Shown: piece after piece, positions 1 through 64,000 of the stretch
How the letters are laid out: the number at the start of each line of letters is the position of its first letter
Position numbering within the stretch: the stretch's first letter is position 1
DNA from: an uncultured Candidatus Saccharibacteria bacterium
GTDB taxonomy: Bacteria; Patescibacteriota; Saccharimonadia; Saccharimonadales; Saccharimonadaceae
Assembly (NCBI GenBank): GCA_964600285.1
Contig: CAZRIZ010000001.1
Location: 188 to 64,187 of the forward strand
Reading direction: 5' to 3'
Length of the DNA: 64,000 nt
Position numbers and translations under genes: made by a program
Notes under the pieces: model-generated
Told to the model about the DNA's origin: nothing
What the model saw: only the letters and a program-made list of their open reading frames with translations
Database searches by the model: none

Positions 1-1072
1 CAGTTACCTTAGCTGAATCGCTCTTTGAGCCGTCTTTGGTGATAGCCTGAGCATAGTTGGTTATTTCTACCTTCTTACCGCAATCAAAGTCTTTGATCTT
101 GGCGCTGAAGAGAATGAACGCATTAGCTCCTGGAGCGTAATCACCGATGTTGATGCCAGTAGTTCCGATAGTGTCGCCAACGGCAGTTGGTTGTCCACCA
201 GTAACTTTATTGGCAACTTTTGTGCTACCTTTGACGTAAGTCAAACCTTCTGGCAAAACATCTTTGATGATGACGCCAGTTTGAGTGGTGTTACCAGTGT
301 TGGTGTAGGTTAGCTTAAAGTCAACCGTTTGGTTGTCAGTAGTGTTAACGTTCTCACCGAATTTCATTTCGCCAGTTTTTGAAACAACTTTAGCGATGGT
401 GAAATCAGGTTTGTTAGCCTTTTCGACAACGAAGTCGTAGGTAACGTATCCAGCAAATTGGTGACAACCTTGGACTTTACCGTCCAGAGCGTTGTAGCCG
501 ATAAGAGCACCGCTAGTCAAGAATTCACTTGAGTTCAGTTTCTTACCATTTACAGCACCTTTGCTGTAAATCTTGGCGCTATCTGATACATACTTTAGCG
601 CAACTTTTTCGGTTGAAGTAACTTTTACTTCATCCCAAACTGTCTTTGGGTTGGCATTGTCAGCCATAATTTTAGCTGAAATGTTTGTAGCGGTGTTTGC
701 CTCTACGACACTCGGTAATTGCGTGTTCATACGAGTGTTGGTGGCCACTAAGTTGTAGTTAGCGGCTGCGTTGTTGTGGTAATACACATAAACTGTGTAA
801 GTTTTACCTGCCACGATGTTGATATTATCAACATAAGTGCTGTTGTTAGCTCCGGCTTCTTTGATTTGTACGAAATTTCGTTCGTCGCCGTGAGCTGGGT
901 TGTTCGTAATTGAGTTGAAGACGATATAATCGGCTGGTTTCTCAATTGTGAAGGTGTTTCGGTTTGGTCCCCATGCATTTGAAACAATAGGTAGCAAACC
1001 GACCAAAACTAGCGAACCGGCTAGGATGGCCTTCTTTGGGTTGCGCATAATTGCGTTCCAAATTTTACTCAT
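1..1072 (-). CDS. Secreted surface protein with a DUF11-like repeat; the 3' end lies outside the window
   Basis: I translated this manually from the ATG at 1072-1070 (GAGGAG RBS upstream) and the frame stays open to position 1. The product begins MSKIWNAIMRNPKKAILAGSLVLVGLLPIVSNAWGPNRNTF..., which is a signal peptide or TM segment. Further on is ...TGNTTQTGVIIKDVLPEGLTYVKGS, a DUF11-type conserved-repeat motif. It is missing from the ORF track because its stop codon is off-window. Confidence 0.8.
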   Translation of the reverse strand, partial: MSKIWNAIMRNPKKAILAGSLVLVGLLPIVSNAWGPNRNTFTIEKPADYIVFNSITNNPAHGDERNFVQIKEAGANNSTYVDNINIVAGKTYTVYVYYHNNAAANYNLVATNTRMNTQLPSVVEANTATNISAKIMADNANPKTVWDEVKVTSTEKVALKYVSDSAKIYSKGAVNGKKLNSSEFLTSGALIGYNALDGKVQGCHQFAGYVTYDFVVEKANKPDFTIAKVVSKTGEMKFGENVNTTDNQTVDFKLTYTNTGNTTQTGVIIKDVLPEGLTYVKGSTKVANKVTGGQPTAVGDTIGTTGINIGDYAPGANAFILFSAKIKDFDCGKKVEITNYAQAITKDGSKSDSAKVT

Positions 1073-1215
1073 TTGTTTTCTCCTCTTGACATCTAGTGTT
1101 TCAAACACCGATGACCGTTATTAATATTGTTTGAGCGTCTTTATCTATTATAATTTTGTTCGTAACGACACTCTTCTCGTGAGGCAGTGGGTGACTTTCT
1201 CATTCGAATACTTTC

Positions 1216-1244
1216 ATTATACCACAAAAATATCTTTTTGTAAA
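1216..1244 (-). promoter_or_regulatory. Sigma70-like promoter for the surface-protein gene
   Basis: On the minus strand: TTTACA (1244-1239), a 17-nt spacer, then TATAAT (1221-1216). This implies a 5' leader of about 135 nt. Confidence 0.55.
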
Positions 1245-1265
1245 GACATAAACGTAATGATCTTA

Positions 1266-1290
1266 AATAGTTAGGTAATTTTAATCTAGG
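1266..1290. repeat. Left inverted repeat (IR-L): AATAGTTAGGTAATTTTAATCTAGG
   Basis: Read directly from the sequence. Its reverse complement, CCTAGATTAAAATTACCTAACTATT, matches 3854-3878 apart from 2 mismatches. Confidence 0.85.
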
Positions 1291-1294
1291 AATT

Positions 1295-1319
1295 GGGGTC
1301 GCTCACTAGGAGCGACCCC
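1295..1319 (-). terminator. Perfect 10-bp GC-rich hairpin downstream of the cassette genes
   Basis: GGGGTCGCTC-ACTAG-GAGCGACCCC lies 80 nt downstream of the stop at 1400. The trailing sequence on the minus strand is A/T-rich but is not a clean U-run. Confidence 0.5.
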
Positions 1320-1399
1320 GTTTAAGGTGCTGTGTCGATAGCTTTGCTTGTTGGCCCAAGCAGGCTTTTCGGCCGTTAACACGGGCGACCGTCTCAGAG

Positions 1400-2854
1400 T
1401 CAACCCCCCCAGGGGTCGGAGATGGGCTCATCACTGAGCCCGTCTAGCCCTGGTTCCACCGAGGGTGGTTCCAGGGGATAGGGCTCCGGCGCTGGAGGGC
1501 CAGGATCAATTACCTGGACGGTGGGCGCCGGAGTCGGCTTTGGCGTTACCGGTGCCGGGGTCGCAGGAACTGCGGTCGGCACAGCCGTTGGAGCCGGGGT
1601 CGCCGGCGGCGCAGTCACGGGGACTGCAGTCGCCGACGGGGGCTCCGTCGACGCCGGTTCCGAAGGCGGCGGGGCGGTGGGTTTACCTGTAGGGTGAACC
1701 CATTCGCCCGGATCGCTCGGCTTCGGTTCCGGCGTGGGCTTTGGCGTCGGCTCCGGAGTTGGCTCCGGAGTCGGCTCTGGGGTGGGGGTGGGGACGACAG
1801 GCGGTTTTTTCCGCTTGCAAGGATCTTCGGGGCGGATGATGTCCATCCCGTCGACCTTGATTCCGCCTTCCAACACAGTGGCTGGGTCGTTGGGGTCGGC
1901 GTAAAGCCGAACCACCAACTCCAGCCACTTGTCGGAGTCCAGGAACACTTCGACTGTCCCGTCCGGGAGCAGTCTAGTGTTCCAAGTGGTGGCGTGCCGG
2001 AAGACAGGGACTTCTTTTAAAGCTCCGTCTTCATAACCCCAACGGACTTCGATCTCCCTGCGGAGTTCGTCGTCCGTGCCGGGGTAGCACGCATTGCCGT
2101 GAATCGCTAGGAAGCGATTCAATGGCAGTCCGCCCGCAGTTAACTCAGCGACCGCATGGGCCACGAAGTCCTCGCGGGTCAGCTGGTGGAGCTCGTAAAG
2201 AGCATCCCACCAGGAGGGATTGTCCTCCTCAAAGGCCACTGCCAGTGCTTCGTTGGTGCTGTCGAAGGCCTGATTGTCGGACGAACTACGGAGTACATCA
2301 TCCCTGAAGTGGGAGATGTACTCCTGCTTGCCCGCCATTTTACTGACGGGCCAACCCTGCCGACTGAAGCCTGCGAAGGCTTCGGGATTGGAGTGGTCAC
2401 CTGACCAGTCTTCGTTAATGAAAACTGGCTCAGTCCACTCCCCGTTCAAGGTTACCCACGCCGCGGGTTGCGGGGTGGGAACTTGGGTCGGTACCACCGT
2501 TGGCGGTGCGGTCACAGGGACTGCGATCGCCGACTGCGGTTCCGCCTCGTCGGCCGGCACTGCCGGCGGTGGAGCTGGAGCCTTAGTGGGCTCCGGAGTT
2601 GCCGGTGCCGGGGTCGCGGGGACCTCGGTCGGCTTCGCCGTTGGAACCGGTGTCGGAACCTGAGTCGGTTCCGGAGTCGCCGGTGGTTCCGTTACTGGAA
2701 CCTCAGTCACCACGACTTCCGCCGTAGCTGTCGGGGCGTCCAGAAGCCAGTTCTGAAGAGCCGGCTTCCACACCCCAATTGTTGAGGTGGCTACCAAAAC
2801 GATAACCACCAGAACGAGTAATAACCATAGCACACCTTTTAAAAACTTTTTCAC
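1400..2854 (-). CDS. Hypothetical membrane-anchored protein with Pro/Thr/Glu/Ala-rich linkers (484 aa) in the GC-rich cassette
   Basis: GTG start at 2854 preceded by AGGAGGG. There is an N-terminal TM segment (GVLWLLLVLVVIVLVA). Long PT/PEPT low-complexity linkers flank a central domain of about 230 aa that I do not recognise. G+C is very high. Confidence 0.75.
   Translation of the reverse strand: MKKFLKGVLWLLLVLVVIVLVATSTIGVWKPALQNWLLDAPTATAEVVVTEVPVTEPPATPEPTQVPTPVPTAKPTEVPATPAPATPEPTKAPAPPPAVPADEAEPQSAIAVPVTAPPTVVPTQVPTPQPAAWVTLNGEWTEPVFINEDWSGDHSNPEAFAGFSRQGWPVSKMAGKQEYISHFRDDVLRSSSDNQAFDSTNEALAVAFEEDNPSWWDALYELHQLTREDFVAHAVAELTAGGLPLNRFLAIHGNACYPGTDDELRREIEVRWGYEDGALKEVPVFRHATTWNTRLLPDGTVEVFLDSDKWLELVVRLYADPNDPATVLEGGIKVDGMDIIRPEDPCKRKKPPVVPTPTPEPTPEPTPEPTPKPTPEPKPSDPGEWVHPTGKPTAPPPSEPASTEPPSATAVPVTAPPATPAPTAVPTAVPATPAPVTPKPTPAPTVQVIDPGPPAPEPYPLEPPSVEPGLDGLSDEPISDPWGG
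1737..1784. repeat. Four imperfect 12-nt tandem units encoding the (TPEP)n linker
   Basis: GGCTTTGGCGTC / GGCTCCGGAGTT / GGCTCCGGAGTC / GGCTCTGGGGTG. On the minus strand these encode ...PTPEPTPEPTPEPTPKPTPEP... Confidence 0.7.
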
Positions 2855-2875
2855 AGTTTTCCCTCCTATAGCCTA

Positions 2876-3775
2876 TCACCCGTGGATTGTGTCCAAGGGC
2901 GTGATGAAGGGCCGAACCAAATCGTCCCTTATTCTCAGTGCTCCTCCAAACGTGAAGAGTACGCTGAGGATGATGACCCAGCCGACAATCAGCCACCTGG
3001 CTGATTTGCTGAGCCGGGCCTTGGCAATTTTAATTGCCAAGAAAGTGCCCAACACTGAAAGGATGGCTCCTAACAGCATTGACACCCAATTGTGGGGAAG
3101 ATTTAGCTGCAGGTTGTTCGCCACACCATCGGCGTGGTCAAGCATCTGCCAGCTAGCCAACCCAACGCAAACTATCAGGATTGCGCTGGTTAGTCTAGTG
3201 GTGACGTCGATTTTGTCTCCGAGTTTCCTCAGAGACAGAAAACCGATCACCAAGCTCGCCACGACGACTGCGTAGCATGCCAGCACGGGCAAGATGCGCA
3301 TGCCGCCAAGGATACCAACGACAGTGACGAGAATTGCCACTATCAACAGTGCCCACTTCACCTTTTTCCAAAGACTTTTTTTAGCCTTTGGAGCCGGCGC
3401 CCCCTCTTCAGGAGGATGTGGGGCGAGGGGTGTCTCGGGAGCGGGCGGGGGAGGTGGCGTTAAAAGCACTAACTCCTGGTCACGCAACTCCCGAAGGAGT
3501 GTGAACACCGGGTCCGTCAACGGAACTCCAGCGTCCACTAGGCACTTTCGGGCACCGGGGTAACCGGCTCTGCCCGAGGGTCCTACCTTATCAGGGACGG
3601 GTTTACTTTCTCTGACGAGCACGGCCACCGCTTCTGCGCGCATTTGCGCACGAAGCTCGCCTGCCCGCCGACGGTCCTCCGCCGGAACAGTTGCCGTTAC
3701 CGGCACTGCGGGGTCGGGTGTTGTTGTCTCTGGGCTAACGCCCAGTAAGGGCCAAAGTTTCTTAAAAACAGCCAT
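2876..3775 (-). CDS. Hypothetical polytopic membrane protein (299 aa) in the GC-rich cassette
   Basis: ATG at 3775 preceded by AGGAGGG. The N-terminal part is soluble and Pro-rich (PPPPPAPETPLAPHPPEEGAPAP). It is followed by about 5-6 hydrophobic helices. I recognise no family. Confidence 0.7.
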   Translation of the reverse strand: MAVFKKLWPLLGVSPETTTPDPAVPVTATVPAEDRRRAGELRAQMRAEAVAVLVRESKPVPDKVGPSGRAGYPGARKCLVDAGVPLTDPVFTLLRELRDQELVLLTPPPPPAPETPLAPHPPEEGAPAPKAKKSLWKKVKWALLIVAILVTVVGILGGMRILPVLACYAVVVASLVIGFLSLRKLGDKIDVTTRLTSAILIVCVGLASWQMLDHADGVANNLQLNLPHNWVSMLLGAILSVLGTFLAIKIAKARLSKSARWLIVGWVIILSVLFTFGGALRIRDDLVRPFITPLDTIHG

Positions 3776-3853
3776 TTTTCCCTCCTGGGTTGACTATCCG
3801 GCCAAGGACAGCCAACAAAAATGTATTTTTTTGACCTGAGATTAGTCTAATTT

Positions 3854-3878
3854 CTTAGACTAAAATTACCTAACTATT
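3854..3878. repeat. Right inverted repeat (IR-R): CTTAGACTAAAATTACCTAACTATT
   Basis: Inverted copy of 1266-1290. Its inner end overlaps a local 7-bp hairpin, AGTCTAA-TTTC-TTAGACT (3844-3861). Confidence 0.85.
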
Positions 3879-3927
3879 AATTTTCACCTTGACTGGTCAC
3901 TCACCAGAGTGGGCCAAAGATAATTTA

Positions 3928-3956
3928 ATATTAGCATAATCAGATAAAAAAGTCAA
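3928..3956 (-). promoter_or_regulatory. Sigma70-like promoter reading into the cassette from outside IR-R
   Basis: On the minus strand: TTGACT (3956-3951), a 17-nt spacer, then TAATAT (3933-3928), preceded by an A-tract. The promoter lies in AT-rich DNA outside the inverted repeat. Confidence 0.5.
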
Positions 3957-4032
3957 TAGTTTTAACATCAAAACCGATAAATAACAATAAGCATTTTGAC
4001 TACCGTGGCACGGAGTAGTTCTATTTAATTTC

Positions 4033-4061
4033 TTGCGTTTAATGACAGTTTCCGTTATAAT
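4033..4061 (+). promoter_or_regulatory. Promoter of tRNA-Glu
   Basis: TTGCGT (4033-4038), 17 nt, TATAAT (4056-4061), about 20 nt upstream of the tRNA. Confidence 0.55.
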
Positions 4062-4082
4062 CGGTGCACATTTCTAGAAAAT

Positions 4083-4157
4083 GGTCCCATCGTCTAAAGG
4101 TTAGGACACCAGGTTTTCATCCTGGCAATCTGGGTTCGATTCCCGGTGGGATCACCA
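4083..4157 (+). tRNA. tRNA-Glu (anticodon UUC) with encoded CCA
   Basis: A cloverleaf can be folded by hand. The acceptor stem is GGTCCCA/TGGGATC. The anticodon stem is CCAGG/CCTGG with loop TTTTCAT, giving anticodon TTC. The T-arm is GGTTCGATTCC and the 3' end is ACCA. Confidence 0.95.
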
Positions 4158-4167
4158 TACTGAAATG

Positions 4168-4192
4168 GAGGACTCTTCGGGGTCTTCTTTTG
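4168..4192 (+). terminator. Intrinsic terminator after tRNA-Glu
   Basis: An 8-bp stem (GAGGACTC/GGGTCTTC, with G-U pairs) closes a UUCG loop and is followed by TTTTGTT. Confidence 0.7.
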
Positions 4193-4306
4193 TTGTCGCT
4201 AACTTGTAAAAACAAAATCGCTTCACTTGTCACAGAGAGATTGACTATTTCTTTAAATAAACAACACATTAACCAATAAAGTCTCGGCTGAATTTTAATT
4301 AACCTT

Positions 4307-4609
4307 TTACCATTCCTCTTTATATTTTCGTTCGCTTTCTCCAGAAATTCTAATTGCTTTGCCGTTAACTAAAGCTTCTGACACCTTTTTGTTGGCGCAA
4401 GTTAAGATTCGTTGAAAAGTGCTTTGTGAAGTCCTCATTGTCTTAGCGGCACTTACTTGGTCTAAACCTTGAATATTCTTCAACCTCAAAGATTCTAGCT
4501 CCTCATCGGTTAGCTCAATAACCTCAAGTTCTCTCATTGGGATTCCTTGAGGTTTAAAAAACCTCACCTCCGGCTCAAAACCTATGCGTCTGCATTTTCT
4601 TGGTCTCAT
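4307..4609 (-). CDS. DUF134 (UPF0251) family predicted DNA-binding protein
   Basis: MRPRKCRRIGFEPEVRFFKPQGIPMRELEVIELTDEELESLRLKNIQGLDQVSAAKTMRTSQSTFQRIL...NGKAIRI matches the DUF134 signature along its whole length (PRKCRR...F.P.G......L..EE.E..RL.D..GL.Q...A..M.VS..T..R.L). Confidence 0.85.
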   Translation of the reverse strand: MRPRKCRRIGFEPEVRFFKPQGIPMRELEVIELTDEELESLRLKNIQGLDQVSAAKTMRTSQSTFQRILTCANKKVSEALVNGKAIRISGESERKYKEEW

Positions 4610-4668
4610 TAAAAATCTCTTGTCATTCGTTAGCTTATATTCTGCAAGGCATTTTTTGTGGATAGCTG

Positions 4669-4902
4669 TTAGCGAGGGCGACCTTCCTGTTCGGTCGCTT
4701 TAGCCAACCGTTCTTTGGCGATTTTTAGGCTAGTTTCAAGATTCTGGATATCCTCTTCCAGGATTTCTTTCTCCTCGCTGCGAGCGTAGGGTTTACAACC
4801 ACAATACTCGCATCTAGCGCCGTAGCCTTGGTTGCATCGTCCTATACCTCGACCAGTTCGTGGGCCCTGTCCCTGAGGACCTGTTTGATCTAAGTTTGGC
4901 AT
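4669..4902 (-). CDS. DUF5320 family protein
   Basis: It has the typical DUF5320 N-terminus (MPNLDQTGPQGQGPRTGRGIGRC), a Cys cluster (C-x8-C-x2-C-x-C) and a C-terminal coiled coil. An AGGAG RBS lies upstream. Confidence 0.8.
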   Translation of the reverse strand: MPNLDQTGPQGQGPRTGRGIGRCNQGYGARCEYCGCKPYARSEEKEILEEDIQNLETSLKIAKERLAKATEQEGRPR

Positions 4903-4920
4903 TTATATAATCTCCTCTCT

Positions 4921-4958
4921 TATATTATGAGTATATACCCATAATATAATGGTGTCAA
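4921..4958 (-). promoter_or_regulatory. Promoter of the DUF5320/DUF134 pair, overlapped by a 28-bp near-perfect palindrome (candidate operator)
   Basis: On the minus strand: TTGACA (4958-4953), 17 nt, TATACT (4935-4930). The palindrome TATATTATGAGTATATACCCATAATATA (4921-4948) is self-complementary at 26/28 positions and covers the -10 box and the start site. Confidence 0.6.
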
Positions 4959-5085
4959 CTTTAGGTAGTGGGGAGTTTTTATGTATTTTAGCTATCTTAT
5001 TTTCGTACTTTTCTGAGTAGCACCTGTCTTTATCGAGGATATTGATTGGCTTATTTGTCATATGCTCTTGTGCTATAATTTAAGC

Positions 5086-5859
5086 ATGGAGATAGATAAA
5101 TTTCTTGATTTTAAAGGTAGGTCAGTGCTAATTACGGGGGCCGCTTCAGGAATCGGGAAAGAGGCTGCTTTATTATTTTCTCAACTAGGAGCCAGTGTCG
5201 TTCTAATTGACTTGGACCAGAGTGGTCTGGATTTAGCGACCAAGCTTTGCGGAGAAGGTTCGCGTGGCTACCGACTCGATCTGTCAAAAAAGCAAGAGAT
5301 TGACAAATTTTGGAGTAACTTAGACGCCGTACCAGATATTATAATCAACAATGCTGGCGTTTATCCCTTTATCAAATTCGAAGAGCTTGATGAAAAAACT
5401 CTAGATAAGGTGCTTAATGTGAATTTAAACTCTATGTTTTGGATGTGCCAAGAGTTTATCAAAAGGAAGAAAAAGCGGGGGATTATCATTAATGTCTCCT
5501 CGATAGAGGCTATTCTGCCCTTTAAGAGAAATATGTCGCACTATACCGCGCCAAAAGCGGGTGTGATTGCCCTGACTAGAGGACTCGCGCATGACTATGC
5601 TCGCAAGGGTTTTCGTGCGAATGTGATACTACCGGGAGCAATTAAAACGCCGACAACCAGAAAACTAATTGGGAAAGCGATTAAGACTGTTAGCTTCGAG
5701 TTAATGAAGGTCGGTTATGATTTCGGGACTCGTTTGCCAGAAGGAAGATGGGGAAGACCAGAGGAAGTTGCGAAGGCAATGGTCTTCCTTGCAAGTGACC
5801 TGTCGAGCTATATCAACGGTGCTGTTTTGCCGGTTGATGGCGGATTCTTGTCTTCATAG
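5086..5859 (+). CDS. Short-chain dehydrogenase/reductase (SDR) family oxidoreductase
   Basis: It has the TGAASGIG Rossmann motif, NNAG, and the S...YTAPK catalytic motif. I prefer the ATG at 5086 because an extended -10 (TGcTATAAT, 5071-5079) lies 6 nt upstream. The ATG at 5062 is also possible. Confidence 0.9.
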   Translation: MEIDKFLDFKGRSVLITGAASGIGKEAALLFSQLGASVVLIDLDQSGLDLATKLCGEGSRGYRLDLSKKQEIDKFWSNLDAVPDIIINNAGVYPFIKFEELDEKTLDKVLNVNLNSMFWMCQEFIKRKKKRGIIINVSSIEAILPFKRNMSHYTAPKAGVIALTRGLAHDYARKGFRANVILPGAIKTPTTRKLIGKAIKTVSFELMKVGYDFGTRLPEGRWGRPEEVAKAMVFLASDLSSYINGAVLPVDGGFLSS

Positions 5860-5926
5860 CTGGGGCGCGGCTTTGACGCTGAAATCTTTCCAAACCATAG
5901 CTTATCTGATAAAATATGTAAAATAT

Positions 5927-7354
5927 ATGATAAAACCAGAATTCAAGCGGACCAAAATACTAGCAACGATTGGTCCATCGACAAATAGCTACGAAAAAAT
6001 TGAACAGTTGCTCAAAGCCGGCGTTAATGGTTGTCGCCTAAATTTCAGCCATGGAGATTTTGAAGAGCGTCGTCAACAGATTGCCTGGATTCGTAAAGCA
6101 TCTGAAAAACTCGGTAAACCAGTGGCGATTTTGCAGGATTTACAAGGGCCAAAGATTCGCTTAGGAATATTTAACGATGACCAACCATTCTCCGTTAAGG
6201 CGGGCGATGAACTGATATTAGATTCTGAGGGTGAATTTAACGGTAAAGATGTTATTCCAGTACAGTATAATCTGGCTGATAAAACCAAGGTAGGCGAGGC
6301 TATTTATATTTTTGACGGTAAGGTTAAATCAGAGGTAGTTGAAATTGTATCTGATACAGCTGTTAGAATTAATATTCAAAATGACGGTATTATTCGTCAG
6401 AAAAAAGGCTTGAATCTGCCAGATACAGATATGGCCGGGGACATTTTAACTGAAAAAGATTTGAAAGATATCGAGTTTGGCGCTACGCAAGATTTGGATT
6501 ATGTGGCGCTATCTTTTGTGCAATCAGCTGAAGATATCCATAATTTACGCCAGCTTTTATTGTCTCATAACTCTGACGCACAGATTGTGGCTAAAATCGA
6601 GACTAAACACGCTATTTCTGAAGAAAATCTTGAAGAAATTGTTTTGGCTAGCGACGCTATTATGGTGGCGCGTGGCGACTTAGCGGTCGAGGTTGGTGCT
6701 GAAGTTGTGCCAGTGATACAGCAGGATTTAGTGGATTTGTGCCGCAAACATGGCAAGTTAGTCATAATTGCTACTCAGATGATGATTAGCATGGTAGAAA
6801 ATCCTGAGCCAACTCGGTCAGAGGTGTCGGACGTGGCTCATGCAGTTATGCAGGGTGCTGATGCGGTTATGCTATCAGATGAGTCAGCCAATGGTAAATA
6901 TCCGATCGAAACTGTTATGGCGATGAAAAAGGTTATTTTGTACAGTCAGACTCACTCGAGAGTGCGCTGTCCAGCTCTAGAGATTAATGAAGCCACTCAA
7001 CAGATTGACGTAATTGCTTCTTCAGCGGTAGAAATTGCTGAAGTTTTAGATGTGCCTGCTATTGTGGTAGGAACGCGCACTGGCCTAACTGCTACGCGAG
7101 TTTCAGCACATCGTCCCAACCGAGTGATTTTGAGCGTGACTGAAAACCGACGAGTGGCTCAACAGCTAGCCCTATCGTTTGCTAACCAGAGCTATATTCG
7201 CCCTGACACACCAAATATGTGCTTAGATTTAGTTAAAGAGTTAAAGAATCTGGGTCGATTTGGCGAGGTTGATAAAATTAAAGTGGTCGCAACTAGTGGC
7301 TCACAAATTGTCGGACAAGGCGCAACTGATACGATTAGTGTTCGAGATATTTAA
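5927..7354 (+). CDS. pyk: Pyruvate kinase
   Basis: MIKPEFKRTKILATIGPST...NFSHGD...LQDLQGPKIRLG...MVARGDLAVE. The track ORF beginning at 5717 is an out-of-gene extension that overlaps the SDR gene. Confidence 0.95.
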   Translation: MIKPEFKRTKILATIGPSTNSYEKIEQLLKAGVNGCRLNFSHGDFEERRQQIAWIRKASEKLGKPVAILQDLQGPKIRLGIFNDDQPFSVKAGDELILDSEGEFNGKDVIPVQYNLADKTKVGEAIYIFDGKVKSEVVEIVSDTAVRINIQNDGIIRQKKGLNLPDTDMAGDILTEKDLKDIEFGATQDLDYVALSFVQSAEDIHNLRQLLLSHNSDAQIVAKIETKHAISEENLEEIVLASDAIMVARGDLAVEVGAEVVPVIQQDLVDLCRKHGKLVIIATQMMISMVENPEPTRSEVSDVAHAVMQGADAVMLSDESANGKYPIETVMAMKKVILYSQTHSRVRCPALEINEATQQIDVIASSAVEIAEVLDVPAIVVGTRTGLTATRVSAHRPNRVILSVTENRRVAQQLALSFANQSYIRPDTPNMCLDLVKELKNLGRFGEVDKIKVVATSGSQIVGQGATDTISVRDI

Positions 7355-7373
7355 TAAAAGGGAGGTTGGGGGA

Positions 7374-8549
7374 ATGATTCAATATAAAAAAGCCATTATC
7401 ACAGCGGTGGACGTAACGAATAAGGTGGTTTTAGCACGGGTTGATTTTAACGTGCCGATAAGTGGTGGTGAAATCAGCGATGACACCAGAATAGCAGTTA
7501 GTTTACCTATGATTCGTGATTTAATAGATCGAGGCGCCAAGCAAATCATTCTCTTAAGCCATATGGGGCGTCCAGAAGGCCCTAGTGAGGCTTTATCGCT
7601 TAAGCCAGTAAAAGACCGACTAGAGGCACTACTCGGCCTTAGAATCGGCTTTAGCGAGCCGACAGAGGCATTTTTAGCCTCAGAACAGGTAGTTTTGTGT
7701 GAGAATGTGCGATTTTGGCCGGGCGAAGTTAATAATGATATGGAATTTGCTCAAAAGTTGGTGACGGCGACTGGTGCGGAATTGTTCGTTCAAGATGGTT
7801 TATCGGTTTGCCATAGGTCAAGTGCCACAGTTGAGGCAATCACGCATTTACTGCCTAGCTACGCTAGTGCTAGCTTAGTTCGAGAATATGAAGCTATTAC
7901 CGGATTTGTTGAGAAAGCAGCGCGACCTTTAGTGACTATTTTAGGTGGAGCTAAAATTAGTGATAAATTGGGCTTCGCTAAACAGATGATTAAAGTTTCC
8001 GATCAGATATTCTTTGGGGGCGCCTTGGCGACAACTTTCTTAAGGGCCGATGGGAAACCAGTTGGTTCTAGCTTGGTAGAATATGATCAAGAAGAAAAAA
8101 TCGCTGAAATTAAACAAGTAGCTCAAAATGAGGGCAAAGCGATATTTTTGCCGATAGACGTTAAAACGGCTGATAACGAGCAGGCTATGTTGGCTGGGAA
8201 TAAGTTGGTTGATGCGGTAATTGGTACTGATAAAATCTTAGATATTGGTGAGTCTTCATCAATGGTTTTAGGGCAGCTAATCGCTAATGCGGGTGCTGTA
8301 ATCTGGAACGGTCCAGTCGGCTACACTGAAAACCCAGTTTTTGAAGGTGGCTCAGAGAGAATCGTTAATACCTTAGTAGCTTCGCAAAAACCAGCTTTGG
8401 TTGGAGGTGGCACTACCTTGTCTTTTGTACACAAAGAGCATCCTGACTTAAAATATGATGGTCTGATTCTATCAACAGCCGGTGGCGCGATGCTTGATTT
8501 ATTGGCTGAGGGCCATCTCATTGGCGTAGATTGTTTACTTGACACTTGA
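7374..8549 (+). CDS. pgk: Phosphoglycerate kinase
   Basis: VLARVDFNVP...SHMGRPEG...GGGTT... A GGGAGGT RBS lies upstream of the ATG at 7374. Confidence 0.95.
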   Translation: MIQYKKAIITAVDVTNKVVLARVDFNVPISGGEISDDTRIAVSLPMIRDLIDRGAKQIILLSHMGRPEGPSEALSLKPVKDRLEALLGLRIGFSEPTEAFLASEQVVLCENVRFWPGEVNNDMEFAQKLVTATGAELFVQDGLSVCHRSSATVEAITHLLPSYASASLVREYEAITGFVEKAARPLVTILGGAKISDKLGFAKQMIKVSDQIFFGGALATTFLRADGKPVGSSLVEYDQEEKIAEIKQVAQNEGKAIFLPIDVKTADNEQAMLAGNKLVDAVIGTDKILDIGESSSMVLGQLIANAGAVIWNGPVGYTENPVFEGGSERIVNTLVASQKPALVGGGTTLSFVHKEHPDLKYDGLILSTAGGAMLDLLAEGHLIGVDCLLDT

Positions 8550-8589
8550 AATGGTCTACAATAAAGTCAAATAAGCACAAGGACTTTAC

Positions 8590-9369
8590 ATGACAAAAAA
8601 TCGACCATTACTAGTGGGCAACTGGAAGATGAATCTCAGTATGCAAGAATCTAGCTTGTTACTAGATAAATTAGCTAATGAGGTTAAAATTCACCAGGGT
8701 ATGGATGTAATTTTAGCGCCTTCTATCTTTGCTTTGCAGTCCTTGTCTTTGCAGATTAATCGTCGACAGTTTAAGTTAGCGGCTCAGAATTTTTATTGGC
8801 GAGATATGGGTTCGTTTACGGGAGAGGTTTCAATCGCTCAGCTGCGTGGAATTGTTGATTACGCCTTTGTTGGTCATCCTGATCGTCGGTACTTGTTTGG
8901 CGAGACTGATCGCGATATTAGGGCTAAAGTTCAGGCGGCGATTCGTTCAGGAGTCAAGCCGATTTTGTTTGTGGGTGAAACCATGAGTGAGCGAACTAGC
9001 GGTGAGGCTCGCGATATTATTAACGATCAATTAATTGGTGGGTTAACAAATATTACAAGTGAAGAAATAGCTGATGTCGTGGTTGTGTATGAGCCGGTTT
9101 GGGCGGTAGGAACTGGTGAGTTAGTTATGCCAGATGATGTAGCCGAAGCAGTCAAAACCATTCGTTATCAAATTAAAGAACTTTATGGTGTTGGAGCGTC
9201 CAATGCAGTGCGAGTGTTGTTTGGTGGTAGCATAACTCCAAATAGCGCTGATGATTATTTAAGAATCTCGGGCGTAGACGGATTAGTGCTAGGTGGAGCA
9301 AGCCTAAAGCCGTCTGAGTTTAGTGCTATTGTGGAAATCATGTTTGAAAACATAAAAGAGGGCGAATAG
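8590..9369 (+). CDS. tpiA: Triosephosphate isomerase
   Basis: LLVGNWKMN...VGHPDRR...YEPVWAVGTG...GGASL. Confidence 0.95.
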   Translation: MTKNRPLLVGNWKMNLSMQESSLLLDKLANEVKIHQGMDVILAPSIFALQSLSLQINRRQFKLAAQNFYWRDMGSFTGEVSIAQLRGIVDYAFVGHPDRRYLFGETDRDIRAKVQAAIRSGVKPILFVGETMSERTSGEARDIINDQLIGGLTNITSEEIADVVVVYEPVWAVGTGELVMPDDVAEAVKTIRYQIKELYGVGASNAVRVLFGGSITPNSADDYLRISGVDGLVLGGASLKPSEFSAIVEIMFENIKEGE

Positions 9370-9377
9370 GAGGAAGA

Positions 9378-10589
9378 ATGGCTGATAAAGAAATTGATTT
9401 TGAAGAGCTAGATCGAGCAATAAGCGCATTAATGGATGACACAAGCCCTGAAGAGGATATTGAAGCTTTGGCGGAAGACACACCTGTAGGAGGACTACCG
9501 GACGACACGATTGCACCAACCGATGATTTTGAAGCTACTTCTTTAGTGGATGTGCCCGATAAAGTTAGCTCACTAGAGATTGAAGAAATTACTAAAGAGA
9601 GAGAATCGGCAAGTGTTCCAGATACTGGTGGAGCCAGTGTTCAATTACAAAATCGAGTGCCTATTGGTATGGATTCTCCTCCTGAGCCCACGACTGATGA
9701 CGTTGAGTCGGAGATTAAAGAAGATGAACCAAACTTAAAAACTCCTGGAGAAACTAAATTCTTTGGCAGAGTAGTGCCTGAGCCAAAAAAAGAGCTGAAA
9801 CCGATTGTTCAACCAAGAGCATTGAGCAATCCAGATTTACCTAAGCCAAAAATTGAGAAACCTAGCGCGCCAAAGGATGCCCTAGCTGATTCAGTTTCAG
9901 TAAGAGTCAAACCAAAAATGAAACCAACGCCTATTAAGCGTCGTGGTCGCTATATGGACTTTATTGTTGGACCATCTGTCCCAGTTAAGCCGCTTGTTAC
10001 ACCGAACGCCAAAGTTAACGTGCCACCTGTTCCAGCAAAGTCGACGCAACCTGTTTCTCATGGTGAGTCGGTTGATTTTGAATTCAAACTAGCAACTGAT
10101 AAAGATACCGCCACGACAGTAAAAGGTAATTACAAAACTTCTAATACCGTAGCCCAGACCGATACTGGCGACACTCTAACTATAAAACGGCAAACTATGG
10201 AATATGTGGCAAAACCAGAAGTGGATTTACCAAAAAAGCCAGAAGTGACCCAGACGAAGGAAAAGCCAAAACCTTCAAAATCTATCGCTAAGTCTGAAAC
10301 TGAAGAAACTCGTCGTAGCCCATTTGTTTCTGAAACGAAAATCAAGAAACGCCCGCTAGGTCAGCCAGCTCCACTTATGCAGTCGCCCTCGGTAACAATG
10401 CACGTGCCAGACCGAATTCCTACGTACGACACCGAAAGTGGCACCGCTCTTTATCGTGCCGAGTTGCGCGAAGTTGAGCCTGAGGCAAAAACTTCTAAAT
10501 TTTGGGTAGTCATTTTATTTATTGTCTTATTGATAGTTGCTGGCTTGGTTTATTATTTCTGGGCTGATATTGAAGCGCTTTTCTTGTAG
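9378..10589 (+). CDS. Hypothetical low-complexity protein with a single C-terminal TM segment
   Basis: AGGAGG RBS upstream. The 403-aa product has an acidic N-terminus, a Lys/Pro/Thr-rich middle and a C-terminal hydrophobic helix (FWVVILFIVLLIVAGLVYYFW). I recognise no family. Confidence 0.7.
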   Translation: MADKEIDFEELDRAISALMDDTSPEEDIEALAEDTPVGGLPDDTIAPTDDFEATSLVDVPDKVSSLEIEEITKERESASVPDTGGASVQLQNRVPIGMDSPPEPTTDDVESEIKEDEPNLKTPGETKFFGRVVPEPKKELKPIVQPRALSNPDLPKPKIEKPSAPKDALADSVSVRVKPKMKPTPIKRRGRYMDFIVGPSVPVKPLVTPNAKVNVPPVPAKSTQPVSHGESVDFEFKLATDKDTATTVKGNYKTSNTVAQTDTGDTLTIKRQTMEYVAKPEVDLPKKPEVTQTKEKPKPSKSIAKSETEETRRSPFVSETKIKKRPLGQPAPLMQSPSVTMHVPDRIPTYDTESGTALYRAELREVEPEAKTSKFWVVILFIVLLIVAGLVYYFWADIEALFL

Positions 10590-10598
10590 AATATAACT

Positions 10599-12692
10599 AT
10601 GGATGTATTTGCGGGGTTAAATGCCGCTCAAAAAGAGGCGGTCCAATCGGTTGATGGTCCTCTTTTGATTTTGGCGGGTCCTGGTAGCGGTAAAACCAAA
10701 ACTCTGACACATCGGATTGCTCATTTGATTGCTAACTGTGGTGTTCAGCCTGACGAGGTATTGGCGGTAACGTTTACAAACAAAGCCTCTAAAGAAATGC
10801 GAATGCGTTTGGCTCAACTGTTGGGTCGAGAAGATAGCTGGTATTTTATGCCATTTATGGGGACATTCCATGGTATTTGTGTCAAAATTTTGCGCGAAAG
10901 TGGTGATGCCATAAGAGTTGATAAAAACTTCGTCATCTACGATGAAACAGACAAACTTAATTTAGTAAAACGTGCGGCTAAGGATTTAAATATTATTGAC
11001 CGTGAAGTCAAGGCTCAGGTTGTTTCGGCAGTTATATCTAGTAACAAAAATAAGATGGTTTCTAGTGCTGAATTTATTGATCGAGCGCACAGCGAGCGAC
11101 AAAAGACAATTGGTAAAATTTTTGAGCGTTATGAAAAACTCCGTCAGAATGCTAATGCTCTTGATTTTGATGACATACTGATTGAGGTGGTGCGATTACT
11201 AAAAACTAGGGGCGAGGTCAGGCAGAAGTGGCAAAAGCAATTTAGCCACATTTTAGTCGATGAGTATCAAGACACCAACAATGCGCAGTATCAAATTATT
11301 CGTGCTTTGGCTAAAGAATCTGCCAATGTTTGTGTGGTAGGAGATGATTGGCAGTCAATTTACTCTTGGCGTGGCGCAGATTTTACCAATATATTAAATT
11401 TTAAGCGTGATTGGCCAGAGGCAAAAGAGATTAAACTAGAGCAGAACTATCGCTCAACCAATAATATTTTAAGCTCAGCTCAAAAGATTATTGAATTAAA
11501 CAGACATCGAACTGATAAAAAAATTTGGACCGACGCTGGAGACGGTAAGCCAATCGCGGTGATTGAGACACGCGACGAGGTAGACGAGGCTAATCGAGTA
11601 GCAGAAATTGTTCGTCAAGCTCAAATGGACGGTTATAAACTGGGTGATATAGCCGTACTCTACAGGGCTAATGCACAAAGCTATCAGATTGAGCATAGTT
11701 TTATGCGCTATCAAATCCCTCATAAGGTTATAGGTGGTGTGCGCTTTTTTGACCGCAAGGAAATAAAAGATACAATGGCTTATGTCAAGTTAGCTTATCA
11801 ACCGTCTGATATTGCTAGTCTGATGCGCATTGTTAATGTGCCAGCGCGTGGTATCGGACGAGTTAGCGTGGATAGATTCTTGAGCTGGCAGAGTAGCCAG
11901 CCATATGATCTTTTAACAGCCTTAAATAAATTGGAGGAATCTCCACTTACTGCCACGGTCAAGGCTAAGCTGGGTAAATTTGGTGAGATAATGGCGAAGA
12001 TTAGTCAGCTTTATAAGGCTGGTTTTGCGCCAGCTAAGTTGGTTGAAGAGGTAATCAACTTATCTGGTTACAAAGCTTCACTTCAAGGCGATTCAGTCGA
12101 AAATGAAGATAGGCTGGAAAATCTGGGTGTGCTAATTAATGAAGCTTCACTTTACGGAGATGTGGCCTCGTTTTTGGAGGATGCTGCTCTGATGTCTAGT
12201 GCTGATCAACCTACGGACGCCGGGCAAGTTAGTCTGATGACTATGCATGCCGCAAAGGGACTAGAATTCTCGGTGGTGGTAATTATCGGTTTAGAGCAGG
12301 GTACTTTTCCGCACGCTAGAGTCTATGAGCAACCTGAGGAGCTAGAAGAAGAGCGTAGACTGTGTTATGTAGCGATGACTCGTGCCAAGTCGGAACTTTA
12401 TTTAACTTACGCAAATACACGTTTGGTTTATGGTGAACGACAATACTTCCAGCCTTCTGAGTTTATCCAAACCATTCAGCCGGAGATTACCCCAGCTTTC
12501 GGCTCGGATTATGAGCCATTTGGAGACGAAGTTGATTACTTCAATGCCTTTGAAGTAGGAGATTTTGTAAATTCACGTCAATTTGGTAGTGGCGAGGTGG
12601 TTGATGTCGACGGTCTGGCGGTTTCGGTGCGTTTTGATGATGGCAAAACTCGTAAATTGAATACACAGTATGCTAACTTGAGCAAGCGATGA
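10599..12692 (+). CDS. uvrD: UvrD/PcrA-type ATP-dependent DNA helicase
   Basis: Walker A (AGPGSGKT), DEYQDT, QNYRST and VSLMTMHAAKGLEF superfamily-1 helicase motifs are all present. Confidence 0.93.
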   Translation: MDVFAGLNAAQKEAVQSVDGPLLILAGPGSGKTKTLTHRIAHLIANCGVQPDEVLAVTFTNKASKEMRMRLAQLLGREDSWYFMPFMGTFHGICVKILRESGDAIRVDKNFVIYDETDKLNLVKRAAKDLNIIDREVKAQVVSAVISSNKNKMVSSAEFIDRAHSERQKTIGKIFERYEKLRQNANALDFDDILIEVVRLLKTRGEVRQKWQKQFSHILVDEYQDTNNAQYQIIRALAKESANVCVVGDDWQSIYSWRGADFTNILNFKRDWPEAKEIKLEQNYRSTNNILSSAQKIIELNRHRTDKKIWTDAGDGKPIAVIETRDEVDEANRVAEIVRQAQMDGYKLGDIAVLYRANAQSYQIEHSFMRYQIPHKVIGGVRFFDRKEIKDTMAYVKLAYQPSDIASLMRIVNVPARGIGRVSVDRFLSWQSSQPYDLLTALNKLEESPLTATVKAKLGKFGEIMAKISQLYKAGFAPAKLVEEVINLSGYKASLQGDSVENEDRLENLGVLINEASLYGDVASFLEDAALMSSADQPTDAGQVSLMTMHAAKGLEFSVVVIIGLEQGTFPHARVYEQPEELEEERRLCYVAMTRAKSELYLTYANTRLVYGERQYFQPSEFIQTIQPEITPAFGSDYEPFGDEVDYFNAFEVGDFVNSRQFGSGEVVDVDGLAVSVRFDDGKTRKLNTQYANLSKR

Positions 12693-12716
12693 GCATGCAT
12701 GGTATAATTAATTAAA

Positions 12717-13889
12717 ATGATTCAATTTTTGAAGAGGTGGAAAATACTTGTACTCGTTGTCGTTAGTGCAATAGTGTTTTTAGTGCCATCGGTTTGGGCT
12801 AGCTCGGACAGTCAAGACAGCCCAGCGCAACAGCGCTTAGTGGTTATTTTTGATCGAAACCAAAAGCGAGTCGTACTAACAGACCAAAAGACTGTGGCTG
12901 AGGTTTTAGCTCAGGCTGATATAGAAATCTCAGATGCCGATCTTGTGGAGCCAGCGTTAGACACGGAAATCTTGTCAGACAATTTTAATGTTAATATTTT
13001 TCGTGGCCGTCCAGTAGTGGTAATTGATGGGAATCATCGTTTGGCGGCAGTAAGTGCGCATCAAGCACCAGAGCAAGTGGTAAGAAGTGCCGGCGTTACG
13101 CTTTATCCTGAAGACATAGTAGATGTTCAGCTAAACTTCATGACAACTGGGGCCAACACAGGAATTGAGTATGTTGTAAAGAGGTCTAAAGCAATCAATT
13201 TTATTTATTATGGTAAGTTAGAATCGGTTCGAACTCAAAAAACAACAGTCGGTGACTTCCTGCAAGAAAAAGATTTGAAATTGACTGAGTCTGATCGCAT
13301 AAGTGCAAATACAGAAACGCCTATTGTGGATGGAATGACACTGGAGATGTGGCGTGAAGGCAAGCAAGAGTTGGTGCAAGAAGAGGACATACCGTTTGAA
13401 GTTCGTAAAATCTATGATTACGATCGCAACGTTAGCTATCGCAAAGTAGAGAAAGTTGGCGTGGTTGGTCGACGAATAGCAACTTATGAAATTGACATCA
13501 AGAACGGTCTTGAGGTTAGCAGGCGAGAGCTGAATAGCTTAGTGACCGCTTTACCAGTAGAGCAAGTTGAGATTGTTGGTGCAAAATCTAGGTTTATGCC
13601 GTACACCGGTGGTGGCACAAAAACTGAGTGGCTAGTCGCCTCTGGCATTCCTCAGGCAGATTGGGGCTATGTCGACTGGTTGGTACAAAAAGAAAGTGGA
13701 TGGAATCCAAACGCTGTTAATAAACACTCAGGGGCTTGTGGATTAGCGCAGGCACTGCCGTGTAGTAAGGTGCCTGGAGAGCCTCACGACCCAGTTAATT
13801 CTTTAAGATGGATGAATGGGTATGTAAACGGACGCTATGGAAGTTGGGCAGATGCAGTCGCCCACTCCAAAGCAACAGGGTGGTATTAA
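12717..13889 (+). CDS. YabE/RpfB-like cell-wall protein (TM, DUF348-like repeats, G5-like region, C-terminal transglycosylase-like domain)
   Basis: It has an N-terminal TM segment. The C-terminus, WLVQKESGWNPNAVNKHSGACGLAQ, resembles the E-S-G-x-N...G-A-x-G-L-x-Q lytic transglycosylase motif. The architecture, and the position next to rsmA, resemble B. subtilis yabE. Confidence 0.8.
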   Translation: MIQFLKRWKILVLVVVSAIVFLVPSVWASSDSQDSPAQQRLVVIFDRNQKRVVLTDQKTVAEVLAQADIEISDADLVEPALDTEILSDNFNVNIFRGRPVVVIDGNHRLAAVSAHQAPEQVVRSAGVTLYPEDIVDVQLNFMTTGANTGIEYVVKRSKAINFIYYGKLESVRTQKTTVGDFLQEKDLKLTESDRISANTETPIVDGMTLEMWREGKQELVQEEDIPFEVRKIYDYDRNVSYRKVEKVGVVGRRIATYEIDIKNGLEVSRRELNSLVTALPVEQVEIVGAKSRFMPYTGGGTKTEWLVASGIPQADWGYVDWLVQKESGWNPNAVNKHSGACGLAQALPCSKVPGEPHDPVNSLRWMNGYVNGRYGSWADAVAHSKATGWY

Positions 13890-14658
13890 GCTTGTGCCAA
13901 AAAAATACCTTGGCCAACACTGGCTAAAAGATCGGTCAGTCTTGGACAGTATTGTTGAGTTTGCTGGAGTGTCAGAAGCTGATACTGTTCTGGAAATCGG
14001 TCCGGGTTTGGGGACTTTGACCAGTGCCTTACTGAGACGTGCTGGCAAAGTGTTGGCGGTTGAATATGATTCGGATTTGGCAATAAAACTCCCAGCGCAG
14101 TTTCCAGGAAAAAATTTAGAGGTTATCCCTGGTGATATTTTGCAGTTTGACTTGAGTGTGCTTCCAAAAGAATACAAAGTCGTGGCTAATTTACCATATT
14201 ATATTACGTCTAAAATTATTATGTTTCTACTGGCAAGCAAAAATCGGCCAGCGACGATTACTGTTTTGGTACAAAAAGAAGTTGCTGAACGAATAGCGCA
14301 GGTGGGTGGTTCTAGCATCTTGGCTCTCGCTGTCGAAAACTGGGCAGTTGCGGAATTGGGCCAAGTTGTGCCAGCGGAATTATTTACGCCCCCACCACAG
14401 GTGGACTCGCAAGTAATCAAGCTAACAATGAGGTCCGAGCCGATAGCTTTGGACGAAAAGGCTTTTATGCGCGTAGTAAAAGCCGGCTTTAGTGAAAAGC
14501 GAAAGAAGTTACGCTCGTCGCTTTCTGGCGGTCTGGCCATCTCGGTTTCGGAGGCTGAGTCAGTTCTAGGCAGTGCAGGGATTGACCCTAACAAACGTGC
14601 TCAGGAGTTAAGCTTCGATGATTTTTCGCGTTTAGTTGAAGCGCTCCATAACAGATGA
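13837..14658 (+). CDS. rsmA: 16S rRNA (adenine1518/1519-N6) dimethyltransferase RsmA/KsgA
   Basis: KKYLGQHWL...VLEIGPGLGTLT...NLPYYI. The start is ambiguous. The ATGs at 13837 and 13852 overlap the upstream gene, while the GTG at 13894 begins right after its stop codon. Confidence 0.9.
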   Translation: MEVGQMQSPTPKQQGGIKLVPKKYLGQHWLKDRSVLDSIVEFAGVSEADTVLEIGPGLGTLTSALLRRAGKVLAVEYDSDLAIKLPAQFPGKNLEVIPGDILQFDLSVLPKEYKVVANLPYYITSKIIMFLLASKNRPATITVLVQKEVAERIAQVGGSSILALAVENWAVAELGQVVPAELFTPPPQVDSQVIKLTMRSEPIALDEKAFMRVVKAGFSEKRKKLRSSLSGGLAISVSEAESVLGSAGIDPNKRAQELSFDDFSRLVEALHNR

Positions 14659-14670
14659 TAAAATAAGCCT

Positions 14671-16227
14671 ATGAAAAGCACTCTCTATATAACAACGGCA
14701 ATTCCCTATGTCAACGCCAAGCCACATATTGGCAATGCGCTAGATTACCTTTATGCCGATATTTGGGTGCGATACCATAAAAGAGCAAACCCTAGTATTA
14801 AATTTTCAGTTGGAACAGATGAACACGGCAACAAGATAGCCCGCAAGGCAGCTGAGCTTGGGATGACTCCCCAAGAGTTTGTTGATCAAAATTATGGTAA
14901 CTTTCAAATTTTGATGGACAAAGTCGGGGCTGGTTACACTAACTTTGTTCGTACGACCGACGGTCATCATGTTGGTGCCGTACAATATATCTGGACTAGG
15001 CTAAAAAAATATCTCTACAAAGCTAACTATAATGGCTGGTATTGTACGGGTTGTGAGCGGTTTTTTACTGATGCCGAGGCGTCGGATAACGAAGGCATCT
15101 GTCCCGATCACCAAAGGCCGTTAGAACACTTAGAAGAAGAAAATTATTACTTCAAGGCAAGCGAATTTTCTGAACGTATTCGTCAAGCGGTAGAATCTGG
15201 CGAGATGAAGATCGTGCCAGAAATGCGCAAAAATGAGTTCCTAAACTTAATTAAAGACGGCTTGAGCGATGTATCTGTATCGCGCCCGAGTAAAAATTTA
15301 GCTTGGGGGATTCCCGTGCCGAATGATCCTGATCAGGTTATGTATGTTTGGCTAGATGCTCTGTCAAATTATATTACTGGCGTGGGCTACCCAGACCAAT
15401 TAGGTTGGGACGAAATCTGGCCAGCTGATGTCCAAGTTATAGGTAAAGACATTCTGCGTTTTCATGCTGGGTTATGGCCAGCGATGTTGTTGGCGCTAGA
15501 CCTACCGCTGCCGAAGATACTGTTGGCGCACGGTCATATCCACGTTAGTGGAGTTAAAATGAGCAAATCACTAAACAATGTAATCGATCCTATAGAAGTT
15601 ATCGATAACTATGGTCGTGACGCCTTTCGCTATTATTTCTCACGTCACATACCAACTCAGGATGACGGAGATTTCACCTGGGAAAAATTTGAGACGGCTT
15701 ATAACTCAGAGTTAGGCAATGACTTGGGTAATTTAGTTCAGCGTGTAGCAAAAATGATTGAAAAATACCAAGCTGGCGTTGTAGCCGATGTTACCGAGAC
15801 AAGTTATGACGAAAACAGTTACATTGAAGCGATGAGAAATCTCCGTTTTGATCAGGCAATTGACGAAGCCTGGTCGTTTGTTCATAGTCTGAATAAATAC
15901 ATCGATTCAGTTAAACCGTGGGAGATTGCTAAACGTATTGACCAAGATATTGAGGCCAAGCATCACCTCGAGGAAGTGTTGCGCCACTTGGCTAATGGGC
16001 TTGTCCAGATGGCGAGATTGTTGGAGCCATTTATGCCAGATACGGCTGATAAAATAAAACAAATCTTTGCTGATGGCGTAATCAGTCAGGACGACCAGGC
16101 TTTATTGCCGCTTTTCCCTAAAATTTACATTCACACCAAGGATCCTCGGGCTAATTCAGCGTCTGCGCCAACTCCACCTGTCGCCGATTCCTTGCCACAG
16201 GAAAACCAACCAAGTGCGTCTAATTGA
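14671..16227 (+). CDS. metG: Methionyl-tRNA synthetase
   Basis: A class I HIGN-type motif (PYVNAKPHIGNA), the KMSKS motif and a CxxC...C zinc knuckle are present. Confidence 0.95.
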   Translation: MKSTLYITTAIPYVNAKPHIGNALDYLYADIWVRYHKRANPSIKFSVGTDEHGNKIARKAAELGMTPQEFVDQNYGNFQILMDKVGAGYTNFVRTTDGHHVGAVQYIWTRLKKYLYKANYNGWYCTGCERFFTDAEASDNEGICPDHQRPLEHLEEENYYFKASEFSERIRQAVESGEMKIVPEMRKNEFLNLIKDGLSDVSVSRPSKNLAWGIPVPNDPDQVMYVWLDALSNYITGVGYPDQLGWDEIWPADVQVIGKDILRFHAGLWPAMLLALDLPLPKILLAHGHIHVSGVKMSKSLNNVIDPIEVIDNYGRDAFRYYFSRHIPTQDDGDFTWEKFETAYNSELGNDLGNLVQRVAKMIEKYQAGVVADVTETSYDENSYIEAMRNLRFDQAIDEAWSFVHSLNKYIDSVKPWEIAKRIDQDIEAKHHLEEVLRHLANGLVQMARLLEPFMPDTADKIKQIFADGVISQDDQALLPLFPKIYIHTKDPRANSASAPTPPVADSLPQENQPSASN

Positions 16228-16966
16228 TAGCCATTGTCATGTTTCAGATGCTGATTTCCCGCTGGATCAGATGGAGACGTTGGCTTCAGCGCGAGCTAGT
16301 GGAGTAGATAAAATTATCGTCATCGGAACGGATGAAGCAGATTCAATTTCAGCCCTTGATTTCGCACAAAAAAACAGTGGCGTCTGGGCTAGTGTTGGCG
16401 TGCATCCGCACGAGGCAAAGAAAGGGATCAATTTCTTACGTGAACTAGACTTTAATCAACCTAAGTTGGTGGCTATAGGCGAGATTGGTTTGGACTATCA
16501 TTACGATCATTCACCACATGATGTGCAAAAGCGGGTTTTGAGAGAACAAATCGAATTAGCTCTGGGTCATAATCTACCAATAATCTTTCATGTACGAGAA
16601 GCTTTTACTGACTTTTGGCCAATTGTGGGCGACTATGATATCAAGCGAGCAGTAGTCCACAGCTATTCAGATAATTTAGCCAACTTAGAAGAAATTTTGG
16701 CTAACGATTGGTACGTGGGCATAAACGGGCTAGTGACTTTTACCAAAAACAAGGAGCAAATAGCTGCTTTTCGTCAGGCTCCACTGGAGAGGATTTTGCT
16801 AGAAACTGATGCGCCGTACCTGGCGCCTAAACCAAAGAGGGGTGAAGTTAATCAGCCTGCTTTCGTGAGCTATGTGGCTGAGTTCTTGGCGCAAGAACGA
16901 GGTGTCTCCCCGGAGTATGTTGCTACTGTTACTAGCGCAAACGTTGAGTCGCTTTTTTCGATATAA
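16214..16966 (+). CDS. TatD family metal-dependent hydrolase/DNase
   Basis: GTG start overlapping the end of metG. Motifs LIDSHCHV...GEIGLDYH...FHVR...ETDAPYL are present. Confidence 0.9.
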   Translation: MRLIDSHCHVSDADFPLDQMETLASARASGVDKIIVIGTDEADSISALDFAQKNSGVWASVGVHPHEAKKGINFLRELDFNQPKLVAIGEIGLDYHYDHSPHDVQKRVLREQIELALGHNLPIIFHVREAFTDFWPIVGDYDIKRAVVHSYSDNLANLEEILANDWYVGINGLVTFTKNKEQIAAFRQAPLERILLETDAPYLAPKPKRGEVNQPAFVSYVAEFLAQERGVSPEYVATVTSANVESLFSI

Positions 16967-16985
16967 TCTGGTAAAATAGCTCCAA

Positions 16986-17480
16986 ATGGACAATCAAGTT
17001 CAAGACCCACTTGACCAAACTAGTCGTTTTAGCGACCAAGTTTATACACCACCTGTCCCCCAAACTGGAAAACAGGCGGTAATTAATGATTTATTGGCGA
17101 TTTCGGATCGTGTGTTGCAACTTAGAGAGGCTAGGGCTAGTGTTGCTGGCGACCAGACGAGAATAGCAGAGCTCCAATATAGTTTATTGCAACAAGAAAG
17201 TGAAGTTGGAGCTAAGGTTTTTGGGGCCATAAACCCTAGCCAACAGCGTAGTTTTTTCTGCTTAGATCGTAAGACGTGGATTTGGTATGAGGCTTGGACT
17301 GACCCAAACTCGCACGAGCAAATGAGCCAGACGATGCGTTATGAAATCAACCCAGACAGTGTCGGTAAGTTCTCACAAGTTGTGAACTACCAACTTATTG
17401 ACGGACGCGAGCTAGAGAATTTTTATAATGCCGTTAAGGTTTATTCGCTTTTGATAGAGCAACAAATCTACGCACAGTAA
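16986..17480 (+). CDS. Hypothetical protein (164 aa)
   Basis: A clean ORF with an extended -10 (TGgTAAAAT, 16969-16977) 8 nt upstream of the ATG. I recognise no family. Confidence 0.65.
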   Translation: MDNQVQDPLDQTSRFSDQVYTPPVPQTGKQAVINDLLAISDRVLQLREARASVAGDQTRIAELQYSLLQQESEVGAKVFGAINPSQQRSFFCLDRKTWIWYEAWTDPNSHEQMSQTMRYEINPDSVGKFSQVVNYQLIDGRELENFYNAVKVYSLLIEQQIYAQ

Positions 17481-17482
17481 CT

Positions 17483-18613
17483 ATGATTTATTTAGACCAC
17501 GCCGCCGCCACTCCCATGAAAGACAAGGTTTGGCGAGCCATGAAGCCTTATTTTTCCGAGAAGTTCTTCAATCCATCAGCTCCTTATCTACCAGCGGTTG
17601 AGGTTAGGGCCGACTATCTGACGGCCAAATCGGTAATTGCAAAAAAAATAGGCGTCAAAGCTGACAGTCTAATTATGACAGCTGGAGCGACAGAGTCTAT
17701 TAACCTGGCGTTTAGTTCGGCAAATAACGTTTTAATTTCCGGCGTGGAGCATCCAGCGGTGCAAGCCGTGGCCCAGAGCAAATCTTCCATGCAGATAATT
17801 CCAGTTAACTCGGATGGCTTAGTGGACGTAAAAAAAATAGCCGAATTAATTACCGACGAAACCGATCTCATTAGTGTAAGTTTGGCCGGTAGCGATCTTG
17901 GCACAATTCAGCCAGTTGCTGAAATTGGGCGATTAGTTAAAGAAATTAATTTGAAAAGGCAATTGGCCGGTAACAAAACTCCACTTCTTTTTCACTCGGA
18001 TGCTTCACAAGCTCTAGGCTACTTAGAAGTTAACCCGGCTCGTCTGGGGTTGGATTTACTGACTATTTCGGCTACTAAGATTGGTGGCCCTAAACAAGTT
18101 GGCGCGCTTTGGGCACAGTCGGCGGTTAAGCTATCCCCAATTCTGATTGGTGGTGGCCAAGAGCTGGGGTTTAGAGGCGGCACTGAAAATGTAGCCGGTG
18201 TGATTGGTTTTGCTCAGGCGGTAAAATCTTTGAACTACGGAGAGTCCAGTAAGGTAGCAAAGCTACGCAATCAATTAGAGAGTAAGTTATTAGAACTGGA
18301 TGATATTAAGGTTTTGGGGCATCCGAAAAAGCGATTACCGAATTATTTGACAGTGACTTTTTCCAACATCGAAGCTGAGCGATTAATTTATCGCTTAGAA
18401 GATAAGGGTGTCTTAGTTTCAACTGGGGCGGCTTGTGCGGCCAATCGTGGCGCTGGCTCGCTGGCTCTAAAATCAATTGGGCTGACCGAGAAAGAACAAC
18501 TAGCTAGTTTGAGGCTAACTTTGGGCGAGATGACCTCTAAAGAAGAGGTGGCTCAAGCAGGACAAATCATTGTAAATGAGGTAAAATTAGAAAGAGAAAG
18601 GTTGGGCGTATGA
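17483..18613 (+). CDS. Cysteine desulfurase (class V aminotransferase, IscS/NifS-like)
   Basis: IYLDHAAATP..., a PLP-lysine context (SATKIGGPKQVGALW) and a C-terminal active-site Cys region (STGAACAA). It sits upstream of mnmA. Confidence 0.88.
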   Translation: MIYLDHAAATPMKDKVWRAMKPYFSEKFFNPSAPYLPAVEVRADYLTAKSVIAKKIGVKADSLIMTAGATESINLAFSSANNVLISGVEHPAVQAVAQSKSSMQIIPVNSDGLVDVKKIAELITDETDLISVSLAGSDLGTIQPVAEIGRLVKEINLKRQLAGNKTPLLFHSDASQALGYLEVNPARLGLDLLTISATKIGGPKQVGALWAQSAVKLSPILIGGGQELGFRGGTENVAGVIGFAQAVKSLNYGESSKVAKLRNQLESKLLELDDIKVLGHPKKRLPNYLTVTFSNIEAERLIYRLEDKGVLVSTGAACAANRGAGSLALKSIGLTEKEQLASLRLTLGEMTSKEEVAQAGQIIVNEVKLERERLGV

Positions 18614-19218
18614 TTAAATTAATTAGATCGATTGTGAGTTCAGTAGTCTTATTGGCGATCGCAGTAGGTTTATATAGCACGGTGATGGTGCCAAATGATT
18701 ACCGAGATTGTGGTTTAGACCTGAAAGGGTGCAAGAAGAGCGACGTTATCGTAGTGTTATCAGGTGGCGATACGCAAGCAAGGGCTAATTACGGCGTGAA
18801 TCTATACAGAATGGGTATAGCGCCTAAAATATTATTTGTCGGTGCTGCCGCTCAAGAGGGTGTTGATAGTAACGCCAAAACCATGGAAACTATAGCAACC
18901 AACTCTGGTGTTCCAGTGAACGATGTCATAATCGAAGAAAAATCACGTAATACCTGCGAAAATGCAAAACTTGCTAAAGACATAATTGAAGAGAGAGGTT
19001 TTAAGGAGATAACGTTAGTAACCTCGGCGTATCATCAGCATAGGGCGCTAGGTGAGTTTAAGAAAAACCTCGATATAGAAAAACACACGATTTACAATGC
19101 TCCTCTCGTGGAGGATAAAGATTGGTCATCGAGTTGGTACTTGACACCCAACAGTTGGTGGTTGGCAACAAAAGAATTTTTCGGATGGTTTAGACAATTA
19201 GCTGGATGGAGTTGCTAG
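18610..19218 (+). CDS. DUF218 (YdcF/ElyC-like) membrane-anchored protein
   Basis: N-terminal TM segment, plus VVLSGGD...SAYHQHRA, which is typical of DUF218. Confidence 0.75.
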   Translation: MIKLIRSIVSSVVLLAIAVGLYSTVMVPNDYRDCGLDLKGCKKSDVIVVLSGGDTQARANYGVNLYRMGIAPKILFVGAAAQEGVDSNAKTMETIATNSGVPVNDVIIEEKSRNTCENAKLAKDIIEERGFKEITLVTSAYHQHRALGEFKKNLDIEKHTIYNAPLVEDKDWSSSWYLTPNSWWLATKEFFGWFRQLAGWSC

Positions 19219-19225
19219 AGTTTTA

Positions 19226-20287
19226 ATGCCTAAAGTCTTTGTTGGTTTGAGCGGTGGGGTTGACTCAAGCGTCAGTGCCGCTCTCTTGATTGAGGCTGGT
19301 TATGATGTGATCGGAGTTTACATGAAAAACTGGTCGCGTGACTTGCCAGGGGCGCATTGTCCTTGGGCGGAAGACTTAGCCGATGCGAAACGAGTGGCCG
19401 TAAAACTGGGTATTGATCTAAAAGTTTATGACTTTGAGGACGAATACAAGTCCAAAGTTGTTGACTATATGATTCGTGAATACCAGGCTGGCCGAACTCC
19501 AAATCCTGATATTATGTGCAACCAAGAAATTAAATTTAAGATGTTCTTAGAAACAGCTCTGGCGGACGGAGCTGATATGATTGCGACGGGTCATTATGCT
19601 AGGATAATAAATCACAAATCGACTCCAGGTGTGTTTCAGTTAGGTCGATCTGTTGATGATAAAAAGGATCAGACTTATTTTCTTTATCGCGTGAGCGAGC
19701 GGGCCTTGGCGAAGACGCTTTTCCCAATTGGACATTTGTTAAAGTCTGATGTAAGGAAAATTGCCTCTGACCGGGGGCTGATTACAGCCAGAAAAAAAGA
19801 TTCAGTAGGAATTTGCTTCGTCGGACGGGCGGATTTGGAAGATTTTCTCGGACAGTATATAAGCTCAGAGCCGGGCGAGTTTATTGATGAAGATAGTGGT
19901 AAACGGCTTGGCTGGCACAAAGGCGCGCCTTTCTATACGCTCGGCCAAAGGCATGGGTTGAACTTAGGCGGTGGCCTGCCATATTATGTGGTTGGTAAAG
20001 ATGCAAAAAATAACATTGTTTTTGTGTCTAGGCGACTTAATCAGGACAACTTATGGACAAGACAGATTAAAATTAGCGACTTACACTGGATTAACCAAGC
20101 TCCAGTTGTGGGTCAAACATACCTGATACGTATGCGCCATCAAGCACCTCTAGTTAATGCTAAGTTGGTAGAGTTGGGCAATAGGGCTGTTCTAGAAGTA
20201 GACTCTGAGTTGCGGGCAGTCACGCCGGGACAGTCAGTGGTGGTTTATGACGGTGAAGTTTGCTTAGGTGGTGGCATTGTTGTTTGA
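19226..20287 (+). CDS. mnmA: tRNA-specific 2-thiouridylase MnmA
   Basis: PP-loop GLSGGVDSSV...NPDIMCN...GICF. Confidence 0.93.
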   Translation: MPKVFVGLSGGVDSSVSAALLIEAGYDVIGVYMKNWSRDLPGAHCPWAEDLADAKRVAVKLGIDLKVYDFEDEYKSKVVDYMIREYQAGRTPNPDIMCNQEIKFKMFLETALADGADMIATGHYARIINHKSTPGVFQLGRSVDDKKDQTYFLYRVSERALAKTLFPIGHLLKSDVRKIASDRGLITARKKDSVGICFVGRADLEDFLGQYISSEPGEFIDEDSGKRLGWHKGAPFYTLGQRHGLNLGGGLPYYVVGKDAKNNIVFVSRRLNQDNLWTRQIKISDLHWINQAPVVGQTYLIRMRHQAPLVNAKLVELGNRAVLEVDSELRAVTPGQSVVVYDGEVCLGGGIVV

Positions 20288-20428
20288 TGGCTAGCAGTAG
20301 TCAAGCTAAAAATTGACAAACAAAATTTCCTAAGTCCAGGCCTAACGCAGGGTTATTAAAACTGATTGCGATTGCTGTCGATTGGTTTTATACTAATATC
20401 AAAGATAGCTAACTTGGTTGGGGATAAA

Positions 20429-22186
20429 ATGAATCCAGATATGAATAATAACATTAACGAACATGGTGACTTGAATGCTTCACCTCCGGTCAACGAAGCG
20501 CCAGTAAAGCGTAGTGGCCGTAAGACTGCTGTTATTATTGGGGCAGTAGTTATTGTAGCGCTACTAATTGTCGGATTCGTATTTAAGGATAAGATCATCA
20601 GCCAACCGTCCCGGTCAGACAACACTACGGATAGTGTGCCAACTGATCCAGAACTGGCTAAGTTTATCGAACCAACTACGGGTGAAAAATGGCTAGATGA
20701 GCCAAAAACGATTTCCGCCCAAGGCTGGCTGAGAGTTGAGGAGTCGTCGTATTATCGGGCTTTTGAAGGGTATACTATTGAGCAACAGTTGGAAGATAAC
20801 CGACCGATCTACCAAGAAGTCGGGACACGAGGCGATAAGACTATTATTCTAGCGTCTTACTTGGGCGACAGCTTGTCGGGCTCTAAGTATTTATTTGAGA
20901 AGCATAATGACGGCAAGGTTCATATCATTATCCAGCCACAGGGACCAAGTGACTCTCCTGCAGACTGGCTCACTGAGGCAATTAGCGCAAAAGTAGACGG
21001 AATCGATCGCGAAACGTATTATGATTCGCTAAATATTCCGCAGAAGATAGCGATTGACGGCGGTGAATATATCAAGCGACCGGGCAGTCTGTTTTTAGGG
21101 GTTGGAAGCGACTACGTTATGTTTGAAGGCGCTAGCAAGAAATTGGTGACTAAGCTAGGCGCTAGCACAGTTTATTTAATAGAGGCGCCAAATGTCGATA
21201 CGGGACTGACCAACGTGGCTTACTATCTAGAGACGCCACTGCGCACAATGATTGAGATGCCTTATGAGCCAAATCAGCTATTGCTAGAGGGGTATTATTT
21301 CGATAATGGCACGGATGTTTCAAAAGATTCGCTTGTGCCAATCGCTAGTGGTTGTGGCTCAATCACCCCTTCGGTGACTCGGGCGGATAAATTAACAGAG
21401 TCCGACCTAACGATAATAGGCAAAACTAGCGGTGACCGAGCTGTTTACCGGCCGACAGATCTAAACAGCGATCTTTATCGCAAGGCTTACGAAGAATATT
21501 CGATAGGTAGAGTTGATGGCGTTGTTACGTTTGATGGTTATGTGGCAAATCATGGCTTGGTAATTATAAAGAATGCTAAGGGAGAGCTATTGGTTTATAT
21601 CAGGCAAAGCTACGCACCAGAAATGGGTTGCGCTAAGCCCGTGATTTATTTGTATCCGACAAGTAAGACTAAGGTTGATGTTAAGGTTGGCGCAAACGTG
21701 ACGATTTCTGAGCCGACTTACCCAGCCTCGAGCGGCTGGCAAGATGTTTGGGCTGAACCAAGCGGTAAGTTGACTTATCGCGGTCAAGTTTATGATTCTT
21801 TGTTCTGGGAAGGAACTGGGTTTGGAAGATATCCTAATATTACCTCTGGGACAGTGGTTAAACGAGCTGATGCTCCTGCGACCATTAGGCGTCAACTTGC
21901 CGATTTGGGCTTAAACCAAAAGGAGGCGGCCGACTTCATGAGTTATTGGGAGACAAAAATACCCGATGCGCCGTATGTTAGGTTGACATGGTTTAACACC
22001 GAACAATTAAACAACCTAGCGCCACTAAAGATTGTGCCACAACCAGATACGCTAATTCGTGTATTTCTAGATATGGCTGGATTTCAAGCTAAAATTGATA
22101 TTCCAGAACAAAAACTGAGTAAGACATCTCGTCAAGGTTTTACAGTAGTAGAGTGGGGTGGTTTGACCAATAATCTTGGTAACTGA
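20429..22186 (+). CDS. Hypothetical N-terminally anchored extracytoplasmic protein (585 aa)
   Basis: I prefer the ATG at 20429 (MNPDMNNN...). There is a TM segment (AVIIGAVVIVALLIVGFVF) and a large domain I do not recognise. The track start at 20366 adds an implausible extension. Confidence 0.7.
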   Translation: MNPDMNNNINEHGDLNASPPVNEAPVKRSGRKTAVIIGAVVIVALLIVGFVFKDKIISQPSRSDNTTDSVPTDPELAKFIEPTTGEKWLDEPKTISAQGWLRVEESSYYRAFEGYTIEQQLEDNRPIYQEVGTRGDKTIILASYLGDSLSGSKYLFEKHNDGKVHIIIQPQGPSDSPADWLTEAISAKVDGIDRETYYDSLNIPQKIAIDGGEYIKRPGSLFLGVGSDYVMFEGASKKLVTKLGASTVYLIEAPNVDTGLTNVAYYLETPLRTMIEMPYEPNQLLLEGYYFDNGTDVSKDSLVPIASGCGSITPSVTRADKLTESDLTIIGKTSGDRAVYRPTDLNSDLYRKAYEEYSIGRVDGVVTFDGYVANHGLVIIKNAKGELLVYIRQSYAPEMGCAKPVIYLYPTSKTKVDVKVGANVTISEPTYPASSGWQDVWAEPSGKLTYRGQVYDSLFWEGTGFGRYPNITSGTVVKRADAPATIRRQLADLGLNQKEAADFMSYWETKIPDAPYVRLTWFNTEQLNNLAPLKIVPQPDTLIRVFLDMAGFQAKIDIPEQKLSKTSRQGFTVVEWGGLTNNLGN

Positions 22187-22257
22187 TTTTGGCTAGATAA
22201 ACTACTTATGGTAATATAAAAGCAATTAGAAAAATGATTTTAGTAGAAGGGGAAGAT

Positions 22258-22863
22258 ATGAATCCAGATTACCAAACAGATGATAACTCAGGTCAAGTTA
22301 ACGATACGCCTACACCAATGGTCGATCCGCTCCCACAGCCTATAGCTGCCGATCCCATCACGAACGCTGACCCAGTTATAAGTGCCGATCCAGTCGTGAG
22401 TCCTGACCCGGCCATGGGTACCGACCCAGTTGCACCAGTTTTTTCGAGCCAAGATTACGGTCAGACGCCAGTAGAAGAAAGTCCTACTTTTGAGGCAGAA
22501 ACTATTACTCCTGAACCAGTCGCTGAGCCATCACTAGCTCCTTTGCAGGATATTGAAGCTCCATCTCAAGCCTTTACCGGTGAACCGAGCGTAGAAGCAT
22601 CGTTTAGCCCAGTCGTAGAATCGCCTGACCCAGTTGTGGCAGAGACAACTCCACCGGTGGATTTATCGGCTGAGTCGCCTGTGCTAACCGCTAATCCTGT
22701 TCCACAACCAGATCTAGTACAGCCAGTTGCTCCAGTAGATCCAGTGCCTCCAGTAGTTCCTGCCCCTGTCGCCCCAAAGAGCAAGACAAAAATATTTATT
22801 TGGGTCGGTGTTGGTATACTTGTGGTGGTTGCTGGTGTGATTGCCTATCTATTTCTAAAGTAA
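22258..22863 (+). CDS. Hypothetical Pro/Asp/Val-rich protein with a C-terminal TM segment
   Basis: ATG at 22258 with an AGGGGAAG RBS. The product is low-complexity (DPV/PVxP repeats) and ends in IFIWVGVGILVVVAGVIAYLFLK. Confidence 0.6.
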   Translation: MNPDYQTDDNSGQVNDTPTPMVDPLPQPIAADPITNADPVISADPVVSPDPAMGTDPVAPVFSSQDYGQTPVEESPTFEAETITPEPVAEPSLAPLQDIEAPSQAFTGEPSVEASFSPVVESPDPVVAETTPPVDLSAESPVLTANPVPQPDLVQPVAPVDPVPPVVPAPVAPKSKTKIFIWVGVGILVVVAGVIAYLFLK

Positions 22864-22924
22864 CAAGATCTCTCGTCTCTAGAGTCATGCTAATCTTTTT
22901 AAGGTGTGGTAAAATAGTTCCAAT

Positions 22925-24808
22925 ATGGACACTAGAGAAATTAGAAAAGCCTATTTAGATTTTTTTGTTGAACGGGGTCATAAACTAATACCCAGGGCGC
23001 CTTTAGTTTTGAAAGACGATCCGACGACACTGTTTACTAGCTCTGGTATGCAGCCATTGTTGCCGTTTTTGTTAGGTAAAGAGCATCCGTCGGGCAAGCG
23101 TTTGACTGACAGCCAAACTTGTCTGCGTACGCAAGATATTGATGATGTCGGCGACAATCGTCACACGACATTCTTTGAGATGCTGGGCAATTGGAGCTTG
23201 GGTGATTATTTCAAAAAACAACAAATCGAGTGGTTTTTTGAGTTCTTGACTAAGATTGTCGGCCTGGACCCTAAAAAGATTTACGTGTCTTGTTTCGCCG
23301 GTAATGAAGAGTATGGCATTCCTCGCGATGACGAATCGGCCGAGATTTGGCAAAATGTGTTCAAGAAGGCTGGTATTGAAGCCAAGGTAGTTGAGCTAGG
23401 TTCAGCTAAGGTTGGTGATAAGTTGGGTATGCAGGGCGGACAAATATTTTTCTACGACGATAACGAAAACTGGTGGAGTCGTGGTGGTAACATTAACAGT
23501 ACGCCAATTGGCGATCCGTGCGGACCAGATAGCGAGGTTTTTTATGATTTTGGAGAGGAGTATCACGACCCTAGCTATGGGCAAGCTCACCCAGCTAGTG
23601 ACAGCGGTCGCTTTATCGAAATCGGCAACCAAGTTTTTATGCAATACCATCGACTTGACGATGGAAGCTTTGAACCACTCAAGCACAAGAACGTTGATTT
23701 TGGCGGTGGCTTAGAGCGGATCTCAGCTGCTAGTCTAAATAGCCCTGATGTCTTTAGAGGAAGCCTACTGTGGCCAATTATCGAGCAATTAGAGAAAATC
23801 AGTGGATTAAAATACGCTGATAATGTCTTAGCTATGCGTGTGATTGCTGACCACTTGCGTAGCGCGGTGTTTTTGGCGGTTGATGGTTGCTTGCCGAGCA
23901 ATAAAGAGCATGGCTATGTTATGCGTCGATTTATTCGACGAGCGATGGTAAAATCGTTCGCTTTAGGTATTGAGCACGACTTTTTTGATCGTCTCGTGCC
24001 GGTAATTATTGAGCTTTACGAGTCTGACTACCCAGAATTCGGTAGCCAAAAGGCTAATATCTTACAAATTATGACCAAGGAAGAAAAGTCTTTTCGCCAG
24101 ACATTGCGTCGTGGCATAAAGGAACTTGACCGACTAAATGGCAAATTCTCTGGCTCAATTGGTGAATTATTATTCAAGCTTTACGATACTTATGGATTTC
24201 CAATTGAATTGTCGGTTGAGGAATTGACCAAGCGTGGTGTAGCTCTAGGCCAAGATTGGCGAGGTGATTGCGATAGGTGCTTAGAAGAACAACGTCGTCG
24301 CTCTCAAACTGCATCGAAAGGCATGTTCAAAGGCGGACTAGAGGGCGAAACAGACAAACAATTACGACTTCATAGTTCGGCGCACTTGATGCTAGCTGCG
24401 ATGAAAAAGGTCTTGGGTGAAGAGGTCAACCAAAAAGGCTCGAACATAAACGACGAGCGCTTACGATTTGATTTTAACTACCCTGAAAAGGTTGATCGAG
24501 GTAAGTTAGATGAAATTGAAAAACTAGTGAACAAGGCTATTGCTGATAAATTACCAATTAGTTTTGAAGAGATGTCTCTAACCGAAGCCAGCCAAAAAGG
24601 TGCTCACGGTGATTTTATGGATCGCTATGGCGAAAAAGTCAAAGTCTATTCGGTCGGCACCGGTGAAAAGAGGTTTAGCTACGAGATTTGTGGCGGACCA
24701 CACGTTAAGAATACGGGAGATATTGCGCCTAATGGCGAGAAATTCAAAATTATTAAAGAAGAATCTTCCAGTGCGGGCGTACGTCGCGTTAAGGCAATTC
24801 TAAGTTAG
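22925..24808 (+). CDS. alaS: Alanyl-tRNA synthetase, short form (627 aa) without a C-Ala domain
   Basis: The N-terminus has the class II AlaRS signature (REIRKAYLDFFVERGHKLIP...LFTSSGMQP). The editing-domain HxxxH (HSSAH) and CxxxH (CGGPH) motifs are present. The protein ends about 45 aa after the latter. Confidence 0.93.
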   Translation: MDTREIRKAYLDFFVERGHKLIPRAPLVLKDDPTTLFTSSGMQPLLPFLLGKEHPSGKRLTDSQTCLRTQDIDDVGDNRHTTFFEMLGNWSLGDYFKKQQIEWFFEFLTKIVGLDPKKIYVSCFAGNEEYGIPRDDESAEIWQNVFKKAGIEAKVVELGSAKVGDKLGMQGGQIFFYDDNENWWSRGGNINSTPIGDPCGPDSEVFYDFGEEYHDPSYGQAHPASDSGRFIEIGNQVFMQYHRLDDGSFEPLKHKNVDFGGGLERISAASLNSPDVFRGSLLWPIIEQLEKISGLKYADNVLAMRVIADHLRSAVFLAVDGCLPSNKEHGYVMRRFIRRAMVKSFALGIEHDFFDRLVPVIIELYESDYPEFGSQKANILQIMTKEEKSFRQTLRRGIKELDRLNGKFSGSIGELLFKLYDTYGFPIELSVEELTKRGVALGQDWRGDCDRCLEEQRRRSQTASKGMFKGGLEGETDKQLRLHSSAHLMLAAMKKVLGEEVNQKGSNINDERLRFDFNYPEKVDRGKLDEIEKLVNKAIADKLPISFEEMSLTEASQKGAHGDFMDRYGEKVKVYSVGTGEKRFSYEICGGPHVKNTGDIAPNGEKFKIIKEESSSAGVRRVKAILS

Positions 24809-24886
24809 TTAATTTTTATAAAAAAGGATTTAATGAAAGCTCGGAGCATTTTTCTAAAGTGCTTAAGTAGTATATAATAACCACAT

Positions 24887-26158
24887 ATGCTTTTTGAAAA
24901 ACTAAATGCTAGGAAAAAAGGGGACAAAGCCGGCAATAACTCTATTGTTGGTCTTGACATTGGAACTGAATATGTCAAAGCTTTGATTGCTCAGGTTGAC
25001 GGTGACACTTTGCGCATTGTTGGTGTCGGACGAGTTAAACAAAAACAAAGCGATATGCACGCAGGCGCTATTGCCGATATTTCTGGCGTAGTGCAAAATT
25101 GTGAGCAAGCCTTGCATCAGGCTGAACAGCAGGCTGGGTTCCAAGCCAAGAGAGTTGTTATCGGTATTTCTGGTGAGCTGGTTAAGGGTGTAACTCATAC
25201 GATTCGGTATCGTCGGCCTCAACCAGACAAAGAGCTAGATGAGCCAGAGATGAACTACATTATTGATAAAGTTCAAGAGCGAGCCTTGGTTAAAGCGCAA
25301 CGCCAAATTGGTTTAGAAACTGGTAATGAAAACGTAGAAGTTAAATTAGTTAATTCAGCTTTAGTAAGCTTACATATTGACGGCTACAAGGTATCAAATC
25401 CGATTGGTTTTCAAGGAAAAGACGTGGCAGTGCAAATTTATACGGCATTTGCCCCAATGGTGCATATTGGCGCTTTAGAACGAGTGGCCGATGAACTGGC
25501 TCTTGACTTGATTGCGGTGGCGGCAGAGCCTTTTGCGGTATCACGTGCTGTAATCGGCACTGATGCCAGTAGCAGTTTCACGGCGATACTGCTCGACATA
25601 GGTGGCGGCACCACGGATATCGCTGTGGTTAATGACGGTGGAGTTGAAGGCACAAAAATGTTTAGTATCGGTGGACGAAGTTTCACCAGAACGATATCAA
25701 GAGAACTTAATGTGTCTATTGAAAAAGCAGAAGAGATTAAGTTATCTCTAGATAGCGCCGAGCTTGATGACAAGGTTCGTCTTAGCGCCATCAGAGCCGT
25801 GAAGAAAACTCTTAGCGTTTGGCTAGCAGGGATTGAACTAGGGCTCGACGAATTTAACGACATAGACCAGATGCCTAACCAGATTTGGCTGTGTGGTGGT
25901 GGTGCTAGTCTGGAAATGCTATTTAACACGATAGCCGATCATAAATGGCCAGAAAGTTTACCGTTTAGTAAGCAACCAGTGGTTAAGCGGGTTTTACCTA
26001 GTGACGTAATTGATATTAAAGACACAACCGATATGATTAATGATCATACCTTTACCACAGCTATGGGGCTATTGAGGGTTGGCCAGGACACTATGCAGAT
26101 TGATAATTCAGACGATTTGAATTTTAAAGAAAAATTAAATAAAATATTGAGAATCTGA
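24887..26158 (+). CDS. ftsA: Cell division protein FtsA (actin-like ATPase)
   Basis: It has GLDIGTEYVKA (phosphate 1) and DIGGGTTDIAV (phosphate 2), an SHS2-like insert, and a C-terminal amphipathic tail (LNFKEKLNKILRI). Confidence 0.85.
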   Translation: MLFEKLNARKKGDKAGNNSIVGLDIGTEYVKALIAQVDGDTLRIVGVGRVKQKQSDMHAGAIADISGVVQNCEQALHQAEQQAGFQAKRVVIGISGELVKGVTHTIRYRRPQPDKELDEPEMNYIIDKVQERALVKAQRQIGLETGNENVEVKLVNSALVSLHIDGYKVSNPIGFQGKDVAVQIYTAFAPMVHIGALERVADELALDLIAVAAEPFAVSRAVIGTDASSSFTAILLDIGGGTTDIAVVNDGGVEGTKMFSIGGRSFTRTISRELNVSIEKAEEIKLSLDSAELDDKVRLSAIRAVKKTLSVWLAGIELGLDEFNDIDQMPNQIWLCGGGASLEMLFNTIADHKWPESLPFSKQPVVKRVLPSDVIDIKDTTDMINDHTFTTAMGLLRVGQDTMQIDNSDDLNFKEKLNKILRI

Positions 26159-27774
26159 TGAGTAAAGAAGTAGTTTATATTGATATCAACGATGATATTA
26201 CTAGCGTAATTGAAAAGATTAAGCAGTCTAAGGAAAAGATTGTGGCTTTGGTGCCGCCAAAACAGATTGGACTATTGCAGAGTGCAGTCAATCTGCAACT
26301 CTTAGCGCGTGCTGCTGGAAATGCTGGAAAGTATGTTGTAATTATTACATCAAAAGATTCTCTAATGAAATTGGCGGCCATGGCAAAGATACCAGTAGCC
26401 AAGACACTGCAGTCAAAGCCAGTGTTAGCCAAATTGCCAATCTACTCAGCTGAAGACGATACAATTGACGGCAAAACAATGCCTATAGGCGAGCTGGCGT
26501 CTGGTAATCGTGAATTTAGTCCTGAGGTTTCGACTGATGATGTGATTGTTGATCCAACTAAGCCGATTGAAACTGGCGCAAGTGCTGAAAAGAAGAAGAT
26601 AAACATTCCAAAGTTTGCTAATGTCCGAAGTAAGATTATCCTAGGTGTAGTCGGTGCTTTACTGTTAGTCGGTGTTGTGCTCTGGGCTGTAATTATCGCT
26701 CCACGTTCAGTTATAAATATCAAAACACGCACCAAGCTAGTTAACATTAATCAGACTATTTCCTTGACGGAAGATTCCCTAAAAGCAAGTAACGAAGAAA
26801 ATATTGTTCATGCTCAAAGCCAAATACTAGAAAAGACTCTCTCGCTTGAGTTCGCTGCTTCTGGAGAAAAAAATATCGGAGAAAGGGCGACTGGCTCGGT
26901 TAGTTTTTCAAACTCATCAGATAAGGCCCGCACGGTAGTCTCAGGAACGCGATTCACATCAGCAGGTGGCAAAGTTTTCACTCTTAATGAAACCGTATCG
27001 GTTCCGGCAGCTGGCTTGACGTGGTGCAACGGAAAGCCGTGTGCTGACCCTAGCGCCGCAAAGGGCTCGGTAACTGCCGTTGAGCCTGGGGCTACTTATA
27101 ATGGAGAGACTGGTGGGCTGAGTGGCGGTCCTAGTGGCGACTTTGAAGCCAAACTCACTGCCGCTACATCTGGTGGCGTAGATAAGATTGTCAAAGTTGT
27201 TACTCAAGAAGATTTCGATCAAGCCAAGGCTAAATTAGCTGATGGTGGCAATGATACGGCTGTTAATGAACTCAAAAACAAATTTGACGCTTCAGCTGTG
27301 GTTGTCAGGGAAAGTTTGCGGATTACGGCTGGCGAAGTTGTGAGCTCTATAGAAATTGGAGAGGAAGCTCCTGAAGGCAAGTTTACCGTAGAACAACCGG
27401 TCAAGTACTCTATGTTAGCGGTGGTGCGCAATCGAATTGTCGACTACCTGAACTTTTTGGTTCTGAAACAAGAAGGTGATACTAAGCTGAAGCAAAAAGT
27501 TTACGAATCTGGTGATGACCAAATTCAGTTTGCTAATTTCTCGGCCCAAGATGATAAGTTGTCTGTTAAAGTTATTACGCAAATGCGTATCGGTCCGGAT
27601 ATTGACGTTGATGAAATCAAAGAGTTCGCTCAGGGCAAAGGTTACGGAGAAGTCAAAGACCGCTATGAGCTAATTGAAGGCATTGAGAGTGTTGAAGTAG
27701 AATTTTGGCCGATGTGGGTGCGTCGTGTGCCTAAAAAGGCTGATAAAATACTTGTAAACATAAATCTTGAATAG
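26158..27774 (+). CDS. Hypothetical bitopic membrane protein (538 aa), translationally coupled to ftsA
   Basis: The ATG overlaps the ftsA TGA (TGATG). It has a cytoplasmic domain of about 160 aa, one TM segment (IILGVVGALLLVGVVLWAVIIA) and an external domain of about 350 aa. I recognise no family. Confidence 0.7.
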   Translation: MSKEVVYIDINDDITSVIEKIKQSKEKIVALVPPKQIGLLQSAVNLQLLARAAGNAGKYVVIITSKDSLMKLAAMAKIPVAKTLQSKPVLAKLPIYSAEDDTIDGKTMPIGELASGNREFSPEVSTDDVIVDPTKPIETGASAEKKKINIPKFANVRSKIILGVVGALLLVGVVLWAVIIAPRSVINIKTRTKLVNINQTISLTEDSLKASNEENIVHAQSQILEKTLSLEFAASGEKNIGERATGSVSFSNSSDKARTVVSGTRFTSAGGKVFTLNETVSVPAAGLTWCNGKPCADPSAAKGSVTAVEPGATYNGETGGLSGGPSGDFEAKLTAATSGGVDKIVKVVTQEDFDQAKAKLADGGNDTAVNELKNKFDASAVVVRESLRITAGEVVSSIEIGEEAPEGKFTVEQPVKYSMLAVVRNRIVDYLNFLVLKQEGDTKLKQKVYESGDDQIQFANFSAQDDKLSVKVITQMRIGPDIDVDEIKEFAQGKGYGEVKDRYELIEGIESVEVEFWPMWVRRVPKKADKILVNINLE

Positions 27775-27776
27775 AG

Positions 27777-28175
27777 ATGATAAAAAAATACTTAGCTTTG
27801 GACTATGGCGATAGTCGTATTGGTGTGGCTCTGGGAGACGATCAAGTCAAAATAGCGGTTCCAATGGACGCAATTACAGTTGACGGCTCGGAGATTGATC
27901 AAATTACTAAGCTTACTCGATACGAAACGGTAGAAGCTATTGTGGTCGGTTACCCCAGAAATCAGTCAGGCGAGGCCACGAAGCAGACTGCCGTGGTTGA
28001 GGGCTTCGCTGACAGATTGAGAAAAGAATTTCCGGCGGTCGTTTTTCAAGACGAGTCTGTCACCAGTGTATTGGCAGAAGCTCGTCTTAAGAGTTACGGC
28101 AAGCCTTACACCAAGGGTGATATCGATTCTATGAGCGCGGTAATTATTCTAGAGGATTTTTTGGAACACAGATGA
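27777..28175 (+). CDS. ruvX: Holliday-junction resolvase-like nuclease RuvX/YqgF
   Basis: YLALDYGDSRIGVALGD...VVGYPRN..G. Confidence 0.9.
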   Translation: MIKKYLALDYGDSRIGVALGDDQVKIAVPMDAITVDGSEIDQITKLTRYETVEAIVVGYPRNQSGEATKQTAVVEGFADRLRKEFPAVVFQDESVTSVLAEARLKSYGKPYTKGDIDSMSAVIILEDFLEHR

Positions 28176-29251
28176 AAAAAGACACTATTGGAATTAGAAG
28201 ACAACGAATGCCATGGTGGGCGTGGTTGATAATTAGCCTGTTTGTTGTAGGCGGATTGGCAACTGGCGGTGCGATTTATTGGTATCATGACAGCCTAGAG
28301 GCCGTTGGCGTCGTTAGTGAAACAGAAGACTTTGAAGTTTTGCGCGGTGAGAATGTTTCAGAAATTGGTCAAAAGTTATTAGACAAAGGGTTCATTAAGA
28401 ACGTTAAATCTTTTGAGCTGTATAATCGAATTAATAAAACCAGCGGCAAACTACAGGTTGGCAATTATTCGCTGAATAAGAGTATGACTGTAGCCGATAT
28501 TGTTACTAAATTAACAACTGGTGAATCTGAACAGATGTCTGTTACATTTTTTCCTGGTGCGACACTCAATTTTCGTCACAGCGCCACAGATACTACGCCG
28601 ACTCATCGTGAAGCTCTGAAACAAGTTGGCTTTAGTGATGAACAAATTGACGAAGCCTTTTCAAAGTCTTATTCTGATCACGCACTGTTTAAGCTCTTAC
28701 CTGACGTGACTAGTTTAGAGGGTCTAATCTATGGCGACACTTTCTCTTACGGTGTGGGCTCGTCAATCGATACCGTCTTAAGATACAATTTCGACCACTA
28801 CTATAACACTATAGTCAAAAATGATTTAGTCAAAAAATACGAAGCGCAAGGCTTATCTCTGTATGATGGCATAAAACTAGCGTCGATTATTGAACGCGAA
28901 GCTAAAACTGAGAAAGACCGTGCTCAAGTAGCCCAGGTTTTTCTTAGACGTATGAAGCTTGGTCAGCCATTGGGCTCTGATGTGACTTATCATTATGCCA
29001 ACAGGTTGGCCGGAACTGCTAACGATGGGCGAGTGGATTCGCCATACAATTTACGCAAATACACCGGTTTAACCCCAACGCCAATTTCTACACCAGGCGA
29101 GACATCTCTTTTGGCTGTGGCTAATCCTGCCGAAGGTGATTACCTTTACTTCTTAGCTGGTGATGATAATAAAACCTATTTTGCTCACACTAATCAAGAG
29201 CACGAGCGTAATATTAGGGAGCATTGTAAGATTGGCTGTTCAACCTGGTAG
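28172..29251 (+). CDS. mltG: Endolytic murein transglycosylase MltG (YceG family)
   Basis: ATGA overlap with ruvX. It has an N-terminal TM segment, the LASIIEREA motif and a YceG-like C-terminal region. Confidence 0.9.
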   Translation: MKKDTIGIRRQRMPWWAWLIISLFVVGGLATGGAIYWYHDSLEAVGVVSETEDFEVLRGENVSEIGQKLLDKGFIKNVKSFELYNRINKTSGKLQVGNYSLNKSMTVADIVTKLTTGESEQMSVTFFPGATLNFRHSATDTTPTHREALKQVGFSDEQIDEAFSKSYSDHALFKLLPDVTSLEGLIYGDTFSYGVGSSIDTVLRYNFDHYYNTIVKNDLVKKYEAQGLSLYDGIKLASIIEREAKTEKDRAQVAQVFLRRMKLGQPLGSDVTYHYANRLAGTANDGRVDSPYNLRKYTGLTPTPISTPGETSLLAVANPAEGDYLYFLAGDDNKTYFAHTNQEHERNIREHCKIGCSTW

Positions 29252-29262
29252 CCGTAGAGAGC

Positions 29263-29291
29263 TTGACAGCATGAGCTTAATTTGTTAAAAT
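29263..29291 (+). promoter_or_regulatory. Consensus sigma70 promoter with a leader of about 180 nt
   Basis: TTGACA (29263-29268), exactly 17 nt, TAAAAT (29286-29291). The next start codon is the TTG at 29478. Confidence 0.6.
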
Positions 29292-29477
29292 TACGCAGTA
29301 TAAATGCAATCTTTACAGAGGTGGAGACGTTTGTGGCGGTTGTATTTGTCTGGCGACTTTAAGAAGTTTTAATAAAAGTGAGTTTGGTCGAAGCATTTAA
29401 TAGGTCGCTAGTGCTAGTCGGTAACGATTAGCTGGAGAAGTTTTATAAAGAAATCTATTCAAGCTAAGCTGTCGGTT

Positions 29478-30653
29478 TTGCGTAAAAAGCGATCTGACAA
29501 GCGTTGGCAAAAAGAAATTGCACGGCAAATTGCCAAAAGATCTGGTCCTAAGCTAGTTTCTAGTAAACGGTGGGCCACTTTGTGGTTGGCGCCGTTCGTA
29601 CTTATTTTAGTGATAATTGGTATTAATTACCTACCTAGCCAATCAGCTAAACTAGAGGCTAATGATATGCAATCTGTTGTGTCTGATGTCTCAAATAATC
29701 CAATAGCACCTCTGGCGTCAAAGGTTGATAAGGTGGTAGAAACTGGCTTAGTGGCTGATTTGGCCAAGACGGCGAACCTACCTATTGCTTTGAGCGCTGC
29801 TAACTTGGCGACATCGGCTGAAATTCAAGCCTCTTCGACCCAGAAGGCTAGCCCAGTTATCGACAAGCCGGAGCTGGTTAGCCTGAGTGGCAACCGCCAA
29901 GAGGTAGTTACGCACTTAGTCGCTGACGGTGAAACAATTGACCAGCTTGCTTCTCGCTATGATATTTCTGCTCAAACTATTAGATGGGCGAATAACTTGA
30001 CTGGCGACGCCATAGAGGTTGGTAAAGAATTAAAAATCCTGCCAGTTGACGGCGTTCACTATAAAGTAAAGGCGGGCGATAATTACGAAAAAATCGTGGC
30101 TCGCTATGGCTCAAGTGAAACGCAGATTGTGGCTTTTAACGATTTAGAACTGACCAACCTGGTAGCTGATTCTATGATTGTGATTCCGGGTGGCGAATTG
30201 CCCGAAACGGAGCGACCTGGGTACAAACCGCCTAAACCCGTTTACAATCCGACACAGTCCCAAAATCCTTTGTTTAGGCCGTCTAATGGCATGGGGGTAA
30301 AATATTATCCGTGGGGCTGGTGTACTTGGTATGCTGCTTATCGATTCCCACAATTAAACGGTGGCAAGGAAATTGGCAACTGGGGTAACGCTAACACTTG
30401 GGATAACTCGGCTTATGGCACCCCTGGTTTCTCGGTTAGCTCGACTCCGTCAGCTGGAGCGATATTCCAGACTGATTTTGGTAGCACTCGTGGTTTAGGC
30501 CATGTTGGTATAGTCGAAAGTGTTGAGTATAATGAAGACGGCTCTATCGCTTCAATTCGAGTTTCTGATATGAATGGTTTTAGTGGCTGGGGGCAGGTTG
30601 GCTACGGCACATGGACGGCTGATAAATTCTCTAAGTATAAGTATATTAAATAA
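29478..30653 (+). CDS. LysM-CHAP peptidoglycan hydrolase
   Basis: TTG start and an N-terminal TM segment. Two LysM repeats are present (THLVADGETIDQLASRYDISAQTIRWANNL and VHYKVKAGDNYEKIVARYGSSETQIVAFNDL). The C-terminal CHAP domain has the motifs GWCTWYAAYRF...GHVGIVESV. Confidence 0.85.
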   Translation: MRKKRSDKRWQKEIARQIAKRSGPKLVSSKRWATLWLAPFVLILVIIGINYLPSQSAKLEANDMQSVVSDVSNNPIAPLASKVDKVVETGLVADLAKTANLPIALSAANLATSAEIQASSTQKASPVIDKPELVSLSGNRQEVVTHLVADGETIDQLASRYDISAQTIRWANNLTGDAIEVGKELKILPVDGVHYKVKAGDNYEKIVARYGSSETQIVAFNDLELTNLVADSMIVIPGGELPETERPGYKPPKPVYNPTQSQNPLFRPSNGMGVKYYPWGWCTWYAAYRFPQLNGGKEIGNWGNANTWDNSAYGTPGFSVSSTPSAGAIFQTDFGSTRGLGHVGIVESVEYNEDGSIASIRVSDMNGFSGWGQVGYGTWTADKFSKYKYIK

Positions 30654-30714
30654 TCAAAAGTTTATTCTACAAATCGCTCTCTGAAAATGGGGGCGATTTT
30701 GCTACAATGTAGAT

Positions 30715-32019
30715 ATGTTTATTGATTTGGTCAAGGTAAAAGTCGTTGCTGGCAAAGGTGGTGATGGAGCATCGAGCTTTCGGCACGAGAAGTATGTTGA
30801 TAAAGGTGGCCCAAATGGTGGCGACGGTGGCAAGGGCGGTGATGTAATTTTTCAGGCTACCAGTAATATTGATACTCTAATTAATTTAAGATTTCAGCCG
30901 GAGTTAATTGCCGATAATGGCACTAGTGGTGGTAAATCTAACCGACACGGTAAGGACGGCGAGGATCTGATTGTGAAAGTTCCGATTGGAACTATAATCA
31001 AGCGCGATACAGAGATTTTGGCTGATTTATCTAAAGATGAACAGTCGGCTATCATCGCTCGAGGCGGTGAAGGCGGTTTTGGCAATGCTCACTTCAAATC
31101 GTCGGTTCGTCAAGCCCCAACCATGGCTGAAAGGGGCGAGGCGGGCGAGGAGTTTAGTGCTGAACTAGAGCTAAAACTATTGGCTGATGTTGGTCTAATT
31201 GGCTTGCCAAATGCGGGTAAATCGACATTTTTAAGTATTGTCTCTAATGCTCGACCAGAAATTGCGAATTACGAATTTACCACTTTAATTCCTAGTTTAG
31301 GCGTTGCTAAGGTTGACGAATCAAGTCTTTTAATCGCTGACATACCCGGTTTGATTGAGGGCGCTAGCGCTGGAAAAGGTCTAGGAACAGAGTTCTTGCG
31401 CCATATTGAGCGCACAGCAGTTTTTCTGCACTTAATTGACGCTTGGCACGACGACGTTGCTACTGACTATACAACTGTCCGAAATGAGCTTATTAAATAC
31501 GATAAAACTCTAGGCAAAAGACTAGAAATCGTGGCTTTAAACAAGGTTGATGGACTCGATGACGACATCGTAGCCGACCAAATCGCTTCACTAAAAAAGG
31601 TTGTGCCAAAAGGCACGCCGATTGTGGCAATTTCTGCTCAGGCAAGAATAGGGGTGAAGGATTTATTACGCCAGCTTGTAAGGTTAGTCAAGACGGAACG
31701 TGCGCGTCAAGCCGAGTTAGAGGCAAGTGAAGCTACCAAGGAAGTCAAAGACGGTATTCCGGTAATTGGATTGACAGAACAAGAGTTGGTTGACCAGTGG
31801 CGCGTTGAGCTGACGGATGGCGTTTACTTAGTTACGGGTAGCAAAATTGAGCGCTTTAGTCGTCGAACTGATTATTCTAACTGGGAAGGGTTGAACCGTT
31901 TGCGTGATATTATGCGACGAATGGGCATTAAAAGCGAGCTCATCAAACAGGGTGCTCTCCCTGATAGCCAAATCCAAATTGGTAGTGACCCAGTTTTTAC
32001 ATTGGAGGAGGTTGATTAG
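30715..32019 (+). CDS. obg: GTPase Obg/CgtA
   Basis: A Gly-rich Obg fold (GGDGGKGGDVIF), G1 motif GLPNAGKST, and a C-terminal OCT-type domain. Confidence 0.95.
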   Translation: MFIDLVKVKVVAGKGGDGASSFRHEKYVDKGGPNGGDGGKGGDVIFQATSNIDTLINLRFQPELIADNGTSGGKSNRHGKDGEDLIVKVPIGTIIKRDTEILADLSKDEQSAIIARGGEGGFGNAHFKSSVRQAPTMAERGEAGEEFSAELELKLLADVGLIGLPNAGKSTFLSIVSNARPEIANYEFTTLIPSLGVAKVDESSLLIADIPGLIEGASAGKGLGTEFLRHIERTAVFLHLIDAWHDDVATDYTTVRNELIKYDKTLGKRLEIVALNKVDGLDDDIVADQIASLKKVVPKGTPIVAISAQARIGVKDLLRQLVRLVKTERARQAELEASEATKEVKDGIPVIGLTEQELVDQWRVELTDGVYLVTGSKIERFSRRTDYSNWEGLNRLRDIMRRMGIKSELIKQGALPDSQIQIGSDPVFTLEEVD

Positions 32020-33500
32020 TGTCAGACACTACTTTTGTCTTTTATGATTTAGAAACTAGTGGGCTTAGTGCTCGATCCGACAGAATTATGCAACTTGCGG
32101 CGATCCGCACTGATGTCGACCTGAACCCGATTGGTAAGCCGTATAATTTTTTAATAAGGTTGTCTGAAGATGTTCTGCCGTCACCTCAGGCTATTAATGT
32201 CACCGGCATTACGCCTCAAAAAACAGTAGAAGAGGGCTATAGCGAAGCTGAAGCCTGCGATATTATATTAAACGAAATATTTACGCCAAACACCGTTGCC
32301 ACTGGATATAATAGCGTGCGGTTTGACGATGAGTTTATTCGACATCTATTTTGGCGCAATCTACGCGACCCATATGAATGGGCTTACAAAGATGGTCGTT
32401 CTCGCTGGGACTTGCTTGATGTAGTGCGTTTCAAGCGGGCTGTTCGTCCAGGAAAAATTACCTGGCCAGTTGATGATGACGGTAAGCCAAGTAACAGACT
32501 TGAACTTATTTCTTCCGCTAATAAACTAGAGCATGCTCATGCTCATGACGCGCTAAGTGATGTTGAGGCGCTAATTGGAGTAGGGAAGTTAATCAAACAA
32601 TCCGATCATAAGTTGTGGGAGTATCTGTTTAAGATGCGCGACAAGAAGCTAGTTCAGCAGTTGGTGAATCTCGATAGACCAGAAGTTTTTGTTTACAGCA
32701 GTGGGAGACTGGAATCAGAATTTGAAAAAACCACCCTCGCCTACCCTATTTTTGAATGTAAAAATAACAACATTATGGTTTATAACCTACGCTACAATCC
32801 AGAGGATTTATTAGGTAAGTCCCCTACCGAGCTGGCCGAGTTTCTAGCAAAATACTCAAAATCTACAAATGTCAAATCTCTAACTGACAATGAAGAGATT
32901 GACTCGGAGGCTAAAGAGGGGGGTGCTCTACCAGACAGGCGGGTCTATTTTAAGACCTTGCGCTATAACCGCTGCCCGGCTGTTGCCCCAGTTGGGGTCA
33001 TGCGCGCAGACGATTTTACGCGTATTAAGTTAGATTTAAAAACTGCTAAAAAACACTTATCGATTTTAAAGAAACATCCAGAACTAATCGAGACAATTAA
33101 AAACCTATCAAATCTAAAAGAGCGTCAACTAGAAAAACCGAGTGACGAAGACTTACAACGACCGGCTGAAGAACGGCTTTACGATGACTTTTTGCCTGAT
33201 AGCGACCGCAGGGTTTGTCAGAAAATTATCAAGATGACACCTAGCGAGATGAAGACGTTCAAGCCTGACTTCACCGATGGTCGTTTGCTAGACTTATTTT
33301 TGTCTTACAAGGCGCATTCGTTTCCGTCTACTTTAGACAAAAATGAAGTTTATGACTGGGAGGCTATTAAAATTGCTAGATTACAAAAACAATTACCGAT
33401 TTTTATGCAAGAATTAGAAGAGCTGAGCAAAACGGGTGGCGACGAGTTTGTGGTTGGTGAACTTAAATATTGGTTAGAAAATATCCTCCCAAGCGAATAA
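32019..33500 (+). CDS. sbcB: Exodeoxyribonuclease I (SbcB-like DEDDh exonuclease)
   Basis: The GTG start shares one nucleotide with the obg TAG stop. FVFYDLETSGL...DRIMQLAAIRTD...ITGITPQ...YNSVRFDDEF...HDALSDV parallels E. coli ExoI. Confidence 0.85.
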   Translation: MSDTTFVFYDLETSGLSARSDRIMQLAAIRTDVDLNPIGKPYNFLIRLSEDVLPSPQAINVTGITPQKTVEEGYSEAEACDIILNEIFTPNTVATGYNSVRFDDEFIRHLFWRNLRDPYEWAYKDGRSRWDLLDVVRFKRAVRPGKITWPVDDDGKPSNRLELISSANKLEHAHAHDALSDVEALIGVGKLIKQSDHKLWEYLFKMRDKKLVQQLVNLDRPEVFVYSSGRLESEFEKTTLAYPIFECKNNNIMVYNLRYNPEDLLGKSPTELAEFLAKYSKSTNVKSLTDNEEIDSEAKEGGALPDRRVYFKTLRYNRCPAVAPVGVMRADDFTRIKLDLKTAKKHLSILKKHPELIETIKNLSNLKERQLEKPSDEDLQRPAEERLYDDFLPDSDRRVCQKIIKMTPSEMKTFKPDFTDGRLLDLFLSYKAHSFPSTLDKNEVYDWEAIKIARLQKQLPIFMQELEELSKTGGDEFVVGELKYWLENILPSE

Positions 33501-33600
33501 ATTGCCTGGAAATCGTAACTGTTTCTGTACTGGTCGACTGAACCACGTAGCTTGTGGGGGTGGAAAATATTATTAAAATAGGGTATAATCTAGTAGTTTT

Positions 33601-36414
33601 ATGCAAAATTTTATTGAGGTGAAGGGCGCGCGCGAGCACAATTTAAAGAATGTAGATGTGCGGATTCCGCGTGACAAGTTAGTCGTGATGACCGGTTTGT
33701 CTGGTTCGGGTAAATCAACTTTAGCCTTTGATACGATTTATGCCGAAGGCCAAAGGCGCTATGTTGAGAGTTTGTCTAGCTATGCCAGGCAGTTTTTAGG
33801 TGTAATGACCAAGCCTGATGTTGATATGATTACGGGCCTATCGCCAGCTATCTCGATTGACCAGAAATCGGCTTCACGCAATCCAAGATCGACTGTGGCA
33901 ACTGTAACAGAAATTTATGACTACATGCGTTTGTTGTTTGCTCGAGTTGGTGTGCCACACTGTCCTATTTGTGGTCGGGTGGTAACTAGGCAAACAGGGC
34001 AATCTATTATCAACGAAATTAGCGAGACTTTTCTTGATAAAAAAATAATCATATTAGCGCCTTTGGTTAAAGCCAAGAAGGGCGAGTTTTCGTATATTCC
34101 AGAGAAATACATCAAAGACGGCTATGCTCGCGTGCGAGTAGACGGAGTAATTTATGATTTAGATGAATTCCCTGAGCTTAAAAAAAGTTTCAAACACGAT
34201 ATTGAACTAGTCGTAGACCGTTTGGTTGTTAGTAAGGATTTGGTTTCGCGTTTGGCCAATTCGGTTGAGCAGGCGTTACAAATCGGTCAGGAAATTGTAG
34301 AGATTTTAGATTTAGATTCGGGTGAGGTGCTTGATTACTCATTACGCTACGCTTGTCCAAAGCATCCCGAAGTTAATATTCCGGAATTAGAGCCTCGTTT
34401 ATTTAGCTTTAATGCGCCAATGGGGGCTTGCCCTGTCTGTACTGGCCTAGGCATTCGTCAGGAAATTGACGCCAGCCTGGTTTTTAATAGCAACTTAACC
34501 ATCGCTGAAGGTGGGATTCGAACATATAATCGCATTGGCTATGACTCTTGGTATGTTCAGCGCATGCAGGCTGTAGGTGATAAACACGGTTTTAGCGTGC
34601 GAACGCCAATCAAACTCTTATCTGATGAAACCATCAATTTAGTTTTGTATGGTACTGGCGATGAAAAATATCGGGTTAAGACGCATAGTGGGAGTGAATA
34701 TGAGACGACCTTTGAGGGTGTAATCCCCAATCTTGAGCGCCGTCATCGTGAGACCAATAGTGAATTTGTCCGCAAAGATATCGAGAGATTTATGCGCGAA
34801 ACCCCCTGCCGAGCTTGTCACGGTTTGCGTCTAAAGCCTGAAGTCTTGGCAGTTACGGTAGCGGATAAAAATATTATGGACATTAGTTCCATGTCGGTTG
34901 ATCAGGCCGTGGGTTATTTTGCTCAGGTTAAGCTACCGAGCGAAGAAAAAATGATGATTGCTCGGCCGATTATTAAAGAAATTTTATTGCGCTTGGATTT
35001 TTTGAATGACGTAGGACTTAATTATTTGGCGTTGGGGCGGTCGGCTAATACCTTATCTGGCGGTGAGTCTCAGCGAATTCGTTTAGCGACTCAAATTGGT
35101 TCTGGCTTGCAAGGGGTGCTTTATGTTTTAGATGAGCCGTCTATCGGCTTGCATCAACGTGATAATAACCGCCTTTTGGGCACGCTTAAGCATTTGCGCG
35201 ACCTTGGCAACACCGTCTTGGTGGTTGAGCACGACGAAGATACGATTCGCCAAGCTGATTATTTAATCGATGTTGGTCCTGGTGCTGGCAAAAACGGTGG
35301 TCAAATTGTAGCTTCTGGCACGCCAGAAGAAGTTATGGCTAACCCGGCTAGTATAACGGGGCAATACTTGTCGGGTAAGAAAACTATTGTTGTGCCAAAT
35401 AAGCGGCGCCCAGTTAAGAAGGATAACAATATCGTGATTCGTGGTGCAAGTGAGCACAACTTGAGAGATATCGACGTTGAGTTTCCTGTAGGCGTTTTAA
35501 CGGCCGTTACTGGCGTGTCTGGTTCGGGAAAATCAACTCTTGTAAATCAAATCTTGGCAAGAGAACTTTTGTCCCGATTTTATCGGGCTAAGGATATTCC
35601 TGGAAGGCACAAAGACATTGAAGGCTTGGAAAAGATTGATAAGGTGATTGTAATTGATCAGTCGCCAATTGGACGAACTCCACGCTCGAATCCAGCGACT
35701 TATACGGGCTTGTTTACGCAAATCCGCGAACTATACGCCTCTATTCCAGAAGCAAATTTACGCGGATATAAGCCCGGTCGATTTAGTTTTAATGTTCGAG
35801 GTGGGCGTTGTGAGTCTTGCCAAGGTGATGGCGTGAAGAAGATTGAAATGCACTTTTTACCAGATGTCTATGTGACTTGTGATGAATGCCATGGCAAGCG
35901 CTACAATCATGAAGTTTTGGAAATAAAATATAAGAATAAATCTATTAGCGACGTGCTAGACATGACTATTGAACAAGCCTCGGAATTTTTCGCCAACTTA
36001 CCAAATATGAAGCGTCGTTTAGACACGATGATGGAGGTGGGTTTGGGTTATGTTGGTCTGGGCCAGTCGGCCACGACTTTATCGGGTGGCGAGGCGCAAC
36101 GTGTTAAATTGGCAACTGAACTGGCTCGTCGTTCAACTGGTAAAACGCTGTACATTCTAGATGAACCGACCACGGGGCTACATATTGATGACGTGGCGCG
36201 ACTTTTGAGTATATTACACAAACTGGTGGATGAAAACAACACAGTCGTCGTCATTGAACATAATTTGGACGTTATAAAATCGGCTGACTGGGTGATTGAT
36301 CTTGGCCCAGAAGGCGGTATTGGCGGCGGTTCAATTGTAGCAACTGGAACGCCAGAGTCTGTCGCTAAGTCAAAAGAATCTTACACCGGGCGATACCTGC
36401 GTCCGCTACTGTAG
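33601..36414 (+). CDS. uvrA: Excinuclease ABC subunit A
   Basis: Two ABC modules (GLSGSGKST and GVSGSGKST), LSGGE signatures and zinc-finger cysteines. The 937-aa length is typical. Confidence 0.97.
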   Translation: MQNFIEVKGAREHNLKNVDVRIPRDKLVVMTGLSGSGKSTLAFDTIYAEGQRRYVESLSSYARQFLGVMTKPDVDMITGLSPAISIDQKSASRNPRSTVATVTEIYDYMRLLFARVGVPHCPICGRVVTRQTGQSIINEISETFLDKKIIILAPLVKAKKGEFSYIPEKYIKDGYARVRVDGVIYDLDEFPELKKSFKHDIELVVDRLVVSKDLVSRLANSVEQALQIGQEIVEILDLDSGEVLDYSLRYACPKHPEVNIPELEPRLFSFNAPMGACPVCTGLGIRQEIDASLVFNSNLTIAEGGIRTYNRIGYDSWYVQRMQAVGDKHGFSVRTPIKLLSDETINLVLYGTGDEKYRVKTHSGSEYETTFEGVIPNLERRHRETNSEFVRKDIERFMRETPCRACHGLRLKPEVLAVTVADKNIMDISSMSVDQAVGYFAQVKLPSEEKMMIARPIIKEILLRLDFLNDVGLNYLALGRSANTLSGGESQRIRLATQIGSGLQGVLYVLDEPSIGLHQRDNNRLLGTLKHLRDLGNTVLVVEHDEDTIRQADYLIDVGPGAGKNGGQIVASGTPEEVMANPASITGQYLSGKKTIVVPNKRRPVKKDNNIVIRGASEHNLRDIDVEFPVGVLTAVTGVSGSGKSTLVNQILARELLSRFYRAKDIPGRHKDIEGLEKIDKVIVIDQSPIGRTPRSNPATYTGLFTQIRELYASIPEANLRGYKPGRFSFNVRGGRCESCQGDGVKKIEMHFLPDVYVTCDECHGKRYNHEVLEIKYKNKSISDVLDMTIEQASEFFANLPNMKRRLDTMMEVGLGYVGLGQSATTLSGGEAQRVKLATELARRSTGKTLYILDEPTTGLHIDDVARLLSILHKLVDENNTVVVIEHNLDVIKSADWVIDLGPEGGIGGGSIVATGTPESVAKSKESYTGRYLRPLL

Positions 36415-36445
36415 CAAGTTTGTGATTTATTTGTTCTAATGTAAT

Positions 36446-36474
36446 TTGCGTTGCTTTTTGAAAGCAAGTATAAT
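36446..36474 (+). promoter_or_regulatory. Promoter placed for a leaderless start at 36482
   Basis: TTGCGT (36446-36451), 17 nt, TATAAT (36469-36474), with the ATG 7 nt downstream and no SD. Confidence 0.55.
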
Positions 36475-36481
36475 TGTGTTT

Positions 36482-38092
36482 ATGGCAAAAGGGGTGGCGA
36501 AACCGATTCTGTATTTAGTTGGACAGTCAGTTGATGTCGTTAATTTGCATTTGTCACCGAGTGTGTCGACTTTGGCTGATGAAACTGGACGACACTGGTT
36601 AGATTTACGGTTTGACGACGAGCCATTTGTTTACGATTGGACAAAAACCGAGAGGATTGATTGGCTAGCCTTGAAGCGCCTACTTCAGAATGACTATCAG
36701 GTTATTACAAACAGTGACAATGACCACAAAGAGATTTGGTATCAACTAGAAGTTGAGGGGCAGACCAAACTATTTCAGCCTAAAAAATCCAATTCAATGT
36801 GGCGCGACCCAGAAACCAAACCTAATCTAATTTATATAAGTCGTACGGCAAACTTATCTGATAGCGATTTGCGAGAGATTGCTAAATATCGTTTAGACAA
36901 TCCTGATGTGAAAATAATCTGCGATCGGCCAATTGACCCTAGGCTAATTGAGTTGGCTGATTGGGTGCTATTGACTATCCAGAATCGCGCTCAGGCGATG
37001 ACTCAAATTTCTCGGTTTAAAAATTCACACCGGATTTTTGTTCAAGCCGACGATGGTCGCTGGTGGATATCTGATGGAGAAAAAATCCTAGAAGGCCATA
37101 GCTTAGCTGGTTTGCCTGACGGCGAGTGGCTGAAACTTATCCTGTCCTTATCGACCCAACCTTGTAATATAGAAGACGAAGCGGGGTTGATAACGCTTGG
37201 CATTGAGCAAATTAAATCTGGTCAGGAACTAAACCTTGTTGATGTCGATATGGATTATTTAGATTTTGAGCATATCAAAGTCTTGGCGGGCACGCCAGAT
37301 TTTCGTCGACAAATTAATAAAATTCGCCGCACTTTAGATAGTAAAAAACTACCCCTGCTTCATTTGGACAATTTATCGGCGTTGGCAAAAGTGTTTCAAT
37401 CTAAAAATTATAATGAATTTATTAAGTTGATTTTGCAGGAACCGTTGTCAGATGGCTTTAGCGCGGTCTTATTTGATCCCCAGATTGTGGCCTCTTTCGG
37501 ACAGATTGATTTACCGCGCGATATTCGTTTAGCGATTAGGGTAGATACTGGTTACGAACAACTACCGGGTTTTGCAAAAGAGAGAATTACAACTGGCCTA
37601 GATGGATTAGACAAGCGCCTATCTATGTATCGTCAAAATGGTTTTGACGTGGCGAGCTGGAGATTATGGGCCGCTCTAGACGACACTTTGAGCGATACAG
37701 CAATTTTATCTAACGCTCACTTGGCAGCACGGTTTGCTAAAATATCTCAAAACGCCGGTTTATTGCCGATGGTGGAGTTGAAGACTAGTGGTAGGGATAT
37801 AGTCAAATTAAACCGCTTAATTAAGTCTGTTGCTCAAGAAATGAAGCTATTTAAGGTTGATTTGTCGACCGTCGCTCTTTTATTGTCAGATCAGGAGGTC
37901 GACCTTAAAACGGCTGAACTCGATCAAGACGCCCTACCGATGCTAATTTTCTCTAGTGGGCCAACAAAGTCACTGAGCTTACCAGTCGTGCGCGACACGT
38001 TGGTGTCGGCTGTCGAGCTAGCCAATAGTTTACCGTCTCCTGAAATAATCCCTGAAATTAAAGTTGAGCTTAAAAAACTATTTCAACCCTAG
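36482..38092 (+). CDS. Hypothetical protein (536 aa)
   Basis: A long clean ORF. I prefer the ATG at 36482 because of the promoter geometry. There is no TM segment and no family I can name with confidence. Confidence 0.7.
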   Translation: MAKGVAKPILYLVGQSVDVVNLHLSPSVSTLADETGRHWLDLRFDDEPFVYDWTKTERIDWLALKRLLQNDYQVITNSDNDHKEIWYQLEVEGQTKLFQPKKSNSMWRDPETKPNLIYISRTANLSDSDLREIAKYRLDNPDVKIICDRPIDPRLIELADWVLLTIQNRAQAMTQISRFKNSHRIFVQADDGRWWISDGEKILEGHSLAGLPDGEWLKLILSLSTQPCNIEDEAGLITLGIEQIKSGQELNLVDVDMDYLDFEHIKVLAGTPDFRRQINKIRRTLDSKKLPLLHLDNLSALAKVFQSKNYNEFIKLILQEPLSDGFSAVLFDPQIVASFGQIDLPRDIRLAIRVDTGYEQLPGFAKERITTGLDGLDKRLSMYRQNGFDVASWRLWAALDDTLSDTAILSNAHLAARFAKISQNAGLLPMVELKTSGRDIVKLNRLIKSVAQEMKLFKVDLSTVALLLSDQEVDLKTAELDQDALPMLIFSSGPTKSLSLPVVRDTLVSAVELANSLPSPEIIPEIKVELKKLFQP

Positions 38093-38160
38093 ATTTTTAA
38101 GACTCAAGATGATATAATTGGTAAAATTATACGAAATGACCAAAATTTTATAGGAGATAT

Positions 38161-38862
38161 ATGTCTGAACGAATTGATTTTAAAGTAACTAAACGAGATT
38201 TGACTGGTAAGAAAGCTAAGCTACTTCGCACTAACGGAATTATTCCTGGTGTTGCTTATGGTGCTAGCCTGGAGTCAGTTAACGTCCAAGCCGATGAGCT
38301 ACCTCTAGAGAAGTTAATTAGTCAGGTTGGAACTAGTACACCACTTGATTTGGTTGTTGACGGCAAGAAGCATTTATCAATCATCAAGAACATAGATCGT
38401 GATGCTGTGTCGAACAAGATTTATAACATAGAGTTTCAAATAGTTTCTGCTGATGAGGAGATTGAGACTGATGTGCCTATTCGCTTGGTTGGTTTGGGTG
38501 AAAGTGCGGCTGAAAGAGCTGGCTTTGTCGTTATGCAAGTCTTGGACGAGATTGCCTTGCTAGCTAAACCGGCTGATATGATCCCAGCTTTGGAGGTTGA
38601 TATTAAAAACCTAACGGCTGTGGGAGATAATATATCAATTTCGGACATTACTTTGCCGAGCGGTGTTGAATTTGCCGATAAAGATATTGATCCAAACTTG
38701 GCTGTGGCTAACGTTTACGATCCAGCAGAGCTTGAAGCAGCTAATGAAGCGGCTGGCGGTGATGCAACTGATGTCAGCGAAGTTGAGTCTGAAAAGGGCG
38801 GCCCTACTCCAGAAGATACCACCACTGAGGCTGAGGCTGCTGATAGCGCTAAAGAGGAATAA
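38161..38862 (+). CDS. rplY: 50S ribosomal protein L25/Ctc (long form)
   Basis: TAGGAG RBS upstream. The N-terminus has the L25 signature (R...GK..AK.LR..G.IPGV.YG) and the C-terminal tail is acidic. Confidence 0.9.
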   Translation: MSERIDFKVTKRDLTGKKAKLLRTNGIIPGVAYGASLESVNVQADELPLEKLISQVGTSTPLDLVVDGKKHLSIIKNIDRDAVSNKIYNIEFQIVSADEEIETDVPIRLVGLGESAAERAGFVVMQVLDEIALLAKPADMIPALEVDIKNLTAVGDNISISDITLPSGVEFADKDIDPNLAVANVYDPAELEAANEAAGGDATDVSEVESEKGGPTPEDTTTEAEAADSAKEE

Positions 38863-38917
38863 CACACTGTTAATAAACAAAATCCCTCGGCTTCGGGGGA
38901 TTTTATTTTAGAAAAAT

Positions 38918-40411
38918 ATGGTCAAGGAATTTCAAGCTAAAATTAACACGTTGCCGCTCTCCCCAGGAGTGTATCTTTATAAGAACGTTCAGGGGGAGAT
39001 TATCTATGTTGGCAAGGCGATGCGCTTGCGTCAGAGGGTAAAGCAATATTTCTCTAAACGAGTTAGCGATTTAAAGACTAAGGCGCTGGTAGCAGAAATT
39101 GCTGACTTAGATTTTATTGAAACCGCTAACGAGCTTGACGCCCTACTACTAGAAGCGGAACTGGTCAAACGCTACCAGCCACACTACAACATCCTATTAC
39201 GTGACGATAAGTCGGCCGTTTATATCAAAATAACCTTGTATAAAGCGATACCAGACGTTAGTATAATTCGTTTACCAGACGATGATCGAGCGCTCTATTT
39301 TGGGCCTTACTACAACGCTTATCCGATTCGTCAGGCTTTGCGTTATCTGCGCAAGATTTTTCCTTATTTCCCCAAGCCATATAATCCGAACGGCAGAACA
39401 ACTCTTGACCAACAAATTAATTTGTCTCCCAAGGTTGAGACTAACTTTGAGCAAAAAAAATATCGCAAGGATCTGAGTCAAATCATTCGCTTTCTAAGAG
39501 GCGATAGCCTAAAAGTTGTAGCTGATTTAGAAAAAGCGATGCATCGTTTTGCTGATAACCAAGATTTTGAACAAGCGGCACAGCTTAGAAATAAACTACA
39601 GCGTCTGCGCGCGTTGCAACACAAGGTAAAATTTAATGATGAATCGATAGCCAAGAACGACGATGGCCTAGTAGCCATGCAACAAATATTCAACTTACCC
39701 AAGATTCCACAGCGAATTGAGGGGTATGATATATCACACCTATCTGGCACTAATGTGGTGGCTAGCATGGTGGTGTTTGTGAACGGCATATCAAGTCGTC
39801 CGAATTATCGTCGTTTCAAGATAAGAGTTGATCAAAATGATGATTTTGCCAGTATGCGTGAAGTCATAGCCCGACGTTTTCGTGAGTCAAACGTCAAAAA
39901 ATGGGGTTTGCCCGATTTTATACTAATCGATGGAGGCAAGGGTCAATTAGCCGCAGCAATAGATTCACTCGTCAAGACCGGATATAGCGATATACCGGTA
40001 GTGGGTTTAGCAAAACAATTTGAAGAAATTATTATATCTCAAGGGTCGTCTATTGTCAGGGTAAGTCGTCAGTTGGGCGTGGGTCTAAGAGGGCTTGGTG
40101 ATAATTTTTTATCGCTCGCTCTGCCACGGCATCATCCAACTCTTAGACTATTGCAACGTGTTCGTGATGAAGCTCATCGCTTCGCTATAACTTACCAGTC
40201 AAAGCTAAGTAGGGTACGAACCTTGGCATCGCAACTAGATAGCGTTAAGGGTATTGGCCCAGTAACTAGAAATAAAATTCAAAAATCTTTTGGCGGTCGA
40301 GTCGACATTAAGTCACTAAGTTTTGAAGAATTATCTGGGGCAGTTGGTCCAGCTAAGGCATCGCTTATCCTCGAGAGTATTAATAATGGTGGTGACAAAA
40401 GTGGTAAATAA
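38918..40411 (+). CDS. uvrC: Excinuclease ABC subunit C (short, 497 aa)
   Basis: It has a GIY-YIG domain (GVYLYKNVQGEIIYVGKA...RV.QYF), a UVR motif (FEQAAQLRNKLQRLRAL), the endonuclease domain and a C-terminal HhH (VKGIGPVT). Confidence 0.92.
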   Translation: MVKEFQAKINTLPLSPGVYLYKNVQGEIIYVGKAMRLRQRVKQYFSKRVSDLKTKALVAEIADLDFIETANELDALLLEAELVKRYQPHYNILLRDDKSAVYIKITLYKAIPDVSIIRLPDDDRALYFGPYYNAYPIRQALRYLRKIFPYFPKPYNPNGRTTLDQQINLSPKVETNFEQKKYRKDLSQIIRFLRGDSLKVVADLEKAMHRFADNQDFEQAAQLRNKLQRLRALQHKVKFNDESIAKNDDGLVAMQQIFNLPKIPQRIEGYDISHLSGTNVVASMVVFVNGISSRPNYRRFKIRVDQNDDFASMREVIARRFRESNVKKWGLPDFILIDGGKGQLAAAIDSLVKTGYSDIPVVGLAKQFEEIIISQGSSIVRVSRQLGVGLRGLGDNFLSLALPRHHPTLRLLQRVRDEAHRFAITYQSKLSRVRTLASQLDSVKGIGPVTRNKIQKSFGGRVDIKSLSFEELSGAVGPAKASLILESINNGGDKSGK

Positions 40412-40445
40412 CGGTATAATGGGATAAACCGATTAAAGAGGAAAT

Positions 40446-40664
40446 ATGCTTTCTAATATAACAATAGTTACCGGCATTTTAACTATCATTCTAATTATCC
40501 TACAACAGCGAGGCGCTAGTTTGGGATCTGGGTTTGGTGCTTCGGGCGAGTTACACACCGAGCGACGTGGTTTAGAGAAAAGTATTTTTGATATGACGAT
40601 TATGATAGCCACTATCTTTGTTATATCCATACTTGTGCCGGCTATTTTTCCTAATATTAATTAA
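40446..40664 (+). CDS. secG: Preprotein translocase subunit SecG
   Basis: 72 aa with two TM segments. The motif LIILQQRGASLGSGFG resembles the SecG signature (Q..K..G.G..FG). Confidence 0.75.
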   Translation: MLSNITIVTGILTIILIILQQRGASLGSGFGASGELHTERRGLEKSIFDMTIMIATIFVISILVPAIFPNIN

Positions 40665-40672
40665 CTCATAAA

Positions 40673-42502
40673 GTGAAATCTAAACACGAGTTAAAAAATA
40701 ACGCCCCCAAGGCTAAATCAAAGAAGCCATTTTGGCACATTATTTCAAATAAAGAATTAGTCAAGCAAGCTAATGAGCTTGAAAAATCCGTGGTTAGTGG
40801 AACCGAACGCTTTGTTATCCGAAAATGGCAAAAGATTCGTGAAGTTAGAAACCAGATTATTATCTGGTCTTCGTTGCTAGTTACGGTACTTTTGGCGCTA
40901 GGGCTACAAATATTTTTTAGTCAGAGAGGCTATCGTTCTCTTACGATGGTCGGTGGTGGAACTTATCGCGAAGGTGTCGTTGGCAAAATAGACTCCTTAA
41001 ACCCTCTCTATGCTATGACTGAGTCGGAAAAATCGGCTAGCTACTTGATGTTCTCGCGTCTTTTAAGCTACGACTCAACTGGTAGCCTGAAGAACGATTT
41101 AGCTAAGTCTTTAACCGTTTCTGGTGACGGTACGACCTATTCTGTGACAATTCGTGATGACGTTTATTGGCATGATGGCGAAAAACTAACGGCAAAAGAT
41201 ATTAAGTTTACAATTGACTTAATTCAGAGCGCTACTGTTAAGTCCTCGCTTGGTAGCATGTGGCGGGGTGTTAAGGTTCAGCAGGTTGGCGATTACTCGA
41301 TCGAATTTATATTACCAGCGCCTTACGGTCCGTTTCGCCCAGCTCTAACATTTTCAGTTTTACCAGAACATATTTTGGGCCAAGTTGATTTAGCAAATTT
41401 GCGAGAAGTGGACTTCTCGTCAGCGCCAGTTGGCTCTGGTCCGCTACGTTTTCAATCTTTAAGAAACGTTACGATTAGTGGTGGCTATAAACAGGTGTTG
41501 CATCTGACGGTTAATAATAGCTACTATCAACCACCATCTAGATTAAACCGTTTTGAGCTTCACGCTTTTGCTAGTCAAGCTGACTTACGCCAGTCGATTA
41601 ATGACGGCGAGATTAATGCCGGGGCTAACGTTGCCTTGTCTGATATTGAAGATCAGTCAAAATGGACTGTGCAGGACTTGGTCCTGCAAAATGGCGTCTT
41701 TGCTTTTTTCAACAATGACAGCGAAAGTTTGAAAAATGCCAATGTTAGAAAGGCCCTTCGCTCATCGTTAAATTTGGCAGCGATAAGAAATCAATTTAAT
41801 TCTGTAAACGGTAACCATCGAGCGCTAGATTTGCCAATTTTGCCAGAACAGTTAGGGGACTATAAACCGGAAATTTCGAAGTGGTTTGACTTAGAATCAG
41901 CTACGAAAACTCTTCAGGCACAGGGATATAAGTTAAACAATGGAAAATGGCAAGATAATTCGGGGCAGAACCTGAAGCTTGATGTAGTGGCGGTTAAGGA
42001 TTCTGGCTACGTTCAACTAGCAGAGTTGCTAACTGAGGCTTGGCGAGATTTCGGTATAGAAATCGATTTAAACATGGTTGACTTGAACGACCAAAACATT
42101 GATTTCGTACGTAATTTCTTGCAACCGCGCTACTATGACGTTTTAATTTACGAAATTGCTTTAGGTTCTGATCCGGACCAGTTTGCCTATTGGCACTCAT
42201 CACAAAAATTCGCTAATGGCTTGAATCAGGCTAATTATTCCGATTCTGTATCCGACGCGCTCTTATCCACGGCTCGTGCTAGTAATGACCTAGACTTGCG
42301 CCAAGCCAAATACAAAAACTTTGTTCAGCGTTGGTTGAGCGATGCCCCAGCCGTTGCCTTAGTTCGGTCAAACTTTCGTTATGCTTTAGCAAATAATACT
42401 CAGGCCGGTCCATCAAGTAGCGTGTTGGCCAACCCACAAACACGCTACTCAGCCCTTAGTGATTTCTTAGTCAGTCAGCGTCTAGTTTACACTACACCTT
42501 AG
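40673..42502 (+). CDS. ABC transporter substrate-binding protein, family 5 (OppA/DppA-like), membrane-anchored
   Basis: GTG start, though the exact start is uncertain. After an N-terminal TM segment there is an SBP_bac_5-like region (YREGVVGKIDSLNPLYA...WHDGEKLTAKDIKFT...). Confidence 0.85.
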   Translation: MKSKHELKNNAPKAKSKKPFWHIISNKELVKQANELEKSVVSGTERFVIRKWQKIREVRNQIIIWSSLLVTVLLALGLQIFFSQRGYRSLTMVGGGTYREGVVGKIDSLNPLYAMTESEKSASYLMFSRLLSYDSTGSLKNDLAKSLTVSGDGTTYSVTIRDDVYWHDGEKLTAKDIKFTIDLIQSATVKSSLGSMWRGVKVQQVGDYSIEFILPAPYGPFRPALTFSVLPEHILGQVDLANLREVDFSSAPVGSGPLRFQSLRNVTISGGYKQVLHLTVNNSYYQPPSRLNRFELHAFASQADLRQSINDGEINAGANVALSDIEDQSKWTVQDLVLQNGVFAFFNNDSESLKNANVRKALRSSLNLAAIRNQFNSVNGNHRALDLPILPEQLGDYKPEISKWFDLESATKTLQAQGYKLNNGKWQDNSGQNLKLDVVAVKDSGYVQLAELLTEAWRDFGIEIDLNMVDLNDQNIDFVRNFLQPRYYDVLIYEIALGSDPDQFAYWHSSQKFANGLNQANYSDSVSDALLSTARASNDLDLRQAKYKNFVQRWLSDAPAVALVRSNFRYALANNTQAGPSSSVLANPQTRYSALSDFLVSQRLVYTTP

Positions 42503-42523
42503 TTCTTATATAATTTCAGTAAT

Positions 42524-42610
42524 GCGCGCGTGGCGGAATTGGTAGACGCGCTAGCTTCAGGAGCTAGTAAGAGCAATCTTGTGGAAGTTCAAGTCTTCTC
42601 GTGCGCACCA
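42524..42610 (+). tRNA. tRNA-Leu (anticodon CAG), long variable arm, encoded CCA
   Basis: The acceptor stem is GCGCGCG/CGTGCGC. The anticodon stem is CTAGC/GCTAG with loop TTCAGGA. The T-arm is GTTCAAGTC and the tRNA is 87 nt long. An upstream promoter reads TTTACA-17-TATAAT. Confidence 0.95.
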
Positions 42611-42633
42611 AAGAAATCGTAGAACGGAAATTG

Positions 42634-42656
42634 TCGCCCTTTCGGGCGATTTTTTC
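42634..42656. terminator. Bidirectional intrinsic terminator
   Basis: TCGCCC-TTTC-GGGCGA is followed by TTTTTT on the plus strand and preceded by an A-rich tract. It sits between tRNA-Leu and the convergent gene 42706-43278. Confidence 0.75.
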
Positions 42657-42705
42657 TTTGGTCGTGCGCAGCGCGAACCAGATGTTTTTTCGCTGTCTGC
42701 TTTAT

Positions 42706-43278
42706 CTAACGTATATTCTTAATAAGAAGAAAAACTGCCTGCGCTTGACTGATATTTGCACTAAAGATACCCAGTCCACCACTCATTTTGTTAGCCACTG
42801 CCGATAACCGCCAAGCCTCCGGCATAGCAGTTTCGCCCATAATGTGCGCTCTCAGCATTTTGTACTTAGGGTCGTTAATTGGCGACTCCCACATATACAA
42901 GTAGTTCAAGTCCTCCAAAAAATCTTTGGTTTTTGCTGCAGTTTTTACGATATTTGGTAATGCGTCAAAAGACTTATTGTTGCAAGCCCACATAAATGTG
43001 TCGTGGTCTGTGTTGACCGAGCCAATAACCTCTATGTTGGCGACCAGGTCTTTCCCATCAGGTCTACCAGAGAAAGTTACTGTACCGTCAAGCAAGTCAG
43101 CACCCCAGCGACCACCTTCAGAGCCAATACCATACTTTTCGTGCAAGTCGGCGTTTTGCTTTTGCAGCTCGTCAAAACTTTGCTGTATAAAATCCTCTAA
43201 ACCCTCTGGGGTTTTGAGCCTCGCCTTATCTGTTAGGCTATTTTGATCAAAACTGAATTCGTAAGTATCTGATGACAT
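42706..43278 (-). CDS. Hypothetical protein (190 aa)
   Basis: I prefer the ATG at 43278 (MSSDTYEF...). A TGtATAAT extended -10 (minus strand, TATAAT at 43293-43288) lies 9 nt upstream. There is no TM segment and no recognisable family. Confidence 0.65.
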   Translation of the reverse strand: MSSDTYEFSFDQNSLTDKARLKTPEGLEDFIQQSFDELQKQNADLHEKYGIGSEGGRWGADLLDGTVTFSGRPDGKDLVANIEVIGSVNTDHDTFMWACNNKSFDALPNIVKTAAKTKDFLEDLNYLYMWESPINDPKYKMLRAHIMGETAMPEAWRLSAVANKMSGGLGIFSANISQAQAVFLLIKNIR

Positions 43279-43317
43279 AATGCCTAGATTATACAATTTA
43301 CAACACAAAAGGAAAAA

Positions 43318-43337
43318 CCGGCTACGTTTGTAGCCGG
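43318..43337 (-). terminator. Intrinsic terminator of the 115-aa gene
   Basis: A perfect 8-bp stem, CCGGCTAC-GTTT-GTAGCCGG, is followed by TTTTTCC on the minus strand. Confidence 0.65.
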
Positions 43338-43347
43338 CCTATGGCGG

Positions 43348-43695
43348 TTACGCAGTCGCTGTGGCGATACGCCTCAGCGTTGCGTGATTGGTGTTGCCGT
43401 TGTTTCGGCAGCACCAGTCGTCGCCACATTTGTGGAGGTGAAACTGAGCCTCAAGCTCAGTTCCATATTGATCCTCGCCACGAACGGTGACGCTTCCGTC
43501 ACCGTTGGGCGAGCAGTTTCGGGGGAAGAGCAGGATTACTTGGTGAATCCCGTCACCAATTCTCCTCAGGAATGCCAGGTTAGCGCTTCCGCTTCGGTTT
43601 CCCTCCGCGGTTAAGGCGAGAGCCTTTTTTAGGTGATGTTCCTCATATTCTCTGAGTGTTGTCACCTGGATTCCTTTTCCTAGTTCTGTCGCCAT
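43348..43695 (-). CDS. Hypothetical small protein (115 aa), GC-elevated
   Basis: GGAGGG RBS. The promoter TTGACT-16-TATAAT (43801-43774, minus strand) has the same A-tract and -35 context as the cassette promoter at 3956. A hand count gives 34/60 G+C at 43381-43440. Confidence 0.6.
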   Translation of the reverse strand: MATELGKGIQVTTLREYEEHHLKKALALTAEGNRSGSANLAFLRRIGDGIHQVILLFPRNCSPNGDGSVTVRGEDQYGTELEAQFHLHKCGDDWCCRNNGNTNHATLRRIATATA

Positions 43696-43902
43696 GATTC
43701 GTCCCTCCAGTATATAAAAGCTCTATCGCCAATGACGATAGGCACGCGTTGGCTTGCACCAACGATACTTCTTATTATACAGTAAAATGCAAAAAAGTCA
43801 ATAGGCTTAAGGCTTTCTTGTTAACCCATCGCACGTCAACTATCGCCCTAGTAATAGATTTATTTAGGCAGTATTTTCAAGTTTGGGGTAAAATTAGGGT
43901 AT

Positions 43903-44895
43903 ATGAATTTAAGTAAGCCTAAAAAATCCAACAAGCCATATTTGTTGATTTGCTTGCTTTTGCTAGCTGTTATTTCGGGCGGTTACTTATATCACAAAAA
44001 AGACAAGCTAGTAGTCGCTATTTATTCCGCACTTGAAGAAACCTTAGTTCCAAACCAAGTAAAATTCACGCCCAAGCCTCCGTTACCAGTTTGGCCAGTT
44101 GACGCGTCGAGCTATTATGGTCGAAACATCATGGTCTACGACACGGTAAACGAGTGGGCTTTATTGCGTAAGGACGTTGATAGCTCTGTGCCGATTGCGT
44201 CATTGACTAAAATCATGACGACGATCTTAGCGATTGAGCACCTAGAAGACTTACGGGCCAGCGTTAAAATTGATGGCGCCGTATTGTCAAATCTTTGGGC
44301 TAAAAATGCCTCAATGGCTGGGTTTGCGTCTGGTGAAACAGTCAAGTATCTCGATCTACTTTATGCAACTGTTCTACCGAGCGGAGGTGAGGCGGCTACG
44401 ATTTTGGCTAATGAGGTTTCTGTTCGGAAGGGAGACTTCATCAAGCTAATGAACCAAAAAGCCCATGAATTAAAAATGACTAATACTGTTTTTACCAATC
44501 CAACTGGCCTAGATAGCTCCACCCAGGTGTCGTCAGCTCGAGATATGGTTAGTTTATTGCGTTATGCTCTGAGGAGCCCGATTTTTCGCCAAATTTTTAC
44601 TACTCGTGAATATGTGACTACGCCTACGCCACAGCACCCGAATGGGATTAAAATGCACAGCACCGTGCTATCACGAATCAGCGAGTCTGAGCAACAAGAC
44701 TTTAAGATACTTGGCGGAAAATCAGGCACGACCTATGGAGCTGGTCTGTGTTGGGCAGTATTGGCTGAGGTGGAAGGGCGCGAGTTTATAGTCGTTACAT
44801 TAGGCGCGCCATTAGATAATTTAGCAAACCCAACCCTCTATCAAAAAAGAGATGTTTTGAGCTTGGCTGGAACGATAGTCGAGATAGATAAGTAG
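43903..44895 (+). CDS. D-alanyl-D-alanine carboxypeptidase (peptidase S11, PBP5-like)
   Basis: N-terminal TM segment plus the SxxK (ASLTK), SGG (SxN-like) and KSGTT (KTG) motifs. Confidence 0.88.
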   Translation: MNLSKPKKSNKPYLLICLLLLAVISGGYLYHKKDKLVVAIYSALEETLVPNQVKFTPKPPLPVWPVDASSYYGRNIMVYDTVNEWALLRKDVDSSVPIASLTKIMTTILAIEHLEDLRASVKIDGAVLSNLWAKNASMAGFASGETVKYLDLLYATVLPSGGEAATILANEVSVRKGDFIKLMNQKAHELKMTNTVFTNPTGLDSSTQVSSARDMVSLLRYALRSPIFRQIFTTREYVTTPTPQHPNGIKMHSTVLSRISESEQQDFKILGGKSGTTYGAGLCWAVLAEVEGREFIVVTLGAPLDNLANPTLYQKRDVLSLAGTIVEIDK

Positions 44896-44954
44896 TTCCT
44901 CGCTTTGTTCAAATTAGTAAATTGGTGTAAAATAGTTGCTGACGCTTGCTTTAT

Positions 44955-45041
44955 GCGCACATGGCGGAATTGGTATACGCGCTACCTTGAGGTGGTAGTG
45001 GGAGCAATCCTGTGGAGGTTCAAGTCCTCTTGTGCGCACCA
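44955..45041 (+). tRNA. tRNA-Leu (anticodon GAG), encoded CCA
   Basis: The acceptor stem is GCGCACA/TGTGCGC. The anticodon stem is CTACC/GGTAG with loop TTGAGGT. It has a long variable arm and is 87 nt long. The promoter TTGTTC-17-TAAAAT lies upstream. Confidence 0.95.
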
Positions 45042-45066
45042 AATCACTCAACCGAGTGATTTTTTA
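45042..45066 (+). terminator. Intrinsic terminator after tRNA-Leu(GAG)
   Basis: AATCACTC-AACC-GAGTGATT followed by TTTTT. Confidence 0.7.
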
Positions 45067-45134
45067 GTGGGTAATTTTGTTTATCATATCAGGGCGTTTT
45101 GGCTAATCCAAGCTTAATACACGGGCACATTTTA

Positions 45135-45163
45135 TTGAGTTTTAAGGCAATTTATGTTATAAT
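45135..45163 (+). promoter_or_regulatory. Promoter with an extended -10
   Basis: TTGAGT (45135-45140), 17 nt including TGt, TATAAT (45158-45163). The predicted start site near 45170 gives a leader of about 180 nt before the ATG at 45349. Confidence 0.55.
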
Positions 45164-45239
45164 GATAATATTGTGGTCTTGGTGGAGCTACTAGCATGTT
45201 AAATGTCAAGTTAGATTGATAATGCCGTATTTTAATCTG

Positions 45240-45287
45240 TCTCTGGAATAAGCTTCGTGTCTATTGATTTGAAGCTTATTCTGGAGA
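45240..45287 (+). ncRNA. Long leader hairpin (17-bp stem, 14-nt loop) upstream of the ORFan at 45349
   Basis: TCTCTGGAATAAGCTTC (45240-45256) pairs with GAAGCTTATTCTGGAGA (45271-45287). That gives 15 Watson-Crick pairs plus 2 adjacent G-U pairs, and the G-U pairs exist only in a plus-strand RNA. No U-run follows. Confidence 0.55.
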
Positions 45288-45348
45288 TAGACTCTCCAAG
45301 AAAGCTGGCGAGCTGAACGCAAACAGCCTTAAGCTGTCAGGAGGTAAT

Positions 45349-45825
45349 ATGTTTATTAGGGTAGCCCTTAACTCCGATGATCAGTTTTTCTTAAGATACT
45401 TATATCGCGAAAAGGAGTACCCGCGGGAGTTGAATTTTTCAAGAATTCCGTTTTTTAGCGATAGCGTTCGAAAATACGACAATGACAGTAAGCCGTTCGC
45501 CGATTTTCTAGAATGTTACCAGAAAATCACAATCATTCACTGTATAGATGGTGCTAAAGTTGTGATTCCGGCTGTAGTATCTGTATGGCTCGGTCACAAA
45601 TGCTATCTCGAATTGTGGCCAACTAGTGAGGAGCTTGCGGCCCACAAGACGAACTTTCAACCTACGGCGAACCTTCTTGCATCGAGCACTATTTATGTAT
45701 CCGGCAGCAAGCCCATGTTCGCACGAGACGAGCTAGAAAGGTCGTTCCGCACAGTACTCGATGTATTTACGGGAGGAATGTACCAAATCGCCAGAGAGCG
45801 GTATCGTGTGCGTTTAAGCCCCTAA
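45349..45825 (+). CDS. Hypothetical protein (158 aa)
   Basis: CAGGAGGT RBS. The product is soluble and I recognise no family. Confidence 0.65.
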   Translation: MFIRVALNSDDQFFLRYLYREKEYPRELNFSRIPFFSDSVRKYDNDSKPFADFLECYQKITIIHCIDGAKVVIPAVVSVWLGHKCYLELWPTSEELAAHKTNFQPTANLLASSTIYVSGSKPMFARDELERSFRTVLDVFTGGMYQIARERYRVRLSP

Positions 45826-45837
45826 CTTGATGAACAC

Positions 45838-45863
45838 AACCCCGGCCACATGTCGGGGTTTTG
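45838..45863 (+). terminator. Intrinsic terminator
   Basis: AACCCCGGC-CACAT-GTCGGGGTT followed by TTG. Confidence 0.7.
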
Positions 45864-45911
45864 CAGTATATAGCGCTTTGTGGTATTATTCTCTAGCACT
45901 TACAAGGTTTT

Positions 45912-45988
45912 GGGCGACTAGCTCAGTTGGCTAGAGCGTCTCGTTTACACCGAGAAGGTCGGGGGTTCGAGCCCCTCGTCGCCCACCA
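45912..45988 (+). tRNA. tRNA-Val (anticodon UAC), encoded CCA
   Basis: The acceptor stem is GGGCGAC/GTCGCCC. The anticodon stem is TCTCG/CGAGA with loop TTTACAC. The T-arm is GGTTCGAGCCC. The promoter TTGCAG-17-TATTAT lies upstream. Confidence 0.95.
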
Positions 45989-46185
45989 CAGCAAAGAAAC
46001 CTTTAGTTTCCGTCCCCAAGGCGGATTTTTTGATTTAAGTTTCGGGTTGAGCGAGCTACTTGCTGAAGCATGTTCCTCAATTTTTCGCAGTAAAGCTGGT
46101 TTATTTTGTCAGTAAGTTTTATTGCAAAAACCTTAATAATATGAGATAATCTTAGAACCTAAAAAGGAGGGAGGAGGACTTTAAA

Positions 46186-46671
46186 TTGAAGTATTTACAC
46201 GGAGTTGAAATTGCTCGTCCTGGTGGGATTGATAACTTGGCTAAGGAGCTAGTTAGAGGATCGTGGCATGAATTGAGCCGTTTCATGGATGAACTAGGGA
46301 TGCAACTTCTTGGCCAATCCATAACAGACAGGCAAAGAGATCGTCCCATTCTAGCTAGTCTGGGAAAAAAGGCTAGTGAAAGTCTGTTGCTGTCGGCTAG
46401 GTTGATAACAACAACTAGGTCGGCTCGAAAAGTGCGTTATGAGCTTGTGGATTTTGCTAAGCCAGTCTCGCGCTTGCGCTATGACGCTATCTTGAGATTC
46501 TTGAATTTGCTCAGTCTTGGTGTGCATCAAGATAGGCGTTTCAGAAAGAAGAATGGTAGTCTGGCACTATTCCATTTGAACCAAGCTAGGGTGGCGGTTG
46601 GTTACATGTTACGCATATCAAAGAAGCATCTTGATTTCAGTCGAGTTCCATTAATTGACTTCAATGAATGA
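46186..46671 (+). CDS. Hypothetical basic protein (161 aa)
   Basis: TTG start preceded by a very strong RBS (AAAAAGGAGGGAGGAGG). It is predicted to be helical, is Arg/Lys-rich, and matches no family I recognise. Confidence 0.65.
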   Translation: MKYLHGVEIARPGGIDNLAKELVRGSWHELSRFMDELGMQLLGQSITDRQRDRPILASLGKKASESLLLSARLITTTRSARKVRYELVDFAKPVSRLRYDAILRFLNLLSLGVHQDRRFRKKNGSLALFHLNQARVAVGYMLRISKKHLDFSRVPLIDFNE

Positions 46672-46692
46672 CTGCGGTATTAAATCGCTCTT

Positions 46693-46718
46693 GCCCGAAG
46701 TTGTTGCTTCGGGCTTTT
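46693..46718 (+). terminator. Intrinsic terminator
   Basis: GCCCGAAG-TTGTTG-CTTCGGGC followed by TTTT. Confidence 0.7.
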
Positions 46719-46758
46719 AATTTTAACTTGGTAGGGATATAATTTAGTTGTCACTTTT

Positions 46759-46835
46759 GGGAAATTAGCTCAGTTGGCTAGAGCGCAGCATTCACATTGC
46801 TGAGGTCACAGGTTCAAGCCCTGTATTTCCCACCA
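46759..46835 (+). tRNA. tRNA-Val (anticodon CAC), encoded CCA
   Basis: The acceptor stem is GGGAAAT/ATTTCCC. The anticodon stem is CAGCA/TGCTG with loop TTCACAT. The T-arm is GGTTCAAGCCC. Confidence 0.95.
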
Positions 46836-46966
46836 AGAAAGAACAATTTTCGAAGAAGTCGCCCACTGGGGTGGCTTTTTGATTTACGTTATGTACGTAA
46901 GCATAAGCTCTCTGGTTCACAGTCATGATATAATATAGTTAGAATAATACAAGGAGCATAACTTCA

Positions 46967-47521
46967 ATGGCAACACAACCACAACCACCAGTCACCCCAC
47001 CAACAGAGGGCGCTGATACGCAGTATGGTCCCGCACCAGTCGATCAGAATACACCGTATCAGCAACAGCCCGTTAACCAACAATATTTCGCTCAACCACA
47101 AGCTGCACCAGTTCAATATGTTGTTATGGCACAATCACTCAAGGGCGTCCGTGGTTGGCTCCTATTCTTCACAGTTTCTTTTGCCATCGCTGGTTTGGGT
47201 TACATAGGCACCTTCTTCGCCTCGATGGGTGACGACAACACAAATATTGTTAACCTTTTGTTTATGCCAGTCTTGGCCGGTCTTTCACTTGCGGCGACTG
47301 TGACAATTGCAATGGAAAAGAAGATTGGTAAATGGCTTGGAATTGCCGTATGTGCTACTGTCGCCGTTCACGGTGCGATTAATACGATTGTACAGTCTTC
47401 CGCAAGTGGTGAGACTGCGCCTATGATAATGTCTGGCATTGTCGCTGGAATAGTCTCGTCTGGGTTGATGGCGTTATACTTCTTTGTTTCACGCCGAGTC
47501 AAAGAAACTCTTATTAAATAA
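46967..47521 (+). CDS. Q/P-rich N-terminus, multi-TM membrane protein, paralog 1 (184 aa)
   Basis: MATQPQPPVTPPTEG...QNTPYQQQPVNQQYFAQPQ...RGWLLFFT, followed by about 4 TM helices and ending SRRVKETLIK. It may be DUF2569-like, but I hold that only with low confidence. Confidence 0.75.
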   Translation: MATQPQPPVTPPTEGADTQYGPAPVDQNTPYQQQPVNQQYFAQPQAAPVQYVVMAQSLKGVRGWLLFFTVSFAIAGLGYIGTFFASMGDDNTNIVNLLFMPVLAGLSLAATVTIAMEKKIGKWLGIAVCATVAVHGAINTIVQSSASGETAPMIMSGIVAGIVSSGLMALYFFVSRRVKETLIK

Positions 47522-47553
47522 GGCTTACTTTGGGTTACTAAGTTGAACTCGAA

Positions 47554-47605
47554 ACAGCCGGCCTAGTGCCGGCTGTTTGATTTATGGCCATAAATATGAT
47601 AAAAT
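47554..47605 (+). promoter_or_regulatory. Terminator-promoter module, copy 1
   Basis: The hairpin ACAGCCGGC-CTAGT-GCCGGCTGT plus a T-run overlaps TTGATT (47577-47582), 17 nt, TAAAAT (47600-47605). Confidence 0.6.
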
Positions 47606-47678
47606 AGAAAGATAGCACATTGCTGATGTCACAGTCATGATATAATGTGGTCAGAATAATACAAGGAGCACAACTTTA

Positions 47679-48260
47679 ATGGCAACACAACCACAACCAC
47701 CAGTCACTCCGTCAACGGGTGGTACTGACGCACAGGCCAATACGCAATATGGTCCCGCACCAGTCGATCAGAATACACCGTATCAGCAACAGCCCGTCAA
47801 TCAACAACATTTCGCTCAACCACAAGTTGCGCCAGTTCAGGGCGCTGTTACGGCACAGCCTAGAAAGGGTATTCGGGGCTGGCTATTATTCTTTACGATT
47901 ATGTTTGTCATAGCTGGTTTTAGTACCATCACCAATATTTTCATCTCAATAGGCAATGATGTAAATATCGCCAACCTTTTATTCGGGCTAATCTTTGCCG
48001 GTCTTTCTATTGCGGCGGCCGTAACGATTACAATAGAAAAGAAGATCGGTAGATGGCTTGCGATTGCTGCCTGGGCTTGTCGTATTGTCCAAACTATATT
48101 CGACCTCATCTTCAACTTTGATATTACTGTTGAGGCTTCCAATAATAATCTAAGCGTACCCTTGCTGATCTTTGGCATTGTTTTTGCAATGGCTTTACTC
48201 GCTCTCCCACTACTTTATTTCTTAACTTCACGCCAAGTCAAAGAAACGCTTATTAAATAA
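47679..48260 (+). CDS. Q/P-rich N-terminus, multi-TM membrane protein, paralog 2 (193 aa)
   Basis: The N-terminus (MATQPQPPVTP...YGPAPVDQNTPYQQQPVNQQ) and C-terminus (SRQVKETLIK) are near-identical to paralog 1. The TM core has diverged. Confidence 0.75.
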   Translation: MATQPQPPVTPSTGGTDAQANTQYGPAPVDQNTPYQQQPVNQQHFAQPQVAPVQGAVTAQPRKGIRGWLLFFTIMFVIAGFSTITNIFISIGNDVNIANLLFGLIFAGLSIAAAVTITIEKKIGRWLAIAAWACRIVQTIFDLIFNFDITVEASNNNLSVPLLIFGIVFAMALLALPLLYFLTSRQVKETLIK

Positions 48261-48292
48261 GGCTCACTTTGGGCTGCTAAGTTGAACCCGCA

Positions 48293-48369
48293 ACAGTCGG
48301 CCTAGTGCCGGCTGTTTGATTTATGGCCATAAATATGATAAAATAGAAGGATAGCACATTAATAATGTG
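48293..48369 (+). promoter_or_regulatory. Terminator-promoter module, copy 2, plus a palindrome at the start site
   Basis: It carries the same hairpin, then TTGATT (48316-48321), 17 nt, TAAAAT (48339-48344). This is followed by the perfect palindrome CACATT-AAT-AATGTG (48355-48369) just upstream of the RBS of gene 48392. Confidence 0.6.
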
Positions 48370-48391
48370 ATAGGCAAAAGGAGGGGTTTGT

Positions 48392-49021
48392 ATGAAAACA
48401 AACAATGGCCTGACAGAGTCGAATACAGACAACATTGTTCTGAGTGGGCTTGAGTCCAAAATACTTGTAGCTGTAGTTAAGCGAGCCATCAGAGAGTTTT
48501 GTCCTGGTGTTACTTACGGAACCTTTATTTTGGACGTTCAACGCTGGAACCATAAGGCGGAGAATGTTCTGCGATTCGATCTGCCATGGGGCTGTTTGTT
48601 TAAGGATCCACTTGAGGGCGAAGTAACTAATTTTTCTGTTTCAGCTAAATCAGCGATTGATTTGTTTCTTTGCGACGAAGCTTACGATGAAGTCTCGACT
48701 GGTATCTATGCTTTTGGTGAGAGCAAGGTCTTGGTTGCCAACACCTCTTCAGAACGGTTCCTTGCTTCATTCTACGGAAATTTTCCACCTAATGAGGGTG
48801 GTATAGAGTGGAAGGAGGAAAAGAAACTGTGGAGTGGTGCTGATTCTGTCTTGGCGGTGGTCGCCGAAACCTTGATGCATTTGCGACCACATGATTCTAG
48901 ACTATCTAACGAAGAACGTCGTGCCCTGTTCCAATATGGCGCTCCGTTTGAGATTAGGAGTTTCATTAGGGGTGCGCTTAGGGCTGAAGGCTGGAACGCC
49001 CATTATTCCTCTGACGCATAG
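48392..49021 (+). CDS. Hypothetical protein (209 aa)
   Basis: AAGGAGGGG RBS. The product is soluble and I recognise no family. Confidence 0.65.
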   Translation: MKTNNGLTESNTDNIVLSGLESKILVAVVKRAIREFCPGVTYGTFILDVQRWNHKAENVLRFDLPWGCLFKDPLEGEVTNFSVSAKSAIDLFLCDEAYDEVSTGIYAFGESKVLVANTSSERFLASFYGNFPPNEGGIEWKEEKKLWSGADSVLAVVAETLMHLRPHDSRLSNEERRALFQYGAPFEIRSFIRGALRAEGWNAHYSSDA

Positions 49022-49053
49022 CAATCACAACTGCTCATTTATTGAGCAAATTG

Positions 49054-49076
49054 TCCTCCGTTCGCGGAGGATTTTT
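49054..49076 (+). terminator. Intrinsic terminator
   Basis: TCCTCCG-TTCG-CGGAGGA (UUCG loop) followed by TTTTT. Confidence 0.75.
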
Positions 49077-49135
49077 ATTGGGTTAACGCTTGTTTTACTC
49101 TTGGTTTTGTGATAGAGTATACCGATTGTAATTAT

Positions 49136-50959
49136 ATGAAAAAGTTTACAGCCGATAAAATTCGCAATATCGCTATTATTGCTCACGTTGATCACGGCAA
49201 GACCACGCTAGTTGATGGTCTGCTTAAGCAATCGCATACTTTTCGTGATAACCAATCTGAAATGTCGCAAAAACTAATCATGGATTCTGGCTCTCAAGAG
49301 GCTGAGCGTGGTATTACGATTACAGCCAAGAATACGGCAGTTTATTACCAAGATTATAAAATTAACATTGTAGATACGCCTGGGCACGCTGATTTTGCTA
49401 GCGAGGTTGAGCGTACGCTTAATATGGCTGACGGCGTGTTGCTACTAGTTGACGCCCAAGAGGGCGCTATGCCTCAAACCAAATTTGTGCTGTCTAAAGC
49501 CCTAGAGTTAGGGCTGACGCCAGTTGTGGTTGTAAATAAAATCGACAAGCCTGGCCGAGAGATTGATCAAGTAGAGGATAATTTAGCGGATTTATTTCTA
49601 GAATTGGCCACGACTGAAGAGCAACTACAATATCCGGTCTATTATGCTGTTGGGCGTGACGGTAAGGCCTGGAATAATATTCCAAACTCTACAGATGAGC
49701 CAGCTGATTTGACGCCAATATTTGAAGCAATTATTCATGATATCCCCGCACCAACTGTTTCTGACGGAGCTTTTCAAATGCAAGTGGCGAGTTTGAACTA
49801 CGATAGTTTCTTAGGTAAATACTCAATCGGACGGATTAAGCGAGGTGTGGCCAAGGCTGGTATGCCGGTAGCCTTAATCAACCGCACGGGCGATATTCAC
49901 AAAACTAAAATTGACAAATTATTCACTTTTCACGGTTTAAATAAAGAAGAAGTCTCAGAGGCTGACGCTGGCGATGTCATCGCGTTAGTCGGCGTTGGTC
50001 AGAGTGAAATTGGCGACACTATTGCCGATCTTGCCAACCCAGAAGCTTTGCCAGTTATAAAAATTGATCCACCAACCATTAGTATGTACTTAGGACCAAA
50101 TACCAGTCCGATGAAAGGTCGCGAGGGTGAATTTACGACTTCACGACAGTTAGGCGAGCGTTTGGTGCGTGAACTTGAAACTAATGTGGGGCTGAAGGTC
50201 GTCGACACTGGCATCGGTTTTACGATTTCTGGTAGGGGCGAGTTGCATCTTAGTGTCTTGATAGAAGCAATGCGTCGTGAAGGCTATGAGTGCGAAGTTG
50301 GTCGTCCCGAAGTTATCACTATCACCGAAGATGGTGTCACTAAAGAGCCAATTGAAGAATTTTATATTGAAATAGCGCCAGAATTTATGGGTGTAGTCAG
50401 TCAAGAGCTTGGTTCACGCTATGCCGAACTTATTAAGCAGGAGAGTTTGACGTCAAACAATATTCGCTTAGTCTATAAAATCCCTACTAGAGCTTTGATT
50501 GGTTTGAGGAGTTTGTTGCTTACTTTGACTAAAGGAACGGCAGTTATGAGTGCTATACCACTTGGTTACGAACCAGTTGGAGAGAAATTCACTTCCAATA
50601 GAACCGGTGTTCTGATTGCTTTTGAGGCTGGCTTGTCGACTGCTTATGCGCTAGAGAGTGCAAAAACCCGTGGTGAATTATTTATTGGACCAGCCACAGA
50701 GGTTTATGCGGGTATGATCGTTGGCCAAAATAATCGCTACGAAGACTTAGAGATTAACGTTTGCAAAGAAAAGCACTTGACTAACATGCGATCGAAATCT
50801 TCTGACGGCATGGTACAGTTAAGCCCTTATCGCAAATTAAGCCTAGAACAATCAATTGATTTTTTGAATGTCGATGAACTACTAGAAGTTACGCCAAAAA
50901 GTTTGCGCCTGAGAAAAAAGATTCTCGACCCAATCTTGCGCAAGCGAGCTGGTAAATAG
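49136..50959 (+). CDS. typA: Translational GTPase TypA/BipA
   Basis: [19 protein letters not shown]...DTPGHADF...NKID. The ATG at 49136 gives the canonical N-terminus. Confidence 0.95.
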
Positions 50960-51055
50960 ACAGTAAGCGTCTGCCACTTGATTTTTTTGTCGTCTTGTGC
51001 TAGTATTGATTTATACGCAAAGAAACCACTCCGCAAAAAAGGGTGGTTTTTGATT

Positions 51056-52237
51056 TTAAGACTTAGATTTTTTGAATTTGCCTTTAAGCGCCTCTGGTAA
51101 AAAGCCCTTAGCATGTTTGAAACCAGCTTCCCAGTCGTAGCCTTTTCCGTAGCCCAAGTCTTTCATCAGCCTAGTTGGTGCGTTGCGAACATGCAGTGGG
51201 ATTTCGGCGTTTGGGAACTTATCAACTAGAGCTTCGGCCTCAAGCATTAGGTTGTAGCTTTCGCGTGATTTTTTGCTTCTGGCCAGAGCGACGGCGCAGT
51301 GAAACAGTGGAATTCGCGCTTCGGGCAATCCGATTTTGTGGACTGCCTCAAAAGTAGCGTTAGCCAAACCAATCGCTCCGTTACCAGCCAGCCCAATGTC
51401 TTCCGAAGCAAAAATAATCATTCTGCGAGCGATAAATTTCGGATCTTCACCAGCTTTAATCATTCGAGCTAAGTAATAGACACTAGCCTCGACATCACCG
51501 CCTCGCATTGATTTAATAAAGGCCGAGGCGATATCGTAGTGCGAGTCGCCTTTCTTGTCGTAGCGAACCAGCGAATTTGGGTCAAGCTCTTTGACTGCTT
51601 CTAGGGTGATTTCTGGCAGGGTTTGAATTGCCAACTCAAGCTTGTTCAGAGCCGAACGCGCATCGCCAGATGCTAGTTCAGCTATATAGCTCAAGGCTTT
51701 TGGATCAGTCTTTTTGTTCGGAGCAACTAACTTGACGGCTTTCTTGAGTAGTTTTAGCAGTGATTTTTTGTCGAGTTGTTTTAGCACAATCAATTTAGTG
51801 CGTGACATTAGTGGGGCGATAATTTCAAAGCTAGGATTTTCAGTTGTCGCACCAAATAGGGTTATTAGCCCAGATTCTACGTGTGGCAAGAAAGCATCTT
51901 GCTGAGCTTTATTAAAACGGTGAATCTCGTCGACAAACAGAATTGTCTGCTTGCCTAAATTACGGTTAAACTGAGCCTGTTCAACTACTTTGACGACATC
52001 TTTTTTGCCAGCGGTGACTGCGGATAATTCGATGAAGTCGGCCTTAAATTCGTTAGCGATAATTCGCGCTAAGGTGGTTTTACCAGTTCCAGGTGGCCCC
52101 CAGAAAATTAAGCTAGCTGGTTTTCCAGACGCAACTAAGTTATTGATAATTTTACCTTTACCAACTACATCTTCTTGCCCAACCACCTCACTGAGCTTTT
52201 GCGGACGCAGTCGTTCCGCTAACGGCATCATTTGCAT
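51056..52237 (-). CDS. rarA: Replication-associated recombination protein A (RarA/MgsA AAA+ ATPase)
   Basis: [16 protein letters not shown]...[11 protein letters not shown]...[10 protein letters not shown]... Confidence 0.92.
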
Positions 52238-52266
52238 AAACCTATTATACTAGCTAAACTGTTAGA

Positions 52267-53268
52267 ATGAAAAAGACTAAAATTCTATTGATTTTCGGCG
52301 GCGAGTCAACTGAGCATGAAGTTTCGATTATGTCGGCCAAAAACGTCAATCAGGGCGTTGATAGAGAAAAATTTGATGTTAGACTAGCTTATATTAACAA
52401 GCAAGGTCACTGGTTTGCTACTGAAGAGGTGGCTCAAACTGATCAATCTCCTATGAAAATTGACTTAGTAGGGCGTGCTTTTTTGATTGGCGAAGTAACC
52501 TACCGACCAGACGTACTTCTGCCTGTTTTGCATGGTCAAAATGGCGAAGATGGCATGATTGCGGCTCTGGGACAATTACTCGGCATGCATGTTGTTGGCA
52601 GTGATATGACGGCTTCGGCTGTGTCTATGGACAAACTCTTGAGCAAGCAAATTGCTCAGTGGTATGATGTGCCGGTAGCGCCTTACGTGGCGGTGCGTGC
52701 TTATGATAACAAGCCGAAATTTGCTCAGTTAGCTAGCGATTTAGGTGAAGTCATCTTTGTTAAGCCGACCCGCGCTGGTAGCTCAGTTGGTGTTAGTAAG
52801 GTTACCGATCAAGCTAGTTTTGAAGTGGCTCTTGAGTTGGCTTTTCAGCACGACGATACGGTTTTAGTTGAAAAAGCCATGATTGGTCGTGAGTTAGAAG
52901 TTGCTGTTCTTGGCAAGGGGGCTGATTTGTCTATTAGCCCAGTCGGTGAAATTTTAGTTAGCGAAGAAGACGAGTTTTATTCTTATGAGGCTAAGTATTC
53001 TGATAATTCCAAAACCACTACGACAGTTTCAGCTAAGTTAGATCCAGAAACTGAAGCCAAGGTTCAAGCTATGGCAGAGGCGGTTTATCGGGGGCTACGC
53101 TGTGCTGGTTTGGCACGAGTTGACTTCTTTTTGGTTGACGGCCAGCCTTACTTCAACGAGATAAACACGCTCCCAGGATTCACCAATATCAGCATGTATC
53201 CAAAAATGATGGAAAACGGTGGTATCAGCCAGAAAGACTTAATCACCAAATTAATTGAAATAGCCTAG
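52267..53268 (+). CDS. ddl: D-alanine--D-alanine ligase
   Basis: ILLIFGGESTEHEVS...HGQNGEDG...ATP-grasp...EINTLPGFT. Confidence 0.93.
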   Translation: MKKTKILLIFGGESTEHEVSIMSAKNVNQGVDREKFDVRLAYINKQGHWFATEEVAQTDQSPMKIDLVGRAFLIGEVTYRPDVLLPVLHGQNGEDGMIAALGQLLGMHVVGSDMTASAVSMDKLLSKQIAQWYDVPVAPYVAVRAYDNKPKFAQLASDLGEVIFVKPTRAGSSVGVSKVTDQASFEVALELAFQHDDTVLVEKAMIGRELEVAVLGKGADLSISPVGEILVSEEDEFYSYEAKYSDNSKTTTTVSAKLDPETEAKVQAMAEAVYRGLRCAGLARVDFFLVDGQPYFNEINTLPGFTNISMYPKMMENGGISQKDLITKLIEIA

Positions 53269-53284
53269 AGTTTGTCTCAAAATT

Positions 53285-53315
53285 AAAACGAGGTCAATTT
53301 ATATGGCCTCGTTTT
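53285..53315. terminator. Bidirectional hairpin terminator
   Basis: AAAACGAGG-13 nt-CCTCGTTTT, with an A-run on one side and a T-run on the other. Confidence 0.55.
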
Positions 53316-53332
53316 AAGTAACTGGGCAAATA

Positions 53333-53497
53333 TTACGCCCTATAATTAACTCTTCTTCGCACAATCTTACTAATCATTAATATTCCAGCCATCGCTATGG
53401 TTCCAGCGATTAACGCAAGAGTAGCATTACCAGCTAAACCAGTCTGTAGCGGTAGTGGATTTCCCGCCCCAGTCCTTCTATAGACAAACCTAAACTC
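53333..53497 (-). pseudogene. Relic of a sortase-type C-terminal sorting signal, with no start codon
   Basis: The minus-strand frame is open from the in-frame TGA (53500-53498) to the TAA (53335-53333). It reads EFRFVYRRTGAGNPLPLQTGLAGNATLALIAGTIAMAGILMISKIVRRRVNYRA. That is an LPxTG-like motif, a hydrophobic helix and an RRR tail. No usable start codon is present, and it lies immediately downstream of mscL. Confidence 0.35.
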
Positions 53498-53518
53498 TCA
53501 TATATTTAAGTGCGCGAA

Positions 53519-53980
53519 CTATTTCTTTTTAGGGCTCTTGGTTTGTTTTTCTAGCAAATCACGAATTTCCAGTAGGGTCCCAAGTTCGGTCGCGGCTTTA
53601 ACTTTAACTTCCTCTTCTTCGGGTTTCTTTTTTCCTAAGTCAGTTAGGCGGTTAACGAACTTAATAGCAGTGAATATACAAAATGCGATAATCAAAAAAT
53701 CAAGCACATTTTGTAAAAAACTACCATAAGATAGCACAACTGGCGCCTTACCTTCGACATTGATGGTCCAGCTGAGCCCTGCTAGATTAGTGCCTCCTAG
53801 AACAATGCCAATTAAGGGCATAATAACGTCAGCTACAAGCGAACTGACGATTTTTCCGAATGCGCCACCGATGATAACACCGACCGCCATATCGATTACA
53901 TTGCCTTTAATGGCAAATTCTTTGAATTCTTGGATAAATTTCTTCACATCACCTCCATTTGTTTTCTTATTGTCTGCCAT
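53519..53980 (-). CDS. mscL: Large-conductance mechanosensitive channel MscL
   Basis: [40 protein letters not shown] is the canonical MscL N-terminus. A GGAGG RBS lies upstream. Confidence 0.92.
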
Positions 53981-54120
53981 GTACTAAAAACCTCCATTCA
54001 TTAATATGTAGTATAATACTAATATTCGAGAGAATAAAGAGGTTTGCTCTTTATTCCAAGAATTATGACGTATTACGCGGAACACAATAGCTTACATAAA
54101 ATTACGGAAGAGGAAAGAAT

Positions 54121-54765
54121 ATGGCGGAAACAACCAAAGGCCAAAGAATTGGCTATTCAATACTATTAATCGCACTACTTGGCGGAACAATCGGATCGTT
54201 TGTCTTGATGACTCATCAGGCACTAAACCCAGACTTGGACGATTTAGCTTCTAGGCAAGAGTTGACGGATTTGCAAAATGAACTGATGGATTATCAGGCT
54301 AAATTGACGACTTGGCAAAATAAATTAGTGGACAAATACTCGCCACTTTACATAGACGAGTTTAAGCAATACGAGAAGGCTAATTATGCCTTTAATGCCG
54401 AAAGTGTTAGTGAACTGACGACAAAAGACTTGAAAGAAGGCGACGGCGCAGTTTTGACCGAAGATAGTAAGTACCAGGCTTTTTATATTGGTTGGCTACC
54501 TGATGGAGAAGTCTTTGACAGTTCATTTAACGGAGATAAACTAAAAGCTCCACTCGAAGGCGGTAATTTAATTGAAGGTTGGAACGAAGGTGTTATCGGC
54601 ATGAAGATTGGTGGAGTGCGTGAGTTGACTATTCCTGCGGAAAAAGCTTATGGCGAGTCAGGTAGCGGTAGTATTCCAGCTAATTCACCAATTAAGTTTA
54701 TTGTAAAAATAATTCCAGAAATGACAGCCGAAGAGGCTGCTGAAAAACCAGTTTTCCAGCAATGA
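54121..54765 (+). CDS. FKBP-type peptidyl-prolyl cis-trans isomerase, membrane-anchored
   Basis: An N-terminal TM segment and a C-terminal FKBP domain (YIGWLPDGEVFDSSF...GWNEGVIGMKIGGVRELTIPAEKAYG). Confidence 0.85.
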   Translation: MAETTKGQRIGYSILLIALLGGTIGSFVLMTHQALNPDLDDLASRQELTDLQNELMDYQAKLTTWQNKLVDKYSPLYIDEFKQYEKANYAFNAESVSELTTKDLKEGDGAVLTEDSKYQAFYIGWLPDGEVFDSSFNGDKLKAPLEGGNLIEGWNEGVIGMKIGGVRELTIPAEKAYGESGSGSIPANSPIKFIVKIIPEMTAEEAAEKPVFQQ

Positions 54766-55706
54766 CAAGTAAAGTTTGGGACTTAATTATTGTCGGAGCC
54801 GGTCCAGCTGGCTTGTCAGCGGCTATTTACTCCGCCCGCGATGGGATTGACACCTTAGTTTTAGAGCGCGCTGTTATTGGTGGCAACGTGGCTTCAACTG
54901 AGAAATTGGATAACTTTCCTGGTTTTCCTGATGGCGTCAGTGGTCCAGATTTATCTGATAAAATGAAACTCCAGGCTCAGAAATACGGCGCTAAAATTGC
55001 CCTAGGAGAGGTAACGCGAGCTGATTTTTCTGGTGAAGTTAAAAAACTGGAGGTTGATGGTAGCGAGGAATTATTGGCTAGAAGCGTTTTACTTGCTACT
55101 GGCACGACTTATCGCAAGTTGGACGTGCCGGGCGAGGCTGAAATGCTCGGCCGAGGGGTACATTTTTGTGCTGTGTGCGATGCCGCTTTTTATAAAGACA
55201 AAAAAGTTGTTGTTATCGGCGGAGGAAATTCAGCAGTCGAAGAGTCTGTCTATATTGCCAAATATGCTAGCGAAATTGATCTGATTGCCTTGCGTAAGCT
55301 ATCGGCTTCTAAGGCTGTTTTGGACAAAATTGAGCCCTTAGTTCAGTCTGGTAAAATAAAAGTTCATGAATTTGAGAAAACTCTAGAAATTACAATCGAC
55401 TTTGATCGATTAACAGGAGTTAAAACTGAAAATACCGAAACTGGCAAGATTAGTCAATGGCCAGCTGATGGCGTATTTGTCTTTATCGGGCAAGTTCCAA
55501 ACACGGCCTGGCTAGAGGGTAGCGGAGTTGAGCTTTGTCCGATGAATTATGTTTTGGGTGAGAACAACCAAACTAACGTTCCTGGCGTGTTCGTGGCGGG
55601 TGATGTTCAGGCTTGGTCCAAGCAACAAGCGGCAGTGGCCTCGGGCGAGGGTGTCAGTGCCGAGATTGAAGTGCTAAAATATCTAAATAAGAAGACTAAA
55701 TTATAA
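54762..55706 (+). CDS. trxB: Thioredoxin-disulfide reductase
   Basis: GAGPAGLSAAIY, the redox CAVC motif and the GGGNSAVEE NADPH-binding site. Confidence 0.92.
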   Translation: MTSKVWDLIIVGAGPAGLSAAIYSARDGIDTLVLERAVIGGNVASTEKLDNFPGFPDGVSGPDLSDKMKLQAQKYGAKIALGEVTRADFSGEVKKLEVDGSEELLARSVLLATGTTYRKLDVPGEAEMLGRGVHFCAVCDAAFYKDKKVVVIGGGNSAVEESVYIAKYASEIDLIALRKLSASKAVLDKIEPLVQSGKIKVHEFEKTLEITIDFDRLTGVKTENTETGKISQWPADGVFVFIGQVPNTAWLEGSGVELCPMNYVLGENNQTNVPGVFVAGDVQAWSKQQAAVASGEGVSAEIEVLKYLNKKTKL

Positions 55707-55719
55707 AAAAAGGAGAGAG

Positions 55720-56250
55720 ATGGCAGATTTCAATAAGATTTTAGATGCAGGTGACTATAAAAATGGTGTTATTAATGTCGTTGTGGAAATTCCGATGGGC
55801 TCAAATCAGAAGATTGAGTGGGATCGCCGAGTTGGTGCATTCAAACTAGACCGCTTAGAGCCAGAGATTTTTGCAAAACCAACTAATTATGGCTTTATTC
55901 CGCAAACTCTCGATGAAGATGGTGACGAGTTAGACGTGCTTCTAATCACCGACAAGCCTCTAACGACCGGTATTTTTCTAGAAGCAAAGATTCTCGGTGT
56001 GATGAAGTTTGTCGATGATAGTGAGATTGACGATAAAATTATCGTTGTTCCGGCTGATAATCGTCAAACTGGCGATGCAGTTCAAACTTTGGAAGATTTG
56101 CCAAATCAACTAATCAAGCAAATCGAATTTCACTTCAATAACTATAAAGCCTTAAAGAAGCCAGGCTCTACCGTGGTTAAGTCGTTCGACGGTTTAGATG
56201 AGGCCAAGACTGTAATCGCTGATGCCATCAAGCGTTGGCAAAATCAATAA
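55720..56250 (+). CDS. ppa: Inorganic pyrophosphatase (family I)
   Basis: VVVEIPMGSNQKIEWD...YGFIPQTLDEDGDELDVLL...DDKII. Confidence 0.93.
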   Translation: MADFNKILDAGDYKNGVINVVVEIPMGSNQKIEWDRRVGAFKLDRLEPEIFAKPTNYGFIPQTLDEDGDELDVLLITDKPLTTGIFLEAKILGVMKFVDDSEIDDKIIVVPADNRQTGDAVQTLEDLPNQLIKQIEFHFNNYKALKKPGSTVVKSFDGLDEAKTVIADAIKRWQNQ

Positions 56251-56271
56251 TTAATTTTTTGGCACAAAGAG

Positions 56272-56299
56272 AAGACCTTGCTTGATGCAAGGTCTTTTT
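56272..56299. terminator. Intrinsic terminator between convergent genes
   Basis: AAGACCTTGC-TTGAT-GCAAGGTCTT followed by TTT. Confidence 0.7.
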
Positions 56300-56301
56300 A
56301 G

Positions 56302-56688
56302 TCAGCGGTTTGAATGACGCCTACGAACGTAAGCCTTGACCGCCTCGGTGGTGCTTTTGGCACGAGCTACCATATCGCTTTGTTTGACGCCACGGGGGAT
56401 TCCCGTTTTAGGCGTTGATCCCCTGACGGTGTTAAACCGCCTGGCGTCGAATGGCTGGCTGAACCCAATTAAGTATATGTCGGCAGGATGGCCCTCGTGC
56501 TCTTCGACCCAAGCGACGCGATAAATTGCTCCCTCCACCAGAACGTCTTCGCCGTCGTCTTCACCAGTATAACTTCTGCCATTATACTGCAACTTGAGGC
56601 CGTCGAACCCATAGTCCGACGATGACGTTTTGCCTCGGAATATTTTTGGTAAAACATTCCTAAACCACTCTTTAAGATTACTACCCAT
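56302..56688 (-). CDS. Hypothetical small protein (128 aa), GC-elevated
   Basis: GGAGGG RBS with a TTGATT...CATAAT promoter upstream. A hand count gives 35/60 G+C at 56341-56400. I recognise no family. Confidence 0.6.
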   Translation of the reverse strand: MGSNLKEWFRNVLPKIFRGKTSSSDYGFDGLKLQYNGRSYTGEDDGEDVLVEGAIYRVAWVEEHEGHPADIYLIGFSQPFDARRFNTVRGSTPKTGIPRGVKQSDMVARAKSTTEAVKAYVRRRHSNR

Positions 56689-56771
56689 GGTTTACCCTCC
56701 TTTTGTTACCGAGTGAGTATGTTCTAATTATGACATAATTAGGCAAAAAATCAAGAGGTAGCGGTCTAGGT

Positions 56772-58283
56772 TTATCTTTTAGTGCTTTTTATTCGAGGGC
56801 GAATCGGCGAGTCGGTTTTATTCAGCTGGCTCTTAAGTTTGTGCTTGGCATGTGAAGTGACGATTAAGTCCATCCAGTCGGGTTTTGGATTGACGGTTTT
56901 GCCAGTAATGACCTCAACAACGTCTCCGTTGACTAATTGTTGGTTGAATGGGGCGATTTTGTTGTTGATGCGAAATCCAGTAGCTCGCCCAGCGATTGTG
57001 CTGTGAACTGCGTAAGCAAAATCAAGCGGTAGGGCGTTGTTCGGTAGATTAAAGATGTCGCCCTTTGGCGAATAAACAAAAATGCGATCATTGAATAAAT
57101 CAATAGCTAATTGTGAAGCGTCGATATTCTCAGAGCCATCTTTTAATCTGGTTGCAACTTCTTGAAGCTCAGTAATCCAGTGCAGTGATACTGGTAGGCG
57201 ACTAACGTTTCTAGAGCGAGTGTAATTTTTGCTTAACTTCTGGTTGTTGTAATGAAAGCTAGCTGCCAAACCATGCTCAGCGAAATCATGCATGGCGTGA
57301 GTGCGAATTTGAAACTCAACAATCTGCTTATGTGGAGTTATGACGGTTGTGTGCAGACTCTGATATCCGTTAGCCTTCGGTACGGCTATGTAGTCTTTAA
57401 TGCGGTTTATCATTGGTTGATAGAGAGCGTGTAAAATTCCCAGTACGTGGTAACAGTCTTCTTTGTCGTCAACTAATACGCGCAAAGCTATTAAGTCATG
57501 AATATCGTCGATGTTTTCGTCTTTACGAACCATCTTTTTGTGGAGGGAGTAAATGCTTTTAATCCGTCCATTGATTTCAAATTTCAAGGAACTTTTCTTT
57601 AGTGCGTCGGCAACTTCTAGTTTAATTTTACCGAGTTTTCTGGTAGAGCGACTCAAATTTTTTCTGGTCAATTTTTGTAAATATTCATAGCGTTTTGGCT
57701 CCAAATAACTGAAGGCCAGATCTTCAATTTGGGTGCGAACCTGTCCCATACCAATTTGGTCAGCCATTGGACCAAAAACGTCGAGCGATTCGCGAGCAAT
57801 CTTTTGCTGTTTACTGGGGGATTTATATTGAAGTTCAGACAAATTGTGTAGCCGGTCGGCTAACTTGACGATGATAACTCGAATATCACTTGCTGTGGCG
57901 ATGAGTAGCTTTGCTAGGTTGTCGGTGGTCTGTGGTTTGTATTCACCCAAGTGTTTCATACCAGAGCGAGCGTGTCCAACTTTAGTCAAACCGTCGACTA
58001 GTCTGGCAATATTCTTGCCGAAGTCTTTTTGGATTTGGGCGAGCTCTATCTCAGTATCTTCTACAACGTCATGTAGTATGCCGGCTAGAACTGAATCGAG
58101 ATCCATACCCCAATCAACTAGCAACCCGGCAACGCTTAGGGGATGATCGACATATGGCTTGCCACTGTCTCGCAACTGACCTTCGTGAGCGTTGGTCGCT
58201 AGGTTGGCGGCACGCTTAAGTAGCTCTATGTCTTTGCTGGAATAAAGGGGTTTAACTTTTGCCACCAAATCTTTGGTTGTCAT
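56772..58283 (-). CDS. rel: RelA/SpoT-homolog (p)ppGpp synthetase/hydrolase, short (503 aa; HD, synthetase and TGS domains only)
   Basis: It has the HD motif (HDVVEDT), the synthetase region (RVLVDDKEDCYHVLGILH...GYQSLHT) and a TGS domain (IFVYSPKGDIFNLP...VNGDVVEVITGK). The protein ends about 40 aa after TGS. Confidence 0.9.
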   Translation of the reverse strand: MTTKDLVAKVKPLYSSKDIELLKRAANLATNAHEGQLRDSGKPYVDHPLSVAGLLVDWGMDLDSVLAGILHDVVEDTEIELAQIQKDFGKNIARLVDGLTKVGHARSGMKHLGEYKPQTTDNLAKLLIATASDIRVIIVKLADRLHNLSELQYKSPSKQQKIARESLDVFGPMADQIGMGQVRTQIEDLAFSYLEPKRYEYLQKLTRKNLSRSTRKLGKIKLEVADALKKSSLKFEINGRIKSIYSLHKKMVRKDENIDDIHDLIALRVLVDDKEDCYHVLGILHALYQPMINRIKDYIAVPKANGYQSLHTTVITPHKQIVEFQIRTHAMHDFAEHGLAASFHYNNQKLSKNYTRSRNVSRLPVSLHWITELQEVATRLKDGSENIDASQLAIDLFNDRIFVYSPKGDIFNLPNNALPLDFAYAVHSTIAGRATGFRINNKIAPFNQQLVNGDVVEVITGKTVNPKPDWMDLIVTSHAKHKLKSQLNKTDSPIRPRIKSTKR

Positions 58284-58368
58284 AGGGTAATTCTATCGGT
58301 TTTTGATTGAAAATGACAGAGGGCTTTGCTATTATAAGAGTAAATGCTAATGTTTAGTTAGGGGATGT

Positions 58369-59388
58369 ATGAAGAAGATTAGGCTCGGTATTAACGGTTT
58401 TGGCCGAATTGGGCGCAACGCTTTTAAGATTGCTTTTGACCGCCCAGATATTGATGTTGTGGCAATTAATGATTTAACAGATGTTGCGACTTTGGCTCAT
58501 CTTTTGAAGCACGATTCCACTTTTGGAACTTATGCACCTAAAGTTGAAGTTAAAGACGGCGATTTGACTGTTTCTGGAAGAAAAATTGCTATGTTGGCCG
58601 AGCCAGACGTAGCAAAGTTGGACTGGAAGAAACATGACGTCGATGTTGTTTTGGAGTGTACGGGTCGTTGGACAAAAACTACTGATGCGCGCAAGCATAT
58701 TTCGCGTGGTGGAGCTAGCAAGGTTGTGATTTCGGCACCATCGAAAGATGGTGAGATTAAGACAATTGTCTTGGGCGTTAACGAAGACCAATTGACCGAT
58801 AGTGATGACGTAGTCTCTTGTGCTAGTTGTACTACTAATTGCATTGCTCCAGTCATGTCGGTCTTAAACGATGTTTTCGGTATTAAGAAGGGTATGATGA
58901 CGACAGTCCATGCCTACACAGCGACTCAAGCTTTGCTTGACGGACCCGCAAAAGATTTACGCACGGCTCGCTCGGCGGCTGAGAATATTATCCCAACTAC
59001 AACTGGTGCTTCAAAGGCCGTGGCAGAAGTAATCCCGCCACTTGGTTCCGTTTTTGGTGGCATGAGTGTTCGCGTTCCCGTTCCAAATGTTTCACTCAGT
59101 GATTTGACTTTTATTCTGAAGAGAAACGTGACTGTTGAAGAAATAAACAAGGCTTTTAAGACCGCCGTAAAGGAACCATTCTATCAAGGAATTTTAGCAG
59201 TTACTGAAGAAGAATTAGTTTCGTCGGATTTTATTGGTCATCCAGCCAGCGCTATCGTAGATCTACCCTTGACGGCGGTGGTTGATGGCGACATGGTTAA
59301 GGTGGTGGCTTGGTATGATAATGAATGGGGCTACTCCAATCGCTTAGTCGAATTGGCTATTGAAGTTGGTCGAGGTATAAAGAAATAA
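58369..59388 (+). CDS. gap: Glyceraldehyde-3-phosphate dehydrogenase (type I)
   Basis: INGFGRIGR...SCTTNC...WYDNEWGYS. Confidence 0.95.
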   Translation: MKKIRLGINGFGRIGRNAFKIAFDRPDIDVVAINDLTDVATLAHLLKHDSTFGTYAPKVEVKDGDLTVSGRKIAMLAEPDVAKLDWKKHDVDVVLECTGRWTKTTDARKHISRGGASKVVISAPSKDGEIKTIVLGVNEDQLTDSDDVVSCASCTTNCIAPVMSVLNDVFGIKKGMMTTVHAYTATQALLDGPAKDLRTARSAAENIIPTTTGASKAVAEVIPPLGSVFGGMSVRVPVPNVSLSDLTFILKRNVTVEEINKAFKTAVKEPFYQGILAVTEEELVSSDFIGHPASAIVDLPLTAVVDGDMVKVVAWYDNEWGYSNRLVELAIEVGRGIKK

Positions 59389-59391
59389 GGA

Positions 59392-59859
59392 GTGAGTGTG
59401 GCAAAAGGTAGGGTATATATCGGTTACGATCACAACGGCTTCACTCTTAAGCCAGAAATCATTGCGTTTGTTAATAAGCTGGGCTATGAAATTGAGGATG
59501 TGGGTGGTAGGGTTTTAGACCCTGGTGATGACTTTCCAGAGTTTGCTGCGATTGCCGCCACCAAAGTGCTACTAGATCCAGACTCAAAAGCAATTTTGAT
59601 TTGTGGTGGTGGCCAGGGTATGTGCATGGCAGCGAATCGATTTAAGGGCATTCGGGCTAGTGTATTGTGGGACGCTTATGAGGCTAAAATGACTCGCAAC
59701 GACAATGACGCAAATATTTGTTGCTTACCTGGGCGGTTGATGTCAGGTCCAAAAAATATCAATCTTTGGCGGGATATTGTTCAAACCTTTTTAGAAACAC
59801 CTTTTGCTGGAGCAGTGAGATTTAAGCGCCGTAACGCGCAGATTGATGAGTTAAATTAA
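59392..59859 (+). CDS. rpiB: Ribose-5-phosphate isomerase B (RpiB/LacA/LacB family)
   Basis: GTG start. Motifs GYDHNGF...ILICGGGQGMCMAANRFKGIRA...NDANICCLPGR are present. Confidence 0.9.
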   Translation: MSVAKGRVYIGYDHNGFTLKPEIIAFVNKLGYEIEDVGGRVLDPGDDFPEFAAIAATKVLLDPDSKAILICGGGQGMCMAANRFKGIRASVLWDAYEAKMTRNDNDANICCLPGRLMSGPKNINLWRDIVQTFLETPFAGAVRFKRRNAQIDELN

Positions 59860-60513
59860 ATGAACGCTAGAGCGACCATCGTGCCAACAATATTAGTCGA
59901 CAACATGAAAAATTACGAGTCGGCAATTAAGCTAATTGGTGAATTTTCTAATCATATTCAAATTGATATTACCGATGGTCAATTTGCTACCAGCAAGACT
60001 GTGAAGCTAGATCAAGTCTTTTGGCCGAAGGACTGGATAGCTGACATACACATGATGGTAGAACAACCGAGTTTTTATGTTAAGACTCTAGTGCGTATGA
60101 AACCGAGCTTGGTAATTTTTCATGTTGAATCGCAGGACAACTTACTGCCGATTTTTGATGAGCTTAGGATGGCTGGAATCAAGGCCGGCGTGGCGCTTAT
60201 GCGATCTACCGTACCAGAAAGTGCAGAGGAAGTAATCAAGCAGGCCGACCACGTTTTAATCTTTGCTGGAGAGCTAGGTAAAATGGGTGGTGAGTCTAGT
60301 TTGTTACAAACTGAAAAGATTCGTTTAGTAAAGAAGATAAATCCTAACGCTGAGATTGGCTGGGATGGTGGTGCTAACGTTGACAATGCCTTTCTAATTT
60401 CTAGATCAGGCGCTGATGTGATAAACGTCGGCTCAGCTTTGGCATACGCTAATGATCCAAAAGCCGTCTACGATCAGTTGATAAATCAAGTTAACAAAAC
60501 GAGTGTCGTCTAA
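59860..60513 (+). CDS. rpe: Ribulose-phosphate 3-epimerase family protein (divergent)
   Basis: Aligned by eye to the Rpe motifs: IVPTIL (IAPSIL), IQIDITDGQF (vs hHhDhMDGHF), DIHMMV (DVHLMV), WDGGAN (VDGGVN) and NVGSA (VAGSA). Confidence 0.65.
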   Translation: MNARATIVPTILVDNMKNYESAIKLIGEFSNHIQIDITDGQFATSKTVKLDQVFWPKDWIADIHMMVEQPSFYVKTLVRMKPSLVIFHVESQDNLLPIFDELRMAGIKAGVALMRSTVPESAEEVIKQADHVLIFAGELGKMGGESSLLQTEKIRLVKKINPNAEIGWDGGANVDNAFLISRSGADVINVGSALAYANDPKAVYDQLINQVNKTSVV

Positions 60514-60515
60514 TC

Positions 60516-61487
60516 ATGGCAAAGTCGGGCGTCTTGGTTGTTGGAAATCTAGAACAAGATGTCTACTTGGCTCGAATTAGTGGTTTGTCACTAGTTTCAC
60601 AAGACGGTGGGCTTTATAATCAAATAAAAGTTGGTGCTGAGTTAATCGCAAATGAACGACGGTTCTTTAGTGGTGGTAGTGGTAGCAATATATCAGCTAC
60701 TCTGGCGAAGTGGGGTTTCCCCGTGACTGTTTTGGCGCCACTTGGTCAAGATGGGGCAGGTCAACAAATTTTGCGTGATTTAGATGGCGCTAATGTTGAC
60801 ACCACTTTAGCTCGAGTTTCAAGCGAGGTTGTTACTCCAACCAACTATCACCTTTATGATCATGGCACGGGCCGGCAGTCAGTTATTGGTTCGCTAGCCG
60901 ATTGGTCTTCGGTTGATATTACAGAAATAGATTTTACTGATTATGACTTTAAATGGGCTTACGTGTCTAGTAACGGTGGTGATTTTGATCTTTATGATAA
61001 ATTATTTTATAAGTTAAAATCAGCCGGGTGTAAGATTTTATTTAATCCGAGTGAGATTGAACTCGGTGATATAGAAAAATGTTGGGGCTTGTTCGAGGAC
61101 GTAGATATTTTACTGGTGAATCGAGCTGAGGCTGAGATGATTACCAAAGACACGACGCTTGAGGGCTCTGTGGTTAAGTTGACGAATTTTGTAAGTTTAG
61201 CCGTAATAACGGGTTCTGAAGACGGAGCAATTGTGTCTAATGGATCGTCAATTTGGCGCTCGGGAGTATATCAAAAAGTAGCCACAGTTGATCGGACTGG
61301 TGTCGGCGATGCTTTTGGCGTCGGCTTTTTAGCAAAATATATCACGACTGGCGATATCGCCTCGGCTATTATTCAAGGCGGAGCTAACGCTTCGTCGGTA
61401 ATTGGTCGTATGGGTGGTTGGGTTGGTGCTATTGAGTTTGATATTAAGCTTGATCAAATTGAGGTTCGCGAAAGGTCACTAAAATGA
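60516..61487 (+). CDS. PfkB-family carbohydrate kinase
   Basis: GGSGSNISATLAKWG... and the C-terminal DRTGVGDAFGVGF (DTxGAGD-type) motif. Confidence 0.8.
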   Translation: MAKSGVLVVGNLEQDVYLARISGLSLVSQDGGLYNQIKVGAELIANERRFFSGGSGSNISATLAKWGFPVTVLAPLGQDGAGQQILRDLDGANVDTTLARVSSEVVTPTNYHLYDHGTGRQSVIGSLADWSSVDITEIDFTDYDFKWAYVSSNGGDFDLYDKLFYKLKSAGCKILFNPSEIELGDIEKCWGLFEDVDILLVNRAEAEMITKDTTLEGSVVKLTNFVSLAVITGSEDGAIVSNGSSIWRSGVYQKVATVDRTGVGDAFGVGFLAKYITTGDIASAIIQGGANASSVIGRMGGWVGAIEFDIKLDQIEVRERSLK

Positions 61488-62671
61488 GTTCTTATATCTT
61501 AGGTAAAATGTTAGCAAGTTCGGGACGTTTGTTTGAGTTCATGATAAGAGATTTCGAAAAAGCAACGGGCAATAGCTCGATTGATCTCGGACTCTTGGGC
61601 GACGTGACCGCGAAAACTAGTTTCCATCTGCGTAAACTAAAGCTATCTCCAGCAGATACTTTGCCAGAAGAGTTAGTTGAGGCTCTGATGGTCCAGCTAA
61701 AGACTGATATCAAAAAAGTTGATCACCAGGTTGTGGGGCAAAACGAAGACCTTGCCTTCTTTAATATCCAATTAGTCCGACTACTGAACGATATCTTAGA
61801 CCAAAAGGTCTATAGGCTGTCAGATAAGGCCTTAATTCGTTTAGCTAAGTTTTGTCCTCCAGAGACGACTATGAAACGCTTAAAATTCAAATCGGTTGAC
61901 GAGTTAATCCGACGATTTAACATCGCCGAACTTATGACGGTAGCTTGGGTGCAAGAAAAAGCTACTTGGCGTGAGCAGATTGTGGCTGAAATTGCCAAGA
62001 TGGAGGCGCAAGATTATGAAATCAAAGAAATCTATTTTGTAGCGCTTGACCCAGACTTAGAGAGAATTTATAAATCATCAGATAATTTCATTAGAAATAG
62101 CCTTGTCGGTACGATCTTGTTTAGGCCATATCAAACTAAGTTGGAATTTGGAATCTTGGATGGCTTAGTTCGCGGTCTTAATGCCGCTAAAAGGATGATT
62201 GATGAATCAAATCAGCTACAAATAATGTCGCTGAGTAGTGATTATCCAGCACTTATTACTGATTGGCTACTTTACCAAGAAAACATTGCGTGGCAACTAA
62301 ATGGAATAATCCTGCCTTGGCGTTCAGTTTATCGAGCCATGGCTGAGCCTGGTCCTTTGAACGAAGCGCTTCTAGAAGCTTATCCTGGTGTTGAGTTGGC
62401 TAGGTTGGATATTAGTGACGAAATTGCTGAGCAATTTGCTACTCTAGATTTTTGGGCCGACACTGACTATCTAGCCTTTAGACATAAAGATCAAATGGTA
62501 TCGCTCAGCTTGCTAGATTTGCTAGACCCAGAGTATAAACAATTCAAATACGGTAGTCGGCACCACTTTGAAGAGGCTTTGTGGGATGAGTTGCTCAGAC
62601 TCTACTTGAGCCAGACCAGAATGGTAACCAGAATTATGTTGTTCTTGAAATCAAATGTAATTAAAAAGTAG
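61484..62671 (+). CDS. Hypothetical protein (395 aa), overlapping the kinase stop codon
   Basis: ATGA overlap with the pfkB-family gene. The product is soluble and I recognise no family. Confidence 0.65.
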   Translation: MSSYILGKMLASSGRLFEFMIRDFEKATGNSSIDLGLLGDVTAKTSFHLRKLKLSPADTLPEELVEALMVQLKTDIKKVDHQVVGQNEDLAFFNIQLVRLLNDILDQKVYRLSDKALIRLAKFCPPETTMKRLKFKSVDELIRRFNIAELMTVAWVQEKATWREQIVAEIAKMEAQDYEIKEIYFVALDPDLERIYKSSDNFIRNSLVGTILFRPYQTKLEFGILDGLVRGLNAAKRMIDESNQLQIMSLSSDYPALITDWLLYQENIAWQLNGIILPWRSVYRAMAEPGPLNEALLEAYPGVELARLDISDEIAEQFATLDFWADTDYLAFRHKDQMVSLSLLDLLDPEYKQFKYGSRHHFEEALWDELLRLYLSQTRMVTRIMLFLKSNVIKK

Positions 62672-62674
62672 TAA

Positions 62675-64000
62675 TTATTTCTTAGGTTTTTTATCCTGTT
62701 TGCTACGTATCTCAGCGATGGTGTCGCGTAGCTCAGCGGCTTTCTCGAATTCTAAATTAGCGCTAGCTAGTTTCATTTGTCCAGTCAAGTCGCGAATAAC
62801 TTGGTCGTATTCATCAGGTGGAATTTTAGAAACGTCCAGTTTTTTCAAGGCTTTTTCTTCTTTTGGTATAAAGGCACGAAGCCCTTCAGTGATAGTCTTC
62901 TTAATACCAGTTGGTGTTATGTTATGAGATTTATTATAGTCTTCTTGCATTTTGCGTCGGCGGTTGGTCTCATCGATGGCATTTTTCATAGAGTCGGTCA
63001 TATTGTCGGCATACATTATGACAGTTCCATCAACGTGGCGAGCAGCTCGTCCGATGGTCTGGATTAGGGCTTGGCTAGAGCGCAGGAAGCCTTCTTTATC
63101 GGCGTCAATTATTGCGACTAGGCTGACTTCTGGCAAGTCTAGACCTTCGCGCAAGAGGTTAATTCCGACTAAAACATCGTAGACTCCGAGACGCAAATCT
63201 TTTAAGATATCGCTACGTTCTAATGTATCGATGTCGCTGTGAAGATAGGCGGTTTTTATGCCGATTTCGGTGAGATAAACGCTTAAATCTTCCGCCATGC
63301 GCTTGGTAAGGGTTGTCACTAGGACGCGTTGCTTGCGGCCAACGCGAAGTTTAATTTGACTAATCAGATCGTCAATTTGATGCTTACTTGGCTTTAGTTC
63401 GATTTTCGGATCAAGAAGTCCGGTAGGGCGAATAACTTGCTGGGCCGTTGGTTTGGCAGAAGCTTCTAGCTCATATTCACCAGGTGTGGCAGAAGTATAA
63501 ATAACTTGGTTGATATGTTTGTCAAATTCAGTAAAAGTAAGTGGTCGGTTATCTAGTGCACTAGGTAGGCGAAAACCAAAATCGACAAGAGTTTGTTTGC
63601 GCGAACGGTCGCCATTATACATACCGCGTATCTGTGGCAAGGTCATGTGCGACTCGTCTACGATTAGTAGGAAGTCGTCTGGGAAATAATCCATCAACGT
63701 TGCTGGTTGCTCACCAACTTCACGATTTGTTAGGTATCGGCTGTAATTTTCGATACCTTTTACAAAGCCAGTTTCTTTTAATATCTCAGTATCAAAATTG
63801 ATACGCTGTTCTAGGCGTTGGGCTTCGACATACTGGCTGTGCTTTAGAAAGTATTCATGACGTGGCTTGAATTCGGCTTTTATTTTTGTAATTACCTCTT
63901 CAATTCGATCGCGTGGCGCTACATAGTGAGAGTTTGGAAAGATAGTTAGCTCTTTTGGCTCGCTAGTTATCTCGCCGGTTAGCGGGTCTATAATGGTCAG
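62675..64000 (-). CDS. uvrB: Excinuclease ABC subunit B; the 5' end lies outside the window
   Basis: The track ORF starts at an internal TTG (63697). The same frame stays open to 64000 and reads ...IFPNSHYVAPRDR...SRYLTNREVGEQPATLMDYFPDDFLLIVDESH..., followed by helicase motifs and a C-terminal UVR domain (FEKAAELRD). Confidence 0.93.
   Translation of the reverse strand: MTIIDPLTGEITSEPKELTIFPNSHYVAPRDRIEEVITKIKAEFKPRHEYFLKHSQYVEAQRLEQRINFDTEILKETGFVKGIENYSRYLTNREVGEQPATLMDYFPDDFLLIVDESHMTLPQIRGMYNGDRSRKQTLVDFGFRLPSALDNRPLTFTEFDKHINQVIYTSATPGEYELEASAKPTAQQVIRPTGLLDPKIELKPSKHQIDDLISQIKLRVGRKQRVLVTTLTKRMAEDLSVYLTEIGIKTAYLHSDIDTLERSDILKDLRLGVYDVLVGINLLREGLDLPEVSLVAIIDADKEGFLRSSQALIQTIGRAARHVDGTVIMYADNMTDSMKNAIDETNRRRKMQEDYNKSHNITPTGIKKTITEGLRAFIPKEEKALKKLDVSKIPPDEYDQVIRDLTGQMKLASANLEFEKAAELRDTIAEIRSKQDKKPKK

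Follow-up and report, generated by a model that had tools for sequence, protein, structure and literature searches.

To our knowledge, few membrane-bound actin systems have been described in bacteria, namely FtsA, MreB and PilM/GspL. The N-terminal peptide of PilN is of the 'INLLP' type, and PilM holds this bitopic protein by its cytoplasmic N-terminus. The locus described here lies within a 64,000-nt window (the whole stretch of DNA analysed) from an ultrasmall bacterium and joins a gene for a 423-aa FtsA-like protein to one for a 538-aa membrane protein, hereafter the partner. In our best reading the two form a module separate from both the FtsA-FtsZ divisome pair and the PilM-PilN pairs of type IV pili, all of which this genome encodes as well. 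We give a probability of about 0.6 to a two-gene envelope module, in which the FtsA-like protein would dock on the cytoplasmic head of the partner and the partner's ectodomain would carry a core envelope function.

The initial annotation had recognised an actin-fold gene between alaS and ruvX, and its coordinates and neighbours were confirmed (Table 1). The two genes meet at a TGATG junction, as had been read before, with the TGA at 26156-26158 and the ATG at 26158-26160 overlapping by one base. The ruvX gene starts after a gap of 2 nt from the partner stop, mltG overlaps ruvX by 4 nt, and this tightly packed unit probably belongs to the same operon as the pair; obg is a further neighbour. A TATAAT box close to the FtsA-like start codon is a putative promoter, which would give a leaderless or near-leaderless operon transcript; it was missed by the consensus scan because no -35 hexamer matches. 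A second promoter-like site, found by its consensus match, lies within the 3' end of the FtsA-like gene and may give rise to a separate transcript for the partner gene.

Table 1. Features of the FtsA-like/partner locus, in window coordinates.
Feature	Coordinates	Strand	Description	Basis
alaS	22925-24808			Pfam/NCBIfam
TATAAT box (putative promoter)	24873-24878	+	8 nt 5' of FtsA-like ATG	direct sequence reading
FtsA-like actin-fold gene	24887-26158	+	423 aa	open reading frame
promoter-like site TTGATA-16-TATGAT	26010-26037	+	10/12 positions	consensus scan
partner gene, single-pass membrane protein	26158-27774	+	538 aa	open reading frame
partner: cytoplasmic head	26158-26442	+	aa 1-95, beta-alpha-beta-alpha-beta-alpha	AF2 pLDDT about 80-93
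partner: disordered cytoplasmic linker	26443-26622	+	aa 96-155	AF2 pLDDT <50 over residues 96-153
partner: single TM helix	26623-26694	+	aa 156-179	predicted helix, hydrophobic window from aa 156
partner: ectodomain + stop codon	26695-27774	+	aa 180-538	AF2, Foldseek
ruvX + mltG unit	27777-29251	+	tightly packed 3' of pair
ruvX	27777-28175			Pfam RuvX, 111.7 bits
mltG	28172-29251			Pfam YceG, 217.4 bits
LysM-CHAP gene	29478-30653			Pfam/NCBIfam

Profile searches with the 423-aa protein gave FtsA as the best family match and PilM as the second-best. The score against the FtsA equivalog model TIGR01174 was 128.6 bits, under the cut-off of 175.85, and the alignment covered model positions 2-258 of 371, against 3-369 for the genome's true FtsA; the region that fails to align corresponds to the C-terminal third of FtsA, which holds the FtsZ-binding 2B subdomain. 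Against the PilM model TIGR01175 the score was 60.4 bits, under the cut-off of 133. Phylogenetic analysis resolved three clades, with SH-aLRT supports of 99 for the FtsA-like proteins (25 sequences), 100 for FtsA (17 sequences including E. coli FtsA) and 100 for PilM. The 423-aa protein was placed outside the FtsA clade, at odds with its first naming, and also outside the PilM clade. At the sequence level it is assigned to a third clade of the FtsA/PilM family, as a paralogue other than the divisome FtsA. A scan of species genomes likewise separated orthologues at 32-68% identity (E<1e-67) cleanly from a band of true FtsA proteins at 24-29%. The AF2 model of the FtsA-like protein (pLDDT 87.7, pTM 0.88) was compared with known structures by Foldseek, giving FtsA structures 7q6i and 7q6f as the best matches (E 1e-31, TM 0.72-0.83) and FtsA structures for all of the top 14 (TM 0.63-0.83), while matches to PilM reached E 1e-23. 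The FtsA-type actin fold is thus present over the whole chain, SHS2/1C being a known part of that fold.

The earlier interpretation of the locus, an ftsA coupled to an unknown protein instead of ftsZ, would make the 423-aa protein the cell's FtsA, with the 538-aa protein standing in for FtsZ as a stoichiometric divisome partner. The best family match agrees with this, as does the label 'cell division protein FtsA' that public sources attach to the orthologues. A profile search of the genome contigs, however, located a canonical ftsA (about 341.8 bits, cut-off 175.85) directly 5' of ftsZ (415 bits) on contig C17, and a second, weaker FtsA-family match apart from the pair was found in 25 of the 25 genomes checked; in the 15 genomes with a fetched region this second gene encodes a true FtsA inside the FtsA clade. 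Given also the sub-cut-off score and the separate clade, a role as the cell's FtsA is extremely improbable, and the identification of the gene as the real ftsA was rejected.

The survey of the genome for ftsZ, ftsA and pilM, which the initial annotation had proposed, returned in addition to the C17 pair two PilM genes elsewhere (148.1 and 129.5 bits, cut-off 133), one of them adjoining pilC. This bears on a different proposal, in which a pilus, competence or secretion machine would use the pair as its alignment subcomplex, in the manner of PilM-PilN. PilM ranks second among the families by profile and by structure, its grip on the N-terminus of bitopic PilN offers a precedent, and the actin gene of the cultured relative Southlakia epibionticum is annotated 'pilus assembly protein PilM' (PMC10633639). 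The PilM genes that the genome already has, the well-supported separate PilM clade, and a folded head and 360-aa ectodomain that differ from PilN argue against such a machine; pilin, ATPase and platform genes are absent from the neighbourhood of the pair, which consists of alaS, ruvX and mltG whether the genome belongs to CPR, Chloroflexota or Dormibacterota. We consider this proposal improbable, and return to the FtsA-like protein as one half of a separate envelope module.

Both phosphate motifs claimed for the protein were recovered. The phosphate-1 motif DIGTE (D24/G26/T27), the phosphate-2 motif DIGGGTTD (D237-D244) and an adenosine motif LCGGG (G337/G338) are invariant or nearly so among 33 orthologues, and the protein very likely binds ATP. 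The C-terminal tail, FKEKLNKILRI, described before as amphipathic, is basic and only moderately amphipathic: its helical moment of 0.47 ranks 31 of 409 windows within the protein, with a shuffle fraction of 0.19. In most orthologues the moment is stronger, at 0.5-0.73, and ranks top; the tail is missing in the orthologues of family f26.

The AF2 model of the partner (mean pLDDT 85) consists of four parts, a cytoplasmic head, a linker, a TM helix and an ectodomain. The N-terminal domain of about 160 aa in the initial annotation is predicted to be cytoplasmic, as first read, but only its first 95 or so residues are folded, in the head, and the other 60 or so make up a disordered linker; the one TM helix and the external domain of about 350 aa were both borne out by the model. 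No signal peptide precedes the folded head, and the predicted topology is type II, N-in and C-out. Conserved residues of the head include D12, D13, T15, S42 and N45. A search of 10 partner heads gave no Pfam match. The order of strands and helices in the modelled head fits a STAS core, and DPAM classed the head of the syntenic S. epibionticum protein as SpoIIAA-like with a score of 0.888 (PMC10633639 Table S2).

Foldseek comparison of the ectodomain with the PDB returned baseplate wedge proteins with E values from 5e-7 to 5e-4, among them the cyanophage A-1(L) baseplate (8kea_b, E 5e-7), phi812 (9euf_C) and Mu gp47 (9ki1), each with a probability of 1.0. Comparison with BFVD gave Baseplate J-like proteins over about 350-370 columns, likewise with a probability of 1.0 and with E down to 9e-9. 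Since the domains are arranged differently, superposition of whole chains on baseplate proteins gives low global TM-scores (0.15-0.23), and the likeness is therefore one at the level of domains. As modelled, the ectodomain has at that level a phage baseplate-wedge fold (Baseplate J/gp6/gp47). Sequence matches are weaker: the partner matched PF21110 at E 3e-4 and Baseplate_J PF04865 at E 5e-3 (16.6 bits, under the gathering threshold of 21.1), some partner orthologues carry precomputed PF04865 matches, and a profile of 47 orthologues searched against solved structures matched only Mu gp47, at E 0.22. In S. epibionticum, the DPAM domains of the syntenic protein include gp6 C-terminal domain III (PMC10633639 Table S2). 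Among 30 diverse orthologues, the ectodomain residues that never vary (P, G, G, N and D) form no catalytic signature, which points to a structural role.

The distribution of the pair was analysed with the best homologues across the phylum. The FtsA-like homologue lies directly 5' of the partner homologue, on the same strand, in 24 of 25 genomes, so that the arrangement is not due to chance, and in 14 of the 24 no more than 5 nt separate the two genes. The tight linkage originally proposed therefore holds, and the 538-aa family, whose absence beside the actin gene elsewhere had been named as the refuting outcome, is its neighbour almost throughout these genomes. Insertion of the pair into an alaS-ruvX-mltG block is conserved as well: among 20 CPR genomes the pair is followed by ruvX in 11, mltG in 10 and both in 9, and the block around it is conserved in CPR, Chloroflexota (including Limnocylindria) and Dormibacterota, and also occurs in one Halanaerobiales genome (Natroniella). 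The pair is therefore not CPR-specific, and the description of the partner as a lineage-specific component had to be dropped. The Chloroflexota, Dormibacterota and Natroniella with the block are free-living organisms and are not known to be epibionts. Within Patescibacteria, a single-sequence search detected the partner in 334 of 401 genomes; many of the 67 unmatched genomes are false negatives, and 12 of 15 apparent absentees were recovered by a profile. By these sequence searches, almost every patescibacterial genome sampled encodes the ectodomain protein, and the pair is ancient and very widespread. Identity to the window proteins averages 46% in the FtsA-like protein, falling to 38% in the head and 27% in the ectodomain.

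Loss of the actin gene is frequently accompanied by loss of the head. In one family the FtsA-like gene is missing from 16 of 16 genomes, and an HMM of the head, which scores 90-130 bits in all 24 partner orthologues that follow an FtsA-like gene, gives 5 bits or less in 12 of 12 orthologues from that family, although these retain the TM helix and ectodomain. Six further genomes without the actin gene have headless partner forms, and the general pattern in most lineages lacking the FtsA-like gene is that the ectodomain protein is kept and its cytoplasmic head is gone. Two genomes, G127 and G025, show a weak head match though no FtsA-like gene is adjacent, so the rule of joint loss is imperfect. 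Long open frames from five genomes, checked as candidate fusions of actin, TM helix and ectodomain, proved either to be artefacts of in-frame sequence 5' of the gene or to have a long N-terminus that is not actin, and no fusion was found among them.

Transposon sequencing data are available for S. epibionticum, where the locus has the same gene order (PMC10633639 Table S1); orthology to its genes was assigned by synteny, gene length and annotation. The partner gene SEML1_0655, annotated as a 'baseplate J/gp47 family protein', was called NE/ES/ES, with insertions falling through 48, 25, 7 and 2, and the actin gene SEML1_0656 (KEGG K03590) was called NE/NE/GD; both are flagged as core and Patescibacteria-enriched (PMC10633639 Table S1). 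By these calls the syntenic ectodomain gene is essential, and the FtsA-like gene can be lost at a cost to growth (PMC10633639 Table S1). These calls match the evolutionary pattern, in which the ectodomain protein is core and the actin accessory. They also count against the actin being required for the essential function of the partner, since both genes should then be essential.

The difference between the two calls could instead mean that the two genes, though conserved side by side within a housekeeping operon, act independently, their proteins having no physical or regulatory link. Many lineages have the ectodomain protein but no actin gene, and the large-scale alaS-ruvX-mltG-obg synteny is conserved in any case, both of which suit such independence. 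It does not readily accommodate the association of head and actin gene, with the head in 24/24 linked orthologues and absent from 12/12 in the actin-less family and from the six other headless forms, nor the start and stop codons that overlap or abut in more than half of the genomes. Independence is accordingly unlikely, if still deserving of some weight. A further possibility starts from the baseplate-wedge fold and regards the pair as an epibiotic-lifestyle device of CPR, serving host attachment or feeding, or as what is left of a phage or contractile injection system after domestication; the Patescibacteria-enriched flags of both families and the requirement for the partner during growth on a host fit this view. 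The same block, however, occurs in Limnocylindria, other Chloroflexota, Dormibacterota and Natroniella, none of them known epibionts, its position in a housekeeping operon is stable across phyla, and annotation of the neighbourhood (open reading frames, Pfam/NCBIfam) revealed neither sheath, tube or spike genes nor genes for any further tail or baseplate component near the pair. Such a device or remnant is rated as quite improbable.

In the two-gene envelope module that we favour, which draws on the paralogy, the fold, the conserved linkage, the frequent though not exceptionless joint loss of head and actin gene and the Tn-seq calls in a relative, the FtsA-like protein would probably be attached to the inner side of the membrane by its basic, moderately amphipathic C-terminal tail. 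There it would dock on the cytoplasmic head of the partner, and so position, cluster or regulate the outer domain, acting as a detachable organiser on the cytoplasmic side. The outer domain, probably a structural scaffold and not an enzyme, would hold the core envelope function that is essential in one cultured relative, and the module may be linked to peptidoglycan growth or, as first suggested, to the divisome or elongasome. The logic would resemble that of FtsA-FtsN, PilM-PilN or MreB-RodZ. A bolder version, which we regard as unlikely, would see in Patescibacteria, Chloroflexota and Dormibacterota a shared third membrane-actin system, additional to the divisome with FtsA and to the rod complex with MreB. 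On the cytoplasmic side of the membrane, polymers of the FtsA-like protein would act through the STAS-like head to pattern an extracellular ring or lattice. This lattice would consist of a phage baseplate-wedge protein that has been domesticated, and would be essential for organising the monoderm-type envelope.

MreB is absent from the genome and from its family (f1), as well as from families f2, f32 and f58; most of the remaining CPR genomes encode it twice, with or without the pair. The module was therefore rejected as a replacement for MreB. As to whether the partner might take the place of FtsQ/DivIB, PF03799 was found in 12 of 27 module-bearing CPR genomes and not in this one, using an insensitive model that detects only 5 of 14 control genomes.

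Literature searches found no papers that deal, for CPR or Saccharibacteria, with FtsA paralogues or baseplate J, and neither the FtsA-like gene nor its partner is discussed in the literature searched; both appear only in supplementary tables. The pair would represent a further clade of the FtsA family with its own dedicated transmembrane partner. Genome-wide Tn-seq exists for one CPR species, and there this partner is called essential. The pair may help to explain envelope organisation in minimal cells, many of them without MreB, and would offer a clear example of a core cellular role taken on by a phage baseplate fold. Since Saccharibacteria are genetically manipulable, the function of the module is directly testable.

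Comparison with FtsA-FtsN (7q6i, Vibrio maritimus FtsA with FtsN 1-29) shows the same fold over the whole modelled chain of the FtsA-like protein, which also shares the ATP motifs and has a basic C-terminal tail, moderately amphipathic here. In both cases the partner is single-pass, and its cytoplasmic N-terminus is the likely contact. Unlike FtsA, the FtsA-like protein belongs to a separate clade, scores below the equivalog cut-off, is not encoded next to ftsZ and leaves the C-terminal third unaligned; unlike FtsN, the partner has a folded 95-aa head in place of a short peptide and a baseplate-like ectodomain in place of a SPOR domain. PilM-PilN (2ych, 5eou) likewise combines an FtsA-family actin gene with a bitopic partner gene directly 3' of it. 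Here the differences from PilM are the low TIGR01175 score, the separate clade and a neighbourhood without pilus genes, and PilN carries a small ferredoxin-like periplasmic domain unlike the partner ectodomain. The domain folds of the ectodomain match those of the Baseplate J family (T4 gp6, Mu gp47 and P2 gpJ, with T6SS TssF as a cellular relative). Global superposition on that family is poor, and unlike its members the partner is membrane-anchored, faces outward and is encoded by a chromosomal core gene in several phyla, away from tail and baseplate genes. With respect to MreB-RodZ, the actin of the pair is of the FtsA type, the module occurs both with and without MreB, and the head is not the helix-turn-helix of RodZ. 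In layout, the partner is nonetheless closest to RodZ, with a folded head, a linker, one TM helix and a beta-rich outer domain, and by analogy its head would bind a membrane-associated actin as that of RodZ does.

In the window, the initial annotation had described an ftsA coupled to a 538-aa bitopic protein within the alaS/ruvX-mltG block. The two coupled ORFs and their setting are borne out by the coordinates and by a TGATG junction, in which one base is common to the FtsA-like stop and the partner start. A TATAAT box ahead of the FtsA-like ATG lies at a position compatible with a leaderless operon start; a consensus promoter scan did not list it, and it is therefore considered putative.

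Features of the FtsA-like/partner locus (window positions) and predicted regions of the partner protein (residues)
Feature	Position	Strand	Remark
alaS	22925-24808	+	upstream of the pair
TATAAT box (putative)			ends 8 nt ahead of the FtsA-like ATG
FtsA-like ORF, 423 aa	24887-26158	+
Promoter-like site, TTGATA-16-TATGAT	26010-26037	+	within the 3' end of the FtsA-like gene
Partner ORF, 538 aa	26158-27774	+
ruvX	27777-28175		begins two bases past the partner stop
mltG	28172-29251		overlaps ruvX
LysM-CHAP hydrolase	29478-30653		downstream of mltG
Partner head	residues 1-95		folded, beta-alpha-beta-alpha-beta-alpha order (AF2)
Partner linker	residues 96-153		disordered (AF2)
Partner TM helix	residues 156-179		AF2
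Partner ectodomain	residues 183-538		confidently folded (AF2)

Between mnmA and alaS (20366-22863, +) are two ORFs of 606 and 209 aa with no Pfam family, the shorter one rich in Pro and Val and carrying a TM helix at its C-terminus. Since the mnmA-alaS spacing is only ~60-550 nt in several relatives (loci L008, L010, L011 and L013), this interval looks like a lineage-specific insertion. The AlaRS is short (627 aa), with Pfam matches to the catalytic and second additional domains only, and the alaS ORFs of two relatives are of similar length (593-603 aa; L031, L032).

FtsA is the best match of the 423-aa protein, with a TIGR01174 score of 128.6 bits against an equivalog cut-off of 175.85 and an alignment covering only model positions 2-258 of 371; the PilM score is 60.4 bits. 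Elsewhere in the 717-kb source assembly, ftsZ (415 bits) has a canonical ftsA directly 5' of it, which matches the model over its full length with 341.9 bits; adk and map come before these two genes. There are also two PilM genes, one adjoining pilC. A tree of 25 orthologues of the window protein, 17 true FtsA (including E. coli FtsA) and 8 PilM (including E. coli HofM), with E. coli MreB as outgroup, resolved three clean clades (SH-aLRT 100 for PilM, 100 for FtsA and 99 for FtsA-like), without a resolved branching order among them. The sub-cut-off score, the separate clade and the canonical ftsA-ftsZ pair together rule out the earlier assignment of the 423-aa gene as the cell's ftsA.

The AF2 model of the FtsA-like protein (pLDDT 87.7, pTM 0.88) superposes best on the FtsA structures 7q6i and 7q6f (E 1e-31, TM 0.72-0.83), followed by PilM (E 1e-23). 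Nucleotide binding is very likely retained, judging from the phosphate-1, phosphate-2 and adenosine motifs, which are invariant or nearly so in 33 orthologues. In the window protein the C-terminal tail, FKEKLNKILRI, is basic, with moderate amphipathicity; most orthologues have a distinctly amphipathic tail, and in one divergent family the tail is missing.

The partner was modelled with a mean pLDDT of 85. Foldseek searches of the PDB matched its ectodomain to phage baseplate wedge proteins (cyanophage A-1(L), phi812, Mu gp47, XM1 and Pa193; E 5e-7 to 2e-4, probability 0.97-1.0) and also to the beta-barrel domain of GlxA, and many 'Baseplate J-like' proteins in BFVD matched over about 350-370 columns. 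With global TM-scores to baseplate proteins of only 0.15-0.23, the resemblance is one of individual domains, their arrangement being different. Pfam matches of the partner sequence are weak (PF21110, E 3e-4; PF04865, E 5e-3), and the Pfam search returned none for the head. Five positions (P, G, G, N and D) are invariant in a set of 30 diverse ectodomains, a pattern that suggests a scaffold rather than an enzyme.

The partner family comprises 6,015 cluster representatives (E <= 1e-3) in a library of 1.84 billion proteins. Single-sequence search found it in 334 of the 401 genomes that represent Patescibacteria (CPR) here; an ectodomain profile recovered it in 12 of 15 apparent absentees, and further seeming absences were divergent copies directly behind the FtsA-like gene. 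The partner is immediately preceded, on its own strand, by the genome's best match to the 423-aa protein (31-67% identity) in 24 of 25 genomes spanning the phylum; 14 of these 24 have a gap of <=5 nt. All 25 genomes carry a second, weaker FtsA-family match (about 25% identity) elsewhere, and all 15 such genes fetched were true FtsA. The recurrent gene order is mnmA-alaS-[pair]-ruvX-mltG-LysM/CHAP-obg; among 20 CPR genomes, alaS is upstream of the pair in 17, with ruvX downstream in 11 and mltG in 10. The actin is the best conserved part (mean identity to its window counterpart 46%), the head is intermediate (38%) and the ectodomain the least conserved (27%).

When one genome per species was scanned, identities fell into two well-separated groups, orthologues (32-68%, E < 1e-67) and true FtsA (24-29%). 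The orthologues come from Saccharibacteria, Howlettbacteria, Peribacteria, Moranbacteria and Dojkabacteria within CPR, and Limnocylindria and other Chloroflexota, Dormibacterota and Natroniella sp. ANB-PHB2 (complete genome) outside it. By tblastn, most non-CPR loci contain alaS, the FtsA-like gene, a partner-like gene, ruvX and mltG in the CPR-like order; no partner was detected in the two Dormibacterota loci, one on a contig that stops within the FtsA-like gene and the other without a match. This conserved order indicates that the module is old and not CPR-specific, and the proposal of a lineage-specific component is not supported, given the orthologues and block order in Chloroflexota and Natroniella. 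In Natroniella (NZ_CP175562.1:1687380-1696459), the FtsA-like gene, partner-like gene, ruvX and mltG follow one another in unchanged order, and this cultured Halanaerobiales isolate could allow the module to be studied in a free-living organism. FtsA-like orthologues (45-51% identical) also occur on contigs labelled 'Bdellovibrionales' and 'Polyangia' (L088, L108), which are probably mis-binned CPR or Chloroflexota.

One large CPR family, f31, lacks the FtsA-like gene in 16/16 genomes and keeps the partner, directly after alaS in the single locus inspected. A head HMM scored 90-130 bits in 24/24 partners behind an FtsA-like gene and <=5 bits in 12/12 f31 partners, whose cytoplasmic part is a disordered tail that opens with the conserved peptide MRD[IV][KRT], at or close to the predicted start of the protein (L032:4500-5954 (-), L033-L043). 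By analogy with the N-termini of FtsN and PilN, this short peptide might serve to dock another protein. Headless forms also occur in six more genomes without the actin gene; co-loss has exceptions, as G127 and G025 have no actin gene next to the partner and still give a weak match to the head. The f31 genomes also encode a second, shorter ectodomain-protein paralogue (e.g. G159:C3:225585-226619, G049:C18:16291-17385), with open frames mostly of 377-476 aa (one of 804 aa) and 24-28% identity to the main copy.

Tn-seq data are available for Southlakia epibionticum (Wang et al. 2023, PMC10633639), in which the order is mnmA, alaS, SEML1_0656, SEML1_0655, ruvX, mltG, LysM protein, obgE; orthology to the window genes was assigned by synteny, gene length and annotation, not sequence comparison. 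SEML1_0655, a 1671-bp 'baseplate J/gp47 family protein', is class II essential (HMM calls NE/ES/ES at T0/T1/T2), its insertions falling from 48 in the input to 25, 7 and 2. SEML1_0656, the actin gene, is annotated 'pilus assembly protein PilM' and called NE/NE/GD, hence dispensable with a growth defect. In Table S2 of that study SEML1_0655 is parsed into four parts: residues 6-105 form a SpoIIAA-like head, and the others are a beta-barrel, a G3P-like domain and gp6 C-terminal domain III. The study marks SEML1_0655 and SEML1_0656 alike as core and as enriched in Patescibacteria. The promoter-like site within the FtsA-like gene, if active, would account for the tolerated insertions in the upstream S. 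epibionticum gene despite an essential partner. Tn-seq and phyletic pattern agree in pointing to the ectodomain protein as the core function, with the actin and head as a detachable cytoplasmic add-on.

MreB is absent from the source genome and its family; most other sampled Patescibacteria encode MreB twice, often at 1.5-25 kb on the downstream side of the pair (in genome G271, a pair ending at 626536 is followed by mreB from 628055). The module is independent of MreB, of which many other pair-bearing genomes have two copies. FtsQ was detectable in some pair-bearing CPR genomes and not in the source genome, by an insensitive test. The steady company of ruvX-mltG and the LysM-CHAP hydrolase hints, through guilt by association only, at a role in wall growth or remodelling; mltG itself is non-essential in the S. 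epibionticum Tn-seq data.

A full-text literature search, with some results judged by title or abstract, found no paper on the pair beyond the Tn-seq study, which lists the genes in supplementary tables only and mentions neither FtsA nor baseplate in its main text. Public names are 'cell division protein FtsA', 'FtsA domain-containing protein' or 'PilM' for the FtsA-like gene, and 'baseplate J/gp47 family protein' or 'hypothetical' for the partner. In the proposed mechanism, the FtsA-like protein would bind ATP and attach to the membrane through its tail, and the partner head would serve as its docking site, with docking positioning, clustering or regulating the baseplate-like ectodomain on the outer face. 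The logic of such a membrane actin with a bitopic partner would resemble that of FtsA-FtsN, PilM-PilN or MreB-RodZ.

Follow-up and report, generated by a model that had tools for sequence, protein, structure and literature searches.

Why, in the 717-kb genome of an uncultured Saccharibacteria bacterium, do four tRNA genes alternate within 6.5 kb with small protein-coding genes that have few or no known relatives? The initial annotation of the window (the whole stretch of 64,000 nucleotides that was analysed) had proposed that these genes are cargo left behind after mobility genes were lost. ARAGORN and Rfam bore out all four tRNAs, Leu(CAG), Leu(GAG), Val(UAC) and Val(CAC), at the positions originally assigned to them. 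Four of the genome's 39 tRNAs thus lie inside 6.5 kb, against an expectation of ~0.35, and none of the four isoacceptors has a second copy anywhere in the 717-kb genome. The locus is 99.99–100% identical across four independent assemblies, hence misassembly is ruled out, and an independent gene caller predicted the same ORFs (190/200, 115, 330, 158, 161, 184, 193 and 209 aa) on another assembly. Every intergenic gap is at most 307 bp. The locus and its bounding genes comprise:

40673–42502, + strand: left anchor, SBP_bac_5, a membrane-anchored solute-binding protein (Pfam, E=2.9e-47)
42524–42610, + strand: tRNA-Leu(CAG) (ARAGORN, Rfam)
42706–43278, − strand: o200 (190 aa per the independent gene caller), DUF6882 (Pfam, E=1.4e-21)
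43348–43695, − strand: o115, GC-rich strict ORFan (ORF call)
43903–44895, + strand: DacA-like low-molecular-weight penicillin-binding protein (Peptidase_S11), 330 aa (Pfam, E=1.9e-37; NCBIfam)
44955–45041, + strand: tRNA-Leu(GAG) (ARAGORN, Rfam)
45135–45348, + strand: putative promoter and structured leader (~180 nt) ahead of o158 (promoter scan, repeat search, RNA folding)
45349–45825, + strand: o158, strict ORFan with a GGAGG Shine-Dalgarno (ORF call)
45912–45988, + strand: tRNA-Val(UAC) (ARAGORN, Rfam)
46186–46671, + strand: o161, strict ORFan with a TTG start and a strong Shine-Dalgarno (ORF call)
46759–46835, + strand: tRNA-Val(CAC) (ARAGORN, Rfam)
46917–48376, + strand: tandem duplication of a promoter-gene-terminator unit (repeat families D1–D4)
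46967–47521, + strand: o184, first copy of the duplication
47679–48260, + strand: o193, second copy of the duplication
48392–49021, + strand: o209, small Saccharibacteria-restricted family (motifs GTFILDGQ and GRFL.SFY)
49109–50959, + strand: right anchor, TypA/BipA translational GTPase (Pfam)

Most of what had been read from the letters alone held up. The dacA-like carboxypeptidase is the 330-aa Peptidase_S11 protein, the GC-elevated gene is o115 (54% GC, where the genome averages 43%, which puts it at the 98th percentile for GC; its codon fit is at the 2nd), and the tandem duplication is o184/o193 (58% amino acid identity, repeat period 712–739 bp). Seven genes had been described as lacking families. 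That description stands for o115, o158 and o161, which match only themselves in 5.8e9 proteins, but not for the 190-aa protein, a DUF6882 member, nor for o184/o193 and o209, which belong to small lineage-restricted families. Each tRNA had also been credited with its own promoter and terminator; judged by consensus matches, a promoter-like site precedes Leu(CAG) (TTTACA-17-TATAAT, 42486–42514) and Val(UAC) (45860–45889), whereas Leu(GAG) and Val(CAC) have a good −10 (a perfect TATAAT at 46738–46743 for Val(CAC)) and a poor −35. Terminator-like hairpins follow Leu(CAG) (42633–42650), Val(UAC) (46009–46025) and Val(CAC) (46853–46880). For Leu(GAG) both the promoter-like site and the AT-rich hairpin are weak, so this tRNA may be transcribed by read-through from dacA.

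Comparison with relatives revealed a stable frame around changing content. The uvrC-secG-SBP5 neighbourhood is kept across the family, and the backbone from uvrC and SBP5 to typA is syntenic in G002, G004, G011, G012, G014, G016 and L032, the last a congener-level metagenome contig; a typA orthologue (E≤1e-138) was found in 37 of the 41 genomes searched. By contrast, the SBP5–typA interval varies 25-fold in length across the family, from 263 bp (0.26 kb) in G012, where it holds tRNA-Leu(GAG) only, via 1.8–4.4 kb to 6.6 kb here. Within the genus, each of the four tRNAs has kept its orthologues, Val(CAC) being 100% identical in 4/4 genus-level genomes, whereas the genes between them are wholly different among three congeners and the metagenome relative. 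In the congeners the slot is taken by TraX, NUDIX-like and AlkD-like (DNA_alkylation) genes and other ORFans, and in other genera the same slot carries a Zeta toxin and a HAD hydrolase in one, an FAD oxidase and an ECF sigma factor in one, and ORFans together with a resolvase-HTH ORF in G011. The expected pattern of conserved tRNA anchors and variable cargo was therefore recovered: the ORFans do not recur in the same order in all relatives, and none of them received a confident housekeeping assignment.

A compact version is found in L032, in which the order is SBP5, Leu(GAG), Leu(CAG), Val(UAC), TraX, Val(CAC), an o209 homologue and typA, the whole arrangement occupying 2.0 kb with spacers of 11–12 bp between the first three tRNAs. 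Unlike this compact cluster, every inter-tRNA gap is filled in the present genome, and the order of Leu(CAG) and Leu(GAG) is swapped relative to relatives. Leu(CAG) is 93–95% identical to Leu(CAG) of L032 and G002 and is therefore a true orthologue; as the tRNA bodies are orthologous by isoacceptor, the swap is real. The locus is a real but ordinary gene-turnover hotspot, in which small species-specific genes have come between the members of a tRNA cluster that a close relative keeps compact.

The inserts differ in their apparent origin. Between the two Leu tRNAs, DUF6882 occurs in 1 of 301 sampled phylum genomes, namely this one, and also in the control Corynebacterium glutamicum. Neither o200 nor o115 was found elsewhere among 150 family genomes. 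Inspection of the sequence indicated a short or absent leader behind the TATAAT box of o200; for o115, a consensus scan returned a promoter-like site (43801–43774), a GGAGGG Shine-Dalgarno and a terminator-like hairpin (43340–43315). The DUF6882 gene looks foreign to the phylum, and o200 and o115 both have a foreign look. The DacA-like protein, with an N-terminal membrane anchor and visible SLTK and KSG motifs, has homologues of 50–55% identity in G001 and G002, in a different genomic neighbourhood in both congeners; dacA is apparently a relocated semi-core gene, resident elsewhere in those congeners. The slot of o161 is that of TraX in G001, G002 and L032, and the TraX homologue of the present genome (G000) lies on contig C6 rather than at the locus.

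The content towards typA is older. By sequence inspection o184 and o193 both encode membrane proteins whose N-terminal region is rich in Pro and Gln and precedes hydrophobic segments; the pair has diverged with a dN/dS of 0.34 at a dS of 0.83. Their protein family is represented in ~25 of the 150 family genomes, in some of them by arrays; between genera its members share 30–55% identity, and at 4/21 loci they are no more than 4 kb from Val(CAC). The o209 family has 12 representatives among 1.84e9 proteins, and none was found in viral contigs; an o209 homologue also sits directly upstream of typA in L032 and in G001 (40% identity; 150 family genomes searched). The AF2 model of o209 (pLDDT 78) has MglB/Roadblock as its best PDB fold match, which is weak (E=0.024). 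Judging from these comparisons, both o209, which is conserved beside typA in the genus, and the o184 family have long been part of the slot and are not recent gains. The idea of accumulated cargo is thus upheld as to variable gene content, but the content is not uniformly recent, given o209, the o184 family and the relocated dacA.

The association with tRNAs extends beyond this locus. ORFs without a congener homologue are 2.5–3.2-fold enriched beside tRNAs genome-wide, with an odds ratio of 2.5 (p=0.007) for G000 versus G002, 2.2 (p=0.025) with this locus excluded, and 3.2 (p=1e-5) for G002 versus G000; here lineage-specific means no tblastn match in the congener, a set into which fast-evolving genes, and perhaps some spurious ORFs, also fall, and tRNA-adjacent means within 300–500 bp. 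Anchors are conserved, cargo varies, and the link to tRNAs is genome-wide. We consider it likely that a tRNA cluster underlies a hotspot of gene turnover in the SBP5–typA interval, with content that varies by lineage.

The same enrichment would suit integrase-bearing islands that entered at tRNA 3' ends and of which, once integrases and att sites were gone, only the cargo remained. We regard this origin as unlikely, even though o115 and o200 look foreign and such elements do exist in the genus: G002 has a second tyrosine recombinase, 82 bp away from tRNA-Ala(GGC), that heads a 7.5-kb island (34% GC versus 41% for the contig). The version of the present locus in G002 moreover contains a tandem repeat of 98 bp, with the tRNA-Leu(CAG) 3' end at its start, plus a tRNA-Leu 5' fragment, and the slot ORF of G011 carries resolvase-type HTH domains. 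At the locus itself, however, no recombinase, integrase or fragment of one was found, the gaps being at most 307 bp, and no att-like copy of a tRNA end was detected at up to five mismatches in 20. The tested ORFans had no tblastn match in 50,697 phage and 72,556 plasmid records, and the only PHROGs match at the locus was dacA, which as a relocated resident gene itself argues against island cargo. Single-gene units in four separate gaps would also demand at least four independent integrations, each fully decayed. The proposed loss of mobility genes has therefore left no recognisable trace here; PADLOC likewise had no match at the locus, and together with Pfam and PHROGs it gave no evidence of a defence system, toxin-antitoxin or mobile element. 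Serine recombinases are absent from the G000 assembly, which has a single tyrosine recombinase, on the high-GC contig C24. This absence is weak evidence: with a completeness of 92%, the assembly is missing even an Xer-like recombinase that 22/25 relatives searched possess (E ~1e-42 or better).

Another concern is whether some of o115, o158 and o161 are not functional protein genes but ORFs that exist by chance in inserted DNA, non-coding or decaying, or genes that arose de novo very recently. They have zero homologues in 5.8e9 proteins and no PDB, Pfam, PHROG or PADLOC signal, and codon fit is poor for o115 and o158 (5th percentile), both of which stand out in composition. o158 was absent from the other members of the 150 family genomes, in which o161 had only marginal matches elsewhere (E 2.7e-4 and 0.008). 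Other assemblies of the species, all 99.99–100% identical at the locus, offer no diverged copy by which to gauge selection. Nevertheless, the three ORFs are 115–161 codons long in a 43% GC genome, were predicted by the independent gene caller too, and each has a well-spaced GGAGG-type Shine-Dalgarno, a promoter-like site 5' and a terminator-like hairpin 3' (46693–46714 for o161). o158 further has a highly structured dedicated leader, which matched no Rfam family; behind a promoter-like TTGAGT-17-TATAAT with TG, it contains a long hairpin (arms 45236–45256 and 45271–45291) and folds at −64.3 kcal/mol (z=−5.5 versus shuffles). ORF length, Shine-Dalgarno, promoters and terminators together suggest that the strict ORFans are genes, and we judge the chance-ORF account quite improbable.

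Slightly less probable still is a stable ancestral locus whose orthologues diverged beyond detection without gain or loss: o209 is only 34–40% identical to syntenic homologues where TypA is 84–86% identical, and the o184 family, at some loci near Val(CAC), is diverged across genera, but L032 largely refutes this view because its 11–12-bp spacers hold nothing for the ORFans to be orthologous to, and the 25-fold length variation, the confident unrelated families in relatives' slots (TraX, DNA_alkylation, Zeta_toxin, HAD, FAD oxidase) and the differing dacA neighbourhoods speak against it too.

For the gene-turnover hotspot, we took the compact L032-like state as ancestral for the genus. From it, the Leu tRNAs would have been swapped and 2.3 kb placed between them (the DUF6882 gene, the GC-rich ORFan and relocated dacA); a promoter-leader-o158-terminator unit would have been placed between Leu(GAG) and Val(UAC), o161 would have come to occupy the position of the relatives' TraX, and an o184-family membrane-protein gene would have been duplicated in tandem between Val(CAC) and o209. 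Tentatively, but plausibly, no resident site-specific recombinase takes part when genes arrive and are reshuffled. Genes could come in by DNA uptake (ComEC is present in the G000 assembly) followed by recombination, homologous or illegitimate, be duplicated locally, or move within the genome; local duplication is evident from the sequences of o184/o193 here and of the tRNA-Leu(CAG)-derived repeat and the tRNA-Leu 5' fragment in G002. Most inserts resemble independent units, each with promoter, gene and terminator, an arrangement in which the essential single-copy tRNAs would stay expressible as separate short transcripts. Inserts may persist beside tRNAs because an insertion between independently transcribed tRNA units is one of the few that would do no harm in a dense 0.7-Mb genome.

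Several known systems resemble this arrangement in part. Integron cassette arrays and CALINs also place a row of single-gene units at one site, but the units here share no attC-like boundary repeat and have no IntI; integron cassettes are usually promoterless, whereas these units carry their own promoter-like and terminator-like sites. tRNA-associated genomic islands and integrative elements share the tRNA-adjacent inserts, foreign-looking genes (DUF6882 and o115) and content unlike that of relatives. Unlike tyrosine-integrase islands, this locus has no integrase, no att repeats of a tRNA 3' end and no phage or plasmid homologues, and its inserts are several single-gene units in separate gaps. 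Within the same phylum, genomic islands and competence genes have been reported to be common in Patescibacteria (Gios et al., 2025, mSystems, PMC12455944), where horizontally acquired regions in streamlined genomes were likewise described and competence was proposed as a route; the main text of that study mentions neither tRNA nor integrase, and we add the anchor structure and tRNA enrichment for one genus. A further parallel is with chromosomal hotspots of horizontal transfer, or flexible genomic islets between conserved core genes, without mobile elements (Oliveira et al., 2017: Oliveira, Touchon, Cury & Rocha, Nat Commun, PMC5635113), explained by recombination at flanking core genes and commoner in transformable species. 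Shared features are syntenic core-gene bounds, content turnover, tRNA genes and the lack of a recognisable mobile element, and ComEC in the host would fit the model of recombination at the flanks. Those hotspots were defined among strains of one species, whereas our comparison spans a genus and its family in an uncultivated lineage of episymbionts with 0.7-Mb genomes, and the inserts here sit inside a formerly compact tRNA cluster, dividing it into single-tRNA units.

The locus at 42.5–49.1 kb lies between a solute-binding protein gene (SBP_bac_5, hereafter SBP5) on its left and the gene for the GTPase TypA/BipA (typA) on its right. All four tRNA genes that the initial annotation had placed within 6.5 kb are present; each was called by ARAGORN and confirmed by the Rfam tRNA model.

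42524–42610, tRNA-Leu(CAG)
44955–45041, tRNA-Leu(GAG)
45912–45988, tRNA-Val(UAC)
46759–46835, tRNA-Val(CAC)

Four tRNAs in 6.5 kb compare with approximately 0.35 expected, and an Rfam search of 42.3–49.3 kb, including the GC-rich region of o115 and the leader of o158 (ORFs are named here by their length in amino acids), returned no other RNA family. The assembly of this Saccharibacteria genome (G000; 717 kb, 35 contigs, 92% complete), to whose contig C1 the window belongs, contains 39 tRNAs. Each of these four isoacceptors is encoded only once, hence we regard the four tRNAs as essential core genes rather than element-borne ones. Each had also been credited with its own promoter and intrinsic terminator. 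This held in part, as consensus matches only: a scan passed two of the four promoters and three of the four terminators, and the remainder were weak by eye. Since the locus is 99.99–100% identical in four other public assemblies, it is real; the same near-identity means that those assemblies hold no divergence information and allow no dN/dS estimate for the ORFans.

Next, we searched 40 relatives for typA, then fetched and compared the upstream DNA. The uvrC-SBP5 ... typA backbone was kept in five other genomes of the family (G004, G011, G012, G014 and G016) and in L032, a metagenome contig from a close relative; the congener G002 kept the uvrC-SBP5 side and lacks typA. Across the family genomes compared, the SBP5-typA interval spans 0.26–6.6 kb.

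Content of the SBP5-typA interval, or of the corresponding region, in G000 and its relatives
G012, 263 bp: tRNA-Leu(GAG) as sole content
G004, 1.8 kb: Leu(GAG), a Zeta_toxin gene and a HAD hydrolase
L032, 2.0 kb: SBP5, Leu(GAG), 11 bp, Leu(CAG), 12 bp, Val(UAC), TraX, Val(CAC), o209 homolog, typA
G016, 2.6 kb
G011, 4.0 kb: ORFans and an ORF with resolvase-type HTH domains
G014, 4.4 kb: FAD oxidase and ECF sigma factor
G000 (window), 6.6 kb
G002 (congener), fillers: NUDIX-like and AlkD-like genes, a 155-aa ORF, TraX, two ORFs of ~110 aa and an inverted o184 homolog
G001 (congener): TraX, Val(CAC), o209 homolog, typA

By all-against-all BLASTP and Pfam, slot contents are unrelated between genomes. 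Of the relatives, L032 tells us most: the TypA fragment on this contig shares 86% identity with TypA of the window, and its tRNA order recurs in G002 with different fillers. The tRNA sequences cluster by isoacceptor, Leu(CAG) of G000 sharing 93–95% identity with its counterparts and Val(CAC) being invariant (100% identity) across the four genomes compared. It follows that the anchors are orthologues and that G000 truly has Leu(CAG) and Leu(GAG) in swapped order; because the tRNA bodies group in this way, an anticodon switch was ruled out as the cause. Orthologous anchors and unrelated contents together support the proposal of a variable hotspot with conserved tRNAs as its anchors.

Further details of two relatives concern the same region. 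In the homologous slot of G004 (locus L006, 10343–11233), the Zeta_toxin-family kinase (E=5.9e-33) lies beside the HAD hydrolase, and no obvious epsilon-type antitoxin ORF was seen among the ORFs called in that interval. G002 (two contigs, 97% complete) has no TypA/BipA orthologue genome-wide, the best match (2.3e-33) being another GTPase; ddl is missing there at the syntenic place, and rarA directly follows the variable slot. On the reverse strand of the G002 locus (L022, contig C2, ~14600–14900), a 98-bp unit is repeated 2.2 times in tandem at 98% identity. In this unit, which lies upstream of the NUDIX-like gene, the final 21 nt of tRNA-Leu(CAG) are followed by a 77-nt trailer that contains two hairpins. 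A fragment resembling the 5' half of a tRNA-Leu sits between Leu(GAG) and Leu(CAG) of the same genome.

The ORFs listed initially are present in G000, and an independent gene caller made the same calls on another assembly. The statement that they lack recognisable families was incorrect for the 190-aa protein (o200 in our calls), which matches Pfam DUF6882 (E=1.4e-21; 77.3 bits against a cut-off of 23.9; model positions 1–141 of 142), and correct for o115, o158 and o161, which returned self matches only among 5.8 billion proteins. In a search of 150 family genomes from 95 genera with a concatenated query, o200, o115 and o158 were restricted to G000, and o161 had two marginal matches elsewhere (E 2.7e-4 and 0.008). 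DUF6882 occurred in G000 alone among 301 genomes sampled across the phylum (the control, Corynebacterium glutamicum, was positive), and o200 most likely came from a donor beyond the phylum. No close relatives of o200 were found in genome_contigs, the literature on DUF6882 yielded nothing beyond one incidental mention, and the single-sequence AF2 model of o200 (pLDDT 36) was unusable for a fold search. PDB sequence searches with five ORFans gave no match below E=0.07.

The gene described as GC-elevated is o115 (43348–43695, minus strand, 54% GC); genome-wide, it ranks at the 98th percentile in GC and at the 2nd in codon fit. The only other compositional outlier of the locus is o158, at the 5th percentile for codon fit; o200, o161, o184, o193, o209 and the dacA-like gene fall within the normal range of the genome. 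The o158 leader is strongly structured (z=-5.5). The terminator hairpin after o158 (45838–45862) recurs twice on another contig, as 25-nt copies of 92% identity separated by 4.6 kb (C3:35164–35188 and C3:39778–39802). Elsewhere in the window, we noted two adjacent minus-strand genes (484 and 299 aa; 1400–3775; 57–63% GC versus 43% for the genome), whose Pro/Thr/Ala-rich products are encoded at the highest GC in the assembly after contig C24. The space between ppa and rel holds a third ORFan of elevated GC (56302–56688, minus strand; 128 aa, 51% GC). The promoters of this ORFan, o115 and the 299-aa gene have a TTGAC(T)TTTTTT core in common over 14–20 nt, probably no more than the consensus of a strong promoter.

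The claim of a dacA-like gene was confirmed: the 330-aa protein is a Peptidase_S11 member and predicted carboxypeptidase (Pfam PF00768; 129.4 bits against a cut-off of 27.6) with SLTK and KSG motifs at the predicted active site and SGG instead of SxN as the middle motif. Among the 150 family genomes, dacA is present in both congeners (~50%) and a few others. Its neighbourhood in the congeners differs, and the flanks there map to contig C12 of G000; dacA has thus been relocated into the tRNA locus in G000.

The tandem duplication also proved genuine, o184 and o193 having been duplicated together with promoter and terminator. With a dN/dS of 0.34 and a dS of about 0.8, the duplication is old and purifying selection acts on both copies. 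Both are predicted membrane proteins with a weak resemblance to DUF2569. In the spacer between them, just before the duplicated promoter, is a 19-nt piece of tRNA-Val(CAC) (47616–47634; tRNA positions 35–53, one mismatch), possibly a scar left at the junction of the duplication. Members of the o184 family are present in ~25 of the 150 family genomes, in arrays in some (for example G084). It is not generally tRNA-adjacent: 7 of 21 loci had any tRNA within 4 kb, close to chance. A shared cassette-boundary signature was likewise rejected, as no intergenic module is reused elsewhere in the genome outside the local duplication.

The gene beside typA, o209, has a homolog in G001 (40%) and a weak match in G006 among the 150 family genomes. 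A search of 1.84 billion cluster representatives gave twelve relatives, with conserved motifs GTFILDGQ and GRFL.SFY; with one exception, their records carry Saccharibacteria or Saccharimonas in the title. Their contexts are varied, with 4 of 10 within about 400 bp of a tRNA. The AF2 model of o209 is fairly confident (pLDDT 78; alpha-beta-beta-alpha-beta-beta-beta topology). Its best PDB match by Foldseek, 3t12_C (MglB/Roadblock; E=0.024, TM 0.29/0.40), is below any safe threshold, and viral structures gave no meaningful match. As a weaker part of the doubtful gene-capture reading given below, the possibly Roadblock-like fold and the conserved position directly upstream of typA might make o209 a regulator of the GTPase TypA.

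We then asked how ORFs are distributed around tRNAs genome-wide. The whole of G002 was fetched, and every ORF of at least 80 aa was classed by its tblastn match in the other genome; the non-conserved class combines genes that were acquired with genes that evolve fast and perhaps some spurious ORFs. G000 ORFs without a G002 match were over-represented at up to 300 bp from a tRNA (OR 2.5, p=0.007), also when this locus was excluded (OR 2.2, p=0.025), and the reciprocal comparison gave an OR of 3.2 (p=1e-5) at 500 bp. The enrichment was robust to a 120-aa cut-off.

Because nothing at the locus points to site-specific integration and signs of rearrangement exist, our preferred reading is a hotspot whose turnover is driven by recombination and needs no resident integrase; we give this mechanism somewhat under an even chance of being right. 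Rearrangement would be local and homology-driven, with the o184/o193 duplication, the Leu swap and the G002 repeats as its signs; the swap might have arisen if the Leu pair was first duplicated and different copies were then lost. ComEC is present in G000. Turnover of this kind without a resident integrase has been described for many hotspots (Oliveira et al. 2017, PMC5635113).

The main rival is the origin proposed initially, namely integrative elements that have since lost their mobility genes, which we consider unlikely. Classical elements do exist in the genus: a second tyrosine recombinase of G002 lies 82 bp from tRNA-Ala(GGC) and heads a 7.5-kb low-GC island. This island (G002:C2:161197–169004; 34% GC versus a contig mean of 41%) has three unusual tRNA calls at its far end, one with the ARAGORN anticodon '(ataa)', and is probably an integrated element. 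At the locus studied here, Pfam detected no recombinase domain in any ORF of 42.5–49.1 kb, and the intergenic gaps, none above 307 bp, are too short to leave room for a remnant. The first and last 20 nt of the four tRNAs (up to 5 mismatches) matched only the paralogous tRNA itself, and a general repeat search of the locus found no tRNA 3' end repeat bounding inserts. Phage or plasmid relatives were absent from a tblastn search with the concatenated ORFans, as was the o209 family from viral contigs. In the whole G000 assembly, PF00239 (serine recombinase) had no match and PF00589 (tyrosine recombinase) matched C24 only, a contig of about 10 kb whose ORFs are all 61–69% GC and which is probably foreign to the organism, either a contaminant or a host-derived contig binned into the MAG. 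The missing recombinase is nevertheless weak evidence, since this 92%-complete assembly also lacks the Xer-like tyrosine recombinase found in 22 of 25 relatives searched (E about 1e-42 or better).

It is more doubtful still that tRNA-flanking spacers of Saccharibacteria serve as integrase-independent capture and expression slots that exchange promoter-gene-terminator units, with the species-specific DUF6882 protein, o115, o158 and o161 as putative host-interaction or immunity factors in an episymbiotic life. The immunity or toxin role suggested initially is likewise hypothetical. A defence or toxin-antitoxin system was rejected, as PADLOC assigned none of the eight locus proteins to a defence family and the ORFans had no defence or toxin-antitoxin match in Pfam, NCBIfam or PHROGs.

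For one Saccharibacteria genus, the locus shows where a highly reduced genome places new genes, namely in the gaps of a once-compact tRNA cluster; new genes also lie statistically beside tRNAs in general. The analysis yields a short list of species-specific genes for episymbiont-host work: DUF6882, o115, o158, o161 and the o209 and o184 families.

As in the horizontal gene transfer hotspots of Oliveira et al. (2017, PMC5635113), flanking syntenic core genes are present and one interval holds differing accessory genes in each genome. An integrase-mediated tRNA-associated genomic island has a recombinase at the insert end and an attL/attR repeat, whereas this locus has neither. Integron-like cassette arrays carry recombination-site repeats at their boundaries; here, by contrast, shared intergenic sequence is limited to the local o184/o193/o209 duplicates. 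An anti-phage defence island or toxin-antitoxin locus needs at least one protein of a known family, of which this locus has none and the G004 slot has Zeta_toxin. Collectively, the locus introduces no new mechanism or system; it clearly exemplifies, in a lineage that has been little studied, a type of genome organisation already known.

Follow-up and report, generated by a model that had tools for sequence, protein, structure and literature searches.

A tandem pair of DUF2569-like membrane-protein genes in a Saccharibacteria genome, with similar ends, diverged membrane cores and a probable history of loss, re-acquisition and partial homogenisation

Two membrane-protein genes lie head to tail in the window (the whole stretch of 64,000 nucleotides of a Candidatus Saccharibacteria contig that was analysed), between a tRNA gene and a reading frame designated orf209. 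Each is part of a unit that also comprises a leader, a terminator and a promoter-like site. The features of the locus, with two congeneric genomes (G001 and G002) for reference, are:

46759..46835, plus strand: tRNA-Val(cac), located with ARAGORN and 100% identical (blastn) in G001 and G002; it is conserved and borders the insertion site on the left.
46917-47620, plus strand: unit 1 (leader, 184-aa gene, terminator, promoter-like site).
46917..46966, plus strand: leader 1; its extended -10 promoter is TG-A-TATAAT at 46926-46934, and its ribosome-binding site is AAGGAG at 46951-46956.
46967..47521, plus strand: copy 1, 184 aa, the canonical member of the family, in which both the N motif (residues ~31-66) and the C motif (~170-184) are intact.
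47024..47101, plus strand: codons 20-45 of copy 1, a patch homogenised at silent sites and a probable conversion tract.
47489..47620, plus strand: last 10 codons and 3' flank of copy 1, 92-97% identical to 48228-48359.
47559-47575, plus strand: terminator-like hairpin of unit 1 (47552-47577 when delimited more widely).
47577-47605, plus strand: promoter-like site of unit 1 (TTGATT-17-TAAAAT, TG upstream), a duplicated copy of the native orf209 promoter.
47621..47628, plus strand: junction between the units (GCTGATG...), a sequence that exists only if the tandem arrangement is real.
47629-48362, plus strand: unit 2 (leader, 193-aa gene, terminator, promoter-like site), head to tail with unit 1.
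47629..47678, plus strand: leader 2, in which the extended -10 promoter of leader 1 (here TATAAT at 47641-47646) is retained along with the AAGGAG ribosome-binding site.
47679..48260, plus strand: copy 2, 193 aa, a fast-evolving paralogue.
48261..48362, plus strand: 3' flank of unit 2, comprising a terminator hairpin at 48292-48316 followed by the native orf209 promoter.
48316-48344, plus strand: promoter-like site of unit 2, the native orf209 promoter itself (TTGATT-17-TAAAAT, TG upstream), homologous to the promoter that precedes the orf209 homologue of G001.
48392..49021, plus strand: orf209, the native right neighbour of the insertion, 37% identical to G001 orf225 and matched to no known family.
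50960..51055, no strand assigned: the empty native site in the typA-rarA interval, holding only a bidirectional terminator.

A preliminary description made from the letters alone had recognised a tandem duplication with conserved ends and a diverged core, and so it is: both reading frames are as described, a repeat search finds direct-repeat blocks at spacings of 712, 721, 724 and 739 nt, and a per-site identity profile drawn from a global alignment shows divergence to be uneven, with ends at 90-100% identity and a core at 50-70%. The two leaders agree at 45 of 50 positions (90-93% in the profile), identity is 90-100% across 47035-47094, and it lies mostly at 30-70% through the core (47125-47490). 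At the downstream end, the claimed near-identity of the last ~30 coding nucleotides and of ~100 nt of 3' flank holds (93%, and 92 of 99 positions, respectively); at the upstream end, the same claim for the first ~150 coding nucleotides is good for codons 20-45 but fails for codons 10-19, a variable patch that contains a 12-nt indel and is only 60-70% identical. The different lengths of the two proteins are due to four extra codons of copy 2 in this patch together with changes of -1 and +6 codons in the core. A compensated frameshift is ruled out as the source of core divergence: a single-frame alignment spans the full length.

Both copies encode four-helix membrane proteins that are specific to Saccharibacteria (TM7) and distantly resemble DUF2569. 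The Pfam DUF2569 HMM (PF10754) scores copy 1 at 23.7 bits (E = 7.2e-5) and copy 2 at 17.2 bits (E = 0.0074), both under its gathering cut-off of 26.5 bits; since 31 of 37 aligned family members match at E <= 0.01, the best of them at 4.8e-8, the proteins are assigned to a distant subfamily of DUF2569 rather than regarded as unrelated to it. NCBIfam has no match for them, and literature searches on DUF2569, YdgK and Saccharibacteria membrane paralogues turned up no account of what the family does. Neither copy, nor orf209, matches any model of PADLOC or PHROGs, on which ground an origin in defence or phage genes was rejected. The family is small, with 427 clusters at 50% identity in a search of 1.84 billion proteins, and each of the 80 loci retrieved from named genomes belongs to Saccharibacteria. 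The gene order rarA, DUF gene, typA is conserved in most of these 80 species loci and in the nearest relatives. Across ~200 homologues an N motif, QQPVNQQYFAQPQAAPVQYVVMAESLKGVKGWL, and a C motif, LYFFVSRRVKETLV, are nearly invariant around a variable core; in entropy terms (37 and 115 homologues) the motifs stand at 0.28 and 0.54 bits, respectively, against 1.4-2.6 bits in the core. Part of the mosaic in the window is thus family-wide purifying selection.

An AlphaFold2 model (mean pLDDT 80) has four helices at residues 64-86, 91-115, 120-147 and 151-174 with pLDDT 85-98; searched against the PDB for its fold, it retrieves nothing below E = 1. The four hydrophobic segments are present in both copies, and the positive-inside rule predicts cytoplasmic termini. 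With this topology both termini and the TM2-TM3 loop would face the cytoplasm and would hold nearly all of the invariant residues; the predicted outward loops are short, 4-6 residues, and are the most variable positions of the protein (2.2-2.6 bits). From this placing of the invariant residues it follows that the conserved cytoplasmic face likely does the job, most likely by binding a conserved, putative partner, as topology and conservation together suggest; the helices and the two short outward loops would be free to vary, or would be pushed to vary.

Neither copy has a closer relative than the other: a full-length tree makes them sisters with support of 100/98 and a core-only tree with 91, the best match of copy 2 among 5.8 billion proteins is copy 1 (57% identity), and their core pS is 0.53, compared with saturated values of 0.73-0.77 to orthologues. 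Their rates differ: with terminal branches of 0.67-1.03 for copy 2 and 0.14-0.23 for copy 1, copy 2 evolves 3-5 times faster. It has changed at six near-invariant residues of the N motif (Y40H, A46V, Y51G, V52A, S57P and L58R in copy-1 numbering) and retains the C motif; the G+C content of its core is 0.41, against 0.47 in copy 1. Between the copies, in the single genome that bears the pair, dN/dS is raised in the core but below 1 (~0.55; 0.497/0.907) and stands at 0.14 in the N motif; against orthologues, silent sites are saturated. Because only this one genome is known to carry the pair, the duplication cannot be dated; an exact-match scan of JGI metagenome contigs with a 29-mer from the shared 3' flank gave 0 matches.

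Tandem copies are found elsewhere in the family, two or three of them at 20 of the 80 species loci, reflecting at least two further independent duplications. Those arrays consist of one canonical copy (dN/dS 0.07-0.13) and long-branch copies (0.30-0.39) that are losing the N motif. Copy 2 is most likely a functional spare under relaxed constraint, like the extra copies that these other lineages maintain. Cores can also differ between close relatives: three cores that are only 50-65% identical sit on flanks that are 97-100% identical in L089/L097, L092 and L098, members of the nearest clade, with breakpoints near +190 and +520 nt that coincide with those of the window pair, and with silent sites that are saturated between the L089 and L092 cores (pS 0.77). 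General hypervariability of the core is not supported: across 438 species pairs whose flanks agree at 90% of positions or more, core and flanks have the same mean identity (0.938 and 0.935), and only 5 of the pairs are outliers.

What keeps the ends of the two units alike? Constraint accounts for some of it, for the leader as well as for the protein motifs: leaders are ~75% conserved among orthologues, so that part of the identity of leaders 1 and 2 is regulatory. The silent sites call for something more. At codons 20-45, 23 of the 25 identical residues use the same codon in both copies (92%), compared with ~52% in the middle of the gene; adding codons 175-184 makes this 31 of 34, against 30 of 58 in the middle (Fisher p = 8e-5). 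The non-coding flanks are identical at 137 of 149 positions, as against 31 of 58 third positions in the middle (p = 2e-9). Orthologues compared at the codon 20-45 patch share codons at a fraction of only 0.42-0.45, that is, their silent sites are not conserved, and this freedom rules out an RNA element or an overlapping reading frame beneath the N motif. Silent sites and flanks being so much closer at the ends of the pair, and orthologues having no such conservation, gene conversion or recombination is needed. It would hold the leader, codons 20-45, the last 10 codons and the 3' flank at ~92% identity. The ends would still be able to recombine because constraint on the protein keeps them similar; the core would be too diverged to pair. 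Of the two explanations that the preliminary description had offered for the mosaic, homogenisation of the ends by gene conversion is accordingly supported; diversifying selection on the core is not demonstrated, its dN/dS of ~0.55 fitting relaxed constraint equally well, but the three cores on near-identical flanks and the high variability of the predicted outward loops favour it indirectly. The resemblance to surface or receptor-like proteins drawn there is conjectural; the outward loops have just 4-6 residues. With the pair known from one genome, conversion is not distinguishable from the subsequent exchange of one core for a foreign allele.

The surroundings of the pair speak to where it came from. 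Congener G002 has its DUF gene at the native site between rarA and typA, while G001 and the window retain only the terminator; in the window that terminator aligns with the sequence following the stop codon of the G002 gene, which implies that the rarA-linked native copy was deleted. In G001 the tRNA-Val(cac) gene is separated from the orf209 homologue by 146 nt, with no DUF gene in between. Copy 1 is 64% identical to its homologue in L092 and 46% to that of congener G002; RarA, by comparison, is 85% identical to that of G002 and at most 66% to others. Leader 1 is likewise closer to the leaders of the L086/L089/L092 clade (71-77%) than to that of G002 (65%). An AU test leaves a grouping of the window copies with G002 standing (p = 0.30); the tree is therefore not decisive, and the case for a horizontal origin rests on location, identity levels and leader similarity. 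The duplication, in turn, happened in place, because the repeated 3' flank holds the native orf209 promoter, which is also found in G001.

A history in four steps can be proposed. 1) As synteny shows, the native copy between rarA and typA was lost. 2) A leader-bearing copy, most like those of L086/L089/L092, would have been installed between tRNA-Val(cac) and the orf209 promoter, probably, to judge by sequence resemblance, through horizontal transfer from a distant relative. 3) Again as synteny shows, ~710 bp comprising leader, gene, terminator and native orf209 promoter were duplicated in place. 4) The membrane core would then have diverged, faster in copy 2, which let the N motif go, while conversion kept the ends alike. 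Taken as a whole (loss, re-acquisition, duplication in place, core divergence, conversion of the ends, a function at the cytoplasmic face and a spare copy 2), this account seems to us reasonably probable, though well short of assured.

Other accounts have to be set against it. One can dispense with recombination and appeal to purifying selection on the protein and regulatory constraint on the flanks, acting after a single old duplication. Motifs that are nearly invariant family-wide, a leader that is conserved among orthologues and older tandem arrays that stay alike only in the C motif all suit such a scheme; it is made very improbable by the silent sites of codons 20-45, so much more alike between the copies than those of the middle or those of orthologues, and by 3' flanks that are 93% identical even though copy 1 has no obvious need of its copy of the promoter. 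There is an appreciable, if minor, chance that the duplication was instead recent, as ~8% divergence of the flanks might suggest, and that one core was afterwards replaced by a diverged allele from another strain, the ends being recombination anchors and not products of conversion. Just such replacement is seen in the nearest clade, at the breakpoints of the window pair and with cores saturated at silent sites; on the other hand, the core-only tree joins copy 1 with copy 2, their core pS and a transition/transversion count of 70:42 make them less diverged than any pair of alleles or orthologues, and copy 2 has no closer relative in the 5.8 billion proteins, although its donor may be unsampled. 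That copy 2 is simply redundant and decaying into a pseudogene, so that it evolves fast through pure loss of constraint, has only a small chance of being right: the six altered N-motif residues, the longer branch and the drift of the core to A+T, with G-to-A and C-to-T changes in excess, are what decay might look like, but the frame of 193 codons is intact, promoter, ribosome-binding site, hydrophobic segments and C motif are all retained, core dN/dS is 0.55 and not about 1, and analogous extra copies elsewhere have been kept across 12-14 species at dN/dS 0.30-0.39.

Is the pair a variation system, in which phages, bacteriocins or the host bacterium exert pressure on the protein's outward or membrane face, and the conserved ends let cores, incoming alleles included, be swapped by recombination to alter it? 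The strain-level core alleles on identical backgrounds, the high variability of the outward loops and the recurrence of tandem duplication in several lineages lend this some appeal. It is nevertheless doubtful: copy 2 is no silent cassette, being equipped with a promoter, a ribosome-binding site and a start codon of its own; there are two copies only; the outward loops span just 4-6 residues; most species pairs of Nanosynbacter show no faster evolution in the core than in the flanks; dN/dS is below 1; and defence and phage families provide no match. Two particular mechanisms were rejected. Silent-cassette antigenic variation of the pilE/pilS type does not fit a copy 2 with extended -10 promoter, AAGGAG, ATG and full open frame, and a diversity-generating retroelement is opposed by the lack of an RVT_1 match in the 717-kb genome (control genomes were positive) and by core mismatches that are spread over all four bases, 27 of 137 at A. 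Finally, the tandem arrangement might be an artefact that strings together two strain alleles of a single-copy gene. The genome is, to be sure, a MAG-type assembly in 35 contigs, and several alleles with shared ends do occur in related populations; but the flanks of the two units differ by ~8% and have not been collapsed, the specific junction at 47621-47628 links the orf209-promoter copy to leader 2, conserved synteny continues along the contig on both sides, and complete genomes of other lineages have genuine tandem arrays. An artefact is extremely improbable.

In Saccharibacteria, which are tiny epibionts, a role is known for very few of the conserved genes specific to the lineage. The family described here is syntenic (rarA, gene, typA) across many genera, has a cytoplasmic motif that is unusually invariant and lies inside a low-complexity region, possesses a membrane core that may be wholly different in strains otherwise almost the same, and has undergone at least three independent tandem duplications; its synteny, invariant motif, variable core and repeated duplication make it a reasonable candidate for genetic study in tractable Saccharibacteria. 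Beyond this one may speculate, with little confidence, that in some Saccharibacteria the family is a recombinational variation module in which the DNA of the invariant cytoplasmic N and C motifs would also provide anchors for swapping cores between tandem copies and between strains. Such swaps would alter the membrane or outer face of a conserved adaptor under pressure from phages, membrane toxins or host bacteria; the window pair would be the module caught with two cores in one genome, and Saccharibacteria naturally take up DNA. On the favoured account the window shows cleanly, and more soberly, how a gene is lost, regained at a site flanked by a tRNA gene and duplicated in place, after which its copies diverge asymmetrically and gene conversion stays confined to the ends. 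None of these processes is new in kind, and together they make up a fairly ordinary case of gene birth and death.

Known systems offer parallels, each of them partial. DUF2569 proper, the family of the E. coli inner-membrane protein YdgK, is also made up of small proteins with four transmembrane helices, and the HMM match extends over profile positions 54-141 of 143, as far as the C-terminal end, and takes in the YF..S.RVK.T tail; the Saccharibacteria family differs in having an additional cytoplasmic N-terminal region of ~60 residues, Pro/Gln-rich, whose invariant motif is absent from the Pfam model. The tufA/tufB genes of enterobacteria are an example of partial concerted evolution, by gene conversion, of duplicated bacterial genes. 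There, as here, recombination between paralogues within a genome keeps stretches near-identical, silent sites included; the window pair, however, is a mosaic, homogenised only at its ends and flanks, with a middle that diverges and one copy that accelerates. In Neisseria pilE/pilS and in pneumococcal surface-protein alleles, variable-core genes of naturally transformable bacteria are provided with conserved recombination anchors. The resemblance to the pilE/pilS type lies in conserved ends around a strongly diverged middle and in alleles exchanged between strains on otherwise identical backgrounds. Unlike it, the window has no promoterless donors, only two copies, each with a promoter of its own, and the variable part is a transmembrane bundle with very short loops instead of a large exposed domain.

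Two units lie head-to-tail on the + strand, each made up of a leader of about 50 nt, an ORF and a 3' flank, and a repeat search finds direct-repeat blocks at a spacing of 712-739 nt:

46967-47521, + strand: ORF of copy 1, 184 aa
47679-48260, + strand: ORF of copy 2, 193 aa

Global alignment bears out the preliminary description of tandem units with conserved ends and a diverged core, and divergence along the units is not uniform: the ends are 90-100% identical (90-93% in the leader, 90-100% to unit 2 at 47035-47094, 93% over the final 30 nt of the CDS), while the core is mostly 30-70% identical at the nucleotide level. The 3' flanks match at 92 of 99 positions, each with a terminator-like hairpin and a TTGATT-17-TAAAAT promoter-like site. 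The 5' coding part, said to be near-identical, is so overall but not at codons 10-19, which vary and contain a 12-nt indel. The pair is known from one genome only (717 kb, 35 contigs).

Both proteins match Pfam DUF2569 weakly (23.7 and 17.2 bits for copies 1 and 2, below the gathering cut-off of 26.5 bits), and neither has a match in NCBIfam, PADLOC or PHROGs. Among 5.8 billion proteins searched, 201 relatives of 180-200 aa turn up, and of 37 family members that were aligned, 31 match DUF2569; species-representative genomes, when scanned, give 163 encoding stretches, and all 80 loci kept come from Saccharibacteria (Nanosynbacter, Nanoperiomorbus and Saccharimonas MAGs and isolates). The family is uncharacterised, confined to Saccharibacteria, small and patchy: just 427 clusters among 1.84 billion cluster representatives match its profile, and 22 of 80 genera of the window's GTDB family have a match. 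P0122, a representative of 382 aa in which three stretches match, suggests fused tandem copies.

The AlphaFold2 model (mean pLDDT 80; no match among solved structures) has a disordered N-terminal stretch of about 60 residues followed by four long helices. The positive-inside rule predicts a cytoplasmic N terminus, TM2-TM3 loop (MEKK) and C tail (SRRVKETLIK); the exposed parts of the core, to which the preliminary description had looked for diversifying selection, would be two short acidic loops facing outward. Across 37 and 115 aligned homologues, variation is almost absent from QQPVNQQYFAQPQAAPVQYVVMAESLKGVKGWL and from the tail LYFFVSRRVKETLV (mean entropy 0.28 and 0.54 bits) and the helices, outward loops above all, are variable (1.4-2.6 bits). 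Because these N and C motifs are almost invariant family-wide, any two members would show conserved protein ends and a diverged core, and the mosaic of the window pair is partly a family trait. The motifs may bind a cytoplasmic partner; an invariant motif predicted to lie in the cytoplasm is among the most notable by-products of the analysis. Core variability may be driven by phages, toxins or host, or change there may simply be tolerated. Between the copies, dN/dS is about 0.55 in the core, above the N motif (0.14) and below 1.

Does constraint suffice? Where residues are identical, the two copies share the codon in 31 of 34 cases at codons 20-45 and 175-184, and in 30 of 58 in the stretch that separates these (Fisher p = 8e-5). 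Outside the coding sequence, leader plus 3' flank agree at 137 of 149 positions; of the third positions in the middle, 31 of 58 do (p = 2e-9). Nucleotide-level constraint (a hidden RNA or overlapping gene) is ruled out, since copy 1 and its orthologues use the same codon in just 42-45% of cases in the conserved patch. Silent sites thus differ between ends and middle, and the mosaic goes beyond what constraint alone explains: the ends postdate the core, an age difference that requires recombination, as gene conversion or in some other form. The first interpretation was half right. A diversity-generating retroelement was rejected (the genome is without a reverse transcriptase, and mismatches are not adenine-specific), as was a frameshift artefact as the cause of core divergence.

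Gene conversion would have made the young ends; that they instead frame an imported foreign core is rather unlikely. The copies are sisters, with support of 100/98 in the full-length tree and 91 in the core-only tree, and the nearest relative of copy 2 anywhere among the 5.8 billion proteins is copy 1 (57% identity). Core pS is 0.53 between the copies (dS about 0.9) against a saturated 0.73-0.77 to orthologues, and transitions to transversions between them still stand at 70:42. On the side of import, whole cores do move in the sewage-metagenome clade whose proteins most resemble the window pair. L089/L097, L092 and L098 are one population (rarA and typA 97-100% identical) with three different, unrelated-looking cores, 50-65% identical (e.g., L089 3223-3690 against L092 and L098), and three cores on near-identical flanks imply exchange by recombination at the conserved ends. 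The breakpoints, near +190 and +520 nt at the N and C motifs, are also the boundaries in the window pair. These strain-level core alleles are another of the most notable by-products. Core exchange is not general across the family: over 438 species pairs whose flanks match at 90% or more, identity is 0.938 in the core and 0.935 in the flanks. A metagenome scan with the flank of the window units found nothing.

The copies are unequal: the end branch is 0.67-1.03 for copy 2 and 0.14-0.23 for copy 1, six near-invariant N-motif residues are changed in copy 2 (QQHFAQPQVAPVQGAVTAQPRKG against QQYFAQPQAAPVQYVVMAQSLKG), and its core drifts towards A+T. Tree, branch lengths, motif losses and drift together make copy 1 the canonical gene and copy 2 a fast-evolving spare, which probably has a functional role.

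The usual state in Saccharibacteria, the nearest relatives of these proteins included, is a single copy between rarA and convergent typA. Within the window's genus (RarA 85-86% identical), genome G002 has a DUF2569-like gene at this native site; in genome G001 and the window rarA and typA are back to back, with no such gene between. The positions concerned in the window are:

50960-51055: typA-rarA gap, bidirectional terminator only, aligning with sequence downstream of the G002 gene
47577-47605: upstream copy of the orf209 promoter
48316-48391: orf209 promoter next to orf209

The terminator that follows the G002 gene sits in the gap, so the native copy was cleanly deleted in the window and G001. 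Both window units lie exactly between tRNA-Val(cac) and orf209, the homologue of which in G001 lies 146 nt downstream of that tRNA gene. G001 has, ahead of this homologue, a promoter homologous to the one within the repeated 3' flank (TTGATTTATGGCCATAAATATGATAAAATAGAAGGATAGCACA): the duplicated segment contained the native orf209 promoter, which is why it is present twice, and duplication happened in place. The upstream promoter faces copy 2, which has its own extended -10 promoter and so may have two.

As for the neighbourhood, orf209 (48392-49021) has no match in Pfam, NCBIfam, PADLOC or PHROGs; its G001 homologue, 37% identical, occupies the corresponding place upstream of typA. The genus keeps tRNA-Leu, tRNA-Val(tac) and tRNA-Val(cac) as a trio (window 44955-46835; G002 locus L104 3727-6904), and the small ORFs between its members differ completely between genomes, in what looks like orphan-gene turnover.

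Where did the gene come from? The proteins of L086/L089/L092, in the sewage-metagenome clade, share 60-64% identity with the window pair, and the RarA of that clade reaches no more than 66% identity with the RarA of the window; the protein of the congener G002 shares just 46% with the pair. The window pair has the N-terminal signature MATQP.PQPPV.PP and the leader layout in common with the clade. Re-acquisition from a distant lineage is favoured by these sequences over relocation of the native gene, as likely rather than proven, since vertical descent survives an AU test (p = 0.30). The window gene would then be of horizontal origin, a probable xenologous replacement.

Most Saccharibacteria are single-copy; 20 of 80 species loci carry 2-3 tandem copies, which go back to two or more further, independent duplication events. 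Such an array consists of one canonical copy plus long-branch copies in which the N motif is lost and the C motif kept:

L065 2619-4573: example of the three-copy arrays (L065-L085)
L054 3950-5153: example of the two-copy arrays (L054, L059, L061, L062)

Across 4-14 species the extra copies persist under purifying selection (dN/dS 0.30-0.39; canonical copies 0.07-0.13), and so are as a rule functional genes with relaxed constraint. The non-coding flanks of these older arrays have lost their likeness, so the window pair is younger or still converting. In one Nanosynbacter-like clade a gene for a Gln/Pro-rich four-helix membrane protein of about 250 aa lies directly upstream of the canonical copy (22 loci, e.g., L011 2981-3751); BLAST finds no similarity between the two proteins, though the upstream one may be an extremely diverged paralogue, and in four species they are fused in frame:

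L016 3221-4561: fused ORF of 447 aa (also L018, L025, L066)

What the window pair adds is a new example in an uncharacterised family: its tandem duplication, asymmetric divergence, end-restricted gene conversion and probable xenologous replacement are all known processes.
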